Shown: positions 1 through 64,000 of the stretch, one piece after another | Position numbering within the stretch: position 1 is the first letter of the stretch | Layout: every line of letters starts with the position of its first letter | Assembly (NCBI GenBank): GCA_965113315.1 | Contig: OZ220364.1 | Direction: 5' to 3' (one strand) | DNA from: Podarcis vaucheri | Taxonomy: Eukaryota | DNA length: 64,000 nt | Made by a program: the position numbers and the translations under genes | Notes under the pieces: generated by a model | Told to the model about the DNA's origin: nothing | The model's database searches: none | What the model saw: the letters and a program-made list of their open reading frames with translations, nothing else

Positions 1-213
1 CCTTGGAGCTGCCATAATGTTTGTTAATAATAATAAAGGGCCGCTTGTGTTGAATTGCTTTCTGTGTGTCAGACCCCTACTGGCAGCGCAGCACTTCCTG
101 TGGGATCAGAGCAAAACCAAGCATGGGCTCAGATTGCCCCAGGGCAATGTATGTGGCTTTTATGAAGAACGTGATTTGCATAACCCGTGGGCTAATTTGC
201 ATTGTAAATCCAG

Positions 214-355
214 GTTGCTCTCAGAGCTAGTGGACAATGCATGCAAGCAACAGGGCTACGCTGGAATGCAGAAGGCAGCCTCAGAACAAGGCCTGCAAGC
301 TTTGCTGTCCGGACGCGATGGAACTTCCAGCGGCAAACACAAGCCCTGGAGATGA
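214..355 (+). CDS. Possible terminal coding exon of an unidentified upstream gene
   Basis: Branch-like gctaat followed by ccag acceptor at 213. Open frame LLSELVDNACKQQGYAGMQKAASEQGLQALL...PWR*. Product not recognised. Confidence 0.2.
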
Positions 356-1169
356 ATATGAGCACATTATACGCTTCTCTGCCTCTGTTATTTCTCTGCC
401 TAATTACACAATCCCCTCTGCCTCCTATCCATGTCCATCAGGCAGCTGCTGCGGTTCAGGACTCGCATCAAGAAAGCGCTTAACTTCCAGAAGACCCAGA
501 AATGTTTTGCTCTTTTAAAAACAGCAGCAGCAGCAGCAAGGGCTTAGACCTGTTAGAAGCAGTTGATGGGGACAGCACAAGATGCAATGCAGTTTTGCCA
601 CTAACTCCATAGCCCATGTTTAGCAGCATATTTTTACTAGCAAAAGGATTATGAGGAACAGATAACTCTCCAGACAGAGGGTTAAAAAAAAAAAAAGTTT
701 TAGTGCTGGAGGTTGCAAGTCAATTTGGTCTCACCTGGAAGTGTTTTCCCTCTTAATCCCAGATGACTGCTCTTATTTACTCAATGGTGAAAGAAGCACA
801 TTACAACAGTGGGCACTCATAGGCATTATTACGATTTTTACACATGTTCCAGAGTTAAGCCCTGTCCGCAGATTCCAGGGCTAAGCCCTCTGGCCCCTTC
901 AGGGAGGCCAATATCACACATTTAGGCTGGAGGGTCTAGAAGAAGGGAGGGAGTTATTTTCCTTCTCTCCTCTCCCCCAACAGGCTTCCTCTCAGATAAA
1001 AGCACTTCATATGTTCCATAATTCCACCATGGAAGGCAATTCTCCTTAGAAAGGAGGTTAAAGCCCACACGTGGATTGCACAACATGTCAGGGCTGAACC
1101 TGCAGGCTCTTCAGTGCATGTGACTTGATGACATTCAGCTCTTATCTCTCATTTTCATTTGATCTGAGG

Positions 1170-2168
1170 GAGTCAGTCAAAAGCCAAATGGCTGCTTGGT
1201 AGCTAGGAAGGACTGGATGGGACTGAGCAAGCTGAAACTTAATCCAGACAAAGCTGAAATGCTGTTGGCGGAAGAACCATCTGCCATAGGTTTGCGTTTA
1301 CACTCTCGAAAGGGGTTCTGCTGCCTCTGAAAGATCAGGTTCATAGCTTGGGGGATACTCCTTGGCCTGGCGCTCTTGTTAGGCATGCCAGTAGTGCTAG
1401 TAGTAAGGGGTGCCTTTTCCAAGCTTTGGCCAGTTTGCTGTGACCTTTCCTGACAATGTCAGACCTTGCTAGAGTCATTCATGCCCTAGTGACCTGCAAT
1501 ACACTTTCCATAGGGCTGCCCTTTGGGAACTGCAACTAGTGAAAAATGCTGCAGGTGGGATGTTGACAGGTGTTAGGCATTGAGTCTATTGCACCAGTTT
1601 TCTGTGACCTGCATTGGCTGCTGAGATGTTTCTGCACTTATTTCAAGGTGCTGCTGTTAGTCTTCAAAGCCCTCTGTCACTTGGGACCTGTTTCACTGAA
1701 GGTCAGCCTTCTTCCTCCTGCTCCAAGCACTCCGCAGCTCAGAGTATCCCAAACTTGGGTCTCTGGCTGTTTTTGGACTACAACTTCCATCATCCATAGC
1801 TAGCAGGACCAGTGGTCAGGGATAATGGGAACTGTAGTCCAAAAACAGCTGGAGACCCAAGTTTGGGATACCCTGCCCCAGCTCTGCACCCCTCACAGCT
1901 ATGAGGCCTACTTGGTTAGGGCCTTTTCTGTCCTTTCCCCATCCTGTAGAAAGCCTTTGCCAAGTGAGCTCCACCTTTAGATGGCTGGTGAAGACGTGTT
2001 TGTTTAAAAAAGCCTTTGGTTGAATATTTCCTCCTTAGGGTACAGTATTTGGATCTTTCCGTTCAGATGGCTGTTTTGTAATTATTATTGGGTTTTGGGT
2101 TTTCTGCTCATGTTTTATTGTGAATTGCTTTATATTTTGTGACTGTTGTTTCTGATTGTTAGCCACCT
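1170..2168 (+). mobile_element. Degenerate L2-clade LINE 3' part
   Basis: WMGLSKLKLNPDKAEMLL motif typical of the L2 RT C-terminus, followed by LHWL and FKVLLLVFKAL motifs and a T-rich 3' end. Confidence 0.8.
1740..1875. mobile_element. hAT-type MITE nested in the L2
   Basis: Long TIRs cagagtatcccaaacttgggtctc / gagacccaagtttgggataccctg. 8-bp TSD ccgcagct/ccccagct (7 of 8 match). Confidence 0.85.
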
Positions 2169-2169
2169 T

Positions 2170-2484
2170 AGAATCATAGAATCATAGAGTTGGAAGAGAC
2201 CACAAGGGCCATCGAGTCCAACCCCCTGCCAAGCAGGAAACACCTTCAGAGCACTCCTGACATATGGTTGTCAAGCCTCTGCTTAAAGACCTCCAAAGAA
2301 GGAGACTCCACCACACTCCTTGGCAGCAAATTCCACTGTCGAACAGCTCTTACTGTCAGGAAGTTCTTCCTAATGTTTAGGTGGAATCTTCTTTCTTGTA
2401 GTTTGGATCCATTGCTCCGTGTCCGCTTCTCTGGAGCAGCAGAAAACAACCTTTCTCCCTCCTCTATGTGACATCCTTTTATAT
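2170..2484 (-). mobile_element. CR1 LINE 3' fragment (copy A)
   Basis: Minus-strand ORF2 end [25 protein letters not shown]...FLTVRAVRQWNLLPRSVVESPSLEVFKQRLD, plus (ATTCTATG)n tail. Confidence 0.95.
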
Positions 2485-2600
2485 GTCCACAGGTTCAATT
2501 TCCAGGTAAAGGGATCTCAGGTAGCAGGTGATGGAAAAGACCTTCCTCTAGCCAGCGGTCCCAGAGAGTCACTGCCAGTCAAAGCAGACTGTACTATAGG
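2485..2600 (+). mobile_element. 5'-truncated tRNA-derived SINE fragment
   Basis: gtccacaggttcaattt resembles the B-box segment gtcccaggttcaatccc of the fuller SINE at 49640, followed by gagagtcactgccagtc body. Confidence 0.55.
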
Positions 2601-2769
2601 AATTCCCTTGGAAAAGCACACAAGATGTCATTGTTTATGGTGATGAAGCTGTACATGTGACAGAAAGGCACAAATGACCTCACGTTCCTAGGGTGTGTAC
2701 AGCGAAACAACAACAGCCATAACCTACACATGCAGTTGAGACTCGGTATTAACGTTTTAGTATTAACGT

Positions 2770-3135
2770 TTTTGAATTATGGTGCTGGAGGAGACTCTTG
2801 AGAGTCCCATGGACTGCAAGAAGATCAAACCTATCCATTCTTAAGGAAATCAGCCCTGAGTGCTCACTGGAAGGACAGATCTTGAAGCTCCAATACTTTG
2901 GCCACCTCATGAGAAGAGAAGACTCCCTAGAAAAGACCCTGATGTTGGGAAAGATGGAGGGCACAAGGAGAAGCGGACGACAGAGGATGAGATGGTTGGA
3001 CAGTGTTCTCGAAGCTACCAGCATGAGTTTGATTAAACTGCTGGAGGCAGTGGAAGACAGAAGTGCCTGGCGTGCTCAAGTCCATGGGGTCACAAAGAGT
3101 CCGACACAACTAAACGACTAAACAACAACAACAAC
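2770..3135 (+). mobile_element. RTE/BovB LINE 3' fragment
   Basis: FELWCWRRLLRVPWTARRSN...LQYFGHLMRREDSLEKTLMLGK...RMRWLD, a (CAA)n tail, and TSD attaacgtttt. Confidence 0.95.
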
Positions 3136-3222
3136 ATTAACGTTTTATGCTAATTCACAGAGAGACACACCTAAAATTTGTAACCCATAATGTGATGGAG
3201 GCGCTTGCACTTTCCCTCTTTC

Positions 3223-3372
3223 ATAGAACCATGGAACTATAGAGTTGGAAGGGACCCTGAGATTCATCTAGTCCAACCCCCTGCAGAGCAGGAATATGCA
3301 GCTGTCCCATATGGGGATCAAACCTGCAACCTTGGTGGTTATCAGCACCACACTCTAACCAACTGAGCTATC
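3223..3372 (-). mobile_element. tRNA-Ile-derived SINE with CR1-type tail
   Basis: Reverse complement: tagctcagttggttagagtgtggtgctgataac...caaggttgcaggtttgatcccc joined to gggggttggactagatga...cccttccaactctat. Confidence 0.8.
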
Positions 3373-5227
3373 TCTGTCTGAATACAACCCTTCCCTGGTC
3401 TCAGGAGGGTGTAAAGGGGTGGAGGGCATCTTCCCCATATTATACCCCAGGTAAAACTATTGAGCCAGTTGCTCTTACCCTTTAAGAAAGGAAGAAAACC
3501 CAAGGAAGGCTGTGCGGCAAGCAAGCTCATCCACTAAGCCCAAAGGCCACAGTTACCTGGGGACTGGGGAGCCATAGCTAATCCCCCCATTCTGGGAGCC
3601 TATTGATATGGAAAGCTTTGCCTGAAAGGAGGATGCTCCACAGATGAAGATCTGCCCAGGAAGAATAGCTGGGGAGGGAGGGGGGAGTAGTTGCTTTGGA
3701 ATGTGAGTTTGTTTGGATGCAACTTCACTTTAAGGGAGAGATTTAATCAGCAGTTTCAATAGCCCCTGTTCAGCATGGAAAACTGAGTTGGGAGGCTGCC
3801 ACTGCTGTTGATTAATTAGCTATCTTGTGATAGCTTTTCCATGACAAAACAGGGCAGGGGAGGGGCAGCTTGCCCCTGGCTCATTATATTAACCAGCCTT
3901 ACTGTTCCCTCTGTCCCCACCAGTGCTTCCATCTGCAGTTTGCCACCAAGAGACAATGGCTAATGGGCAAAGGCAGCAGCAGAGAGCATATTGGCAAGTT
4001 GCTCCAAAGGGTTTTCCTACAGCCAACCTGGAAGCTTCGGAGCTGCTGTTGGATAGATTATATATATCCCAAAACTGGGTGAATCCATCCAAGTTGTGCT
4101 TGCCAAGCAATGCAGTGCGAGTGTTGTAGGAAAAATGGGGGTGGGCTTTTACAGCCCAACTCCCCATCAAGGGACTCTGAGTCCCCCAGGTCCATGATTG
4201 GTCAGAGAAGAATGGATGGAGGCAGGATCCAGTGAAAGCAAAGCAGATTTTTATTTTTCTGTTGCAATAGAGTTCCCCCCTTCCTTGCAAGGAGGTGAGA
4301 AAACAAGAACAAAGTGTGCAGGAACCTTTAAAGGTTTTAGACATTGCCCAACCCTTTTGCCAAGAACCCTTTTGCCTAAAAGCATCATACATGCATCACA
4401 GAAAGAAGTGGTCAACCACAAAAAATTAAGAGTTAGGCTTCTCTCCAGCCTGCCAAGATATGTGATAATGATTGCATTACCTGGGCAGTCTGGCCATTGT
4501 TTTGAGATGATAAATACTTTAATTCTTGAATCCAAGTCACAGGCCCACCCTATTCATACACAAAATATGCTCTTAAGACAGGATTTGAATGAAAGAACTA
4601 TTGGGAAAGGTTGGGTGAAAGAACTATTGGGAAAGGTTTCTCCAAGGTATTTCCTTCTGTGGAAGAAATATTTAGAGTCAGTAGGAGAGCCAATATGTCT
4701 TTTTTGGGGATTGTTCTGTGTGCTAAAATAAAGTGTAATTTCTCTCAGGGTGTATTCCCTAAATTTTGACAGGTGAAGGATTGGTTTTCTGTGGAGTGTG
4801 TATCTGCTATATGTCTGCAACCTAAATTTTTATAACACAAGGAAGACATGGGGTGAGAAATAGGGATGGTTCATTGCTTAGCTGTTTGGGAAGAGCAATG
4901 AGGCAAATTCCTTCATGTGGATAACCGTCCCCACATTGTGATAACAAGCACAGACAATGTGGCTCCTCTGGAGGCTTCCTGGTGTGATAGAGCATCAGAG
5001 AAAGCCTCTGCTAGTGTTTTTCTTTTTCTTTTGAAACGATTGTGTGTGGTGGGGGAGGGCAGAGTCTGATAATTCACTGTCATCCCATTGTTTCCCTTTC
5101 CAAACATGCATCTGAATCCCAGATTATTAGCACCTGGCCATAGACCCCAAGTGTAGGATGGTTCTTACAGCTCAGCATCTGAGACCATCTTTCTGGCCCA
5201 CCGCGGAAAGTGGTTAGTTTGGTGAGT

Positions 5228-5442
5228 ACCATAGAATCCCAGAGTTGGAAGGGACCATAAGGGTCATCTAATGTAGGTATCTCTCTGGTCCACTGCTGAA
5301 AGTGGTTAGGTTGGTGAGTCTAGAGAATCATAGAATTGTAGAGTTGGAAGGGAACATGAGGGTCCTGAAATGCAGGAATCTTTTGTCCAACTTGGGGCTT
5401 GAACCCATGCCCTGAGTCTCATGCTTTACTGACTGAGCTATT
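5228..5442 (-). mobile_element. tRNA-Lys-derived SINE with a partly duplicated CR1-type tail
   Basis: Reverse complement head tagctcagtcagtaaagcatgagactcagggcatgggttcaagcccca. Two diverged catagaat...gagttggaaggga tail copies, each preceded by aaagtggttag.ttggtgagt. Confidence 0.7.
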
Positions 5443-5995
5443 CCAGAAGTCCCACGGACAGGGACTTCTTTCTGGTAGCCCCAGTTTCTCTGCAACTCTC
5501 TTTCTAGGAAAATTTATATGCACACATCTCCATTGTCCTTTAGGACCACACATAATACTTTTTATATGTAAAAAAATCCAGTCTACGCATGGATGATTTA
5601 ATGGTGGTTGTGCTTAAAGAACTATTTTCCATTGCTGTTTTAACATTGTAATCCCCCCCCCCGTTATTTTGTATAACAGGAATAGTAATGTTTTTTAAAC
5701 TGATTTGTTTGAATCTGCCTTGGAAGGGTATATTCTCCAAAAGGTGGGGTGGGAAACCATTAAAAAGAAGGCTTTTGGTGGCAGCTAACCATGCAGGCAC
5801 TGTTCAGCCTCCACTGTCGAATGCGCTATGTTTCTGAATGCCAGGTGCTGGAAATCACAAGTGAGAAGAGGACAGTTGTGCTCAGGGGCTGCTTTGGGGT
5901 TTCCCATAGGCATCTGGTTGGCCACTGCAAAAAGAGGATGCTAAACTGGATGGGTCATTGACCTGATTCAGTAGGCTCTTATGTTCTTTTTAAAG

Positions 5996-6354
5996 TAGGG
6001 GTCAGCAACGTGCAGCCAATGGGCCAAATGCGGCCAATGAAGAACTGTTTTACCGGCCCACAAGCCGCCCTAAAACTGAGCTGCCCGCTCAGCAAGTCCC
6101 CCGTGCACTGCACTAAACCAGCGCGGCGCGGGGACTCGCCGAGTGGCACCGGAAATGGCATCTGCGCACACGCAGATACCAGAAATTGCGTCTGCGCATG
6201 TCCAGATGCCGAAAATCGCTTCTGTGCAGGTGCAATTTCCTGCGTCTGGGCATGTGCAGAAGTGATTTCCGGCATCACGCTGCACCAGTCCAGCCCAGGG
6301 ACGATCTCCATGGGAGTGATCCATCCCATGGCCGGTAAACCTTGCCGACCTCTG
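5996..6354. mobile_element. hAT (Charlie-like) non-autonomous element
   Basis: TIRs taggggtcagcaa / ttgccgacctctg. Perfect 8-bp TSD TTTTAAAG (5988-5995 and 6355-6362). Internal tctgcgcatg-like repeats. Confidence 0.9.
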
Positions 6355-6518
6355 TTTTAAAGCATCATCCTCTCAGTACATGCCCATCAGAATCAAAACA
6401 AATTTTGCCCAATCCAGATTTTTGAATGAGGGGATAATGTGTGCTGCCAGAAACAAAGAGATTGGTGATGTGGTTGTATGGAAATGTGATGTACTTATCA
6501 ATAAATGAATTTTAAATA

Positions 6519-6770
6519 ACAGTGTGATGCAGCAACAAAAAAAGCTAATGCTATTCTAGACTTTGTCAACCAATGTATAGTGTCCAGATCAAGGGAAGTA
6601 TTATTCAGCCGACTCCCTCGGGAGGTTGTGGACTCTCCTTCCTTGGAGGTTTCTAAGCAGAGGTTGGATGGCCATCTGTCATGGATGCTTTAGCTGAGAT
6701 TTCTGCATTGCAGGGGGTTGCACTAGATGGTTCTTAAGGTCCCAACTCTACAAATCTATTATTCAATTTG
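6519..6770 (+). mobile_element. Internally deleted CR1 fragment
   Basis: QCDAATKKANAIL segment joined to LPREVVDSPSLEV.KQRLDGHLS and a CR1 3' UTR. Confidence 0.8.
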
Positions 6771-7959
6771 TGATCCTTTAGATCAGGGGTGGGGTACCTG
6801 TGGCCCTCTGGATGATGTTGGACTCCAAATCCCATTAGCCCCAGCTAGCATGGCCAAATGGCAAGTGTTGCTGAGAGTCTTGATGTCGGTTAGAGGTATA
6901 TCTCACAACACCACTTTAAGAAAGAAGGCCCAAAGCTTGAAAGTAAAAACCACACTTTCTACTCCAGCTCAGCTAGACACAGTCGCTTATATTGTAGCTG
7001 TAATAATGGGGAAGCATTCTTCACATGCTCTGACACACAATGCTCTTGTGTGTTGAGCTCTGCACTAAAACAACTTCTATGCATCTTTTCTCCACCAGAA
7101 CTTACTCTCCCAGCCCTTCCTTGCCAAAGCCTAGAATTCCTGGTTGGGTTACAGAGGGTCTTGCAGAAAGAATCAGTTAGCTGTGTCCATGTGCAGCTGT
7201 CTGCGTACATATTAACCATTTGCTTCCCGGTAACTGCAGCTGCTTCCAAGTTCCCATAATGATTTTTGGCTTAACATGCGACAAGTCATCTCTGACACAT
7301 CCTCCCACTAAGCTAAGTGATGTAGTTAATTGGGTCCAAACTTTATGCAGCGTTCAGAGACATGCTGGCCTCCTGGCATCAAGCTGAGGAGCTTCTTTTC
7401 TGTGTTGCCTCTATCTCTCCATATGGATAACACTCATGTCTCTCACAAGCAGCAGATAACAGGTGTAACTCTGATCCTGGTTACCATCAGACCTAGAAAC
7501 TTTATGGAGTTGGTAGGTGGAATCTGGATATTACCAGCCCTCTTAAAGAAAAAGAATTGAATTTATCTCCCCTGCTTAATACAAATCATGCAGCCGTGAG
7601 TTCCACAGGTAGAACTCCATTCTGCCTACAAATGCAAGCTCTTGCTTTTTTGGCGGCCAGTTAAGAAACGCATTATTGAATGTACACCAGTGCACAATCC
7701 TTTTTTCTTTTTTTGCCTCTCCCCGCCCCAGCCCCGTCGGGTTCCATGGGGTTTTAATTATTTTCACACACATCCCCGCACAGCGTTTCTGTCTTCCGAG
7801 AGGACCCCCCCCCACCTCTCCACGACGCGCTCCTTGTGAGCAGGAGTTTAATGAGTGGTGTCTCCAGTTACCGCTGCCAGCAGAGAGGAAGCAAAGCCCC
7901 GGCAGAGAATGAACTCCGCTTAATCCCCTTTGCCGGAGCTTTGGGGGAGAGAATTTAGC

Positions 7960-8960
7960 TAATGTGAGTGTGAAAAGGCCCTGGCGCGGGCGGGGGAGGG
8001 CGCAGGGGGAGGGGAGGGGACAAGGGGCGGGGCGGGGCCCCTGCGACCCTCCCCCTCGGCCCTGGCTCTTTTCGCGGCCCATTGTTGGCTCCGAGCGGGC
8101 CGGCGGTGCGCGGCGCGGGGGTGTAACCCGAGAGCTTTCGCTACAAAGTCCCCGCGCCTGTTGCTGGAGCCGACAGAAGGCGCGAGGGCTGCAGGCGGAG
8201 AGAGCCGAGCGCGGCCGGGCTGATCGTTCCCACCAAGCCGGCGAAGAACCTTTGTGGAGCCAGCCGCGCTCGGCCGTCGGATTTATTCTTCGGCCACTTT
8301 CCGCGCGACTCGCCGGCACCGGGGAGCGAGCGAGGAAGGGAGGGAGTGGAGGAGCCTCGCTTGCCCAGCCGGCTTGCCCAGCGAGGGATGGAGCCCGGGC
8401 GGAGCGCGCCGCAGCACGGAGCCGCGGGACAGCGCTGAAGCGGCGGCGGCGGCAAGAGGTGAGGTGGGCTCCGTCTACGTTGACCGCTGCGGGGCTAGGA
8501 ATGGCCCCCGGGGAGAGAGATCCGGGTCTCTTGTCCGCCGCGACCCCGGAGGCTCCCCGGGGTGTGGCGGGGCGAAGGGCTGCTCTCCCCGCGCCCGGGG
8601 AGGCGGTGGACTTTGACCGGGAGGGTCTGTAAATCTGTTACCAAACTGTCCGGGCGCGCAGAGGTTCTTTTGTCGCTCGGATTAAAGATTAAGCTGCCCC
8701 CGGGAGCCTGTTCTCGGGCGCTGCTCTCTCCACTCGCACCACGTACGCTCCTTTCCCAGGGAACAGGCGCCCAGATATGCAGGCTGCGCGCAAGACACGA
8801 GTCCATAGGCGCGGCGCACTCACACCGTTCACACCGACACGCGCACCCTGGACGCGCCTGCCCATCCGCGCCAATCCACGGCCGCAAGCGCAGTTGGAAA
8901 TCTTGCGTTAATTGAACGGGGCTTGTGCTCCTAACCGTGCCCTCGAACCTCGTGGCTTTC
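7960..8960 (+). promoter_or_regulatory. CpG island / TATA-less FGFR4 promoter with GC boxes
   Basis: Abrupt CpG- and GC-rich ~1 kb segment. GGGCGG Sp1 boxes at ~7988 and 8025-8036. Lies 1-2 kb upstream of the ATG exon. Confidence 0.85.
8100..8458 (+). other. FGFR4: Putative non-coding exon 1 of FGFR4 (start approximate)
   Basis: Inside the CpG island and downstream of the GC boxes. Ends at donor AAGAG|gtgagg (GT 8459-8460). FGFRs characteristically have an untranslated first exon. Confidence 0.6.
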
Positions 8961-9988
8961 GGCGGCACTTTTAAATCGGCTTCTTAACTTTCCTTTGGAC
9001 TGTATGCTGTGTGCAGCTGGGGCTGGGCAGTGGAAGTGCCTTTACGCACGCACTCTCCGGCCGTGAGTTTAGTACCAATAAGCACCACGTGTTCAAACTT
9101 AAACTCGCTTTCGTCCTGCACGAGAATTACTTTCGCTGCCCCACTTTGTATTTCTTCTTCTCCTCCCCACCCCATGGTTTGTTCTGCTCCTTGGGTCATT
9201 ATCAAAGTGCATGAGAAGGTTGTACCATTGAGATTTGGGGGGAAGAAAGGAATAGGAGCAGGACAGCAAGTTGGGGTGGCAGGGTCATGCCAAAGGCCAA
9301 GAATCCTGATTTATTTATTTACATTTTTTATCCATGGGGGCTGTCTTTTCCAGGCAGGAACTATCTTAAGATAATCTGGTGGACTTTGGCCATGAAGAGC
9401 TGGCTAGGTGACACCCAGCCTCTGTGGTGCATCTCCCTGGGAGGCCACCTAATGCTCAAGATGAGGGTTGTAGAATTATAGTGCAATGCTGCAGGCAGTG
9501 TTCTATCCAGGAAATGAATTTGTTTCACATCAGCATCTCATGGGATGCTGCCTTTTACTAAGTCAGACCCATTGGTTCCTCTAGCTCAGTATTGACTGGC
9601 AGCATCTCTTCAGGGTTTCAGACAGAAATCTCTCCTAGCCCTACTTGGTGCCGCTGGGCTTTACCACTGAGGTACAATGGCTCACTCACGAGCAGGACTG
9701 GGCATCTTCTGGGATTGTTGCAATCAGATTCTTCTGTGCTGATTGGCAAATCAACTCCCTCCTTCCAAAGAAAATGTCCAGCAGCCTGGAATGGCTACAG
9801 ATGCTGCTGTCTTAATAACTGTACCTCTCCCCCAATGTATTATTGGGAGTTCTAGATGGTTGTGGACATAGGATACACCATCGTTCTGAATTGCAATGGA
9901 AAACTCGATGGCGTGACAACCCCTTTCCCTTCTCAATCTAGGCTTGGAGGATCCAAGTGGGAGCCGTGGGACAAGAAGAGACAACAGG

Positions 9989-10082
9989 ATGACAGCCCTG
10001 CTGTGTGGCCTTCTCAGGTTCCTGGCAGTGGCAACAACATGTGCTTGGGCAGCTGCTTCTGCTGAAGGAATGATGGAACCAG
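9989..10082 (+). CDS. FGFR4: FGFR4 exon 2 coding part (signal peptide MTALLCGLLRFLAVATTCAWAAASAEGMMEP); exon starts at 9942
   Basis: Pyrimidine tract and ctag acceptor ending at 9941. ATG 9989 has A at -3. Hydrophobic signal peptide. Donor CCAG|gtgagc, phase 1. Confidence 0.88.
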
Positions 10083-10224
10083 GTGAGCAGAAAGATATGG
10101 GTGTGTTTGGGTGCAAGAGTCAGGGTGGCCATCTATTCAGGGGCTATGACTGTTTGGTGTTTATAGGACACTTTTCATTTTCTGAGGCTTGTATGGTCTT
10201 CTCCTGTGTTTGCCGTGACATGGG

Positions 10225-10256
<32 letters not shown>

Positions 10257-13200
10257 TCCATCCGTGGCAGAGATGGAAACCAGCCCTTCCACATCCAATA
10301 CACCATCTACACTGGCCTAAGCCATATTATACGTGTAGTGCCTCTATGTGTTGCAAGCCTGCTCTCCTCTAACCTGCTAGCCTTAACTTCTCTGTGTGAT
10401 CAACACGTCCACCCTATTCTGGTGTGGTGTGTGTAGGCAGCGGCATCAGCTTGGAATCAATCGGAATGGCTCACTGTGCTTTTGAGTTCCTAGCTTCTTC
10501 CTTCCCTCCACCCCTTCCTTGCATTTACACAGAGCGCAGGCAGCGGTGATGGCTGCAGAGTTGAAAGTACAGTTTGAAAGGCTGTCCTTGTGCTGGTGGA
10601 GGGGGCACAAAGAGCGCTCACATAGGTGTTTGCTTTGTGCTCCAGCGTATAAGAGATCCCAGCCTCAAACAGAGACTACTTGTACATTAAGGCACAATCT
10701 AAATACCAATTTCCTCCAGATTAGCCCAAATTCCCTGGGAACACTTTGTGCCAGGGAAGGGGAAGATTTTGCCATAGTAACCAGCCTGTGAGAGCAAGGT
10801 TTTGATAGGGCCTAATTTCCCCTTGGCTGCCCTGGGTGTCTCTGTCATGTGCTTTCCTGCTTTACAAAAGTTCTCCCTTGGGTCTAGTTTCATTTTCCCC
10901 CTCCTGATTGTCTAGTCCTTTATTCTGTTTATCAGTTTTAAGTAGGTAACCAGAAGACGGAACTAAGCGCAGCCGAACAGCTGTGTATGGATTTGTGTAT
11001 GATGGGAGTATAGTACAAATACGTTGTTAGACATATATAGCAGGGTTGATGTTGCTTGTACAAGTTGACTGATCTGGTGTTTTGTCAAAATAACTGCAGT
11101 TGTTCTGCTTGTGGAGCCCTTGCAAGGGAGCCAGACACACAATGCAGGCATTCCGCTTGTCAGATAAACCCTGTAATAAAGGCAACATTTGGAATTTGTG
11201 TAGTTTGGTTTTGTTATTTGGCCAATGTAGTCTGCGTTTTTTATGACTGGCCCCTTCCGAGTAATCAAATTTGCTAGGACTGCTGATCCTTCGGTCTAGC
11301 TTTGTACTTTCAGCATCCCCTGGCAGAGTGAGGGTAAAATGCCATGCCAGGGACTTGGCACCATCCCTCATGCCTGAGAAAAGGCGTTTATCCTGCTGTT
11401 GGCCCTGCCAGCAAACAGATGGGGATATTGTTATTTGTGCCTTGGTGCCCCTGCTCCTGCTGTCACCTTGAGCATTGTAATGCTCTACCATCACCTACCT
11501 GGCTACCTGGGGAGTGGGCTTAGGCTTATTGTAGCAGTTGGCATATAGGCTATTCTCTGTATTCTGTTTTAAGAGGGCACCATATAAACTCAAGAGAAAA
11601 AGGTGGGCGATGAAAAGTGGGGGTGTTGTTTTGAACAGGGGCTTCAAATGCCTATCCTATGCATTAGCACTTGAAATTCCTTGAAGTCAATTTGGCTGGG
11701 TGTTTTCCCCAGGTGTCAGTATTTGATTCTCTTAAGCGCTCTTCAGATATTACTCTGTGAAGGAAGGAAGCATTGTGAAAGTGGCTACAGGGTTGCATGT
11801 TTAGCCTCATCCCTAATGTTTTGTGGTTTCTCCTGCCATGCTGAGTCATAAGCTTCTGAAGTGGGGAGCCTGTTTGGTGTGCGAGGCTTCCCATGTGACC
11901 TAGAACCCCATGGTCCTAGGGCAGGCTCCCCCCACTTCTGATGTTTATCCCCAGGGATAGGAGGAGCTGTGTCACATAGGAGGCAGGGCTAAACATGCAA
12001 CCTTTAGAAGATACCTTTAGCGTATCTTCACCCTTTGTGCAAGTTATACCTGCGGAACTGGGAGGCTTCATATTTGTTCCTGGTTTTTCTCATGGGGGCA
12101 AGAGGCCCACCAAACTGTTTAGAAGGATGCAGACCCTTCAGTGAATTAAAGTGAGCTATTCTCAAGTGCGATTTTGACAAAAGGTAGAGAAAGGATGGTA
12201 TCCAACTGGTATCCAGCTGGAAATCTTTTCCAGATTTGTTCAGGATGCAAACTTTGTTGTTTGAACACTCTTCGCCCTCTGAAATGCCACTCTGGAAACA
12301 GCCTCTGCTTGCTCTATGGGTCTCTTAAAAGACTCCTAATCAAATGGGCTCTGTATCTATTTAAAGCTCTCCTAAAGGTGGGGGCTTGCTTCCCTTCCAA
12401 TCAGAATGGTTTTCTCGGTCTGAAGCCATATTCGTAGAAAACTCTTAAATTACCCTTGGCAATTACATTAAGTGCTTCGGTAGTAAAGAACAGCTGTGGG
12501 GAACATATCCCCCCCCCGTCTCTGCACAGGAGCATATTCTCAGGGTCAGTGATGAAGGCAAGCAAGCGAGATGTCCACTCCAGGTAGTAACATTCACAAG
12601 GTTGCATTAGTTGCTGATTCAAAGCCTTCCAGTCTTGGTTGTGCAAGAGTTTCCCTAAATTGCGAATAGATGTGTCTGGAGTCCCCGTACACACACCATT
12701 TTTTTCTTAGTAGTTTCCAAGTAGCATCTAACCCAGCTGCCATCTGAAGCTGCCCGGTATGGCTGTTCGTTTGTTTTAAAATGAAGAAGCCACAAGGTTC
12801 AGGGTGGAAAGAAGAACCTTTGCTGTCCAAGATTTGCAGGGTTACCTAGGCCTCTGATGCTGCTGGAGGGACAGTGATGGTGGATGTAAAGTAAGAAAGA
12901 GCCAGTTCTATGATAACAGCATTCTCACGGCTGTCTCTTCTGGTTGGCAGCATTTTCCTATCAGGGTACCCCACCCACCCACCTCCCACCCAGAGTTCTG
13001 TCCCAGAGCATCATGAAGGGAGGCCAGCATTCATCAGCTGGGAAGACCTAGCATCAGTCAAACTTGGGAGAACGGGTCTGGTTTGTGACTGAGCTGGTTC
13101 GAGGCATTGTGGGGAGGGGTGGGGAGAAGGGGGAGCTGGCAGGGCTCCCACGCAGCCCAGGCTAACTTTGGAGAAGGAGGATGGGTCACCAAAGCAATTA

Positions 13201-16200
13201 TAGTTCAAATCCAGGTTAGACAAACAGGGAGGTGGGAAGTTGTGGAGTCAGCTGAGTGTGAAACCTCTCACTCCCACTCATGCCATGGGGAGGGGGGGAG
13301 GGAAGGCCTTTTGTGTTGAGCATGGGAGAAGTGAGCAGGAGGAATGGAGCTAAATGAAAAGGGGAGAGGGGAAATGAGTCTCCTGTTGGCGAAGAGGGTG
13401 GAGGGGAGGCTGCTTATCTCATTCCCATCCTTCCGGCTCTCCCCCCCCCCACATGATCGTTCGCCCAATCCTGCAAAGGCAGAGCCCCGTCTGCTGAAAG
13501 GGGGACTGGCCCCTATTGTAAGTCGGGGCAGAGAGAGCACGGGAAAGGAGCAGTATGGCTGGGACAATGGTGATTGGGGGAGAGGGGCTCTGGGGGGAGG
13601 GGCAGCGGTCACGGGCTTCCTGACATGTTCATTTTGGAATCTGTCAAAACAGTCACTCTGGGCGCTGAGAGTGACCACTCAATCGAGGGCCCCCACAGAG
13701 AGAGAAGGGGCGGGGTGGGATGTGGTGCCGGGGGGGGGGGGGAGAGAGGGAGAGCTAAGCAGAGAAGTCATGCATCAGTGTCCGCCAGGATCCTTTCTCC
13801 TGTCCAGGACTGGCAGGAGAGGGGCTTTGATGACATCATTGCTCCACAGAACAGGAGGCGAAGGAGGGGGCGCTGGACAAAAGGGTTTGTGAGCTGGGCT
13901 CAGAGGATCCCCAGGAAGGTGGCAAGTGGGGGGGCTGGTGGCACGCATTGTGACTGCATTTTCCCTCAACCTGTAGTCCATACTTTTAGCGATTCCTACC
14001 TAGTCCTTAGAAATCCCGCTCATTCTTTCTCTGTCTCGGTCTTAAGCAGTCGCTCTCTGCCAACACCCTGTGAGCACCAGCCCCAAATATATCGCTTCCT
14101 CCGCCCAAATCAACATTTGTAGAATCTGCATACAGTCACTGGCTTTTGTGCACCTGGTATCCTATGTTCAACCAGTCACAAAATGTTTCTAGCACAAGCT
14201 AAAATCCCCCTAAAATTGGAGTATTTCCCCACAGAGTCAGTAGTTGTCAGGGATGAAACAGGAGAATCTTCCTCTGAGCCCCTGCCCCACTTCTAACATG
14301 GTTTTTGGTAAACTTGGTGTTCTAGAGTTATTTCAAAGGCTCCCGAATAAAATTGCAAGTTTTTCAGAAATCTTGAAGCCATGTGTATATTTTGGGGGAG
14401 GGAGAGTTGGATCTTTCTTTGGGAGGAACTGAAATTTGGGGGGAAATTGAAGGGTATGTGATACTTTAATATTGAGCCTAGCCATCAAGGATCAAGAGTG
14501 CAATCCAGTACACACTTACCTGGGAGTAAATCCCATTGAACTCATTGGGACTTACTTCTGAGTAGACATGAATAGGACTGTGATGTAAGGATGTAAAATA
14601 TATTGTATATACCTTGCTATGTAAAATACTGCTGTTTGGTAAATATATGAAATGCCTTGGCAATAATAGTATTTTCTATAGGTTACAGCTCTCATTGGCA
14701 GTTGTTGCAACCAAGTACAGTATATCTTTTTGTCAGTTGGGAAAATAGGAAAAGTTGTTAATGGATGACATCAACATTTGAGCAAATGAAAAATAGATTT
14801 TATTATCTGGACTTTTGAACAATATTATCATGCAGAATATCATGCATGCTATCATGCAGAAACAGAACTAACTCATATTTCCAGAGATCACAAACACCCG
14901 TAACATGAAGTTTGAGGACTAGCAATATATTTGGACAGACACATTCTGCAATTTCCAGAATACTGAAGAAGTTAATGTTATTTCATTATCATACACAATT
15001 GTTTGCATATTTACCTGGGAGTAAGTCCTTTTGAACTTGCTTGTGACTGAATAAATATGTACAGGGCTGTGTTAAAAGAGTCATAGTCACTGTAGATAAA
15101 AAGTTGTCCTTATTTATTAGTTTCCATCCCACTTCATAACATATCATTGATGACAACTTAACTTCACCTCTCTAAGCAGAATCAATGTCTGAAAGATCCA
15201 TAGTTTCTTATTCTGACCTTATTTCGAGTGTCATATTCAGAAAACAGAAAAATTGCAGGAATTGAAGCAAAAAGCTCAAAACAGTTTTGCTGCTAGTTCT
15301 GTGTGTATGTCCGCATACAAGCAGCAGTTTATTTCCCAATGTAGAAGATACAGAAATCTGAAGCAGGAAACGTCAGATACTTAGTTGTGCAAATGCCTCG
15401 CCACCATGTTGCAGAAGCAATGGGCTCCGTAGGTTCCCAGATTGCCCTCCCGCATTAAATACCTGATCACGTTCTGTTTTGTGAAGCATTTGAGAGTTTG
15501 AACTTACAGTGTTGCTTCTTTAGTAATTCAGTTGAAAGTGGCACCACTCCTTTAGAATCTTGGATCTAATAATTTTGCCTGTGTAACGATTTTAAAACAC
15601 AAGTTTGAGAAGTGTTTCACTTTTCATGTTGAAGGTGAAAATATTCCGCATAGAGCTCCCCTGCCCAAATCACTAATATTTCTAGTTGAGGCCAGGGGTT
15701 GAGGCAAAGTCCAGTTTCCCCTCCTCCCCTTACTCCAGACCTTCCCATTTCTGCTCCAGAGCAAGCTGCTTTCCTGTTGATCAGGTCTGCTCAGTGCACA
15801 GACACTCCCAAATTGGATCAGCTTCCAAGTGCTAGCCCACTATGGGAACATTGAAGATCCGCCTGTAAGGGGCTCGACCTACTTGTGTTCTGAGAACAAG
15901 TGAGACAGCAAAAGTTATGGGCATACTGGCAACTCTCTGTTTCCACGGGGAGGGGTGTGTGTGTGTTGAATTCCTGGTGCCTGCGTACATCAACAGAGCG
16001 AGCATAAGCCTGCCCCACCCTGTTGTGTCCCATTGCACCCCATTTCCAGGCCACTTCCGGGTCTGCCGCAATGAGTGTGCGCACAGTCACACATCAATCG
16101 GATGCACGTAAAATGGTTGATGCCTTGTATATGCAGAGTACTTCCCTCTCCCAAATGAAGAAACCAATCCTGTTCCATGTGGGAAAGGTCGATGAAGCTT

Positions 16201-16572
16201 CCAGGTTAGAGGATGGAGAATTCAGGCAGCCTTGAGCTCTGGCATTTGCCCTTTGGGTGCCCTTGGGGTGGCACAGTTGGTGGCTGGTTTTTCTTGTGCA
16301 CAGGACAACCAGAAGCCTGTGAGACCCAACTCATTCAACCATCTCCCAGAGGGTCACTCTCCTCATGCTCCAACACTTTCAAGCAAGCCTTCTGGTGGTC
16401 CAGCGAGGAAATGGGGGTTATATGTTGGTGTCTTCTAGCATCTGCCTGGGGTAAAGGGAGTCCCTACTTATCCCATATTCCAGAGCATTTGAGTTACGGG
16501 TGTTAAACACGCGCTGTTTCTAAAGTGAGCTCACACTGTCATTTGCACTGACCCTCTTCTTGCGTTGGACAG

Positions 16573-16839
16573 AGATGCTTGACAGCCACATGGTGGAGAC
16601 GGAGGAGGAGCACCTGCTACTGGACCCTGGGAGTCTGCTGAAGCTCTACTGCAGCACCAACCACAGCCTTGCGATCATATGGTATAAGGAAGCCAAGCAG
16701 CTTTTCCCAAGCGGGCGCATCCACATGCGGCAGAGCATGCTGGAGATTGTGGAAGCCACCTATGAAGATTCAGGCCTGTACTCCTGCCGAGCGCAGAGCA
16801 CCGGGGAAAGCCTGCGCAACTTCACCATCTCTGTTGTGG
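16573..16839 (+). CDS. FGFR4: FGFR4 exon 3 (Ig-like domain I)
   Basis: EMLDSH...LKLYC...WYKE...EDSGLYSC...RNFTISVV. cag acceptor, G|gtaaga donor, phase 1-1. Confidence 0.95.
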
Positions 16840-18246
16840 GTAAGAGATGTTCCAGCCTCTCTTCAGAACGGTGGCAACCCCTCCTTTTTTTTTGTTTGAG
16901 GGAAGGCCGCATGGCACATGTTTGCTCAGTAATGTTTCTGCTCCTCAGGGCAAACACTTCTCCTAGTCCAATGTGGAATGGAAAAATGAGAAGCGGTGTC
17001 ACTGGAAGAAGGTCTTAAGAGCTGAGGAAACAGCTCTATGACATTCTTGCCATGTCAGCCCCCCAGGGGGAGAAGAGGTCCCTTTTTAAGAGTAAGAAGG
17101 GGACGGAAATGTTAGGCACACCCAGAAACAACCCAAACAGCTAGCAAAGACTAGTGCATAAGAGAAGTAAGCAGCAAACAGAGGTGGGTTTTAAAAAATA
17201 AGATAAAAAGGGCAAAAAGTCTTAGGGGACCACTTGGAAACATTTCTGAGGCTTGACATGACCCACAACTCACAGGTCAGCCACCCTTGGTTCATAGTGA
17301 CTGGCAGTGGGTCTCCAGAGTCCTTCCTCACCTAACTTGGAGATGCCAGAGAACCAGGGACCGTTGGCATGCAAAGCATCTGCTCTGCTACAGCTCCTAG
17401 TCAACACAGACCTTGCCACACTGCCGCCTTGCATGTCCCCTGGTCAAAGCAACAAGGATTTATTTAACTTGGCGCTCCTCCTAAAGGACTTGGTTTTCAC
17501 AATGAAACTAGGCGGTTCCCTGGAACAGCTGGTAGATCTCAGATTACACCCCTTCTGTGAAGGTTGCGCGAGCTGCTTAATCACTTCCGGGCCTGTTCAA
17601 GGTTTTGTCTTCAACATGTAAAGCCCCAAATGACTTTGGTTTAAAAAAACAAAACAAAAACAAACCCCGATAGATTGCCTCCTCCTTTATACTCTGCCCT
17701 GGGATTTAAGATCAGCAGGAGAGGCCCCACTGGTGGTCTGCTGACACCCTCAGAGGTCCAGGGGACAGTGTCACATGAGAAGGCCTTTTTTGTGGTGGCC
17801 CCCAAACTTCAAAACTCTCTGCCTCCTGATGTATTCCTGATATCAACACTGGAGTTTTGTGCAGGCTTTTGGAAATGTGCAGTGTGATTACTTTCTGTAT
17901 ATGCTTTTATTGTTTGGTGGCTGCTTTAATTGATTGCATTTTACTGTTTCGTATTGCATTGTCCACCTGCCCAGGGACCTTTGGTGAAGGACAGGTAATT
18001 AAATGTACTAAATAAAGAATAAGCCAACAAATGAGCTAGGACTGTAGCAGCCAACAGTGCTTCTCCTCCTCTCCCCCCAGTCACCTTTGAACATACTCCA
18101 GTTAGCATTTTGCCTGCTACTCTACACTCCTGCTAAGAAAATGCTGGTCCACTGTAGCCAGGTGCTCCCTTGATAACTGCCTCTTGTTCAGTGCCCTGTG
18201 GTTATTTAAGAAGCAAGACCACAAAGAATTACCATTTTGTTTTCAG

Positions 18247-18336
18247 ATTCATTGGCATCTGGTGATGACGATGAAGACAGCGGTGTGGAGAGTGCCCACG
18301 CCGATTCCCTTGAGGAGCCCATACATACCCGGCGAG
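18247..18336 (+). CDS. FGFR4: FGFR4 exon 4 (acid box)
   Basis: DSLASGDDDEDSGVES... tttcag acceptor, G|gtcagt donor. Confidence 0.95.
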
Positions 18337-18764
18337 GTCAGTATGCCTACTTGGCTGTGCTTCACTCCGTCCTGGGTGCTGATGCATGCTGGGAGAGGGA
18401 ACTGGGTGGAGAAGGGGTGCTTAGTAAGTACTTGGACTCACGGTGGCCAGACATCTACCTTTCTTACTTCCCAAGCCTCCTCTGCTGTCGATGTGTCCCA
18501 AAATTGTTTGATAATGGTTGCCTTCAAACTAGGGAGCTCTGCTTGAGCTTGGAGCATATCCCAAAGCACACTCATTTCTCATGGGACGTTGAGGTTCCCC
18601 AGTGGAAGGGTTGCCGTCGTGCATTTTGGCACATCCATGGGTCCCTATGATGTTCCCTTTAACTCTCCCACCATCAGTTAGAGCACAGACCTTTGTCCCT
18701 AAAGTGTGAGCCTCCCCTGAGCCTGAATTAAAAGCTGGAGCCAATAGGGTGATGCCTTTTTCAG

Positions 18765-18931
18765 CACCTTACTGGACGCACCCTCACCGAATGGACAAGA
18801 AGCTGTATGCAGTCCCGGCAGGGAACACAGTCAAGTTCCGCTGCCCAGCCTCTGGGAGCCCCAACCCAACAATCCGCTGGCTGAAGAATGGGAGGGAATT
18901 CCGAGGGGAGCACCGGATTGGAGGGATCAGG
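18765..18931 (+). CDS. FGFR4: FGFR4 exon 5 (Ig-II, first half)
   Basis: [56 protein letters not shown]. Donor AGG|gtaagt. Confidence 0.98.
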
Positions 18932-19051
18932 GTAAGTGCCCAGCCCCTTACAGGTTTGCCATCTCTCCCCTTGCCCTCCTTTCCCTTTTCCTCCACCTGG
19001 CTGGGACCGCAGCTGCCTTGCCCACCAGGTTTTTATGAGTTAGGATTTGGG

Positions 19052-19085
<34 letters not shown>

Positions 19086-19479
19086 GGGGGGGGCACAGGG
19101 GAGCATGCTTTAAGGAATCCACAATATTGCACAAGCCACTCAGCAGTGAGTTTGGGGAATTCAGCCTGCTGTCCAAAGACTCCAGGACCCTCTTCAGCAC
19201 TTGCTGTGCCCCTGATCCCCTTTTGCTCTGGCTGCCCTAGCCTTGCCAGATCAATATATTAATTTGCAAAAGTTTGCTTCCATCAAAAGAGCAGCTGCTA
19301 GACATTTCCACCTCTTTTGCCCGCCTTTCTCCTCTTTCTGCTCCCTAGCTTGATTCAGTGCATTGTTAAAAAAGGTCAGCCTATGGACGTGCCCCATTCC
19401 TTAACAATGGAGCATGAACACATAATGCAAACACCATTGTTAAAATAGCTACACTGGCTACCCATTTGCTACTGAGCCA

Positions 19480-19780
19480 GGTTCAAGGTTGATTGGTATT
19501 AATCTACAAAGCCCTGAAGAACGTACGTCCAGTGCACCTTAGGGGCTGCTGAAACCCTTATATGTCAGCACAATCACTGAGATAACCTACAGGAGTTTTG
19601 TTAGTTGTTCCTTGCACTGGCAAGGCTCATTTGACACCAACATGAAATACAGCCTTTAGTGTCATCAGCCCAGGCCTGTGGAGTGTTCTGCCAATAGATT
19701 CAGCAGGCAGCTTCTGCCTCAGCCTTTAAACACCTGTGGGAAACTTCTATTCTGCCATGATTATACAGGCAATTCAGAAT
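19480..19780 (+). mobile_element. Old L2 fragment in intron 5
   Basis: ccaggttcaaggtt...aatctacaaagccctga (FKV...IYKAL) and gcctttagtgtc...ctgtgg motifs, similar to the L2 at 1170-2168. Confidence 0.55.
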
Positions 19781-19781
19781 A

Positions 19782-20005
19782 CAGTCGTACCTTAGAAGTC
19801 AAACGGAATCAGTTCCAAAAGTCCGTTTGACTTCCAAAATGTCCAGAAACCAAAGCGCAGCTTCTGATTGGCTGCAGGAAGTTCCTGCAGCCAATCAGAA
19901 GCCCTGTCAGACATTTGGGTTCCAAAGAACGTTCACAAACCGGAACACTCATTTGGGAGCCAAAACATCCAAGTACCAAGGCATTCAGAATCCAAGGTAT
20001 GACTA
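19782..20005. mobile_element. Tc1/mariner (Tigger-like) MITE
   Basis: TIRs cagtcgtacctt / aaggtatgacta flanked by TA. Internal palindrome ctgattggctgcaggaa..ttcctgcagccaatcag. Confidence 0.85.
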
Positions 20006-20219
20006 TACATCTTTTCACAACAGTTAGCTGATGGTCTCTGTTTTTTAAATTGTTACATGTTTTTTAATATATAGATACTAAACAGCTTTGATATGTGATA
20101 CACCAGTATATAAATATTTTTGTAAATGAAGAAATATTTGCCGGCCTTAGTATATAGCTCAAAGGATTTGTGTCTAAAACAAGGGACTTTTGTTGGCCTG
20201 TGAGCAGCTGTGCCCTGAG

Positions 20220-20309
20220 CTTAGCTGTCAACTTTTCCCTTTTCTTGCGAGGAATCCTATACGGAATAAGGGAATTTCCCTTTAAAAAAGGGAAACGTTG
20301 ACAGCTATG
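20220..20309. mobile_element. 90-bp hAT-type MITE, 75 nt upstream of exon 6
   Basis: TIRs cttagctgtcaac / gttgacagctatg. Perfect 8-bp TSD GCCCTGAG. Confidence 0.88.
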
Positions 20310-20384
20310 GCCCTGAGAGAGATGGACATCTCTTTTAAAAGAAGGCGATAACCTTGGCTCCTGCCTTTTCCTCTTTCCACCCAG

Positions 20385-20508
20385 CTAAGGCATCAACACT
20401 GGAGCTTGGTCATGGAGAGTGTGGTGCCTTCGGACCGAGGCAACTACACTTGCCTGGTGGAGAACAAGTTTGGCAGCATCCGCTACAGCTACTTCCTGGA
20501 TGTGCTAG
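20385..20508 (+). CDS. FGFR4: FGFR4 exon 6 (Ig-II, second half)
   Basis: [41 protein letters not shown], read directly from sequence (absent from the ORF track). ccag acceptor, G|gtgagg donor. Confidence 0.98.
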
Positions 20509-21304
20509 GTGAGGTGAACTTCTCCCTGCCATACTGCTCCAAATCTAGATATGTGGACATCAACATGTGAAAAAAAGACAAGGAAAGTGGGCTGCCCCCC
20601 CCACTCCCCCACCTCCAGCCTGAAAAGCTCCTTACTCCTTTGCCGATGAGTGCTTTTGAGTCTGTGTGGGATGCCAGACCCCAGTTCCCTGGCAGCCTGC
20701 CAGGTTCCTGTGGGAAGGAACAAGCCTCGCCACCCTGACCTCAGGCACCCCCAAAGAGAAGGAAAATGCCCCGAACCCGCTTTTGACTTCAAAGGGAGTT
20801 GGAGATCTCCCAGGCCATAAAGTCAGATGAAATTAATTAGCCCTGCCTAGATCTATAGGACTAGCTCTAAGCCTTTTGCTCCCTTATCTCTCAGCCCCTC
20901 ATTATCTGTCTTCTCTGGGCTTACTTGTAATCACCGGAAAGAGGCTCTGGAGCCAGTCATGGGTGGGAGTTCAGCCCATGGCATTAAGTAATATCAGATC
21001 TGCTGGGCTGGAAGGAGATGGCGGGCAGTGGGGGGTGGGGGGGGAGAGAGACACCAGGCCTTTAGGCAGGACTGCATATACTGCTGTACTAGGGAGCTTT
21101 GAGAAGAAAGTGCTGCGCTTTGATAGATGGAGTAACTCCCTGACAGTTGGCTGCGCCTCTGCACTCCCGGACGGCTGCGATAGCACTATCAGCTCCGTGT
21201 GCAGTGATTTATGTGCTGTAGAGCATGACCTTAGCTCCTCTGGGGGGGACCTGGCAGTCTTCAACTGTGCTGGACAACAACTTTCCCTGCTCTCTTCCTG
21301 GCAG

Positions 21305-21495
21305 AGAGATCTCCGCACAGGCCTATCTTGCAAGCTGGGCTGCCGGCCAACACCACCGCAGTGGTGGGCAGCGACGTTGAGTTCTTCTGCAAGGTGTACA
21401 GCGACGCCCAGCCCCACATACAGTGGCTCAAGCACATTGAAGTGAATGGCAGCAGCTACGGCCCAGATGGAGTCCCCTATGTGCAAGTGCTTAAG
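21305..21495 (+). CDS. FGFR4: FGFR4 exon 7 (linker and Ig-IIIa)
   Basis: [64 protein letters not shown]. Donor AAG|gtaacc. Confidence 0.98.
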
Positions 21496-21883
21496 GTAAC
21501 CAGAGCTCCCCCTTTTTTTGCAGAGATTTCCATTGCCAGAAAGGTCACTTTCCCCCACACTTTTAGACAAACAACAGAGGTTACGGAGTGGGGGGAGCAG
21601 GGGCTGGATAGGAAGTGGCACATTTCAGTGGGCTAGATTTAGACCAGGGGCTCCTAGTTGCTGACCCCTCATCTGTGGAGCCAAGGGCACATATAGCCCA
21701 TTACCCATATTAAGAATTGCACATTTTACAATATGTGCCTAAACTAACAGTTTCAAACCAAAAGTTTATCTTAAAAGAAGGCTTTAACAAGAGTGATTGC
21801 TGTGTTTATTTGCAAAGAAAGAGAGGAGGTCCAAGACTGGCTGAGATGCTACTTTCAATAGCGCCAACTCTGTAAGCTTGGAG

Positions 21884-22080
21884 CATAGCTTTCCAAACCT
21901 TTCATGCTAGTGACACACTTTTTAGACATGCATCATTATGTGACAAAGTAATTCAGTTTTACTAACAAACCAGAAGTTAAACTAACCCCTTTCCAGCCCC
22001 AGAAGGAGCATGGGGAGTGTTAGCACATCACACCTACACACTGCAGTCGAGTGTCATGACACACAGTTTGGAAAGCTGTG
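21884..22080. mobile_element. hAT-type MITE in intron 7
   Basis: TIRs catagctttccaaac / gtttggaaagctgtg. TSD gcttggag/gcttagag. Confidence 0.85.
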
Positions 22081-22462
22081 GCTTAGAGTATATGTCCAGA
22101 AAACAAGCAAACGCAAAGAGCTGCATCATCAGTCTAGCACTGTCCCAGTTGGGTTGCTTATTCTCACAGCAGAGTTGTTGTGTCTCAAGCCCAGAGGCTT
22201 CATACATGATTTTCTGTAGAAGAGTTGCTTGGAAGTAATAAAACTTAGCAATGGCTGTGGTGCACTTATTTAGGGCATCCTCATCAGAGATTGGGGTACA
22301 TGACCATCAATCAGCCATTTATAAGATAAAGATGCACCCTTGAAAGATATATTGGCAGCAAGCAAGATGTTCCCCTTCCAATAAGAAGCTTGAATAACCT
22401 TTTTGTGTCAACGAGAACTAATGCTTTTCTCCCGGCCTCCCACTGGCGACTTATTTTGGCAG

Positions 22463-22601
22463 ACGGCAGATATTAACAGCTCGGAGGTGGAAGTGCTGTA
22501 CCTGCGCAATGTCTCCATGGAAGATGCTGGGGAATATACCTGCCTAGCAGGGAATTCCATTGGCCTGTCATACCAGTCAGCTTGGCTCACTGTGCTTCCA
22601 G
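22463..22601 (+). CDS. FGFR4: FGFR4 exon 8 (Ig-IIIc)
   Basis: [46 protein letters not shown]. Donor G|gtgaga. Confidence 0.98.
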
Positions 22602-23767
22602 GTGAGAAAGGACGGTGGATGAGTGGATGGGGGAAAAGATGGATAATGGTAGTAGGGTATTCCTTTGCAGAGCTAGAAGCAGAGATTACCTTTCCTAATA
22701 GAGACGCTGGGGGTGGGGTGGGACTATACTGTGCATGTCGTACCCCTGTAGAATATCCAATGAGATGAATATGGTAAAGAGAGAGACAGACAGACAGATA
22801 AATGGCTGAAAACAAATTGCAAGACACACTGCCTCGCTTGCATTAAGTTGCCAATCAATCAGTCAACATGACAGATCTATTCACTGTAGAATTATACAGA
22901 ACAATCTACTGTTGTCTTTTGTCAATATATCAATCACAATATGACAGCTGCAGTCCATCAAAAGAGATGCTGCACTTCTCAGTGTATAAATCCTGGAAAG
23001 ACAGACTGGATTTTGGACCCACTTTGTACAAGGAAGAATCCAGCCACTTTTAAATCCCTTGATTTGAATGGAGAATTAGGACAGGCAGGTGAAAAATCAG
23101 ACAGGGCCCTTGCAGCTTGAATAGTTGTGTAGAGCAACACTCCTGCATAGCTATTAAGGATGCAGGTAATATAAATGGGTGGAGACTAGGTGGTTTTTTA
23201 ATATCCACAAATTAGACATAATCCACTGATTAAAAACAAAAAGGCCTACGTACATCTTAAGGGGTGGGGTGGGGAATTGGTAATGAAATGAATTCTGCCT
23301 AGGCTTTGAATGGATAGATTTTGAAAACAGCACATTGTACTGTATATGTAATTAAATGTGGAAGAGATACTGCATGAAATTCCAGGAGCTAGGAAATTTC
23401 TGTTTAGCAAAAACTCTAGGTTTTCACTGAAAGGCATCTGCCTTAAAATGGCTATGTGATGGCTCAATGATAGCTCAAGGATGGGAGCATGATCTAGCCA
23501 GAGTTATCTTTTTACGCCCCATTTATGACAGTCAAAGTGATCTAAACATACGGTATGTTAGGCTCTCTCATTGAAATCAGTGGGATGTATTTTGTTTATG
23601 GTACTGATAGGCTCTGCAGCCAGGTACAGACAGGCTGTTTTTGCAGGCCAATGTACACACCGTGCAGCACAGCCATGTTCCCTCCAGCCCAGCTGGCTAC
23701 CTGCTGTGGTCAAAGCAGGTTTAACCCCCCTGAAACATGCTAACTGCAGATTTATTTGCTATTGCAG

Positions 23768-23961
23768 AAGAAGAAGAAGTGCAAGAGGCAAATGCCCCTG
23801 AAATCAAGTATACCGATATAATTATCTACACTTCGGGATCTTTGGCCATCGCAATGGCTATTGTCATTGTTGTCTTGTGCCGGATGCAGACCCAGCCGAG
23901 CAAGCAGCCCTTGGAGCCCATGGCCGTACACAAACTCTCCAAATTCCCGCTCATTCGGCAG
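23768..23961 (+). CDS. FGFR4: FGFR4 exon 9 (transmembrane helix and juxtamembrane)
   Basis: EEEEVQEANAPEIKYTDIIIYTSGSLAIAMAIVIVVLCRMQ...VHKLSKFPLIRQ. Donor CAG|gtaggt. Confidence 0.97.
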
Positions 23962-24403
23962 GTAGGTACCGAGAGACCCAGAACTAACCTTAAAGTGGGT
24001 CAGAAGGATCCATTGTACCACTGCAGTGGTTTTCAAGGGCCCACAATGTTGTCTGCCTGCTTGGACCAAGAATCAGCAATGGATAAAGTGAGATACTCAG
24101 ATCCTCAGAGTACAACAAATTATTCAGGGTAGTAAAATCCCAGTCGGACCATGCAGATCTCTGAAAACAGCTCTCCCATGTTCAGCTAAATTCACCCTTC
24201 CCTGTTCACTGTCAGGGCAGCATCTGGTTGGCTAGATGGACCTTGTTCGCATTGTTGATGGCTCTTATTGGTGTTAGGTGTGTGTGTTCTGCCCTGTCCC
24301 TTGTTTCACTGTGTCCTTTGTGCCCTTGTCCAGTCCGTTCTTGCGCTGGAGTAAAGCAGTGTCTATGGGGCAATCTGCTTGAATGTTGGGTCTGTCTCCA
24401 CAG

Positions 24404-24713
24404 AATCATAGAATCATAGAGTTGGAAGAGACCACAAGGGCCATCGAGTCCAACCCCCTGCCAAGCGCATCAGAGCACTCCTGACATATGGTTGTCAAGC
24501 CTCTGCTTAAAGACCTCCAAAGTAGGAGACTCCACCACACTCCTTGGCAGGCAGCAAATTCCACTGTCCAACAGCTCTTACTGTCAGGAAGTTCTTCCTA
24601 ATGTTTAGGTGGAATCTTCTTTCTTGTAGTTTGGATCCATTGCTCCGTGTCCGCTTCTCTGGAGCAGCAGAAAACAACCTTTCTCCCTCCTCTATGTGAC
24701 ATCCTTTTATATG
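24404..24713 (-). mobile_element. CR1 LINE 3' fragment (copy B) inserted at the exon-10 splice acceptor
   Basis: Same CR1 ORF2 end and tail as 2170-2484. Flanked by direct repeat TCCACAG (24397-24403 and 24714-24720). Confidence 0.95.
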
Positions 24714-24720
24714 TCCACAG

Positions 24721-24866
24721 TTCTCCTTGGAATCCAGCTCCTCGGGGAAGTCCACCACATCCCTGATGCGTGTCACCCGCCTCTCCTCAAGCTGCACACC
24801 CATGCTGGCCGGGGTCATGGAAGTGGAGCTGCCTCTGGACTCCAAGTGGGAATTCCCACGAGACAG
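24721..24866 (+). CDS. FGFR4: FGFR4 exon 10 (juxtamembrane)
   Basis: [48 protein letters not shown]. Acceptor gtccacag abuts a CR1 insertion. Donor AG|gtaagt. Confidence 0.97.
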
Positions 24867-26076
24867 GTAAGTCTTGTGAGGTGCAACGTAGCTTCCTTCT
24901 GCATGTGCCGCTGAGGATGCTGGCCAGGCTCTCGCATGACTCACACAAGCCCAGTGTCAGAATGGCAAAGCTTCGCCTGCTCACCAAACTTGTATCAAGA
25001 TGTGTGTTTGTTAACACAAAGGGCTAGTTCCCACATGTGGTCCAGCTGCCAGATTGTCAGTGTCCTTAGACCCATGCTTGCCTGTGTTCACGCAGAGGAA
25101 GCAGCTGGTAAGCTGGAAGTTCACGTGTGCCTGGCTGCACAGGACTCTTGTTCCCACCAGCACAGTGGCTCCAAAAATGGCATCACAGCCATCACATACC
25201 ACCTGGTACGCATGTGCTTCAGTTTCACATGTTATTTCCCCCTCACAAGCGAGGGCAAGCACAGCAAGTAGAGTGGCCAAGTACCACAAAGAGGGAAGGC
25301 AGTAGAGTGCATGAGAGTACCGCTTTCTTCAAAGAACAAAACTGGAGAGGAGTCCATTGTAACCCTGCTTAGCTCTGTGACTAAGGGGCTAGCTATAAAA
25401 ATTGTCCGGTATCAAAAGCCGTGCAGTTTGTCTCTTGAATTGCTGCCTGTAGAACAAAGGTGGGGAACCTCAAACTGAGGGGCCAGGTGTGTGTGTACGT
25501 CAGCTATTATACAATGGCAAAATTTACATCCATTGCCTCACTCACTTTTGCACACACATAATTTGATTGTATGCTGCCTTTCCATAGTTCAAACCATGCT
25601 CAAGGCGGCTTACAACACGGAACAAAATACATAACTACAACACAACAAAAGTAGTCATAAACAATAAATTAAACAATAAAAAACTCAAAACCAAACTGAA
25701 CAATTTCCACATAAAACACAACAAAATCTAAAATAAAATACAAAAAACTAATGGCAACAACCATCCTCCCAAACAATACTCCAGGCCAAGAGTCTGTTCA
25801 GCAGCCTGAGCTTTTGTAGCTGGAGTCAGTCCGGGCCCCACCTTCCCAGGTCAGGTGGAAAGGGCAGACAGAGCAGGGAGCAGGTCTTCCAGAACTCAAG
25901 ACAAGATGGACTGTCTCTGGCATATGGCCCTCAGAAGAATGCCTAGAAGGGAATGCTGCCCTTGTGCTGGAAAAGGTTTCCCACTCCAGCTGCTACAGTC
26001 TCTTGGAAATGAACTTGTTAGTGAATTCTTGGAAATGAAAGGAATTTGTTAGTCAATGCACTGTATAGACATTGAT

Positions 26077-26336
26077 GAGCCAGTGTGGTGTAGTGGTTAA
26101 GAGCGGTAGTCACGTAATCTGGGTAACCGGGTTCGCGTCTCGGCTCCTCCACATGCAGCTGCTGGGTGACCTTGGGCCAGTCACACTTCTTTGAAGTCTC
26201 TCAGCCCCACTCACCTCACAGAGTGTTTGTTGTGGGGGAGGAAGGGAAAGGAGAATGTTAGCCGCTTTGAGACTCCTGAAGGGGAGTGAAAGGCGGGATA
26301 TCAAATCCAAACTCTTCTTCTTCTTCTTCTTCTTCT
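26077..26336 (+). mobile_element. Squam3-like (MIR/CORE-related) SINE with (CTT)n tail
   Basis: tRNA-like head gagccagtgtggtgtagtggttaagagc...gggttcg, CORE-like gctgggtgaccttgggccagtcac, (CTT)n tail, possible TSD tgatga. Confidence 0.85.
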
Positions 26337-26617
26337 GATGAACGCCCACCAATGATGCTTGTACGTATCGCCTCACCTCCCAACTTGGGATAGTTCATGC
26401 ATGGGCCTGGGAGAGAACATTGGGTCAGATTTCTATGTTGAGGTTGAGGCCCTGCAGATGCACCTGGTGCTAACCTCTGATTCTGCCCCACTGCAGGGGA
26501 CCTGCCAGCTTTCGGATACAGCCCTGAGTTTAGGTCCCACCCACCCAAATGCATCTGTACCCATGACGACATGAGGTTGTCCTTTTAAGGAGGCTTTGTA
26601 CCCTTCTTTTTCCCCAG

Positions 26618-26739
26618 GCTTGTGCTGGGCAAGCCACTGGGTGAGGGCTGCTTTGGGCAAGTGGTGAGAGCAGAAGCCTACGGCATTGATCAAGAACGGC
26701 CAGAGCGACCCATCACTGTGGCTGTCAAGATGCTCAAAG
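26618..26739 (+). CDS. FGFR4: FGFR4 exon 11 (kinase Gly-rich loop, VAVK)
   Basis: [40 protein letters not shown]. Confidence 0.98.
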
Positions 26740-26861
26740 GTAACCACAATATACAGGGCTAAGAGAGCCTGAATTGTGGAAGGACTTCAGTCCTTCCACT
26801 GTTGGATTCTAGTTTAGATCATGGGACACCCCAGTCTGACCTCCTTCTGTTGCCTTGCCAG

Positions 26862-26972
26862 ATAATGCCACTGACAAAGACTTGGCTGACCTCATCTCAG
26901 AAATGGAAATGATGAAACTGATGGACCAACACAAGAATATAATCAACCTGTTAGGAGTCTGTACGCAGGATG
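26862..26972 (+). CDS. FGFR4: FGFR4 exon 12 (alphaC helix)
   Basis: [37 protein letters not shown]. Confidence 0.98.
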
Positions 26973-27200
26973 GTAAGTGACTGCCTCTTTGGGCTGGGAA
27001 GCAGAGGGTACCAGGTGCTGTGAGGAAAGAGGCAGGGATGTTTGGGAGGTCAGGAGAGACCAGAAACTTCGTGGGGCCATTAGGAAGATGCTGCAACTGA
27101 ACAATGGAGCTCTGATGTTCCAGGATAGGAGCAGACATTGTACGGGATTTATGAAGACTGCACCTGAGAGCACAGGCTCACATATAACTCCTGACTGCAG

Positions 27201-27391
27201 GGCCTCTCTATGTGATTGTGGAGTTTGCTGCCAAGGGGAACTTGCGGGAGTACCTGCGCGCCCGTCGCCCTCCCACGCCAGACTACACCTTTGATATCAC
27301 CAAGATGCCTGAGGAGCAGCTGTCCTTCAAAGACTTGGTCTCCTGTGTCTACCAGGTGGCACGTGGCATGGAGTACCTGGAGTCCAAGCGG
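27201..27391 (+). CDS. FGFR4: FGFR4 exon 13 (hinge and kinase insert)
   Basis: [64 protein letters not shown]. Confidence 0.98.
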
Positions 27392-27811
27392 GTAAGAGCA
27401 GCCTGGCCCAAATGGCTTTGCCCCCTCACCAACCCTAGCAGGATCCTTACTTAAGCAGAAATGACTGGTGGCCAATGGGCAAGTGTCATCTGAAGCGTTG
27501 GCAGGTTCTGTTGGAGTGCCAACAGTGAAGGCTCTAAGCCAAGCATTGGCACGCTAAAGCTTTTGCTGGGCTCTTGACTAGCCCGCGAGGGCAGCTACAT
27601 GAGGGTTAGGTCTACCAAAGGAGAGGGGCCGTATGTACCAGGCCTGGGCAGCCATCATGTGATGAAGGAGTGAATGGCAAGGCAGAGAGGCAGCGAAGCT
27701 ACTCCTGACTCTCATGGTAGATGCAGCAACAACCCACTAGCCCAGATGTGTCTTCCATTGGACTGCAGTCTGGGCTGCAGTGGGCTCTCCGGATCCTCAA
27801 GAGAGGATTCA

Positions 27812-27813
<2 letters not shown>

Positions 27814-27862
<49 letters not shown>
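27814..27862 (+). repeat. (TC)~24 microsatellite forming the exon-14 polypyrimidine tract
   Basis: Uninterrupted TC repeat running directly into gcag|TGC. Confidence 0.95.
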
Positions 27863-27865
<3 letters not shown>

Positions 27866-27866
27866 G

Positions 27867-27989
27867 TGCATTCACCGGGACCTGGCTGCTCGCAACGTCC
27901 TTGTCACCGAAGAAAACGTCATGAAAATTGCAGATTTTGGCTTGGCCCGGGGAGTTCATGACATTGACTACTACAAGAAAACCAGCAAT
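27867..27989 (+). CDS. FGFR4: FGFR4 exon 14 (HRD, DFG, activation loop)
   Basis: [41 protein letters not shown]. Confidence 0.99.
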
Positions 27990-28448
27990 GTGAGTGAGAT
28001 GGTATTTGAGAGGCACGGGAGGGGAAGACTCAGAATTGTCAACAGGCTTTGGAAATACGCAATGCAGTTGGGGGAAAAAGGAGCGTGGGCACTGGGGGAG
28101 AGCAATTACTGTGCTCTGTATTTCTTAACAATAAATGGTTAACAATGCATGGAAGGCAACTTGGGAGGGTAGCTACCCTGACAGATGGCATATCAACCTT
28201 TTAAATAATAATGTAGTATAAAGTAGTAGAGAAACCTTCATAGCCCTTTGTGTGTGCATACACACGTTCCTGCATTACCCTGTTGGTAAAGAGAGATAAT
28301 TTTATTACTGTTTACTTTCAAGGAATCCAGGGTCTTGTAGGAAACTAGGATGAGCACATCTATGGGGGTGGATATGTGGCTATTGCTCAGTGGATGCTAG
28401 AGGGTAGAACTCAAAAGAGGAGACATTGCCCAGGGAAAGTGTCAATGA

Positions 28449-28550
<102 letters not shown>

Positions 28551-28695
28551 TAAGTTTGACTCTGCAAGGCTCTCACAATCACATCAGCCTACACAGCTAT
28601 ATCTGGCAGAGCAGCTGAGCTACTGTGTTTTTAAAAGGGAGAAGTTGCCTTATACTAAAGCAGAGCATTGATCCATCTTGCTCAGTACTGCCTAC

Positions 28696-28832
28696 CAGTG
28701 TTGCTCTAACTTGGGTCCCTGACTGTTGTTGGACCACAAGTCCCATCATCCCTAATTAGCAGGAGCATTAGTCAGGGATGATGGAGGTTGTACTCTTAAC
28801 AATATCTGGAGACCCACATTTGAGAAACACTG
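28696..28832. mobile_element. hAT MITE (family of 1740-1875) nested in an antisense SINE
   Basis: Ends cagtgttgctctaacttgggtcc / gagacccacatttgagaaacactg. Internal cccatcatccct...cagggatgatgg. Confidence 0.75.
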
Positions 28833-29229
28833 ACATACACTAGCTCTCTGGGGTCTTTCCTACTTTTATTTAAAGATGCAAAGAATTGAACTTGGGGTGT
28901 TTTGCATGCAAGCTACAGCCCTTTCCCAACCATCCTGGCTGTATGGAGAATAAATGGGCCTATTTGTCAGTCCTACTAGATGAACCATAAGTGGCATGGA
29001 AAAGCCAGGATGCAATGTCCCTTCCTGCCTGCATAAAGATGACAAGAAGCATAGAGTTGCTTGCTCCCTGTAAAGTGGTCCACCTTTGTAACTGGTCTCC
29101 AGCATATGTAACTTCAATACATTCCACCTCTGTGGTCACAAATCCATCTTTGTGAGATTTTGCTGAAGTAGTGCACATTCCACGGGGGCAAGGTCCACCT
29201 TCTGATGCTTGGTGGTAGTGTAGGGCTAA

Positions 29230-29445
<216 letters not shown>

Positions 29446-29533
29446 TAAGTGTGTGTGCCTCTTAACCACAGCACCTGCATCCATATTATGGGATGCTCTA
29501 GCCTGAGATGTCCCCTCCCCTTTCCCCAAACAG

Positions 29534-29639
29534 GTACATGATGATGCGCGAGTGCTGGCACGCTGTGCCTTCCCAGCGGCCCACCTTCAAGCAGCTGGTA
29601 GAGGGACTGGATAAGGTCTTGGTTGCTGTCTCTGAAGAG
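29534..29639 (+). CDS. FGFR4: FGFR4 exon 17
   Basis: [35 protein letters not shown], preceded by an 89-nt intron. Confidence 0.98.
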
Positions 29640-29779
29640 GTAGGTTCAGACCACCAGGAAGAGGCATGAACGCAGCTGTTTCAGAAACCCTTTTAAGTTC
29701 CCTGAAGCAGAAGTAGAGGGAGCCAAGCCTTTGTCCCTTGTGAATGCTGACTGGGTGTCCTTTCTCTCTTTCCCTTCAG

Positions 29780-29926
29780 TATCTGGACCTGTCAATGCCC
29801 TTTGAACAGTATTCTCCATCCTGCGAGGACACGACCAGCACCTGCTCCTCTGACGACTCTGTCTTCACCCATGACCCTCTGCCCATCACCCCCTGCCTCT
29901 TCCCCTACCACAATGTGCGGACATGA
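29780..29926 (+). CDS. FGFR4: FGFR4 exon 18 coding part (C-tail with YLDL PLC-gamma docking motif, stop TGA)
   Basis: [48 protein letters not shown]. Confidence 0.97.
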
Positions 29927-32746
29927 GGAGAGTAGCAGGCAGTGGACCCCAGGGCAGGATTTCCTCTCTCTCTATTCCTAGAGGATTACGCAGCTTGGGA
30001 GCAGAAGTTCTTACATTGTCCCTGGTGGAAGAAAATGCTGGGAGCCATATCAGCAGGGGCTGAGAGTGCATCTCAAGGTCCTGGAGCCTGCTGGACACCC
30101 GCAACTTAAAGGTTCCCTGGCGAGGACTGGATGCTTTCCTTGTAAACTTCTGCAGGTGCTCCCAGCACTCGTGCTGGTGCCTTCTTGCCCTATCATCTCA
30201 GGTTCCCTCAAAGCCGTTGCTCTAGCTGAGCCTTGGATGCTACCAGCTGTCTGGGGAGAAGTAGGACCAGATAAGCAGGGAGGAACCTAATCCCAGGGAG
30301 AGCAGCACTCTCGACATGCCTGGGCTCCCCCTTCACCCAACCCATGGGACCATTCCCCCCAGCCATGGGGTGCCCTGCTTGTTTGTTTGATACTATTCCC
30401 AATTTAATAATATTTTTATGAAATCTCATTATTTGGCAGGAGCCAGCCAGCTTTCTCAGGCCCACCCCATCCGCACCTGGACACATGACCACAAGGACAG
30501 ACGTTTTGAGCGGGGTGTGACCTTTCCCTCCTGGCTCCTGCTGTCCCCTGTACATAACCCTAGAGATAAATATTTATGTACATATCATTTCTAATGCACA
30601 TGAATTATCCACACCCATAAATTATTTTTTTGGAATAGAGCCTTCTGCCTAGGCCGTTTCTTTGCTCCAGGGAAAGGTATGGCCTGCTTCCAAGGAAGTG
30701 TTAGCCTCTGCTGGGACCCATCTGCTAGGGAAGTGGATCTTGAAGTACCATCATCTCTCCCATAGGGCTGGGAAGGCAGCTCAGACCACTTGGGTCTTGA
30801 CTGGCCTGGCTGCAGCAGTCGTATGTCAAGGCCAAGTGGGACTACTGCAACTTAACTGGGCTTCTGTCTAGGTGAATGTTGTGGAAGTGCTCTCTATTTG
30901 ATGGACAGCCTGTGGTTCTTATCCTTTCTGTGATAACTGCTGGAGAGAAGTTGATTGGCCAGTTGGATCCTTCTCTCGGTGCCCCCATCAAAGCCTCAAG
31001 ATCATGGCCAGATCTTGGGCCAGCTGTAAACCAAGGAAGTACAGTGCCTGCAACACCCCAAAGACTAAGGAGGAGGGAATATAAGCACATCTGTCTAGGG
31101 GTGGTGGTGAATGAAGCCCTTGACCCTTGGAAGAGTCCTTGCAAGCCTGTTTTGCTGGTGGCTGGCTCTTCCTAGCAGTGAGCGCTGGCACAACTTAGGC
31201 CACATTGAGCCTATGGGGCTTCAGCTTCTATGTCCGTCATCAAAGGTTGGGTGGATTTGAGCCCAAGCAGGCACCTGTACTGTCTGCTTGCATGCAGAGT
31301 GTGCACCTGTGTACGTCTCCCGTAGCGTGGAGCAGGCCAAAAAAAAAAGGGGGGAGCAGGGGCATCACTTCCATTCCTGCTCAGCTTGCTCACGCACAAA
31401 GCACTCCCCCATCTGTTCTGCATTAGCCGCTGTTCCGTTTAAGCCACCGTGAACTCTGCTACCAGCATCTCCCTGAAATTGATCCAGCAACTGGCCACTC
31501 TTTCAGAGCCTGGGAATCTATCTCTGGATACAGCAGAGCCCAGTGGGAATATTCCTCCCCCTCCCGGCTATTGGTCCAAGCACAATGATCTGAAAGGGAG
31601 CCCTCAGAATCCTCCTTTTCTGCCTGGTCGTAGTTGCAGAGGATCTGGCATGCCAGGAAGCTGGAGAAGGATATTTAGGGGAAGCATTTGACCATTTATT
31701 GCTTCCGACTCCAGCCCCCTTTGCATGCGGGATGCCCCGGTGCTTGCCCGCTCTTCCTCCCGCCCCTGAGCTATGCACAAAGCATGGGCTCAGCCCCAGG
31801 AGGTAGCTGCAGCTGTCTGTCTCCCCCACCCTGCCCCATCCACTTGGTTTAAAGTTTCACAAGAGACCTTGTGAAGGAATTGCAACCCCTGCTGTCCCAG
31901 TGGGGATAGGGTTTCAATGGGCCATTTCCCCCTGCGCTGCTTCCTCTCTCCCAGCTGTAGCCCATCGTTCCCCCTCCAGCTGGGTTGAGAAGGGATGAGA
32001 AACACAGCGCCAGAAGCTGCCTGTCGTCCTACGCTTCGTTCCCATCAAAGGGGGTGTGCTGGAATGAGGTGGAGCATGCATCTGTATGCTGCTGCTGCCG
32101 CCATGATTGTGTGCGGGCAGCTGGATCATGTATATGGGCCTCGGGGCACAGACTCCAAAGGGCAGCACAAAGGCTTTTGCCCAAGGGCACAGGAGATGCT
32201 GCGACAGGTGCAAAGACATGAGTCCTTGCTAATCCCGTCAGCATCCTCTGTTACCGTCTTCAGACTCAGTCCTGCACGTACACCAGTATGGGCCACTGCA
32301 GCACTTGAGGAAATCTAACCCTGAGCTTCTACTAACAGCTTCCAGAGGCATGTTAATCCAGTTGCTTCTTTGCTCACTCTTGTAAGCCAGCATGATGGAT
32401 GTTTCAGCTTGTCCCGTGCCATCTTCCAAGCAAGACACATGGATGACATTGGAGGCTGAGCTTAATTGGTGACAAGCTGCAGGGAGAAGGGAGGGAGAGA
32501 GTCTGGAAATACGTGCAGATGCAACTGTGCTTCATCCTACACACTCCGGTGCAAAAAAACTAGTACTCTGGTGGGGCTCTTAAAGAGTCAACACTTCCAT
32601 TATAATATATGTTTGGATCCCCTTTAGCAGATAACGGATCCTGTGAGGAATGTACAACATCAGAGTTAAGTTACATTTGAGCCAAATTTTGCAGGTGCAA
32701 ACAATTGTAGAAGCAAAATTCATTGGTGCAAAAAGTTGCTTTTTCT

Positions 32747-32752
32747 ATTAAA
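32747..32752 (+). terminator. Candidate FGFR4 poly(A) signal ATTAAA
   Basis: ATTAAA in a U-rich context followed by GU-rich sequence. It would imply a ~2.8 kb 3' UTR; not verifiable without RNA data. Confidence 0.3.
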
Positions 32753-34487
32753 TTCTAATTTTTATACTGCTGAACTTCCCGATTGTGGAGTTTGGCATAT
32801 CCAGTGCAGTAGTAATAACACGTCCAAGTGGTCACACTTGCAAATTGTTGTTTCCATCTCATACTTATGATGAGCAAATGGTTTAATTAAGTTGAATCCT
32901 GACTTGGATGCAGCCCAAATGCTCCTCTATCCTGCCTAGTCTCCCCCATGTGGTTTCCTGGATTCCTACCACATGGCTGCTATTCCCTATTCAAACCGCT
33001 GCTGCCTGCCACCATCCAGGGCAAATGTATGGGTTACCCCCGTGAACAGACTGGCCTTGAATGGGACAGAAAAGTAGGTCAAGGGCTGCTCCTTGGAGGA
33101 GGAGATATGCTGTGGAACTGGCAGGTTCAAAAACAGTTGGATGCCTAGTCCGCTGCAGTAGGCGAGTAGTTTGCTCAGCTTGTGTGTCTCGATGATGTCC
33201 AAGACCAAAACCAGCAAGAGTCAGAGAGGTCTGGGGATGAATGGTGACCAGAACTAGTACAGCAAATGCCAGAGGATGTTCACACTCTTTAACTACTAGT
33301 AGTTAAAATGAAGCCATAATAGGGGCAAATTATCAAACATCTGCCTGGTTACAGTGTGGAAGGGATTTGGCACTTTCCTGAGAGGCTGGGGCCAGCAACA
33401 GGCGACTCGCTGCTGGGATCTGCAAATGATCCAACTGGCAAGGTTGCTCTTCCTGTGACTTTTCACATCTCATCCAGCGCAGATCATACCAGCTCCTAAC
33501 AAGTCCTTGGAGGCCCTTTTCCCTGAGATGTTGACAGCTCTTACATGGCTTTTTCTGCCAAAACAATGTAACTAATCTGAAATGGAACTGACAGGGCTTC
33601 TGAAAGGCAGACGTCCTCTTTGCCCTTGGTGGTAGAAGAGACATGTTAACCTATTCAGAGGACCCGGTTGAGCATTCAGCCCCTGGTCGATGCCAATCCT
33701 CTTAACCACGGAAGCCACTAGAAAGGCCAATCGGAACCAACCAGCTGCCAACCCACCAGGAAGCAGTAGGTGTTTGGGATAGCACAGCACAAGGAATTAA
33801 TGGGGCTTTTGCTCCTGTTCCAATGGTTGGAACTGACAGCTGGGTCCCAAAGGAGGACCACAATATATTGGTGGGTTTCCCCAGTTAAAAGCAAGGGAAG
33901 CACTGGCACTGGGAATCAGAAATTGTTATTTGAAAAGCTGGAATGGAGTGGCACAGGATGCCAAAAACTGCCTAGGGTTGAGGGCAGAACAGAGCTGATT
34001 TCCTAGAACTCACACGTTTATGCCACCCACCGAAAACTTTGAACCTGTGCACCTGGGTGGTATTCCAGACTTGGCGTTTGTCAGCAAGTTTCAGCTTCCT
34101 CAGAGGCTCCCCACAAGATGGAGCGTTAGCTATTTGTGCCATGTGGTCAGACACATGGCACATCTTTCCCTTTCTGGTTGGATAGTTCTCACCAGAGGTG
34201 TGCAAATGCTGAGGGCATGGGCCCCCTGAACAAATATTCCACTAGAATATTTGTGCAATCAATCATAGGGCCTCATCCAGCTGTGAGGGGGTAATGTCCC
34301 TAAAGCACATTATTACCCTCCTCTGAATTTTCCTGGCAAGTGAGTGAAACAGGCAGAGTTGGATCCTTCACCATGTGCTTTATTAAGATGTTAGATGATA
34401 GCTTTTGGCAGAACTGATAATGGTGGACTCTCTAGCTTCTGCAAGAACCTAGATTGATTGATTGATTTTACTCCAGAGCCTTCCATT

Positions 34488-34524
<37 letters not shown>

Positions 34525-36526
34525 ATCCATTTCAGATTCTATAAGCCCACTTTCCACAATAAACATCTTAAGATCCTGACAGGTTCTGCCTAGATGCAAA
34601 GTATTGCTGTGCCACATTGCTACAAGAGGCTATGGTATGTATGTGGGGAAGCCTGTAGAGTCTGCAACATGGCGATGCTCTGTGATTAAACTACCCAATT
34701 CCTATTAATTCCTTGACCTATACAACTGCAAATCCACTAGCAAATTCAAGGCTTTTCCTTTTGGTAATTTTGGCAGGAGATACAGCAGCTAGGCATTTTA
34801 AAATTGCCATTATCATTTAGCATCTGGGGGTGTTTTTTGCATGCTTCATGTAAAGAAGTCTTGCAAATTTTGCTGCTCGTTTATAGTGCAGATTCTTCTT
34901 AAAAGAGCAGAAACTCAACAAGAAGCAGAAGAAGAGGCGTGAAGGGAGCAACTACTCGCAACAGCTTAGCATCATTAGTGATCAGACAAGTATTTGGTAT
35001 TTGCAGCCCTGTTCTGCCTAGGAGTGGCCCCATACTATGGGACCTTGGGGGACTGGAAACTGCTTTGCCTGCAGACCCTTCTCTCTCCCCCGCCCACTGC
35101 CCCTTGTAAAGCAGACAGACCACCAGCAGGTGTGACTCCTGCCATGCCCCAGCAGCCTTAGTGGCCCAGTGAAAAAGCCCAGCTGCCTGCTAATGTGCCA
35201 GAACCAATGCATTCATCACAGCCAGTGAATGAGTCCATTGAGCAAAGCTGGCGAAATTGCTGCCAGTAGGGGCTTTCTTGCCCGGCCCTGAACAGCTTGC
35301 TCCAACCTCAGGCACTCAGGATTGAGGGGAGCGGGGTGAGGGGCTCGAGGGTGTTTGCTTAAAGCTTTCTGTGCCATTTTATAAATTTCTGTATAAATAA
35401 ACTAAACCCTGAAGGGTGGAGGTGAAGAGGAAGGTATTGGGGAAGGAGATGGTTCAGTATAGCATCTCGTTCAGCATCATCTTTGCAAAATCGCGCCCTT
35501 GTCCCTAAGCTCCTCGTTGCCACACCTCTTCCAGCCCCGCCTGGATCTTTGGCCCCCTTTGCGGCTCCTAACAATGGTGTCTTGTCCCAGCTTTGCGTGG
35601 GCCCAGGTGAATAAATGATCTCTATTTCAGGGGAAGGATGTGGTTTTCGAAGCTCGCTCCGCTCACCCTGTTGGTTTGTGTTATTGCTTTCTTTTCCCTC
35701 TTTTTACATTTTCTTTCCCTTATTCCCTTTTTCTCCACCTTGCCAAAACCCCTTGGAAAACAGCGCCATGGTCAATTACAGAGGCAAGGAGGAGAGTTCA
35801 TTAATATTGAAGGCAAGCTCCGAGCCAGGTGGAGGGAGACAAGGAGGAGATTGTGTGTGGGAGAAGCTTGCAGGCCACCAAAGAGTGTGGGGCTTGTGCT
35901 CACACACTCCCCATTCAGACCTATCCTGTCCCTGCCATTTTAAGCACACACAGACCTCGTCTTTCAGGAGCGATGCTGGAGAAAGGACGCCACTGACTGG
36001 GGAGCTGCTCAGCATCCTCTGCCCACCCAAGCCAGAGGCAGCCAGGACTGAAATGGGACCCGTGTGCCTCCATGACTCAGAATAGAAGGCAGTTTGCCAC
36101 CAGCCCAGGAATAGAAATGCTATCAAAGCCCCCACTGGCGCCATGAAACTTGCCCCATGCGCACAGATGTGAAGTATTGACTTTGGCAACACGGGTCCTC
36201 TGCCTTGTCCCAATTGTAAAGAGCAAAGCGGAACAGAAGGACCAGTTTATAGATTTCCTTGTGACAAAGCCTATGGAGTAAAAAAAATATATGCCAGCAT
36301 TTTACATGCAAAAGACAGAAATACAAATAGTCTACGTTAAGAGAGGGTTCCATACTAGAAGAGAGAGAAGCCGTGGTCATTAAAAACCATTTTGAAATGC
36401 TAATTTTAAACTTTCGGTCCTCCCTCCGGTTTATAAAGCATGTGCTCATGTTTCAGGGTTACAAATCAGCTCAATTTTTTAACATCCCCTCGCCCCCAAA
36501 AATGTTCAGTTGCAAAATCCTAAATG

Positions 36527-36868
36527 CAGACCCTCCAAATGTCCCTGTTTTCTAGGGGCACTCCTGATTTAGAGAAGCCGTCCCAGTTTCAGATTTGATC
36601 CTAGAATATCCCCCTTTTCCTTAGGGTGTCCCTGTTTTCATTGGAGAAATGTTGGAGAGTATGGAGTTATCCAACCCCCCAGCTGTCTTGAAGGCAATCC
36701 TGTATAGGGAAGGTTTTTTTAAAAAAAATGTTTAATGCTTTATTATATTTTTATATATGTTGGAAGCTGCCCAGAGTGTCTGGGGCAACCCAGTAAGATG
36801 TGTGGGGTATAAATAGGAAAATAATTATTTATGTCCCTATTTTCATCAGAGATATGTTGGAGGGTATG
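36527..36868. mobile_element. hAT-like element containing an L2-type 3' tail
   Basis: Ends cagaccctccaa / ttggagggtatg, repeated tgtccctgtttt subterminal motifs, flanking taaatg repeat. Confidence 0.6.
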
Positions 36869-38681
36869 TAAATGCTTCTGAATCAGCATCAGAATGATCC
36901 AATCTAGCTCCCCAGGTAGGCAGGTGGTATTGGGTGCCTCTCTAAATATTATGGCTTGGGCCAAGTAAGCTCCAGAATTGGGTAGAAATTCCAGACGCCT
37001 GCGCTGTTCTAAGGAAGCAAGTACAGCTGGGAGAGTGTGCGGGATTGTGGTTGGTAGAGCTCTGAGATAAGAGCTCAACAGAGCAGGTCCGGTGCTCCTA
37101 GAAAGGAGAGCAGATGTTCTTTCCCTGAATCCCTCTGACCCTGGGCCACAGTTAGGGCAGGAGGGAGGCAATCCCAGCTGCTCCAAGCTGGACATCAAAT
37201 TAGCTTTCTTGTTCAAAGCACTTTCTCCTTTGTTTCTGCTCGGAGGCACTGATTACTTCTTTGTAGAATATTAATGAGGTGTGAAGAGTAATTTGTGTGG
37301 AATAAGAGCAGAGTTGGGCAAAGGGGCCTGGGACTAGAAGACCTGCCTACAGAAAGACCAGGAGATATTTTATTCATTTCCAGTGTTTGGCAGATAGATT
37401 AGTTTATATACGCTGGGTACAAATCACACATAGACAGGCTATGCATGTGCAGCTTCCATGTTTGCAGAAAAGCTAATCAATCCATGGAGGTCAGTAGCAA
37501 AGCCAGCAGGCATGATCCCCATCCTTCATTCATGAATGGTACCCAGTTTATAATCATTTGCATAGGCCTGACCTAAATGCAGCTTTATGTGACACCAACA
37601 CATCTGCCCCATCTTGCCTAAATAGCAAGCCCAAATGCCCAGCAGTTAGACCTTACTCTGTTTGGGATGTGGGTAGCTAATGGCAGCGTTCCTCCTGGGC
37701 AAGATTCAGAGGGAGGTGATTTTAATCAAAATTGCAGCGTTGCAGGGAGGGGTGTTAAAAACAAAAAAACAAAAACCTGCCTGCCAGCCATGATCCAAAT
37801 CCTGATTACCTATGCACCTGCTGTTTTCTTTCTTTCTATATTGCAAGACATGTGAAATGCAATCACACATTTCTTGTGCTGTCTACTTTGGCCTGCAGAA
37901 TCTGATGAAAGTAGGCAGGAAGGATTAGGTAGGTGCAGACTACCAGAAAAGCATTCTGAAGTTTCAGACAAATATTTTACCCAAAATGAATCACAGAACT
38001 TAGAATACCAGGAAAAACATCACAGGAGTTCCAGGAAGGGGTGGGTGGGAAACATGCTCCGCTTTCATCAGTGAGTGAGGGAAGTTGTGTGTGTACAAAT
38101 GCTGCCCTTTGTATATCAATGCTAGCAGATGGTTCCAAGGCATGTGGCTTGCAGTCAGGCACACTGGAAACGGTACACTGATCCGTAAGTACAGCCCCAC
38201 AGTAGCCATAATAATGTTTATTTATTTTCATCCCGCTTTCTGCATTCACACCAAGAGTGGCATACCAAAACAAGCAGAAATACACTAATTTGTGGTGTGT
38301 TTTTTTAATGCAATGAAACAATCATTGAAGTTATGTTAAAGGAAAAAAACCTTAGAAACCGAGGCCATAGCAGCAACATAATCAATCAACCTTTAAAACC
38401 TTGCCAAAACAAATGGGTTTCATCTTCCGTCTAAAAGGGCTCGGAGAGGGGGCCAAACACAACTTAGTTGGAAGGGCATTCCAGAACCAAGCCAGAGCCG
38501 CTAAAAAAATGGACCCATCTCTTGGCCTCCCATGCTGACGCCCACACGACGGCTCTGATTGCAGCCTCTGAAGATGTTGTTGGGGACCCCATCTCTCTTG
38601 CCCTTAGACTAGAGGAAACTTTGCTGGAGGGCAGAGGGCTGTGGAAGCAGCCCTATCATTGAAATCTTATAATTACTGCTG

Positions 38682-38845
38682 CGGTGGGAAGGTAAATGGT
38701 GTTTCCGTGCGCTCTGACACTCGTCACGGTGTTCCGTTGCACCAGCAGCAGTTTAGTCATGCTGGCCACATGACCCAGAAAGCTGTCTGCAGACAAACAC
38801 CGGCTCCCTTGGCCTGAAGCAAGATGAGCGCCACACCCCATAGTT
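38682..38845 (+). mobile_element. Sauria-type SINE body fragment, followed by the 3' end of a mariner-type MITE (to ~38930)
   Basis: gggaaggtaaa...gtcatgctggccacatgacc...ggctcccttggcc...gagatgagc-like body, then gaggtaccactg. Confidence 0.75.
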
Positions 38846-39878
38846 GAATTCAACCACTGCGGGTTGCGCTCTTTTCATGTTGCAAGCGGGCCTCCGGAAC
38901 GGATCCCATTCGCAACCAGAGGTACCACTGTGTGATGCATAGGGAATATTAGTCTAGATGTTATCTGAGGCATTGCTCACAGTACTGTGATTCTTAGTTG
39001 TAAGGCAGGAAAGGGTGAATGGAACAAGCAGAGCTGCTGGAGGTTACCCCATGGCCCTGGGAAAGTAGTGTGTAGCTCAGGGGCACAGCATCTATCTGGA
39101 ACCCATGAAGAACAACTGCAAGCCAGTGTTGGCTGTACTGAGCTAGATGGACCACTGCTAGGCAGCTTCCTGTGTGTCCTTGACCCTCCTTTGTTAAGGA
39201 GATGCCTCTCAATAGATGGGGAGCTTATTCTGAAAGGAGAGGGCCACTTGGGAATCAGGGCCGGGCTTAATTCCCCATCAGGATGAGTGAAAGGAGAATA
39301 GCCAATCTCATTCCAGCTGGAACTGGGAAAACACAGAGGCCTGATTTTGCTCTCTGTCAGAATCCAGATGCCTAGAAACCTAACAAAGGGCTAGTATCTC
39401 TTGTGGTGTTCTTGCTGCAAGTCCTTCCATCTCAGCCTGTATGCATGTATACTGTATATATACACCACATATCACAAAGACACCACGTCCTTCCTTTTGA
39501 GAAAACCAAACCCATGTTATACACCAACACCTCTGAAATCTCTCACCACACTGAGGCTGGGGTTCATGTAACAATAACCTTGTAAATAAATCAGTTAAGT
39601 TACCAACACCTGTGTTGAGTCAAGGTTTAACAGACAACAGATGACTGGGTTTCTGTTTCATCAAATCCTGGGCTGCTTCTGAGGCAGCTCAAACGGAGCC
39701 TTAATGCCGTAATGACTGAAGGGCCTGCAACTCCACATCAGCCAGTAGAGAACCTACTATCTAAATTCCACTGATTTAGAGTAAAGCCCATTTCTGACTG
39801 AAGGCATATCAAGGCCTACAGGTGCTTTACAATGTATTAATTTTATTATCAGAGTTTATACACCACCCAAGGCAAATA

Positions 39879-40047
39879 CCATATTTTTCGCTCTATAACA
39901 CGCACCCGACCATAACACGCACGTAGTTTTTAGAGGAGGAAAATCCGTAGGCATGCCACCCGTAGGCATTCCCTCCATAACACGCACAGACATTTCCCCT
40001 TACTTTTTAGGAGGAAAAAAGTGAGTGTTATGGTGCAAAAAATACGG
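39879..40047. mobile_element. Tc1/mariner (pogo/Tigger-like) MITE
   Basis: TA|ccatattttt ... aaaaaatacgg|TA, with repeated ataacacgcac subterminal motifs. Confidence 0.85.
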
Positions 40048-42824
40048 TATTTTCTGAGAAGAAATCCTACTTGCCATAGGCATCCAAGAAACTTCCTGTT
40101 TACTAATCTGGCCAATGGCGTGAAAATGAGAATGCCAAGATGTGACTTCTGCCTCTTCGAATTGCCATCTTTGGCCACCATTTCTCTGACCTAAGTTTGT
40201 TTTCAGAAAGTGAAAGGCTTGTGGTTGTCTATGTTAATCTAAGACTGCAGAAAAGTTTGCCAGACTATTCAGCTCCTTCTTGAAATAGCTCTGACTTCCA
40301 TTCTGCTATTCCTAAATTCCTTAGGCAAGCAAGGAGCAGAAATAAAGTGATGCCATAGGACACCAGACAGAATCTGTGGATAATTAATGACTAGTTGGTG
40401 TGAGTAACTCCCAAAAAACTTTAGCCTCAGCTGGAATTTCTTCCCATGAAACCACTGAGTGATTCCAAACAGACCTGGCTTGTTACAGTCTACTACAAAT
40501 AATTTACTAGGGAGCACACAACCTTCTCCCAGCATTTGCCTCTATTGCTCACAACTTGGGAGGGGTGTCTTATCTTCTTGATCTGCCTTTGTTTTGAATA
40601 TTAGTCTTTCAGAAAGCTCTGATATAAGAGAACTTTGTTTTTTGTTTCAGTTCCTATGAGAAAGCTGTTAGTATAAAAAAACACACAATGGTCAACCAAA
40701 TGGTACCTTCACATACTGTGAAGCATACTAATATGCTTTATACAATTAGCCTCAAAAGTCACAGCTGTAAGTTTAATTATTTATGACCAAGATTCAAGAA
40801 ACAATTGGCTAACAATTGACTATCTGCTTTATCTGGGAATTTCTCTCACAATGTTACACTATTTTTTTATTTTTTTAAAAGAGTAGCACTAATGGAATCT
40901 CATGTACTGCATCTTAAAACTTTGAACATTTGCATATTCTAGGTGATGAGGAAGTTCAGTTTTGTTTTATCATGCTAACACCAATGACAAGATAGTGGTG
41001 CTATCTATGACTGTTTTGCAAATGGTTCCCTGCCCCACTACAGCTTTTAATACACTAATCTCAGCAAATATCACCAAACTGCTGCTCAGTAAAGGGTGAA
41101 AGGTGTGGCTATTTAACATATATTCAAGCTCTAGTTATCACCGACTAATTTTTATACCTCATTGCCACTTAACTCCCACTTTACAACTGTCTCCTTTATA
41201 AACCTGCCAGCAAAGATTGCACTTCATACATCTAGTGAAGTGGGCATGTATCCATGCCATAATAAATTGGTTGGCCTTTAATGTGCCATAGGGCTCTTTT
41301 ATAGCTTTTGTTACAGAATGTACACATTTATGGCACCCAAATACAAATACTTGCTTTCAGGGTTGTCAAGAAAACCTATAAACTAACGTTTCAAAAATTA
41401 ACTAGCAGAGCGACCTGACCCCATTATTTGACTTGCTTATTACCACTTAATGAACCCTGTCATAAAATAAATGTACCTATATTCCCCTGCCAAACACTGG
41501 GACATATTTCACCCCTCCTCTTGGGTGGGTTCACTTGGAAAAAGTGTGCACATTCCTCCTCTGAAAGCAAAAAGAAGAAGAGAAGAGATAAAAATCACTT
41601 CTCTTTCTCTCAGCGCAATATAACACTTCCATAGGTTCCACTTCTGCAAGAAAGACTCCACTGTCTGAGCAGTACCTCTCACAATACTTTTCTCTCCCAA
41701 ACCCTTCAGCAGAGGGGCTACACACCCATTAGCTGGAGACTGTCGCCAGGGTAGCCCATGCTGCTACTCAGCAAAATAATCAGTAAACCAAAAAGAGCAA
41801 ATGCTGCCATGCTTTCCTAGTGGAAGGGCTACAGATTAAGCAGAAGCAAGAGGCACATGTGGGGCCTGCCCAGGATAGCGGGGGGGGGGGGAGGCCCCTC
41901 CGAGCCCACAACAACTGGAGGCCGTTTTATTGTTTAACATTCCTGATATTTTCTGTCAGGGCTGAACCAATTGTCCGTAATCCACCAGGCTCTACTGGCC
42001 AAACAAATGCAGCTGAATCCTCGGCATCCTGTTCTCACTGAACAGGCATCTTTTGTGAGGGGGGATTTAGAGCGTAGCCCAGTAAATCCAGCTAGTTTCC
42101 TGAGTTGGGGTTCCCACACACACACTCTCCCAGCTGCCAGGTCCTGCCCACCACAAAGGGAACAGGGATGCCCACTAGCCCCACAGAGTAAGGGCCACAG
42201 GCATTTTTCCTTCTCACAAGACACTCTTGGAGTGGAAGGGGTTGGGCCTTCTTATATATCTCTTTGTCACACAGTAATCTGCAGAGTGCTTTGTTATGTG
42301 TGCTTCCCTCTCTTTCCTTCACCATCACGCCCGCCAACATGTCAGTTGACTCTTCCCACATCTGTTCTTTCAAGAAGCAACTGCTGTGCTTTTTTACGCT
42401 GTGCTTCCCTAGAGAATGGCTGCCAGTGGGCAGGGCAGCCATTTTCAATCCACATAACGCACGGCCTATGCACACAGCAGAGCTGCGATTTCAAAGCTTT
42501 CACCAAAGGATGACCCGGTGGGGTAGCGAAAGCGGGCGGGAGGAAAGTACTTTGGGCTCTCTGAGAAATAGGTTGCATTGACCCAGACTAGGTCACTCCG
42601 CTCTTTGGGCGATCAATCAGGGTTACCCCCTGGGCAGCAGGAAGTTCTTTTCCAAGCTTTTTGGCAGGAGGCTGGGCCCAGGCACCCATCCAAATCACTG
42701 CAAAGGAGGCAGAAACACGGTACTCAGAAAACAGGAAACGGCTGCTTCATACATAGCATTTTTCTTGTGGGACAACTTAACTTACACTGATGAATACAGA
42801 TCCACACATTGATAAATAATAATA

Positions 42825-43850
42825 GAAGGTGCCCTGTCCATTGTGTTGAACTAATGACCACTTAAGACAACCCCATGGTTCTCACGGAACCGATGAAATC
42901 CTGTGCCAGCACAACAGCTGCCTCTGTGTGGATGTTGTCTTCTGGGGGCCCTCTAAAACCACACCAAGCAATGGTCCACCCATGAGATCACCTCAGCCAG
43001 CTCACTCAGGGTGGTTGATAGACTGGTAGCATCTCCAATCTGTCTCCTTTCAAGTCCATGATCTATCCTAAGCTCTAGGCCGTCTGGTAAAGGGGGGATG
43101 CTTCTATGGACAATAGAAGCACACACCCCTTGCCCGCCTGCCCAAGTCTAGCCTAGTAACCAAGTACTCAGAGTTAGGTCAGGCCCACCCAGCTCACCCA
43201 TCCAAGTGTCAGTAATGCATGCCAAGTCAGTCCCTTCAACTACAATCAAGACATGGATGGACATGCTGTTATTTGGACTGACCTGCCTTTCATAAACATA
43301 GGAATGGGAGGGCTGAAACAGGGGGTGGCCAGCAACCAAACGAACATCTAAGCCTCCACCATGATTGTGGTAGGCCTCTCCACTCAGAGGGAACAGCCCC
43401 AAACCAAACTTCCCCTCTTCCCCAGTAAGGCCTGACACCCAGAGCATCTGGCCCACAATTCCACAAAATTGTGGCAGTCCAAAGAGAAAAGACCCTTTGG
43501 TGTTAGTCCCTTCAGGGACTACACCTGTCCTTACACCAAGGCAGGCTGTGGGCCACACCCACACCCCAGCTGTGTCCACTCAGTCAGCAACCAAACAATG
43601 CCACGCACTGCAATTGGCCCGAAAAACCTCTTACCTGTAGACAGGCATCAATCACACTGAGAAAGACAAACTCTCAGACAAGACTGTTCCTCTCTGCAAT
43701 CCAGGTGTGAAACTTTCTGAGGTAAAAATTTAAAAAGTGAGGTCCCGAGCACCTGCTCTGTACATATGTCCGGCTGAGATGTGAAGGGCTGCCTCAGAAT
43801 AGATGCTTGGCCCCAGAATGGGGCAGAGGTTGGGGCAAAGGTGCTCATAT
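42825..43850 (-). mobile_element. Degenerate L2-clade LINE 5' part (APE endonuclease region)
   Basis: Minus-strand IHVLIVVEGTDLACITDTW, GRARGV and NIH...AQDF...MGLS motifs of the APE endonuclease. No matching 3' half is adjacent. Confidence 0.7.
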
Positions 43851-45868
43851 CAGCAAAGGGCTATTTGCAGTTACCTAGCTATACAAATACAATTCACATC
43901 ACACATACTCATCTGGCACCTTTTTGGTTTAACCCTTTCCAGTCCGATTAGCTTCTTCCTACTGTAATGGCTCTTTCCTGATTTTAAATTGACCCCATTC
44001 ATTCTGACGGTCTTTTTAAATTGAGGGTGTGCAGCCAGTTCTGACACCATACCGCATGATCAGGAGCCATTTTAGAGGAGGTACAAAATTATTCCTCAAC
44101 ACAGAAAAATGCCACCACTGTTGACGATTTATTTAGTAGGTCTTCGCTTTGGCTATTTCTGGAGGCCTGGAAGCTAGGAAAATAAAACTGGGGAAGGTGA
44201 GAAATGCATTGGGGTTTTGTGGCATGACATTAGGCTTTGCGTCCACATTAGCAGCTCTTTCCCTTACAAGCCTCTCTTCTACAACTTGACTGGTGCATTG
44301 GTCACCAGGAAAATGTTACTAATGTCAATATAGTAATAAAATTGAATTCTGCTTGCAAAATCTAGTTGTGCCTATAGGCTAGGCCAGTCTTTTAAAGACG
44401 CAGACCAGTCGTCCTGGCCCAAGAAGACATCAGCTCCAGAACCATCTTTGGATATGGTGCCCTCCCCTGAAATTGACCATTTCTGTCCTGTCCATGAAAC
44501 TCTCTGGCAACCCTTGCTTTGAACCAGCTTCTTTGAGGGCAGGTGCCATTATGGCCTCTCTAGCTGGTACAGGTCAATAGGACCACCAACGTGGTCTCTG
44601 ACTCCCATCAGCCTCAGCCAAATAGCCAGTGGTGAGGAACGATGGAAGGTGGATTCACCTGGAGGGCAGCATGTTGGTGGAGGCTGATCTGGTCCAGTTT
44701 GATTCTAAGGTAGCAGGCAACCTGTCTTTTGCTTGTGCTTTTCATGTTCTACCCCGCTGTGATGGAGAGGACATAAAAAGGGAGCTCCTGCGCCAGTGGT
44801 ATCCTGGGCTTCCTTTGCCTTCCCTGGATCTATAGCATCTACTCCATCAGCACCCCATTTTTCTGCAGTGCAAGTGATGTTCCTGTGAGCCTGCCAGCCG
44901 GCACTATTGCCCTCGCTTAGCTCCGGTAGTGTTTTCACATGTCTCGTTGCTGAAATATATCCCTGCCGTCATCTCAGATGGCTTTCTTGCAATTAGCCTG
45001 TTTGTACAAAGTTTCAGGACGACCCCGCTCACCATTTGATTCCTCCTTTTATAAGGTGCCAGCGGTGCCTCAGGCACAACCACAGCTGCTGGCCTCTGAA
45101 GAAAGCACACAGCTCTTCTTCAGCAGATGGGAGCCAAGAGTTAAGACGAGAGATGCCCAATCAGACTTTGGGAGCCACAATGCGGCTGTGAATGACAGGC
45201 AGCAAACACCAGGCAGCCACCTTCTCCCGCACCTTGCGCTCTAACTTTGTGCAAAAAAACAACTTTCTCCTAAAGCGTCTGCCCTCCACCTGCCATGCCT
45301 GTGTCCTTCACCTCTTGGCACAGCTTCAGTAGGTGCCTTGTGCTGGATACTCGGGCAGTAAACCGAAAGGAACGTCTGCATCTGTTGGAGGGGAATTAAG
45401 CTGAATCCCAAGGAATCTGTGTTGCAAGGATGCATTGGGAGTAGTGGGGGGTGGGGAGGATGCAGTTGTGTTGCTCTCTTTGGGAATGGGGCGGGGGAGG
45501 GTGAAACAGGGCCATTAATCTGAGGAAATATTTCTTTATTTTCCCAGTGCAGAAATTTGAACTCGGGCAGCACCTGGGACAACAGGCTGTTGATTGCTTC
45601 AGCTATGCCTCTGGCACACACCCCCTCCTTTTTGGCAAAAAGAGCCGTTAGTTAATCCTGCTCCAGTGCCCAACAGGGAGGAGAGAGAGTGGCTATTAAA
45701 TAATTAAATCCTGAAACCCGAGTGAGGGCTTGCTGACCTCTCTTGGGCAGGTAACCCCAGCCCAATTCCCAGGACTCACCCCCCAGTCAAAACACAGCAA
45801 TTTCTGACACTTTTGTTTTCATAGCTGGAGGGGCGACTGTGCCTACACCAAGCAGAAGGACCTCTCTT

Positions 45869-45899
<31 letters not shown>

Positions 45900-48682
45900 G
45901 CTCCTTTCAATAGGTTCTCAAGGCTCTTTCAGTGGCCAGCGGCTAAAGTGGCCTGCAGAGGATTTATGACCACAGAAAACCAAGAACTTAAGAAGAACAT
46001 CAGCTAGGTAGCCAATATGCGACTCTTCAGCTGTTGGGGAACTCCAGCTCCCATCAGCCTTAGTTAGCATGGCCAGTGGTCAGGGATTATGGGAGTTGTA
46101 GTCCACCAACATCTGGCTGCCCCTATGCTAGAGGGACGCCATCAACTCCTTTAATTGCACAAGCTGGCTTTTCTGGTATTTTGTTGAATCCCACCTGAAA
46201 ATAGTGCCCAAATGGCTCCTGGTTTTAACAGTTCTCCAAAATCCTCCGAAATTTTAAAAATCGCAATAAATAATAATTTCAAAGACATTTTATTTGCCAA
46301 AATAATATAGATAAAACACAAGGAACTGTAGGGATAAACCCCAGGGAGACAGTGGGGAGTTAAGAGGGTTGGGAAGCATACAGAAGTGCCAGCATAAAAA
46401 TATACATCAACTGAGTCTGGACTATCCCAAACAAGGTCCATTGTCCCATCAGATCCAGCCCCTTTTAACTGTAACAAACAGTTAGAAGAATAAGGCATGC
46501 AGCTTAAGCAGCGGACTGAATCTGCTCACTTTGCCTCACCAACAAGTTAAAAAGTAACAAATTGCCAGGGTTGGGTGGTGACTTTGACTCAAAGCATTCA
46601 CATCTGTGTGTGTGTGCTTATAAACATATTGCTTACCAGAGAACAGGAATAGCAGATAATGCAATATATTGCTTTTTTAAAAAATGATTGAGACCACAGA
46701 CCTCTATGCTTAACTTCTCAGATCAGTTGGTTAAAATGGCTGACGTTTTAATGTCCAGGTACATGTGGGCAACACACTATGATGTGACCTACCCCACAAT
46801 ACAGGCAAGAGTGAAGCCCACCACAGAATGGTAGGGAAAACAAGGAGGGTCAAGCTGAATGAGGAGTCAGTGGGAAAGCAGGAACCATGGAATTGGGGGA
46901 TAGGGGACAGTTCCTCCCCAACCCTGTTTGTCCACCCCAGGAGAAAGGGAGAAGGGTCCCTCTGGTGGCACAAAGCAATTAAGAACATCAGAAGAGCCCT
47001 GCAGGGTCAGGTCAAAGGCCCATACAGTCCTGCATCCTGTTCCCACAGCAGCCAACCAACTGGAGCAAAGTCCTCCTTTTGAGTCATGGTAGCAATAGGC
47101 TTCCCCAAAAGTGAGGCAAAACTTGGTTGGGGAAATCAGACAAAAAAGGCAGAGAGAGGCCTGGACTTAGTCACTCACCTCATCCCATCCCATGGCTAGA
47201 AAAGGAGCTTGGATTCTCAGAAGAGAAGGAAGAAGGGTGGCAAAAGGACTGGCTTCCTTCCAGCTGAGTGGTTTGAGGCTGCACCCCACCCTATAGAAAG
47301 AAATAAAAAAGAAGGCTTGCTGAGGAGGGATTAGTGGATCCTCTGCAAATAATTAGATACCACTTTTAAATAAAGTTGGCATCTGTCTGTCTCAGACACC
47401 CCCTTTTGGGGTGAAGTCCAACTGCTGAAGAGTCCAACCGCTGAAGAGTTACAGCGCCAGCTGTGGCTGTAGAGTCCGATATGGGAGGGACATGTTTTGT
47501 TGCAGCTGGGGCAGATGAGGACATCCAGTTGTGCTGCTGCAACTCTGTGTTACAGTCATTTCTCCTCTGGTCACTGCTGTGGATGCACAACCTGACTGCC
47601 CGTCTCCAGGCACTGCGGTTGCCATTGAAAAAGAAGTGATGGCTTCTTGAGACGAATCCAGGTTCACAATATTGGGATCACAGCTGCCAGGTCTGCTTCA
47701 GTGACAATTCCTCACTGTGCCTTGATAAGGGAGATGTTTAGAGCTGCCCTTTGTCATCCAGGGCAGCATAGCAAAGCGGCCCTTCCTTTCACTGAGCTTG
47801 GTGCTTCATGTTGCCCTGGGGGCCTCAGAGCTGTGGTTTTGGCATATGAATAAACCTCCCCTCCCACCCCCACCACATAATGAGCCGCCAGAATGGCCCA
47901 TCAATCAGCCACGATCAGGGAGCATAAAAAGGCATCCTTTCCTCAAGGACCATTGCTGATGGTCAATTTTTGCAAGGTCTGCTGTTGCTATAAAGCCCAG
48001 GGGCAGTTTATACTCCCCACAACAGTTTATTGTATGTCCTTCTCCATTTCCACCTCTGATTTTGGACTCAGAAGTAGAATTGAGTAGATCACCTTATAAA
48101 TGCTCAGAAATACTCTTTCAGGCATTAGCCCTAGGCATTTCCTCACCTGGAGTGAAAAGTGGAAATGACTCCCCTCTCCTCCTCATGTTTTAAATGACAC
48201 ACTGGTCATGGGGCTGAGGTTGAAAGCTGGAAAATAGCACCCCTTGTGGACCATGCTGCAGATTCACATTACTTTTTGCTAGCAGGAGGTCCTGGCCCGT
48301 TCTCACTTTTACTAAGGGAAGGCAGGCAGATCTCTTTCTCCTTCTTGCTCATCAGGGCCAGTCCTTCCATTGGCCAAAGTGAGGAGGCTGCCTCAAGCAG
48401 CAGATGCTGTGAGGCAAAGGCAAAGCTGTGTGTGCCTTGAACTGTCTAAGCTGCCCTCAGGTCCTATGGAGGACATTGTCCCTTTAGATTCAGCTGCCAG
48501 TTGATTCATCTAGACAGGTGCCACCTTGTCCTTTGCTTCAGGCAGCCAAATGTATTGTACCAGCCCTGTTGTACATGGTGCCCATCCCTCAGAGATCAGG
48601 GGTCTCACAAATCTTGACACTCAGAATAAAGGCAGAACTCTTTAAGAAAAAAACCTTTCTAAATGATTGATTCCCTTGGTCC

Positions 48683-48724
<42 letters not shown>

Positions 48725-49095
48725 CCCACCCATCTGGCTGGGTTTCCCCAGCCACTCTGGGCAGCTTGCAGCATATCTAAAAACATAAAGCATAAAGTGT
48801 TAAAAACCTCCCAGTACAGGGCTGCTTTCAGATGTCTTCTAAAAGTTGTGTAATTCTTGATCTCCTTGACATCTGAAGGGAGGGTGTTCCATCTACCAGA
48901 CTTTTAAAAGACATCTGAAGGCAGCCCTGTTTAGGGAAGCTTTTAATGTTTGATGTATTGCAGTGTTTTAATTTTTTTATTTTTTTTATTTTTGGAAGCC
49001 ACCCAGAGTCGCTGGAGAAGCCCAGCCAGATGGGCGGGGTATAAATAATAAATAATAAATAATTATTGTTGTTGTTGTTGTTGTTGTTGTTGTTA
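48683..49095. repeat. Inverted pair of L2-type 3' ends flanked by (AAT)n and (TTG)n
   Basis: 48721-48846 is the reverse complement of 48900-49042. Confidence 0.85.
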
Positions 49096-49639
49096 TGTCT
49101 AGTACTGAGCTATTACTTCTCTTGATCTGGATATTATGGGTCTTTGAAGGGTGCAGAAAAGCATAACAGCTCATGTATTTGCTTGGAAGTAGGTTCCACT
49201 GAATTCAATGAGCTTTACTCCTACTCCTTGAATGAAAGGCTTAGCCTCAATCAGACTGAGGGACTGGAATCCATGTGGAAAGCTGACCAGGTTCCTAAAC
49301 CAGACCTGGAATGGGACCCCATTTATTTCACCAGCCTATAAGAAACACGTCAGCAGCAGCCCCTTGTAAACCATCCCTAAAAGCTGTACACAGATGGCAC
49401 CTTACTCCAGTAAAACTCATCATGTAAGCAAGTATTTCTCCCTTATATGTTGTAGTTGGTACAATGAGCATGAGTGTGTGTGTGTGTTTCTCTCTCTTTC
49501 AAATGTTCCATGATAGAATAGGTTTTTGGCGTTGTCTCAGATACCGTGCAGCAACTGATACACCTAGACCCAATGTTGGCACTGTTATCAGTCTTTTGGA
49601 ACCTTCACGATCAATTCCCATATGAGGAAGCTATAAGGA

Positions 49640-49835
49640 AAGGCTGTAGCTCAAGGGCAGAGCAACTGCTTTGCATGCAGAAGGTCCCAGGTTCAATCCC
49701 TAGGATCTACAAGGAGGGTGGGGAAAGAACCCTGCATGAAACTCTGAGGAGCCGCTGCCAGTCAGTGTAGACAACATTGAGCTAGATGGACAGATAGGTC
49801 TGACTCAGTATAAAACAGCTTCCTATGTTCCTATG
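49640..49835 (+). mobile_element. tRNA-derived squamate SINE (related copies at ~9545, 28640, 39065, 54330-54910, 60640)
   Basis: A-box gtagctcaagggcagagc, B-box ggttcaatccc, tail cagcttcctatgttcctatg. Confidence 0.85.
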
Positions 49836-50145
49836 TTATTCCTGCTCGTAGCAGCAAGAATGGAAATGGCTAAACACTGGAAGAACCCCCTGGAATGCAC
49901 AGGTTAGAGCTTATTTAAGAGAACCTGGCAAATACGGTACCATTAGTGGAAAAACTAACAGTAGACCACAAGAGGCCTAACGAAACGGGATATTTTCCTA
50001 GACACACGGGTCCTATTTCTCATGCATATCAGCAAAGTGATTTCTAAGTTTCACCCCTCATTGCATCCCATTCCGCCTGACTCTTATCTGATTTGTGATA
50101 ACCATATACTGGAAACTTTTCTCTACTTTTCTCAGTTCCTTTTTA

Positions 50146-50591
50146 AAAAATAAGTTTTTATTGGGTTTTATAAACAAAGATAATAGGAATACTAAATGAT
50201 ACAAATAAATAGACCAAGTGCCATGCCATTTGCTGATCACAAAAATAGCACAGTAAATTTGCAGTAATACCTACAACACATTACTAGTGGCCAGTGTATA
50301 AGTTTTTGGTTCATGAATTGATTTAAACAATAACAATAACAAAGGGGAAACAGGATAGAACAGTTAACGGATAGCATTCAATATCACATAGCCAAACACC
50401 TAATCAGGAGTCCTTGTGGTTGTGCTTAGATTAAGTATGAGTAATAATCATTTTTCCTCTTATGTTACCAATGAAACAATATAAAGTGTTGGTATAATAA
50501 TGAACATGGGAGTCAGGGTTCAAGTGAAGATAATAATTTATGTTTAAATATAAATCAACCCAATTGATTAAAACACTGATGGGGGAAATTG
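50146..50591 (-). mobile_element. Retro-insertion (probable L1 3' UTR) with 19-bp TSD
   Basis: Direct repeat ttttctcagttccttttta at 50127-50145 and 50592-50610. Minus-strand AATAAA near the left end. Confidence 0.75.
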
Positions 50592-51175
50592 TTTTCTCAG
50601 TTCCTTTTTATTATTATTTACATTTCCATGCTATTTACTTGCATTACATGTTTTCAAAAACCAATAAAAACACTGCCTCCCAAAAAGGCAACTAACTCTT
50701 ATATAAGTGTGCCAAAGGTTGGGCTGTAAAGATGGCTTCATTTAAGTCAAGGCAATTTTAAATCACTGGTCTAACTCACCATTAAATTAAATGAGACCAA
50801 TTTCAATAATTGATTTCAACCAAGGTTTCCCATTTCAGTGCACTGAGCAAACATGCATACTAATTTGTTGCTATAACAATGAACACATATTGGTCTGCAA
50901 CATATTTCAAAAGCGGTGATTCCGCAGCCCACATGACTTTTGCACTGTGGGGACTAATATATAATATTTGGTTAGAGACACGGGGAGGTGGGAGCACAAA
51001 TGCAAAATGACAACAGCAACCGAGTCCAATTTTGCTTTCTCTGTGAACCAAGACCACTTTGGGTGAAACTACCAAGTTACATGTTGGAGGAGGGGAGGAC
51101 TTTTTGTACATGGCAGCCACTAAAGCTACCATTTGAAACACCAGCTCAGAATAAATATTTTAAACTTATCCTGCA

Positions 51176-51318
51176 ATAGGTCAATCGGCAGAGCATGAGA
51201 CAATCTCAGGGTCTCGGGTTCGAGCCCCACGTTGGGCAAAAGGGTTCTTGCATTGCAGGGGGTTGGATTAGATGACCCTCGTGCTCCCTTCCAACTCAGC
51301 AGTTCTATGATTCTCTGA
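51176..51318 (+). mobile_element. tRNA-Lys(CTT)-derived SINE with CR1-type tail
   Basis: cggcagagcatgagac..aatctcagggtctcgggttcgagccccacgttgggc joined to gcagggggttggattagatga...ttctatgattct. Confidence 0.85.
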
Positions 51319-52706
51319 TTAGCAAGGGGATGGCAGACTAAAAGAAAGAAAAAGGGGCAGTCACCTTTCTGTCATTTATGGCTACGTTGTCCACAGATAT
51401 CAAACACAGATTTAGGTTAGAGTGGGGCCCTGGACTGAAGACACACACTTTTACCTGACTTTAACAACACAGGTTTCTATAGGGCGGTCTTTCACCTAAA
51501 GCCCCCTGAACTGATTAATCAAATCAATATGCACGAGACTATAAAACAATATATTTCAACAAGGGGGGATGGAGCCCAGGCTTTTGTGTGTGTTCTGAAA
51601 TGGCGGGTGCCATCCTAGAGGAAGCCTCCGAAATAAGGACAAAAGTGGGCTGCCTCTTCTACGACGGTAATTGGCACCTGCTGTTATTACCATTTAATGA
51701 TCGATACTTATATTAAATTAATTTGCATTATTGGGGAATGTCTTTTTAGTCAGCCAGAGAGTGTTTCAGTGGATTAATTGAGCTGACTGTTGTTTTTTGA
51801 GAGGCAGGGCAATGCCTCCTCTTAACATCAAGAGCCTGCCCTCCTCAATATTTTCTTGTATTTTTGCTCCACTCTTTGGACAGGCTCACTTTGCAGCCAC
51901 ATCCAGCTTCCCCGTGGCTGCTGATGGGCAAACTTCTGGGAATCTACAGGTCTTAAGCTCTGCCTCCTTCCTTTCCAGACCAACTGCTGGAGCCCTCCAG
52001 GTCAGAACTGGGCAGGCCAGGAGGGGGAAGGCATTAGCAGGAGACCTGCTGTGGCCTCAGAAGCTTGGCCAGCTGGTTTGCTTCATGCCAGCACCCAGAC
52101 CCCATCAAATGCAGGCTGTCACCAGAGCTGTGATCCTCAGCAAGCACTCAGCACTGTGATCACAGCATCCCCTCACACCCCAGTAAGAGCTCTGCGATGG
52201 GAGGGTGTGGGGCCAGCCCTTTAGCAACAAGATACGGCAAGAGAACCGACCGGAATGTCTACAAATACTGATGACTTCCCAGGCTGGGTTCTTCAAGCAC
52301 CCACTTCCTAAGCCACAGGATGTGGGGAGCATCACAGCTTTGTCTTTGACTCAATGTTGATCCTCCACACACAGCCTCTTGAGCAAGAGGCTGTCTGTTT
52401 CTTAAGGAGAAGGGAGCACAGATGTGTGGCCCGTTGTTCAGCTCCTGCTCCCGCGTCATTGGGAGCCAATAGTAACTGAGCAATTGCATTGTTGTGTGGA
52501 ACTCCCATTGTCACCTGCTGAAACTAAGGCAGGTCTTGCCCTGAAAGTTACCTCCTGTATGGGAAACGTGCCCAGGGAGCTGTGCAAAAGCCGCTCTCAT
52601 CTCTTCAGGTAGGCGTATAAGAAGTATGAGGAATAAACAGTGCTATTTTTCTAGAAATAGAGGTGTTGGAATTCACCCTTGCACTCTTATAATGGCAACG
52701 GTGCCC

Positions 52707-52902
52707 CTACATATAGTAAGTAAAATAGAAACATTGCCACCTGACTCCACCCCTACCCATCTTTCCCCCCCTCTACCTCCTTCCCCCTTTTCTTCCTAAT
52801 GTCTCAACAAATGAAACTGATTTGTAAAAATGTTATAGGGGGGGGGGATACGAGAGAGAGACATTGCACACACTTTTGTAAATCAACAAAATCTTTAATA
52901 AA

Positions 52903-52939
<37 letters not shown>
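52707..52939 (+). mobile_element. Probable L1 3' end with (AAT)n tail, nested in a hAT-like element (~52640-53002)
   Basis: 18-bp TSD ataatggcaacggtgccc at 52689-52706 and 52940-52957. AATAAA precedes the tail. Confidence 0.75.
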
Positions 52940-52945
<6 letters not shown>

Positions 52946-54469
52946 GCAACGGTGCCCACCTGAGAGGTGCCGGAACAGAGTTCCAGCTGAAGAAAAAGCC
53001 CTGGAAATAAATTATAACAACTCCTAACTTCACATACTTGGTTGTTGTTGTTTCTTCCAGTTACACTTGTGTAATTAATCCTCCAATATCCAGCATGTTA
53101 ATGATTGTAGTCAATGGACATGTGTGTGAAAGAGCAGGTCTATTTGGGCCCAGGCCACAAAAAACTTCCCTCCGATCTCTTCTTTCACCACTTGTACTTT
53201 CAACAGAAACTTCATTGCCACGTTGGCAGTAGCAGAGGTGGCTAAAGCGAAATTGCCAGAAGGAGCCAAATTAACGCAACTTAAATGAAATTAACACACA
53301 CTCTGACAAGCCAGCAACATGACACACTGATTATTGCATCCCAATAGCAATTAACACTTAATAAAGCATCTCTCATCTAGAGGCAGCCATGCAATTTTCA
53401 GAGGGGGAAGGGAAGCACTTCCTTGAGCAAATAATTAATCTGCTGAGAGGAGAAAGCACAGTCTACGGAAGCAACCTTGTTTGTACCTTTCTGGGAGCAA
53501 GACCCCTTGGAAAAAGCGGGGCTTGCTTCTGAGGAATCACAACGCAAATGAATTATGACCCCTAAATCTGAACACACACAAATAAATACCATTTGAAATC
53601 ATGAAGTGGCAATAATAAATCAAAGGAACACAAGTAGTGCATTGTTATCAGAGAACTTCAGTTTCCCCAGTTCTGTTTTACGGAGCCAATGTTCTCTTCT
53701 GAGTTTTCATTTCAACTCTTACTTTAAAAAAATAAAATAAATAAAATAAAAATCTTATGCCTCGCTGGAGCTGCTGAAGAAGCAGGCTGGACCAGGTTTG
53801 AGAGCTACTGCTTCATTAAAGAAACCATAAGGAGGAGGGGGGATTGCTGTGGAAGCAGCATCCGGTGGTGGCCCATGCTCTGAGCACGTTCCTGGTTTTA
53901 TTGCACACACCTCCTCAATAGCTCATTCAAACATTTTTAAGGGTTATTTCAACCTTGTTGTTCTTCTAATAGTTTGCACCAGGGGGCGCTAGACTCAGGC
54001 TGAACGAACCAAGTAATTCTTTAAAGCAAAAACCTCATCCGTCAGTCACAATGGTCCCTGGGAAAAAGCCTCCTGTTTTGATGTAACATAGGAAGAATGT
54101 GACGCTAGTTTGGTTGTCCCCTAGAAGTGGTTTGCTCCTGAGATGGCATGACTGCTGGTCCTGCCAACAAGGAAACCAGTGCCTTCTCTATGTGCTTACA
54201 AAGGGGATTACAGCAGTTGAATACTGGAATACAAGTACGGAGCCATTGACAGTCATGGGTGCTTAGGACAGACTAAAACTGGGTTTAATAGACGCAGCTT
54301 CTCTAAATCAGGGAGATCCCTAGAAAACAGGGAAGTAAGCAGCTCAGTGGCAGGGCATCTGCCTGGCATGAAGAAGTTTCAAGTCCCAGCATTTCCAGGT
54401 AGGGCTGGGAATGTCCTCTTTCTGAAACCCTGGAAGGCTGCTGCCAGTCGGCGTTGATGGTGATGATTA

Positions 54470-54843
54470 TTTATGATTTATACACCGTCAATCTGCCTAG
54501 GTTGCCCCAGCCACTCAGGGTGGCTTCCAACAAATTATAAAGTCACAGTAAAACTTCAGACATTAAAAAACCTCACTATACAGGGCTTCCTTCAAAAATC
54601 AGATAGTTGTTTATTTCCTTGACATCTGACGGGAGGGCGTTGCACAGGGCGGGGGCCACTACTGAGAAGGCCCTCTGCCTGGTTCCCTGTGTGTTGGGTT
54701 GAAATAAACCTCACTTCTTGCAGTGAGGGTGTGGGAATGCACAGAGGGAACCACCAGAAGGCCCTCAGAGCTAGATCTCAGTGTCCGGGCTGAACGATGG
54801 GGTGGTGATGCTTCTTCTTCAGGTATACAAGGCCGAAGCCTTT
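54470..54843 (-). mobile_element. L2 3' fragment splitting a SINE (SINE head 54331-54455, tail 54845-54910)
   Basis: Minus-strand ARTLRSSSEGLLVVP and RAFSVVAP motifs. The SINE halves are collinear with the 49640 copy. Confidence 0.8.
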
Positions 54844-57082
54844 TAGACAGTAGTGAGCTTGACGGACCAATGGTCTGACTTAGTATAAGGCAGCTTCCTG
54901 TGTTCCTATGTAAATCAAGGGTGGCCAAGGTGTGGCACTCAAAATCTTGTTGGACTCCTACTCCTACCAACCTCAGGCAGCATGGCTGATGATCAGGGAA
55001 GATAGAAACTGTAGTGCAGCAGGATCTGAAGCGCCACAACTTCCCAACTCCCGTTGTAAATGCTCCCCAGAACCACATTCCCATTATCCTGGCAAATGGA
55101 GGCCTTTGCTGCGATAACATCTATCTCAGCCTACACAGTCTCACCTACCATAATTGCTTTTTTAAGTGTTCTGTTACAGAGGCTGCATACGTAAAGCCAG
55201 ATTATAAATCAACTGCATGCTTGATCAATGTACTGTGAAGGCAAATCCTCACAACACAGGCAACAGAGAGTTGATGCAGAGGACTCCAGGTGCTCCACTT
55301 GCTTTCAGGAGCTCACACACTGTGCACAGAGTGGGTATATCTGAACAGTTTGTGGCAGTATCGCTACTGACACAAGCAGCCTGTGACAAACTCATTGGAG
55401 CCTGGATTTCAGGTAAGCAGATGCCAAGTTCATCTGTCAGGAACACAATGTTCTGTTGCAGCTTTCCTCAGGTGGGGGGGGGCACATAAATCCCCCTCCA
55501 TGTCTTTTTATTTTTATTTTTAGGCAGCATTTCTCAACCTGTGGGGCAAAGCCTGTGAAAGTGGGGTGCAGGGTTTATAAGTAAACTCCAAATAATAATT
55601 GCTTGTAATCCATAACTATACCTCTTATGACTTTCTGATTCGTTAGCATAGTGTAATGTTCCATTAACACTTGTAACTGAATGTCAAGAAGGCTCGAGTC
55701 TTACATTCTGACCCTGGGGCACTGTTGTCTGGGGGCAGAGAAGACCTATGATCCCAAATTCATGTGACAATAAAGCAATAGGTCATCGTACCAAGTAAAT
55801 TTGGGCTTGTGGGTTACCACACCAACAAAGTTGGGAACCTCTGCCTTGAGCAATGGAAGCAGATATTGCACAAGTTTCATAGTGGCAAAATTCCACAATA
55901 CCTTCATGCTACTTGTATGGTTGGGAAATGATGCCATCTGCTGGCAAATAGACTGAACTGAAGAACATAAAAGTCAAGCGGAACAAAGCCCTCACTCTCC
56001 ATTCTTCCCAGATGGTGCTTATCAACACCGATATCGTTTCTTTCATTATCATTACTTCATCCGGCTTCTGGGTTGTCTCCCTTCTCCTGCTCAGTCCTCA
56101 GTAAACCTGGCTGAAGTTTCAAGCAAGGGCATGCCCTACCTACCAGCCTAAGGTGTAGCAAATGAAGCAAAGAAGGTACCGTAGATCTGCTAAATGTTGG
56201 TCTCCACTTCTTCCTCCATCCACCACATCCTTATGTATGATTCTTCACTACTAAATTTCAGTGATAATAAAGCGCACACAGGCTACTAGTCCCTGACATT
56301 TCTCCTTAACCCGTGGGATTAGTCTTAGCTCCTATTACTTATTACAACACAGAAGGTAGGGCTGTAGGTATCATGGCGTTCTTATTTGATCTGCCATCTT
56401 AAGGGAAACTGAGAACAAACAGAAATGTAGTCCCAATACTACCAGGGCCATCCCAGTTCATTCCGCTGAAGGAGAGTTGCTTCCTGCTGAATTTAGTCCC
56501 CTTATTTCACCACCAAACTTGCACCCTGCTTGACATGATAGAACTGGAAACATTTCCTGTCCCCCCGCCCCCCAGTGTCAGAGGTGGAGGGGTGTCGGTG
56601 TTGTTGAGAGGGTGATAGCTCTCAATGGCTTTTCCATCTGTTGATTTAAAGGGTCAAAAGTCAACACCTAGTAACATCCTGAACGGAAACAGAAATAAAA
56701 ACAAGGACTGAACTTGGTGCGTGGGGTCAATGGGGTCAGGGCTACAAATAATAACTTCCTGCACCCAGCGCATGGTCAGAGAAAGTGCTCGCCAACAGAT
56801 TAATGACCAATGACATCTGCCTTTGTCCCTCCTGCTGCAAATATTAGTGCCATAGACTCTGGGAATAAGTCTCATATCTCTCTCCTGGGCATTGCCATTG
56901 CCCGTCTGGTGGAACACCAAACCTTTCCACCATTGGATGCATGAAAAATATTTTGTTTCTCCACACCCAATAACATAGGAAACTGACTTTCCCCCAGGCA
57001 AATGAAATAGGCCTTTTAGATCAGTGTTCTGTGGCAGAGGCTTTTTTCAAGATTTCAGCCTACTTGGAGACACCAGGATTTG

Positions 57083-59466
57083 TTTTTTTTAATGATATTT
57101 ATTACTTTTTCAACATTTTCAACACAACACTACAAACAAAAAAGAAAAGAGAAAAAACAATACAAATACAATACAAAAACGCTACATGGACTAACAAAAC
57201 AAAGCAAAAACCAACAAAAACAATTTAAAAACACCTCAAACATTTTCAATATCTTATATTTCATTCACTTATTTCCAGCGACCTCCTCACACCTCCCTTT
57301 TTGTATTCCACTTCTATTAATTGTTTCAGCAATTCCTTTCCATCTTACTCTGTTTTCTATCCTATAATTATCTTAACACATTCTTGCCTTATTTTTCCTT
57401 TAATTTTCTATTAATCTATTTATACTTAATTCCTTATGACATTTCTACTAAAGCCATATAACTTCATTCCAACATTTTTCTAACATTCCTTAATTTTACA
57501 ATATTTCTATTAATAGTCTTTAAACTTTTTCCAATCTTCTTCCACCAACTCTTCTCCCTGGTCTCGGATCTTGCCAGTCATTTCCGCCAATTCCATATAG
57601 TCCATCAACTTCGTCTGTCATTGTCCAACACTTCAGTGTTTTCAAGAAGTAGCCATTCTCTCAACCAGCAAAAGCAGATGGTTCACAATGAAATTTAAAG
57701 GTCTGGCAGGGCAGATCCACCTCCTTCTTTGGCATCCATCAATATCTTAAGTTTTACTCGAGGCTTCCTGCCCTGCCAAACAACTCTAAAAACGTCCCTC
57801 TGCCACCTCCTGAAACAATCCATCCCATCCAAAGCTTGCAATGTTTGAAACAAAAGCAACATCCCCAGCAACACAGCAGCCCTCATCCCCACCGCAGTAA
57901 CTCGGCCCAACAGTAACAACTTCTGATTTGTCCATATTTCCAAATCCCCCTTCTCTTCAATCCAACATCCTTCACAGTTATCCTTAAACAGATTCACATT
58001 TTTGGCGGTCATACTAACCCCCAAATACCTCTCTTTCTCAACCAATGTTAGTCCTGTCGCATCCTGAAACTCTGTCAAGCTTTGCTTTCCTTTTCCAGTT
58101 CAGATAGGGCTCTGGTCCTCAAATTCATCTGTTCTTCTTTAAGTTCAATCATAACGAATGTCAGCTTATGTTCATCAGGTTGTCTTTGTATGGATGGGAC
58201 TCTCCTCTCCAGTTGTATTGCTTCAGATTCAGCAGCAAGGGTTTTTTCCCTGACTTCATCTGCCGTTTGCCGTATCAGAGTAGATTCCTGTGTCAGTTTC
58301 TGGGTGATTTCTGAATTGGTATTCACCTTTTGTCCCAAGTTATTTAAACTTTTTACGATTAAGTCAATTTCAATATTTGCAGCATCCATTTTCACATTTA
58401 TCATGTCTGTTTTCTTGTGAAGTTGTTCCAGCGAATCATTTATTTTCAATAATGCAGCCACTAAGGCCTCTTCTGTCGACATCCCGTCTGTTTTTTCCTT
58501 TCCGTTTGCCATAACACTTAAGAGATTCAAGGTCAATTCCAAAGTCTCACACTTTTTTATCTTGCAGCTGGAAATTCCCCTAGCCCAGCTCCTGTAAAGT
58601 AACCAATTTCAAAAGCTTCCACTAGGGGGAAACAGTTTCTATTTGTATCGGTCAGTATGTCCTCTTTTAAACACAGTTTCAATAATCCAAAGTTAGTTTC
58701 AATTTTCAGTTACTTTCCTCCTTTTTTTTTTTTTTTGAAAACAACCGGAGACAGTAGAAACAATGTATTCTCTTGTTTAGCTACCTGTCAATGAACGTTC
58801 TAAACGCTGTCAATGGACGTTCCAAAAAACACCAATCCTGCTAGCAGCCCGTTTCCAGGGTCAGAGCGGCGGTATTTTAACTCTCTTAACTCTCTCCTAC
58901 AGGCATATTCAGTCCACCACTTCCCCCCCTCTTCTCCTGTCTCCAAAGGGGGGGGGTTAGTTCTTTACCGATGGAAATTTAGTCTTTTACAAAAGGCTTT
59001 CCAAGACTTTAGCTTGCAGCCTCCTTGCTTCAGTTTATCTACAAAAGGGGGAGGCGGATTTCCTGTATTGAACCTCCCCGTTTCGATGCCAGATTAAATG
59101 TTTAAAAATCCAATTCTTCCCAATTCAGCTCTACTCACGGGTAATTACTTTAGAGTCAAATTGTCCACAGGAAAAAGTCAGTGCTCTCCGACAACAGCTA
59201 TGCGGCTTCCCTCTGTGGAAGAAGCAGGCGATTCGAAGCACCGCGCCACTCACCCCACATCGCTCCGGATCCCCGAAACCGGGTTTCCCCGCGAGTAGGG
59301 GAGGCGCAAAAGGTGCCCGCCGAATCCCACGTTCACAGGCTTCTCCCGCCTGTGATTTTTACGAGTCTCCGCCTTCGCCGTGGTGGTACAGACCCAAATT
59401 CCCACGGGGCAAATTCCTCCCGATCAGAGGAATTCAGCCATTGCCGGAGGCACCAACCCAGAAGTC
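57083..59466 (-). mobile_element. L1-clade element with both ends, internally deleted (5' UTR, ORF1 N-terminal coiled coil, two ORF2 pieces, 3' UTR, poly-A)
   Basis: 17-bp TSD ggagacaccaggatttg (57066-57082 and 59467-59483). CpG-rich 5' UTR. Coiled-coil ORF 58075-58542. YLG/LLGR/WQG.KPR/GG.ALPD ORF2 motifs and EEDWKKFKDY ORF2 end. Confidence 0.92.
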
Positions 59467-59493
59467 GGAGACACCAGGATTTGAACTTGGGAC

Positions 59494-59684
59494 CAGAGGC
59501 AGATTTAGGGCAGCGCGACCAGTTTCCTCACACTGGGCACTGAGCCTAGGGGGCACCGCAGGGCATCACAATTATGATGGTAGTGAATTGAGCAGAACAG
59601 AAGGTGAGAGGCAGGGCAGGGACACCAAATTTTGTCCTTGTACCACTGAAATTTGAAATACCAGAATCCCGCCCCCCGCCCCCG
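59494..59684. mobile_element. hAT-like element inserted in the same antisense SINE as the L1
   Basis: Starts cagaggcagattt, ends aatcccgccccc. Flanking tgggac repeat. The SINE resumes at ~59685. Confidence 0.55.
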
Positions 59685-60331
59685 CACTGGGACCTTTGTG
59701 TGTAAAACATGAGCAGTACCACTAAGTTGTAGCCATTCCCAATCTTACGTCAAAGACACTTACTGTTGACGTGTTTCCCCAACCACATGAGACATGCTCT
59801 TCTCTCCAGTGAATATAGTTCGCAATAAGAGTTGTGTGTGGGAAGGGATTGTATCACTGATGCCTGTTAGATAGTGATCAGCAACCCAGTTTGTTGCTCT
59901 CAATCCCCAGACCGTTTTACCTGGGGGTGCACAGGATAAAAATTTTAATTCTTTACTGAAAAAGTGTCCATTGTTGAGGCTGAGCTGTTGGCATTAGATC
60001 AGGGTTTAGCTCATCATGATAAGGAGGGAAATGTGTGAGTGTGTGTAATTAGATTAGAACTGAAAGATTAATTTGATGTCCATGAGAAAAGCTTTTCTCT
60101 ACCCACTTTCTCCATGCTAAGAGTGCGCTTCTGAAAACAATGCACTCTAGGGTGCATTTCTACAAAGAATTGCTTTAGCCTTTCTTGCAAAAACAAAACT
60201 CCACCAAAAAAAATGGACAAGGAAGAAAAAAACAGAGCTCCTGGAGCCTCAAATATGCTAAGGAGGAGAGAGATAACATTCAAAGCAAATTCCAAGCTAG
60301 GAACTGAGTGGCATTCTTAGTGTCTTTAGCA

Positions 60332-60581
60332 CATGGGTAGGCAAACTAAGGCCCAGGGGCCGGATCCGGCCCAATCACCTTCTAAATCTGGCTCACAGAT
60401 GGTCCAGGAATCAGTGTGTTTTTACATGAGTAGAATGTGTCCTTTTATTTAAAATGCATCTTTGGGTTATTTGTGGGGGATAGGAATTCATTCATTTTTT
60501 TCCTTCAAAATATAGTCTGGCCCCCACAAGGTCTCAGGGACAGTGGACCAGCCCCCTGCTGAAAAAGTTTGCTGACCCCTG
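60332..60581. mobile_element. hAT (Charlie-like) MITE
   Basis: TIRs catgggtaggcaaact / agtttgctgacccctg. Perfect TSD CTTTAGCA. Confidence 0.9.
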
Positions 60582-63171
60582 CTTTAGCATGTGTGTGTGA
60601 CTAACTGGCGGGGGGATGATACCCAGCACCAAAGGAGAAGGGCCGTAGTTCAGTAACAGAGAACATGCAAAAGATCCCAGGTCTGAAGCCTGGCATCTCC
60701 AAGTGGGCTCTCTAGAAAACCCTCCTTGGCCTGAGACCCTGAAGAGCCACTGCCAATCAGTGCCGATACTGGGCTAGATGGAGTGGCTCAGCCTAAGGCA
60801 GCTTTCTTTGTTCCTAGGGACAGCGATGGAATGCTGCCCTCTGCTGGAGTCTGTTCAATTCAACAGTGCTTTCCATATGATGCTGGTGCTACCAAAGAAT
60901 AAGAAAATAGCTATCGGCAACATTCTTTCTTTCTTAAGATTTATGGGGGTGACTAAAGTGCTTCTTATTCCTTTCTCCCATACTTCATCCACACATCAAC
61001 CCTGCGAGGTCAGGCTCAGAGCGAGTGACTGGCTGCCCTGGTTACTCTGTGATTTTCATGGCAAATTTGAACCCTGGACTCCCAGATTCTAGTCTGGCAC
61101 TCTATCCACCCCCCCCCACAAACATCACATGGACTCTCCAAACCACACTGGCTCTCGTATGACTGCTGAGATCTGGTGTACTTTAGCAGCAAAGGACACA
61201 GAGCTAACCACCATGCAATACTTTTACTCTTAAAAAAACAAAAAAACTACCACCATGCAATACTCATTTTGACTATCACCTATACCCTGAATTCTCTAAC
61301 TTGTGGATGAAGGGCTATTGTTTCTGTTTTCTTGCTTCATGTTTGGCTACTTCATTGAAATGGAAGTGGGGGGCTAGAATGGCGATAAGACACACTTTGA
61401 GAGATGGGGCCTTTTACATAGCATAGTGTTTTTGTGTGCCAGACCCCTATAATCCTAACAAGTGGTAAAAGTTAATCAACCCAGGCTAGCTTCCTGATGA
61501 GGTAATCTCTTGGGTGATGGGTCATTAAGATAAAAAAAGAAAAGGGGGCTCTGTGCCAGATGACAAATGGATATGTCCCCTCCTCCAGCTGGTTAGAAGG
61601 ACAAAGCCTTAGTTAGAAGGAAGAGTTTGTTGTGATGTGACCTGGGGGGATCTATAGGCTGGAAAAGCGGGGGGAGAGCCATGGCTGATTTCTGCTTGAA
61701 TCCAAAGCTGCAGCTATGGGAGAAGGAGGACTTTCATGGGGTGTTGATGCTATGAGACCCTCCACTGTAGGATCAGGTTGTATATATAAACAATATACCA
61801 TAAAGGCACCACAGTCTATGGCTCATTCCAAAATGAAACACAAACTCTGCGTAAGTGCTTGGAAGCCCTGGAATCTCATGCCGCTCGCAGATTGGGGTGT
61901 CATGCAACAATATTGCATCTGAAGTAGGGACAACAAACACATACACACAATGTTGTAACTCTACACTTTTAATATGGAACTATTTCTCAAAATGACGGTT
62001 TAAAATAGTAATGGCTGGATTGTGAATATGTTATTGGAATGTAAGGGGATAAGGAACACCAATTAAAAGACAGAAAGCTTGGGATTCACCTTAAACAAAA
62101 CAATATGACCATATTTTCCAGCAGGAAATGCATCCCACCCCCTCCAAAAGAAAAAGAGGTCAGGCCACTGTTCTATGTGGAAGGGGAAAATGGCAGCCTA
62201 TCCCTAAATCAAAGGGGTATACATAAGATCACTTGAAATTTGAAGAGAATGTGGTTTTGAAAAACCCCTACAGAAGACTTACAATATTAAAGGAGATTCG
62301 TCTTAAAGATGAAGTAATTTAAGATTTATGGGGGTGAAAGCAGAGAATGCAAGTAAGTTGGGAAATATGGGACAGCAAGGGAAGGGACTTAAAAATATGC
62401 TTTGAACATTTGGTATAGCAGATGTGTGGCAAGCAGTAAAGCCCCCTCACTAAGACTTGTCTAGCACTTATACGTCAGAGCTCCTTCTTGGGCCTTACAA
62501 AATTTAAAGCCTTACAAAACAGGTTCTATAGCAATTTCTGACTATGCCCCCATTATGGCTACATTCGAGTTTGCCAGCTACAGCAACCCAGAGCCCTCCT
62601 TGCAGCATTTTTATTACAGAGTTGGACAAACCATTATGGAGATCTTGACTCCTCTGCATGGCTTTCCGTGGAAGGTGGTTCTGGGCTGACATATTGAGAT
62701 GAACATTCCTGACACCCTAGTAGCTGAGGCTCCTAAATCATATTTCCTCACATCTCTTTTTTCTCTGATCTTGCTAGGTTTCACTGCATATTACAGGCAC
62801 AACTGAATATTGTGTGTATTTACTTAGAAATTAAGTCCCACTGTGTCCAATGGAAACTTAACTCAAGCGCAGGGCCAGCGGGTCCTGTTTTGCTGCCCAA
62901 GGCGGCTGCTTCATGTCGCCTCGTGGCTAGGCCAGGCTTGCCCAAGTGTGGGTTCATAAGACAGTGCCATAGCTAGCAGGGTTTTTTGTCCTGGGTGAAG
63001 CCTCCAGAGGGGCACCATTGAGGCTCCCAGCCTGTGTGTGTGCATGTGCGCGCATAAATGAGTGTGTGTGCTTGATTTGTGCTGGAATTCAAGGCTATGG
63101 CTAAGGGAGAAGCAAGATGATGTGGTGTTGATGCTGTGAACCCCCTCCATCTTAGGCTCAGCTTGTATATA

Positions 63172-63413
63172 CAGTGGTACCTCATGTTACATACTTAATC
63201 CGTTCCGGAGGTCCGTTTGTAACAGGAAACCGCTCATAACATGAGGTGTGCTTTCGCTAATGGCACCTCCCGCTGCTGCCGTGCTGCTGAAGCGCGACTT
63301 CTGCTCGCATCCCGCGACAAAGGTCGCAACAAGGGGCATCTACTTCCGGGTTAGCGGAGTGTGTAACCCGCAGCATTTGTAAGGGAGACAGTACATAACA
63401 CGAGGTACCATTG
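63172..63413. mobile_element. Tc1/mariner (Tigger-like) MITE
   Basis: TA|cagtggtacctc ... gaggtaccattg|TA. Confidence 0.88.
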
Positions 63414-64000
63414 TATGTGTAAATAAACCATATATCCTAAAGACACCACAGTCTCCGCTGACCTTCATTCCAAGGAAACCAAACCTGGGGTAAGCACCTG
63501 AAACCCCTGGAATCTCTTGCCACTTGGAGATTGGGCTGTTGTGTAACAATATCACCCTTCCAGCAATCCACCTTCTCTTCTCAGCTCAGGTAAGGGAGCA
63601 GATAAAAGACCAATATCCAGACCACAAATGCAAGCAATATTCAAGCATAGTAATATTATGTTTGCAACATTGTGCAAATAGAACCACAATCATTTGCCTT
63701 AGTGCGCATTTTTCTCCACTGAATTCCAGCAGAAAGTGGTACTGGAAGTGTCCCAGTAATGCCAAAATTCTGACTCTGCATATCCTGACATACCCCAGTT
63801 TTCAAGAGTTTCCTAGGATATGGGGGTGAGTGATGTCGATCTCATTATGTCAGAGAAATTGCCAGAGTGCTTTGTCAGAGATCTCTTTGGCACACTGTCT
63901 TTTGCTTTCTGAAATATCCTCCCTCTCTCTGCTATAGCTGCTCAGGTATGGGAGCAGTAGAGAAAGCTTATTGATTTGATAATTTATTCTGATTACATTG

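Follow-up and report, generated by a model that had tools for sequence, protein, structure and literature searches.

How did two 5'-truncated copies of a retrotransposon that lie 22 kb apart come to share both their truncation point and the bases just beyond it? This question is raised by a 64,000-nucleotide stretch of DNA from the lizard Podarcis vaucheri (the window). Self-BLAST of the window aligned copy A (2170-2492) with copy B (24402-24720) on the plus strand at 95.1% identity over 327 columns, with 4 mismatches, 2 gaps and an E value of 8e-148; this pair was the best of 49 self-hits, the runner-up reaching 77.6%. As a first-pass annotation of this DNA had described, the two copies have the same orientation, both begin with two AGAATCAT units and both end in ...TATATGTCCACAG. 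Beyond these ends we found 0 further identical bases on either side, and the 500-bp flanks of A and B showed no likeness above that of shuffled sequences in any of the four pairings. Segmental duplication was therefore rejected as the origin of the pair.

Copy A (2170-2484, minus strand) contains the last 78 codons of ORF2, with the reading frame open, the 3' UTR and a ATGATTCT-type tail (2170-2185). Copy B (24404-24712, minus strand) is the same CR1 fragment with a net 8-bp deletion, a 4-bp duplication that shifts the frame, and two substitutions. When the C-terminus of ORF2 was compared with known proteins, 16 of the 49 longer matches were Podarcis sequences at 96-100% identity, while matches from Anolis reached 71-78%; A differs by 0-2 residues from the 11 CR1 relatives that match over its full length. 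The tail of this young CR1 consists, in A and B, of two 8-nt tandem units. A terminal hairpin of the same form is predicted in both copies, a weak signal with z-scores (-0.05 and -1.55) that are not significant. Judged by these protein matches, A and B are 3' fragments of a young, Podarcis-type CR1. Separately, a scan of prokaryote genomes, in which 289 stretches fitted the pattern and 3 were relatives (L001-L003), turned up CR1-like ORF2 ends (56-61%) on low-coverage short contigs of Streptomyces and Nocardia assemblies; these are likely vertebrate contamination.

On the CR1-sense strand, both copies read CGHIKGCH across the junction, and the first-pass annotation had taken the 8-mer behind this reading to be foreign to CR1. 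Our comparisons agree. At the position of the H in GHIKG, 15 of the 16 Podarcis relatives carry Y, preceded by FK (12), YK (2) or FI (1), and HIKG occurred in 0 of 85 CR1 protein matches; because of these two observations, GTCCACAG is, by its translation, not CR1 family sequence. The leader was also absent among the 36 matches of a search with a shorter protein (best match, 86%). The G of GTCCACAG could be either an added base or a substitution beside the junction. A Podarcis muralis gene model for GGCT (P0002) enters CR1 ORF2 at IKGCH, the same codon as in A and B, with a different residue upstream; a truncation hot spot or a gene-model artefact are both possible explanations of that junction.

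The origin of the 8-mer becomes apparent at copy B, which lies in FGFR4. This gene occupies the plus strand of the window: its first Ig-domain exon is 86% identical to gecko FGFR4, and the gecko protein maps onto the window as 16 blocks (16569-29923). Upstream, a CpG island (7751-9250, no strand assigned; CpG o/e 0.8-1.0, GC 0.55-0.72) is, from its composition, the likely FGFR4 promoter. The juxtamembrane exon (24721-24866, plus strand), which begins FSLESSSS, is 98% identical to residues 422-474 of gecko FGFR4, and we take it to be exon 10 by human numbering. The heptamer TCCACAG is present on both sides of B. The left copy (24397-24403, plus strand) is the original FGFR4 acceptor, and its AG overlaps the CR1 tail as the AG of B's first tail unit; the right copy (24714-24720), together with a G at 24713, makes up the acceptor that now abuts the exon (24713-24720, plus strand). 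Since the base before the left TCCACAG is C, the G at 24713 is extra and lies outside the target-site duplication (TSD), which is 7 bp long. The earlier view of B's 8-mer as both splice acceptor and TSD thus stands in both respects, but its full length does not: the TSD has only 7 bp, and the G is not part of it. Read from this anatomy, B is an ordinary target-primed CR1 insertion, antisense, in the acceptor of FGFR4 exon 10. In the related element ZfL2-2, the data on which we draw describe TSDs, 3' microhomology and extra 5' bases as all common (PMC2666801).

The right TSD adjoins the codons for FSLESSSS, which in gecko FGFR4 come straight after PLIRQ, and it is therefore the frame-preserving acceptor. 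From the antisense CR1 it receives a pyrimidine-rich run and 50 nt without an AG. The two candidate acceptors, the AGs at 24403 and 24720, are 317 nt apart, and splicing to the old AG would lengthen the message by 317 nt, with a stop after 26 codons. We scored both with a crude model built from 15 other FGFR4 acceptors, which does not discriminate which AG is used: the new AG scored 5.8 bits, the old AG 4.3 bits now and 2.9 bits before the insertion, the other acceptors ranged from -0.2 to 15.6 bits, and at least 5 of the 56 AGs in the same intron outscored both candidates (6.9-10.5 bits). A branch-point scan gave one unlabelled match, near 24697, on which nothing here rests. We also observed that the antisense strand of the family-like unit (2172-2468) has no stop for 99 codons in the frame that would continue FGFR4 exon 9, and that B's deletion leaves 26.

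Copy A lies about 5 kb upstream of the putative FGFR4 promoter. Between A and B lie the CpG island (7751-9250) and the FGFR4 coding blocks as far as the transmembrane exon, in line with the first-pass statement that the direct repeats bracket the promoter through exon 9. A had also been said to lack a TSD, and indeed the comparison of its flanks found no direct repeat above 4 bp (best flank match, 4 bp), with only AG present at both ends. On the right, the GTCCACAG of A (2485-2492, plus strand) equals B's extra G plus B's TSD, and is at the same time a 7/8 gapped match to the SINE sequence expected there. It leads into the remnant of an old tRNA-type SINE (2493-2588, plus strand), 5'-truncated as had been proposed, from which about 44 nt of the head are missing: a profile of the in-window copies matched 2485-2588 and enters at model position 45 (positions 45-133, E 0.003). 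We take this remnant to be Squam3-like. The SINE family Squam3 is described as abundant in Podarcis (PMC7983390). An intact SINE at 49640-49845 (plus strand), our reference for the right junction, carries GTCCCAGGTTCAA at 49684, which the 8-mer matches at 7 of 8 bases with one gap.

How readily could B's junction have found this exit? On the intact SINE, the 8-mer scored 5.5 just before GTTCAAT, the top position in that copy (next best, 4.0); this score was reached by 0.16% of 20,000 random 8-mers and by 73 of the 4,718 AG-ending 8-mers of the window. In a looser test, 8% of random 11-mers equalled the fit of B's junction at some position of the SINE head, so that exits of this kind come easily. 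In the SINE beside A (2493-2510), some 8-10 nt that other copies have seem by eye to be missing just after GTTCAAT, a gap that aligners placed differently. Just right of this SINE lies an open frame (2753-3118) that resembles an RTE/Bov-B C-terminus.

On the left, A abuts an old LINE-type 3' tail (2090-2169, plus strand), putatively of L2, which ends right after AGCCACCTT; all four similar tails that we aligned, hand-picked out of 11 motif matches in the window, run on for about 40-55 nt past the motif. A's left edge is the very end of the CR1 tail, and the only bases shared there are AG (2 bp). A resemblance of CCAC at this junction to B's TSD was considered and rejected, as nothing beyond AG remained once the alignment was anchored. 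An ORF left of A matched no family in an atlas search (top score, 0.88). Both neighbors, the LINE tail and the SINE, appear cut at A's edges, which suggests that about 85 bp or more of target DNA was lost at A, although truncated SINEs are common: 4 of the 10 other SINE matches in the window start at model position 45 or later.

Other repeats of the window were recorded in passing. A unit of about 93 bp stands twice in tandem at 5187-5381, the two copies being 78% alike, and each contains an old CR1 tail end. Two pairs of direct matches (75-76%) link 61686-61913 and 63073-63552, about 1.4-1.6 kb apart, and are possibly an old local duplication. An open frame of about 177 codons on the minus strand (58078-58608) has a coiled-coil look and gives the impression, perhaps, of a LINE ORF1.

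Which copy gave its junction to the other, a direction that the first-pass annotation had left open? TCCACAG stands on both sides of B and on one side of A, where it is accompanied by B's extra G. This arrangement identifies B as the donor of A's junction. For A to be the donor, the SINE would have to mutate into the 7-mer of the FGFR4 acceptor at precisely that spot (p ~6e-5 by composition). The first-pass annotation had argued that a shared breakpoint plus flank speaks against independent origins, and this argument gains from the numbers: by base composition the 8-mer alone has a chance probability of ~1.3e-5, the same breakpoint not yet being required, and G plus the 7-mer is absent from the CR1 relatives. 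Its further claim, that one copy was templated from the other in cis, is borne out for the junction, which B donated; it does not extend to the copying of A as a whole, in that A's left edge lies at the tail and shares only AG. A was thus probably copied at least in part from B, and would be the trace of DNA repair or of a botched insertion.

The differences between the copies bear on how much of A came from B. The first-pass annotation had listed a short deletion, a 4-bp duplication and a few substitutions; the kinds are right, and we could refine the list to five events, confined to A 2235-2341 and so to the 172 bp on the tail side. They leave exact blocks of 65, 53, 27, 19 and 151 bp, such that A and B show no difference over the last 151 bp on the junction side. 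B carries the derived state at four of the five: the deletion (absent, as in A, from two Podarcis gene models that read through this UTR), the frameshifting 4-bp duplication, R to G (R in 13 of 13 relatives) and S to T (S in 11 of 13 relatives, T in none). The fifth, at 2245, is derived in A, which has E where both read-through models have D. At four of the five, therefore, A has the family state. This 4:1 split lacks significance (p 0.375), and the clustering of the differences is weak (p 0.04-0.08; 0.26-0.40 when corrected for the largest gap). B's four derived changes, two indels and two transversions, are packed into about 105 bp (24466-24569), an odd spectrum for a young copy.

We detected no derived change common to A and B in the CR1 body, and A lacks all four changes derived in B; therefore, A and B are not demonstrable sisters inside the body of the element. 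This pattern would fit either early copying or copying of the junction side only. The identity of the last 151 bp is uninformative in this respect, because B matches the family there at the protein level. NGSKL was considered as a change derived jointly in A and B and rejected, because all 16 Podarcis rows have it as the family state.

Taken together, these data make local DNA templating, as a class of process, the likely origin of A's junction. Within this class we favor a hybrid origin of A, to which we assign a probability of about 50%: a CR1 end at A would have used its homology to invade B, been extended through B's junction and then been rejoined by microhomology. First, as the anatomy of B shows, a young CR1 entered the FGFR4 exon-10 acceptor in antisense orientation by target-primed reverse transcription and produced B with its 7-bp TSD and one extra base. 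Second, a CR1 tail would have become attached at A by its own priming, either as new cDNA or as an earlier complete copy that was later broken. Third, the CR1 end at A would have invaded the closest DNA almost identical to it, namely B, which lies 22 kb off and has the same orientation, and been extended over B's truncation point and TSD. Fourth, and here the junction sequence lends support, the new strand would have left B and joined A's right end at the imperfect microhomology GTCC(A)CAG in the SINE; the stretch of target that had separated the old LINE tail from the SINE would have been lost, and B would have stayed intact. A's tail end would then be its own and its junction B's. The switch may have taken place either during insertion or in later repair.

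We favor this hybrid origin because A's left edge fits priming by reverse transcriptase, whereas its right edge carries B's junction together with a microhomology exit. The left junction fits such priming better than microhomology repair because the edge is the exact tail end and only AG is shared; for ZfL2-2 in zebrafish, about 80% of 3' junctions are given as having microhomology in the data cited (PMC2666801). The CR1 end at A also offers long homology, which would explain the choice of B as template; the SINE end alone has 10 better-matching SINE hits in the window. Only 2 of the 8 CR1-end matches in the window, which has only 2 kb left of A, are members of the young family, so B is the nearest homologue seen. 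Also counted in favor of the hybrid are the two neighbors that end at A's edges, the tail-side placing of all five differences and A's agreement with the family at four of them. Nor is a second CR1 within 22 kb unlikely, since the figures quoted for P. raffonei (CR1 copies above 500 bp, all ages) are about 24,000 truncated and 1,700 full-length copies (PMC11303007). Against the hybrid origin, no switch point is demonstrable inside the element; the equal tail length of A and B would come for free with copying of the whole unit; the templated inserts described for L1 in the cited work come mostly from within 15 bp, not 22 kb; and the deletion at A is only suggested by its neighbors, given how many SINE hits start at position 45 or later. 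The weights given to this and to the other readings are our own judgment.

The alternative that survives best is the repair of a break at A with a copy of the entire B unit (the element and one of its TSDs), soon after B arose, by an MMBIR/FoSTeS-type or end-joining-type templated insertion or from an excised circle. We regard this as unlikely, though well worth keeping in mind. A's insert corresponds to B's unit between its two AGs (321 bp), the equal tail length and the microhomology on the right fit, the 4:1 split of mutations is compatible with equal ages (p 0.375), and template switching to nearby microhomology is established in the work cited (PMC4888836). However, a switch by microhomology only would not be steered to B, as 10 other SINE hits in the window have longer homology; moreover, the tract must end exactly at the tail end on 2 bp, and none of B's left flank was copied.

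It is distinctly improbable that an antisense read-through transcript of B was mobilized in trans by the reverse transcriptase of CR1, so that the daughter copy carries an 8-nt 5' transduction and target-site sequence was lost. Such an RNA accounts for the exact start at the tail, for the equal tail length, for the similar predicted terminal hairpins (whose z-scores are not significant) and for the upstream flank of B, 7 bp plus G, at A's 5' end. It would have to land at random 22 kb from its source, with a probability of ~3e-5 for a genome that we assume to be ~1.5 Gb, and its truncation would have to fall 8 nt beyond B's end; we also know of no antisense promoter for a transcript through B, which we count against it. 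In the related clade, the cited data cut both ways: microhomology at the 5' end and truncation of the target are usual (short truncations in 5 of 25), but long target deletions were absent from wild-type cells, where 24 of 25 alterations were short and the other was a long TSD (PMC2666801).

Still less probable, in our judgment, is an FGFR4 RNA template. Here, while a CR1 was inserting at A, the DNA end on the far side would have primed on nascent pre-mRNA or on the 3' end of the excised intron, been extended by reverse transcriptase and annealed to the tail-side cDNA. One local co-insertion of precursor mRNA is reported for L1 (PMC10191854), and A lies only ~5 kb from the likely promoter. What keeps this reading alive is that A's copied stretch ends exactly at the terminal AG, the 3' splice site, of the FGFR4 intron; but the CAG microhomology alone also predicts an end at AG, the SINE match continues into the exon (TTC), which an excised intron does not offer, and FGFR4 would have to be transcribed in the germline. 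An assembly or polishing artefact, in which B's end was joined to a real CR1 at A, is given the same low standing. Nearby repeats are a known source of misjoins, and the 151 bp without a single difference that lead up to the common junction would fit; on the other side, the window contains no N, the copies have five differences including two indels, and A rejoins the SINE at its best-matching position.

We give hardly any credence to the reverse direction, in which A is the original, B is the templated copy and B's apparent TSD derives from A's SINE flank: A is nearer the family (1 versus 4 derived changes), B's two indels and two transversions in ~105 bp resemble error-prone synthesis, and the G of the 8-mer fits the SINE, but a 1-nt insertion in the SINE would have to recreate the acceptor 7-mer (p ~6e-5), followed by a staggered break and a tract that stops exactly at the tail. 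Equally remote is an independent origin of the two copies, either as insertions of a short, non-autonomous CR1 whose leader is CTGTGGAC or at a hot spot of truncation. One of the 16 Podarcis proteins (P0002) does enter CR1 at this codon and has another residue upstream, but the leader is B's own target site, 5 bases beyond AG (p ~1e-3), and HIKG is found in 0 of 85 proteins, among which short copies would rarely be annotated.

The hybrid origin has counterparts in known systems. L1 cDNA can pair with nearby homologous DNA in an SDSA-like manner, and most of the 22 templated insertions described with it drew on sequence less than about 15 bp away (bioRxiv 2024.08.27.596794); three locally templated insertions (PMC11702581) and one clone with a local precursor-mRNA co-insertion (PMC10191854) are also described. 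Like the SDSA-like chimeric L1 elements (bioRxiv 2024.08.27.596794, PMC11702581), A combines a LINE tail at one end with a genomic template at the 5' end and leaves the donor intact. Those chimeras come from tumors or cell lines and A is a CR1 in the lizard germline; their template lies within ~15 bp, whereas A's is 22 kb off and is the junction of another copy. A carries donor-specific sequence, the donor is intact and the flanks have not been exchanged. A thus works like an SDSA-type chimeric LINE, and proof of membership would take a switch point or the prior allele.

TE gene conversion and one-sided invasion resemble the A/B pair in involving direct-orientation neighbors within tens of kb and a non-reciprocal transfer (PMC9675761); direct-orientation TE rearrangements in that source span 93 bp to 25 kb. 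Unlike these, A and B leave the 22 kb between them undeleted and unduplicated, with no demonstrable switch point. With MMBIR/FoSTeS (PMC4888836), A has in common a nearby template, imperfect microhomology and a probable deletion, but only one of its junctions exceeds 2 bp (the right, 7/8 gapped), and the left, at 2 bp, sits at a retrotransposon tail. The L1 co-insertion of precursor mRNA (PMC10191854) likewise used sequence from the gene beside the insertion site; in A, an RNA template is not demonstrated and the copied piece is itself CR1. Among squamate CR1 inserts, given as 97% truncated (PMC11303007), B is typical except for its position in a splice acceptor, whereas A differs in bearing another copy's junction. 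In the passages compared from a study of LINE-RNA chimeras, there was no close match to A (bioRxiv 2025.02.02.635956), and our literature search, incomplete for subscription journals, returned no report of the A/B locus or of twins sharing an insertion junction. We conclude that A and B are a new example of known LINE-chimera or templated-repair processes, a single and probably ordinary scar.

As a mutational scar, A implies no function. B is a tolerated insertion within a splice acceptor. Recombination between A and B, for which they offer a substrate of 151 bp perfect identity and 95% over 320 bp, would delete 22,232 bp, including the CpG island and all FGFR4 exons up to the transmembrane exon; we mention this only as a possibility. 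If the FGFR4 RNA-template reading were true, it would be a germline, fixed case of RNA-templated copying of an antisense element from a neighboring gene, and it predicts a class of local twins with ends at splice acceptors. More generally, A and B are a rare case in which a TSD reveals which of two TE copies served as the template. Twins that share a junction break the assumption that LINE junctions are unique, which matters for insertion-marker phylogenies and for the dating of TEs. If such twins prove common in Podarcis, counting them would give a rate of local templated repair in a reptile germline and a means of telling DNA from RNA templates.

Follow-up and report, generated by a model that had tools for sequence, protein, structure and literature searches.

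FGFR4 in the window

The analyzed window, a stretch of 64,000 nt from Podarcis vaucheri contig OZ220364.1 (assembly GCA_965113315.1), carries an FGFR4 gene on the + strand. A tblastn search with the turtle FGFR4 protein detected 16 coding exons between positions 16575 and 29923 without internal stops, which were examined individually rather than as a joined coding sequence. Between the IIIa and the transmembrane exons lies a single exon of the GEYTC/AGNS (IIIc) type (22463-22600), which is identical to human FGFR4 at 45 of 46 positions and scores 97 bits against it, compared with 75 bits against FGFR2, placing FGFR4 well above FGFR1-3. The named relatives of the transmembrane-juxtamembrane region are all FGFR4. 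A PDB search with exon 10 ranked FGFR2 first, but solely because FGFR4 kinase chains were matched only from about residue 24 of the exon; the paralogue was settled by the match of the IIIc exon and not by this ranking. The members listed for the Gekko FGFR4 protein cluster are birds and geckos, with no lacertid among them.

Exon 9, coding for the transmembrane segment (23768-23961, + strand), ends with ...CGG CAG in phase 0 and is followed by a donor GT at 23962-23963. The juxtamembrane exon 10 (24721-24866, + strand, 146 nt) starts with FSLES... and ends with ...WEFPRD, and full-length FGFR4 proteins read ..KFPLIRQ/FSLDSS.. across this boundary. Intron 9 (23962-24720, + strand) has a length of 759 nt in the window and of 442 nt in two related species that lack the insert described below.

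For comparison, four runs were aligned to positions 23650-24950 of the window, two of DNA (X3 from organism B, X9 from organism F) and two of RNA (X19 and X23). An RNA contig of X19 (organism F; 1902 nt, depth 100.6) covers exon 9 at 23765-23958(+3) and then joins exon 10, skipping 759 nt of the window, which gives a junction 23961/24721 with GT..AG ends. The exon boundaries are thereby confirmed; organism F is insert-free, so that this junction is silent on how the filled allele is spliced. In the raw RNA run X23 of the same organism (about 1.9 billion letters), FGFR4 is hardly covered. Differences between the window and its relatives within exons 9 and 10 were found at 23850, 23889, 24762 and 24810, all of them synonymous third-position changes, which fits a constrained gene, while constraint after the insertion is not dated by them.

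Several further features of the gene and its surroundings were recorded. The kinase hinge exon (27200-27391) reads VEFAAKGNL with a Phe, as does the turtle orthologue P0072 (VEFASKGNL), at the position of the distinctive Cys of human FGFR4. A GC-rich, CpG-island-like stretch (7960-8700) containing long open frames on each strand probably represents the FGFR4 promoter together with the 5' UTR; it precedes the first mapped coding exon by about 8 kb. The occurrence of bird FGFR4 gene models with fused zinc-finger domains (PF12171, PF12874) suggests a ZNF346-like gene upstream of FGFR4. CT/GA dinucleotide microsatellites, visible as SLSLSL.. in the translations, occur at about 27780-27830 and 45850-45900, one of them in an FGFR4 intron.

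A CR1 fragment at the intron 9/exon 10 boundary

Two copies of the 7-mer TCCACAG, both on the + strand, flank an insert at the end of intron 9, exactly where the earlier note had placed them. The right copy (24714-24720) abuts the first codons of exon 10, TTC TCC TTG, and provides the in-frame acceptor AG at 24719-24720. The left copy (24397-24403) holds an orphan acceptor AG (24402-24403), which keeps its full ancestral upstream context (24360-24396, + strand): an AG-free stretch from 24360 on, a branch-like cttgAa (A24382) and a weak, G-rich pyrimidine tract, all of them now separated from exon 10. Across the window the motif itself is unremarkable, with 18 matches where 13.6 are expected and 17 of 100 shuffles reaching 18; the pair is meaningful through its position around the insert.

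The 310 nt between the two copies (24404-24713) are the 5'-truncated 3' end of a CR1 LINE on the - strand, antisense to FGFR4. The assignment of the insert to antisense CR1, already made in the earlier note, is borne out by the octamer tail, the ORF2 C-terminus and the word depth. In detail, the fragment consists of the 3' UTR (24404-24469), the ORF2 stop (24470-24472, TCA on the + strand) and ORF2 C-terminal codons (24473-24713), all on the - strand; compared with the family consensus, it lacks 8 nt after 24466 and has 4 extra nt near 24546. CR1 elements end in an octamer microsatellite, 5'-ATTCTRTG-3' (PMC8665684), next to a hairpin (PMC8665684, PMC4316615). Here, the octamer tail (24402-24420, - strand) comprises 2.4 perfect units of ATTCTATG in element sense, which corresponds to its reverse complement AGAATCAT on the + strand, and the target CACAG together with the AAT of the element reads as a further octamer unit, ATTCTGTG. 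A 3' UTR hairpin with a 9-bp outer stem is predicted directly upstream of the octamers in element sense (24418-24457, - strand); its folding energy of -19.8 kcal/mol is no better than that of shuffles (z-score -1.1).

The C-terminal ORF2 peptide encoded on the - strand has 61 relatives at E <= 1e-5, including CR1-type ORF fragments of Podarcis lilfordi with 96-98% identity and bird entries named 'RNA-directed DNA polymerase'. The fragment comprises the last ~80 codons and the 3' UTR and has neither endonuclease nor reverse transcriptase domain; it is a dead copy like most CR1 copies, and the missing domains are no argument against the family. The summed contig word depth reaches about 1e6 over 24398-24705, compared with 13-36 on the flanks, in two species. 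Within the window, we found only two close CR1 copies, plus older fragments. In the RNA run X23 of organism F, positions 24398-24712 are covered by several hundred reads per position on both strands, and together with a highly consistent continuation of the reads into ORF2 (agreement 0.95) this indicates a high abundance of the CR1 family in RNA, whether transcribed on its own or as part of other transcripts.

The outer end of the element was defined by the same continuation. Ordinary CR1 copies leave the window sequence after 24712 and go on as ATTTGAACATGGCTATCATATCACC, as observed for 590 RNA reads at the agreement given above and for 17+17 contigs of the two DNA runs. In element sense, the family continues as ..GDMIAMFKY/IKGCH.., matching the protein relatives, which read ..MFKYIKGCH.. 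where the FGFR4 copy reads ..CGHIKGCH... At the junction between the element and the duplication stands a non-consensus G (24713, + strand), where the family consensus has an A followed by TTTGAACATGG. CR1 homology thus ends at 24712-24714, and TCCACAG does not belong to the CR1 consensus.

Related species carry the empty site

The insert is absent from related species. A single DNA contig of organism B (X3; 3068 nt, depth 35.8) runs from 23653 to 24396 and then from 24714 to 24950 without interruption, and DNA of organism F (X9) has the identical joint. Exactly 317 nt of the window (24397-24713) are skipped, with 7 letters that fit on either side. The empty sites read ...gtctgtcTCCACAG (likewise given as ...tctgtcTCCACAG) followed directly by TTCTCC, in line with the prediction of the earlier note that empty alleles should have ...tctgtctccacag in front of TTCTCC. 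The ancestral acceptor context is found in both contigs up to the joint rather than being replaced by an unrelated one, and in the flanking intron organisms B and F differ from the window by about 1.5%. A third insert-free lineage is represented by P0062, a Logan-derived ORF from a more distant lizard, whose exon 10 is 100% identical to that of the window; the frame of P0062 continues through an intron end that is close to the empty site in length, with an MDLV.. start 53 codons upstream compared with 56 in the window, and has no CR1.

The proposal that a CR1 insertion hit the acceptor itself is thus fully borne out by an AG left on each side of the insert and by empty orthologous sites in two species. 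Three lineages, one of them more divergent, are insert-free, and the CR1 insertion, with its 7-bp target-site duplication, is therefore derived in the lineage of the window. The opposite polarity, an ancestral CR1 that was precisely deleted in the relatives, or an artefact of the assembly, is very improbable. It is true that the filled state was seen in the assembly only. However, all three of these lineages are insert-free, the precise loss of a retroelement along with one copy of its duplication is rare, and misassembly would not account for a clean 7-bp duplication flanking an element whose start coincides with its octamer tail. In addition, only a few sites distinguish the FGFR4 copy from the family consensus, which fits a young insertion.

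A second copy of the fragment and the origin of the proximal TCCACAG

About 22 kb upstream of the FGFR4 copy, the same CR1 fragment occurs once more in the window (2170-2492, - strand), in unrelated flanks. The two copies are 95% identical including gaps, with 4 substitutions and 2 indels, and the upstream copy is closer to the consensus, its ORF2 C-terminus reading unbroken to the stop. It shares with the FGFR4 copy the end that is not CR1, G+TCCACAG. A segmental duplication of the two loci was rejected, the similarity of the flanks being no greater than that of shuffles, and so was an independent origin of the shared end, which needs the same truncation point and eight identical non-consensus bases. 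To the right of the upstream copy, GTTCAATTTCCAG followed by GTAAAG resembles a 13-nt mini-exon with a donor, which is probably due to chance.

This shared end bears on the question of where the in-frame AG comes from. Both copies might stem from a master RNA that started with CTGTGGAC and continued into the CR1 3' end; the 5' end of this master would have paired with the 7-nt target overhang through microhomology, or matched it by chance, the duplication would be only apparent and the in-frame AG would have been supplied by the retroelement. We regard such an element-borne TCCACAG as possible, at clearly less than even odds. It accounts directly for the same non-consensus G+TCCACAG in unrelated flanks, two copies within 64 kb are easier to obtain from a short multi-copy family than from a parent and a daughter 22 kb apart, and the target CACAG resembles the complement of the CR1 tail, so that part of the match is non-random. 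On the other hand, we saw no further copy with a G+TCCACAG end; reads and contigs of organisms B and F overwhelmingly depart at 24712, with none departing at 24720 among the classes listed; and CGHIKGCH occurs in none of the protein relatives retrieved. A CR1 preceded by TCCACAG is most simply derived from the FGFR4 insertion with its duplication, which would make the upstream copy its daughter.

Descent of the upstream copy from the FGFR4 copy and descent of both from a common master stand at roughly even odds. As a daughter, it may have carried the duplicated acceptor along as a short (8-nt) 5' transduction, which requires a 5' end exactly at the outer edge of the duplication and a landing 22 kb from the parent. 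Either origin of the second copy leaves the final sequence at FGFR4 and the question of its splicing unchanged. The CR1 codons ..CAT ATA AAA GGA.. (24702-24712, - strand) form a TATA-box-like CATATAAAAGG; a start directed by it would fall inside CR1 and gives no account of the 5' end of the second copy.

Splice signals and competing acceptors

The acceptors were described by AG-free zones, pyrimidine counts and branch-like As rather than by a quantitative splice-site score. From position -8 to -317, the in-frame acceptor is preceded by CR1 sequence. Upstream of the proximal AG (24720), 48 nt are free of AG (24671-24718); this zone is wholly inside CR1 and includes a CR1-borne run of 16 pyrimidines (24678-24693, + strand), the reverse complement of ORF2 codons. 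A candidate branch-like A (tgtgAc, A24699, + strand), likewise CR1-borne, lies 21 nt upstream of G24720, with a T at -2 and a C at +1. Zone, branch-like motif and pyrimidine tract are all present as they had been described before. At positions -20 to -3, the proximal AG has 13 of 18 pyrimidines and the ancestral context 12 of 18.

Two other AGs could compete with it, and both would break the reading frame. The orphan AG 24403 has kept all ancestral intronic signals, with the branch-like A24382 at -21 and a 42-nt AG-free zone; its use would add 317 nt and lead to a stop after 26 codons. Inside CR1, a cryptic acceptor (cttctttcttgtAG, AG at 24628-24629, + strand) follows a run of 11 pyrimidines and would add 91 nt with a frameshift. 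Roughly 25 AGs separate the ancestral branch region from the proximal AG, so that, by the established AG-exclusion-zone rule, the proximal AG could be used only with a branch point inside CR1. A further observation concerns the CR1 body: the orphan acceptor 24403 and a donor-like AG/GTGGAA (24608/24609) could define a CR1 cassette exon of 205 nt (24404-24608), which contains the in-frame stop of the readthrough from the orphan acceptor.

If the ancestral branch point were still in use together with 24403, or if 24629 were used, most transcripts would contain CR1 sequence, and the premature stop or the frameshift would make the insertion a loss-of-function, hypomorphic or poison-isoform allele, resulting in nonsense-mediated decay or a kinase-less receptor. 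The intact orphan acceptor with its AG-free zone and branch-like A speaks for this outcome, as does AG 24629, whose pyrimidine run is in our comparison stronger than the proximal tract. Fgfr4-null mice are reportedly viable, so that such an allele could persist. Yet the local context of the proximal AG is at least equal, given its pyrimidine count, its longer run and its longer AG-free zone, and its spacing to the exon 10 donor is the normal one, by which it would be favoured under exon definition. Nor is there decay elsewhere in the gene, although the insertion is too young for this to carry much weight. Altogether, a hypomorphic or poison-isoform allele is plausible but appears less likely to us than use of the proximal AG.

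The proximal AG, in turn, is probably the main acceptor in carriers, judging from these sequence features, and we hold this with moderate confidence. A dependence of correct splicing on the CR1-borne branch point and pyrimidine tract, as proposed in the earlier note, would follow only if carriers continue to produce normal FGFR4 mRNA. The earlier note had called the junction essential, which stands for the transcript encoding the kinase and is overstated for the animal, in view of the viability said to hold for mice without Fgfr4.

A model for the insertion

An element that starts at its tail, a truncated 5' end and a 7-bp duplication are marks of target-primed reverse transcription. We therefore propose that, in the lineage leading to the species of the window, this process placed a 5'-truncated antisense copy of CR1 precisely where intron 9 meets exon 10. 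In this model, the + strand would have been nicked between the G of the acceptor and the first base of the exon, and the target ...CACAG would have paired with the octamer tail of the CR1 RNA (ATTCTRTG), priming reverse transcription. The resulting duplication of TCCACAG would have left one AG 317 nt upstream, together with the ancestral branch point and pyrimidine tract, and a second AG touching exon 10. Given normal FGFR4 mRNA, branch point and tract would now lie within CR1, inside or just upstream of 24671-24718, with A24699 and the pyrimidine run 24678-24693 as the likely signals.

By its sequence, a yCACAG acceptor looks like a natural priming site for antisense CR1, and the locus raises the question of CR1 target choice at sequences resembling its own tail. 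A more far-reaching version states that acceptors ending in yCACAG mimic the complement of the octamer tail (ATTCTGTG) and are preferred sites for antisense CR1, that such insertions are survivable and that the FGFR4 copy is the parent of the copy at 2170-2492. Survival could be explained by the duplication restoring the AG and by the reversed ORF2 C-terminus being a good tract and branch site. In this extended form, we consider the proposal doubtful. If it were true, the intronic half of a constitutive acceptor would have been swapped in a lineage-specific manner in a conserved receptor kinase gene.

Discussion

Taken together, a CR1 element was inserted into the FGFR4 acceptor of this lineage, and the proximal AG probably serves as the main acceptor in carriers; for this explanation as a whole we estimate a probability of roughly 0.68. 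The structural side of this explanation is strongly supported, with the filled state of the species read from its assembly; the use of the proximal AG is inferred.

The locus is informative for either outcome of splicing. If carriers splice normally, it represents a natural experiment in which branch point and pyrimidine tract were replaced in one step by reversed LINE coding sequence, and filled and empty alleles can be compared across sister species. If carriers missplice, the reference genome contains a natural FGFR4 hypomorph or poison isoform, which would be relevant to users of the species' annotation and to studies of FGF19/FGFR4 signalling in lizards. However carriers splice, the insertion is a well-defined presence/absence marker for the clade. 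In the scoring of retroposon presence and absence, target-site duplications are an optional feature, considered 'if present' (PMC4316615), whereas the CR1 in FGFR4 has a clean 7-bp duplication.

As summarized in PMC6007223, the overlap between LINE tails and their targets is explained by base pairs between the LINE RNA and the cleaved strand (Ichiyanagi and Okada 2008). The FGFR4 insertion shares with CR1 integration the 5' truncation, the octamers at the junction and an overlap of tail and target, which amounts to AG, or to CACAG if ATTCTGTG is counted. In the exonization of antisense Alu and LINE copies, the retroelement provides the pyrimidine tract, the branch point and the AG of 3' splice sites, and the classic cases create new, mostly alternative exons. 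In contrast, the CR1 in FGFR4 would substitute for the intronic half of an acceptor that already serves a constitutive coding exon.

Intronic SINEs near an acceptor can cause exon skipping, for example in FAM161A of dogs (PMC3976383). Such cases have in common with FGFR4 a young retroelement that lies at most tens of bases from a constitutive 3' splice site, with the branch point or pyrimidine tract displaced. They are disease alleles with demonstrated mis-splicing, whereas the FGFR4 insertion, described at the level of sequence, lies at position 0 of the acceptor. A SINE insertion in canine HCRTR2 is said to be a similar near-acceptor case, and Alu insertions near the IIIc exon of FGFR2 have reportedly been found in Apert syndrome.

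The closest documented case is canine merle, in which an antisense SINEC_Cf is located at the intron 10/exon 11 boundary of PMEL (SILV) and brings along a pyrimidine tract and an alternative acceptor, so that competing AGs decide on the formation of normal protein (PMC6091007, PMC7349775). Both loci have an antisense retroelement right at an intron-exon boundary. In merle, however, splicing is tuned by the length of the SINE oligo(dT), whereas the CR1 fragment is the 3' end of a LINE without a homopolymer, and ORF2 codons in reverse reading form its pyrimidine tract. The position of the competing ancestral AG is another difference, upstream in FGFR4 and at the exon in merle. Finally, merle is documented by transcripts and phenotype, while the FGFR4 insertion is known from sequence, namely from the reference genome of a wild species with empty sites in its sister species.

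Follow-up and report, generated by a model that had tools for sequence, protein, structure and literature searches.

The window, by which we mean the whole stretch of 64,000 nucleotides (64 kb) that was analysed, contains the FGFR4 gene on the plus strand, exon 9 of which matches named FGFR4 proteins with an identity of up to 95%. If exon 10 is entered through the downstream one of two AGs, a model of 17 coding exons is obtained (9989-29926, +; the first coding exon was taken as exon 2 for the numbering), which encodes 806 amino acids with no internal stops and is 92–93% identical to five squamate FGFR4 proteins. The 15 internal exons measure between 71 and 267 nt, and the protein sequence of exon 10 is shared without change by 11 named squamate proteins out of 12, the remaining one being a model that diverges near its end. 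A retrotransposon fragment in antisense orientation lies between exons 9 and 10, and the region is composed as follows:

23768..23961 (+): FGFR4 exon 9, the transmembrane exon, 194 nt, ending in phase 0 at CAG/GTAGGT (donor GTAGGT at 23962)
24380..24403 (+): former 3' end of intron 9, now orphaned, with a candidate branch A at 24382, a pyrimidine tract and the AG at 24402-24403
24397..24403 (+): upstream TCCACAG, the likely target site, which resembles the CR1 tail octamer that comes next
24404..24712 (-): 5'-truncated LINE assigned to CR1, antisense to FGFR4, with a C-terminal remnant of ORF2, a short 3' UTR and an octamer tail (24402-24419)
24404..24484 (+): tail of 26 amino acids predicted for splicing at the upstream AG, ended by TGA (24482-24484); this stop comes into frame through the loss of a net 8 nt around 24466-24469
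24675..24712 (+): pyrimidine tract contributed by CR1, with the A at 24699 as branch-point candidate, preceding exon 10 and of putative function
24713..24720 (+): GTCCACAG, non-CR1, containing the downstream acceptor AG (24719-24720), which is needed for full-length FGFR4
24721..24866 (+): FGFR4 exon 10, 146 nt, donor CAG/GTAAGT

Exon 9 begins with an AAG/GAAG run (23768-23782) that places tandem in-frame AGs just past its acceptor. In addition, its frame stays open into intron 9 for 57 codons (23962-24132), so that plain intron retention would lead to a kinase-less frame too; the intron-9 read-through tails of relatives are unrelated to this reading.

The minus strand of the insert reads as the C-terminus of a LINE ORF2, and the alignment stops at the ORF2 stop of its relatives; the remnant has its stop at 24470-24472, and its frame is broken by a 4-nt duplication (24546-24549). 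A second copy of the insert, its twin at 2172-2492, has an unbroken ORF2 reading that found 9456 representatives at E<=0.001. The RVT_1 domain was present in three of the six longer relatives tested, and Pfam returned no matches for the insert fragment itself. Both copies in the window end in a tail of ATTCTRTG-type octamers, and the 3' end of amniote CR1 elements has been described as a hairpin with an octamer repeat of the consensus ATTCTRTG (PMC8665684). The same 3' hairpin stem is predicted in both copies, with z-scores of -1.68 and -0.31 that are not significant. We assign the insert to the CR1 LINEs as a 3' fragment, a label that is based on ORF2 homology and on the tail, no match itself being named CR1.

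The closest named relatives of the insert are two predicted proteins of Podarcis lilfordi, P0345 and P0134. P0345 is identical to the insert from IKG onward and continues further upstream as MFKY, which the window copies do not; because of this continuation the insert is considered 5'-truncated and the adjoining GTCCACAG non-CR1, a CR1 origin of this 8-mer being ruled out at the truncation point. The match to P0134 begins further downstream than that to P0345, and the subfamily appears to be a young lacertid CR1 with variable 5' ends, the youth of the element being suggested by its near identity to the Podarcis subfamily; on these matches a lacertid is the probable host. According to a survey of squamate genomes, 97% of squamate CR1s are truncated, and lacertid genomes contain 17,000-25,000 truncated CR1 copies of more than 500 bp, with 65-260 overlapping annotated exons (PMC11303007). 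The direct repeat flanking the FGFR4 copy is 7 nt long, whereas the target duplications reported for CR1/L2 elements peak at 3-5 bp (PMC4245944).

Older and more diverged CR1 tails of the same type are found at 3225, 5225, 5324, 6621-6764 (-) and 51255-51317 (-), all of them unlike the young pair. Among the database entries, a reptile-type CR1 ORF2 fragment (P0287) has been deposited as a hypothetical protein of Salmonella sp. on a 613-nt contig, which is likely host contamination.

The 7-mer TCCACAG stands at 24397-24403 and at 24714-24720, i.e. with a spacing of 317 nt. It occurs 18 times on the two strands of the 64 kb window, and its repetition at the exon 10 boundary is more than chance at this place. 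The repeat may be a plain target-site duplication; its origin is ambiguous because the same 7-mer is also found in the twin at 2172-2492, whose terminal GTCCACAG is identical but has no counterpart upstream. The first-pass annotation had described the AG at 24403 as an orphan upstream acceptor, and in this respect its coordinates, the extension of exon 10 by 317 nt and the translation were all correct, positions 24404-24484 reading NHRIIELEETTRAIESNPLPSASEHS, i.e. 26 amino acids, and then TGA (24482-24484). It had also called the two acceptors identical, which holds for the 7 nt TCCACAG but not for the pyrimidine tracts and branch-point candidates. The upstream acceptor comprises a complete ancestral branch point, tract and AG with a 43-nt AG-free zone, and the downstream branch candidate, 22 nt upstream of exon 10, is imperfect. 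An intact reading frame results solely from the downstream AG; the upstream AG leads to a product of 448 amino acids.

Exon 9/10 junction readings were compared among the 120 exon-9 matches listed (of 239). RQ/FSL or an equivalent was found in 97 of these 120, different residues precede the exon 10 start in five, and the pattern was unmatched in 18. One of the five is a QQ variant, and the remaining four are read-throughs of the intron 9 end, which finish in LGISPQ (P0045, P0055), LCLSPQ (P0046, a Mimus model) and STVALQ (P0062). In the window, the in-frame context before FSLDS is MLGLSPQ at the upstream acceptor and HPFICPQ at the downstream one, and since the former agrees with three of the four read-through relatives among the matches listed, we take the upstream AG to be the ancestral acceptor of exon 10. 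Pyrimidine tracts favour L, S and P, and one of 16 FGFR4 acceptors independently ends in SPQ, which is a caveat on the SPQ match; LG-x-SPQ, however, is more specific than such a tract-driven bias.

The twin, which the first-pass annotation had overlooked, is situated about 22 kb upstream of the FGFR4 copy and adjoins two other repeats:

2110..2175 (+): repeat end, presumably LINE-tail-like, adjoining the twin and cut where it is CR1-tail-like; aligned to 48946-49010 without a shuffle control
2172..2492 (-): twin of the insert, 321 nt, with the same tail end, 5' truncation point and terminal GTCCACAG
2485..2589 (+): headless SINE-like fragment adjoining the twin, whose B-box region aligns via GTCC(A)CAG to 49684-49772

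The score of the SINE-like fragment's alignment through GTCC(A)CAGGTTCAAT was reached in none of 1000 shuffles. Two of three flank motifs of this SINE are absent from the Squam3 supplements and its head differs, and the text of the PMC10702118 supplements yielded no matches. That the repeats on either side of the twin are incomplete, the LINE-tail-like one being cut and the SINE-like one headless (2110-2589), suggests that target DNA was lost at insertion; the twin also lies about 6 kb upstream of a GC-rich region at 8-10 kb. No duplication flanks the twin past chance 4-5-mers.

Beyond the element, twin and FGFR4 copy share 2 nt on the left (AG) and 0 nt on the right. They differ by two indel events and three substitutions. 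If a single outgroup protein (P0134) is used for polarity, the private changes of the FGFR4 copy are a net deletion of 8 nt, a duplication of 4 nt and two of the substitutions, and that of the twin is the third substitution; the difference of 4 vs 1 changes is not significant (p = 0.375). As independent insertions would not share the truncation point together with the non-CR1 8-mer GTCCACAG, we regard the two copies as dependent insertions with a common source.

On balance, the FGFR4 copy would have been the template for the twin. CR1 would have primed at the FGFR4 acceptor, the CACAG of which resembles its tail octamer, and 7 nt (TCCACAG) would have been duplicated there as target site. The far end of the twin would then have annealed via GTCCACAG to the B-box region of a SINE, with loss of target DNA. 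If FGFR4 was the parent in this way, the 7-mer is the target duplication of FGFR4 that was carried into the daughter. The copying may have taken place through RNA or through DNA repair, both routes being possible.

The reverse history is a tentative and less probable alternative, in which the 2172-2492 copy or a third locus came first and GTCCACAG was acquired from the SINE adjoining it. The FGFR4 copy would then be a daughter, and its 7-nt repeat would represent a microhomology joint. Indeed, the twin's GTCCACAG aligns at 7/8 positions to the SINE sequence before the B box and runs into the SINE, and annealing joints are described as the main 5' pathway of CR1/L2-like inserts (PMC4245944), which would suit either history. 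The twin is also nearer to the subfamily, with one private change against four, although this count depends on one outgroup protein and, as stated, does not reach significance. However, an extra A in the twin's SINE copy would be required, as would an exact 7-nt match, at the CR1 boundary, to an independently conserved acceptor, and the twin's own 5' joint would be left without microhomology. In addition, the junction reading was present in 0 of 264 CR1-match proteins, which is a weak test but gives no sign of a wider family with a fixed CR1-GTCCACAG end. The outcome for splicing would be the same under the reverse history.

Other repeats were noted in the window. An element at 1740-1875, of which three diverged relatives occur (28722, 46030 and 54943), has inverted arms of 56 nt with 88% complementarity; we take it to be a non-autonomous DNA transposon. 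Open frames at 2753-3135 (+) and 58075-58608 (-) presumably represent an RTE/Bov-B LINE C-terminus and a coiled-coil LINE ORF1, respectively. In intron 10, the head of a SINE at 26078-26336 matches Squam3 alignments (supplement of PMC7983390), and this SINE ends in a (CTT)n tail, as described for Squam3B.

The strength of the two acceptors was scored with a crude matrix derived from the other 15 FGFR4 acceptors. The upstream site scored 6.2 and the downstream site 7.1, true sites ranging from -0.1 to 14.7; among 1311 other intronic AGs, 58 reach the upstream score (4 of them in intron 9) and 41 the downstream one. This crude score neither singles out nor excludes the upstream acceptor. Three unused intron-9 AGs (the base after the AG being 24216, 24334 and 24551) outscore both TCCACAG acceptors, the last one lying inside the insert, at the 4-nt duplication.

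As to exon context, use of the upstream AG would create an exon of 463 nt and use of the downstream AG one of 146 nt. Exons longer than about 300 nt are poorly defined, and in classic duplicated-acceptor experiments the exon sequence adjoining a duplicated acceptor reportedly decides the choice. Since 146 nt, and not 463 nt, is within the 71-267 nt of the internal exons, the context favours the downstream acceptor. Transcripts from the NF1 insertions reported never contained a complete Alu or L1 insert, and the explanation preferred by the authors is that inserts of 300-2000 nt weaken exon definition (PMC3219598). Low-level use of such sites is reported to be common and mostly cleared, with nuclear decay implicated (bioRxiv 10.1101/2025.07.16.665169), so that unresponsiveness to NMD blockade alone would not exclude use of the upstream site.

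We estimate the probability at about 70% that we are dealing with a tolerated insertion, in which CR1 took over the exon 10 acceptor and any use of the upstream site yields a predicted NMD message but no decoy. Exon 10 would be spliced mostly at the downstream AG, with CR1 supplying the pyrimidine tract; this site would win because the 146-nt exon keeps its own exon sequence and donor while the upstream site makes a 463-nt exon, and the upstream leak would be small and unregulated. The element has persisted long enough for the FGFR4 copy to accumulate four private changes. If the insertion is young or polymorphic, the intact reading frame is a weak indication of efficient splicing.

Substantial use of the upstream site is possible, given that the ancestral signal seems complete and the downstream branch candidate imperfect. 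The locus could then be a natural hypomorph, with the ancestral acceptor competitive, more than 10-20% of transcripts taking the +317-nt form and being degraded, and the FGFR4 dose lowered constitutively or by tissue. The upstream site has been tested by evolution and scores near the downstream one (6.2 vs 7.1), a precedent exists in dog merle, where an antisense element inserted at an exon boundary has led to two acceptors being used to graded extents, and loss of Fgfr4 is tolerated in mice. We nevertheless consider the hypomorph unlikely, as the upstream exon would be 463 nt long, the inserts in NF1 were never fully included in the cases described (PMC3219598) and a tract of variable length as in merle is absent, no oligo(dT) or tandem array being found at the FGFR4 insert.

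Two further splicing candidates were tried. An alternative donor 4 nt past exon 9 would restore the frame length, but a stop follows after three codons and the donor scores 1.9 vs 10.1; this in-frame rescue was rejected. A cassette poison exon within the insert was not favoured, the best donors there scoring 4.6 and 4.0, below all 16 true donors (5.5-12.1). At 24522-24527, the GT of AAA/GTAGGA results from a substitution private to the FGFR4 copy and, together with the upstream AG, would delimit a 118-nt cassette that carries a stop (donor 4.0).

More far-reaching, and in our view quite improbable as a whole, would be the following: the exon 10 3' splice site of FGFR4 has been captured by a young CR1 and depends on a branch point and tract made by the transposon, through the ancestral acceptor a share of the transcripts, measurable and varying with tissue, is lost to decay, so that the locus constitutes a dosage allele, and the fragment copied itself with an acceptor tag 22 kb upstream.

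As to the fate of the upstream-spliced message, the first-pass annotation had predicted either a poison isoform or a kinase-less FGFR4. A message is usually marked for NMD if its stop precedes a junction by more than 50-55 nt. The first of these predictions follows from the anatomy, as the stop is located 382 nt before the next junction, with eight junctions downstream, and it is a prediction likewise here. Aberrant FGFR4 transcripts have been reported as NMD substrates in human liver cancer cells (PMC12828087). The 317 nt are out of frame and contain stops in all three frames. The first 21 residues of the tail equal the plus-strand reading of the twin, which is in frame (321 nt) and reads 99 residues to a single stop; the early stop in the FGFR4 tail is thus due to the private net 8-nt deletion. 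Between them, the two indels of the FGFR4 copy changed a nearly open, in-frame insert into an out-of-frame insert with an early stop, but two indel events cannot demonstrate selection.

The second prediction, a stable, membrane-anchored and kinase-less FGFR4 of 448 amino acids that dampens FGF signalling as a decoy, is very improbable. The predicted product would keep the ectodomain and the transmembrane exon and would fall 30 residues short of the kinase motifs, which start at residue 479 in the full form, and truncated FGFRs are known to act as dominant negatives. However, its message is a predicted NMD target with eight junctions beyond the stop, its tail is antisense CR1 3' UTR, and its stop arose incidentally from a private deletion. 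A scan for 12 poly(A) hexamers found none of them in 24404-24866. The canonical AATAAA occurs before exon 11 only at 25663, 25675 and 25732, beyond the exon 10 donor, where in theory it could terminate the message within intron 10; these hexamers, however, sit in the A-rich tail of an antisense repeat, and escape from NMD by this route would need the 463-nt exon and, in addition, a bypass of the exon 10 donor, the score of which (12.5) is above that of the other donor flanking the region. The 26-aa tail was found in none of 164 exon-9 homologue matches listed (120 of 239 and 44 of 44), a weak test, since clustering at 90% could hide an isoform and none of the matches is from Podarcis vaucheri; the exon-9 protein searches gave no match at 100% identity among those listed. 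The annotation had further proposed that competition between the acceptors tunes FGFR4 dosage, but tuning would imply regulation or selection, and the element is young and lineage-specific.

The A-rich antisense repeat tail in intron 10 (25590-25760), with three AATAAA and one ATTAAA, is a possible intronic poly(A) site in its own right and could truncate FGFR4 before the kinase independently of CR1.

As two repeats of 320 nt, nearly identical and with the same ends, are found at a distance of 22 kb, one copy might be imagined to have been misplaced during assembly. This is hardly credible, as two indel events and three substitutions separate the copies, the window contains zero N and the junctions of each copy are typical of LINE insertions.

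If the upstream leak is negligible, which is most likely, the locus is an ordinary tolerated insertion. It presents a natural competition in cis, in which an acceptor with a conservation reaching from birds to lizards has been parted from its exon and replaced by one supplied by a transposon; the relative weight of exon context on the one hand and of the native branch point and tract on the other could thus be judged in a reptile. In the event of a large leak or a polymorphic insertion, a regenerating lizard would provide a ready allele for FGFR4 dosage. In addition, the twin pair is a rare tagged parent-daughter case that could show if truncated intronic CR1 copies act as sources.

None of the papers listed by our searches concerns this FGFR4/CR1 locus, the one listed paper that mentions FGFR4 being without CR1, and several known systems can be compared with it. 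Regulated poison exons (AS-NMD) share with the FGFR4 insert an alternative splicing event that leads to an NMD-triggering premature stop, which is predicted here. Such exons are, however, typically conserved and regulated, whereas the FGFR4 element is young and lineage-specific; the position of the stop is the only feature in common. Kinase-less FGF receptors, i.e. engineered dominant negatives and FGFRL1, resemble the predicted 448-aa product in having an ectodomain and a transmembrane helix but no kinase; they come from stable messages, in contrast to the 448-aa form, which is a predicted NMD target. With the squamate CR1 LINEs in general (PMC11303007) the FGFR4 copy shares the 5' truncation, and it differs from them as described in lying directly against a coding exon and in being matched by a local twin with the same non-CR1 end.

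The closest known cases are the Alu insertions at acceptors of NF1 and merle in dogs (PMEL). In NF1 (PMC3219598), retrotransposition likewise occurred into an acceptor AG or pyrimidine tract and placed an insert of several hundred nt beside an exon, but the reported insertions lead to exon skipping or cryptic sites and to disease, while the element in FGFR4 seems to offer a replacement tract beside a duplicated AG and the reading frame is intact. In merle, an antisense SINEC_Cf is located at the boundary of PMEL intron 10 and exon 11, and a use of 25-100% has been proposed for the aberrant acceptor (PMC7349775, PMC6091007). Both loci have an antisense retrotransposon at an intron-exon boundary with a flanking duplication that contains the acceptor, in both the element supplies a pyrimidine tract, and in both the aberrant acceptor would add element sequence to the exon; two acceptors compete in PMEL, and competition in FGFR4 is predicted from sequence. 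The merle insert adds 52 amino acids in frame in a transcript that has been observed, whereas the predicted FGFR4 form is out of frame and carries a stop. The merle element is a SINE flanked by a 15-bp duplication, and its unstable oligo(dT) tunes acceptor use; the element in FGFR4 is a fragment of a CR1 LINE, flanked by a 7-nt repeat and lacking a poly(A)-derived tract. Finally, the alternative AG lies inside the SINE in merle, whereas in FGFR4 it would be the intact ancestral AG itself.
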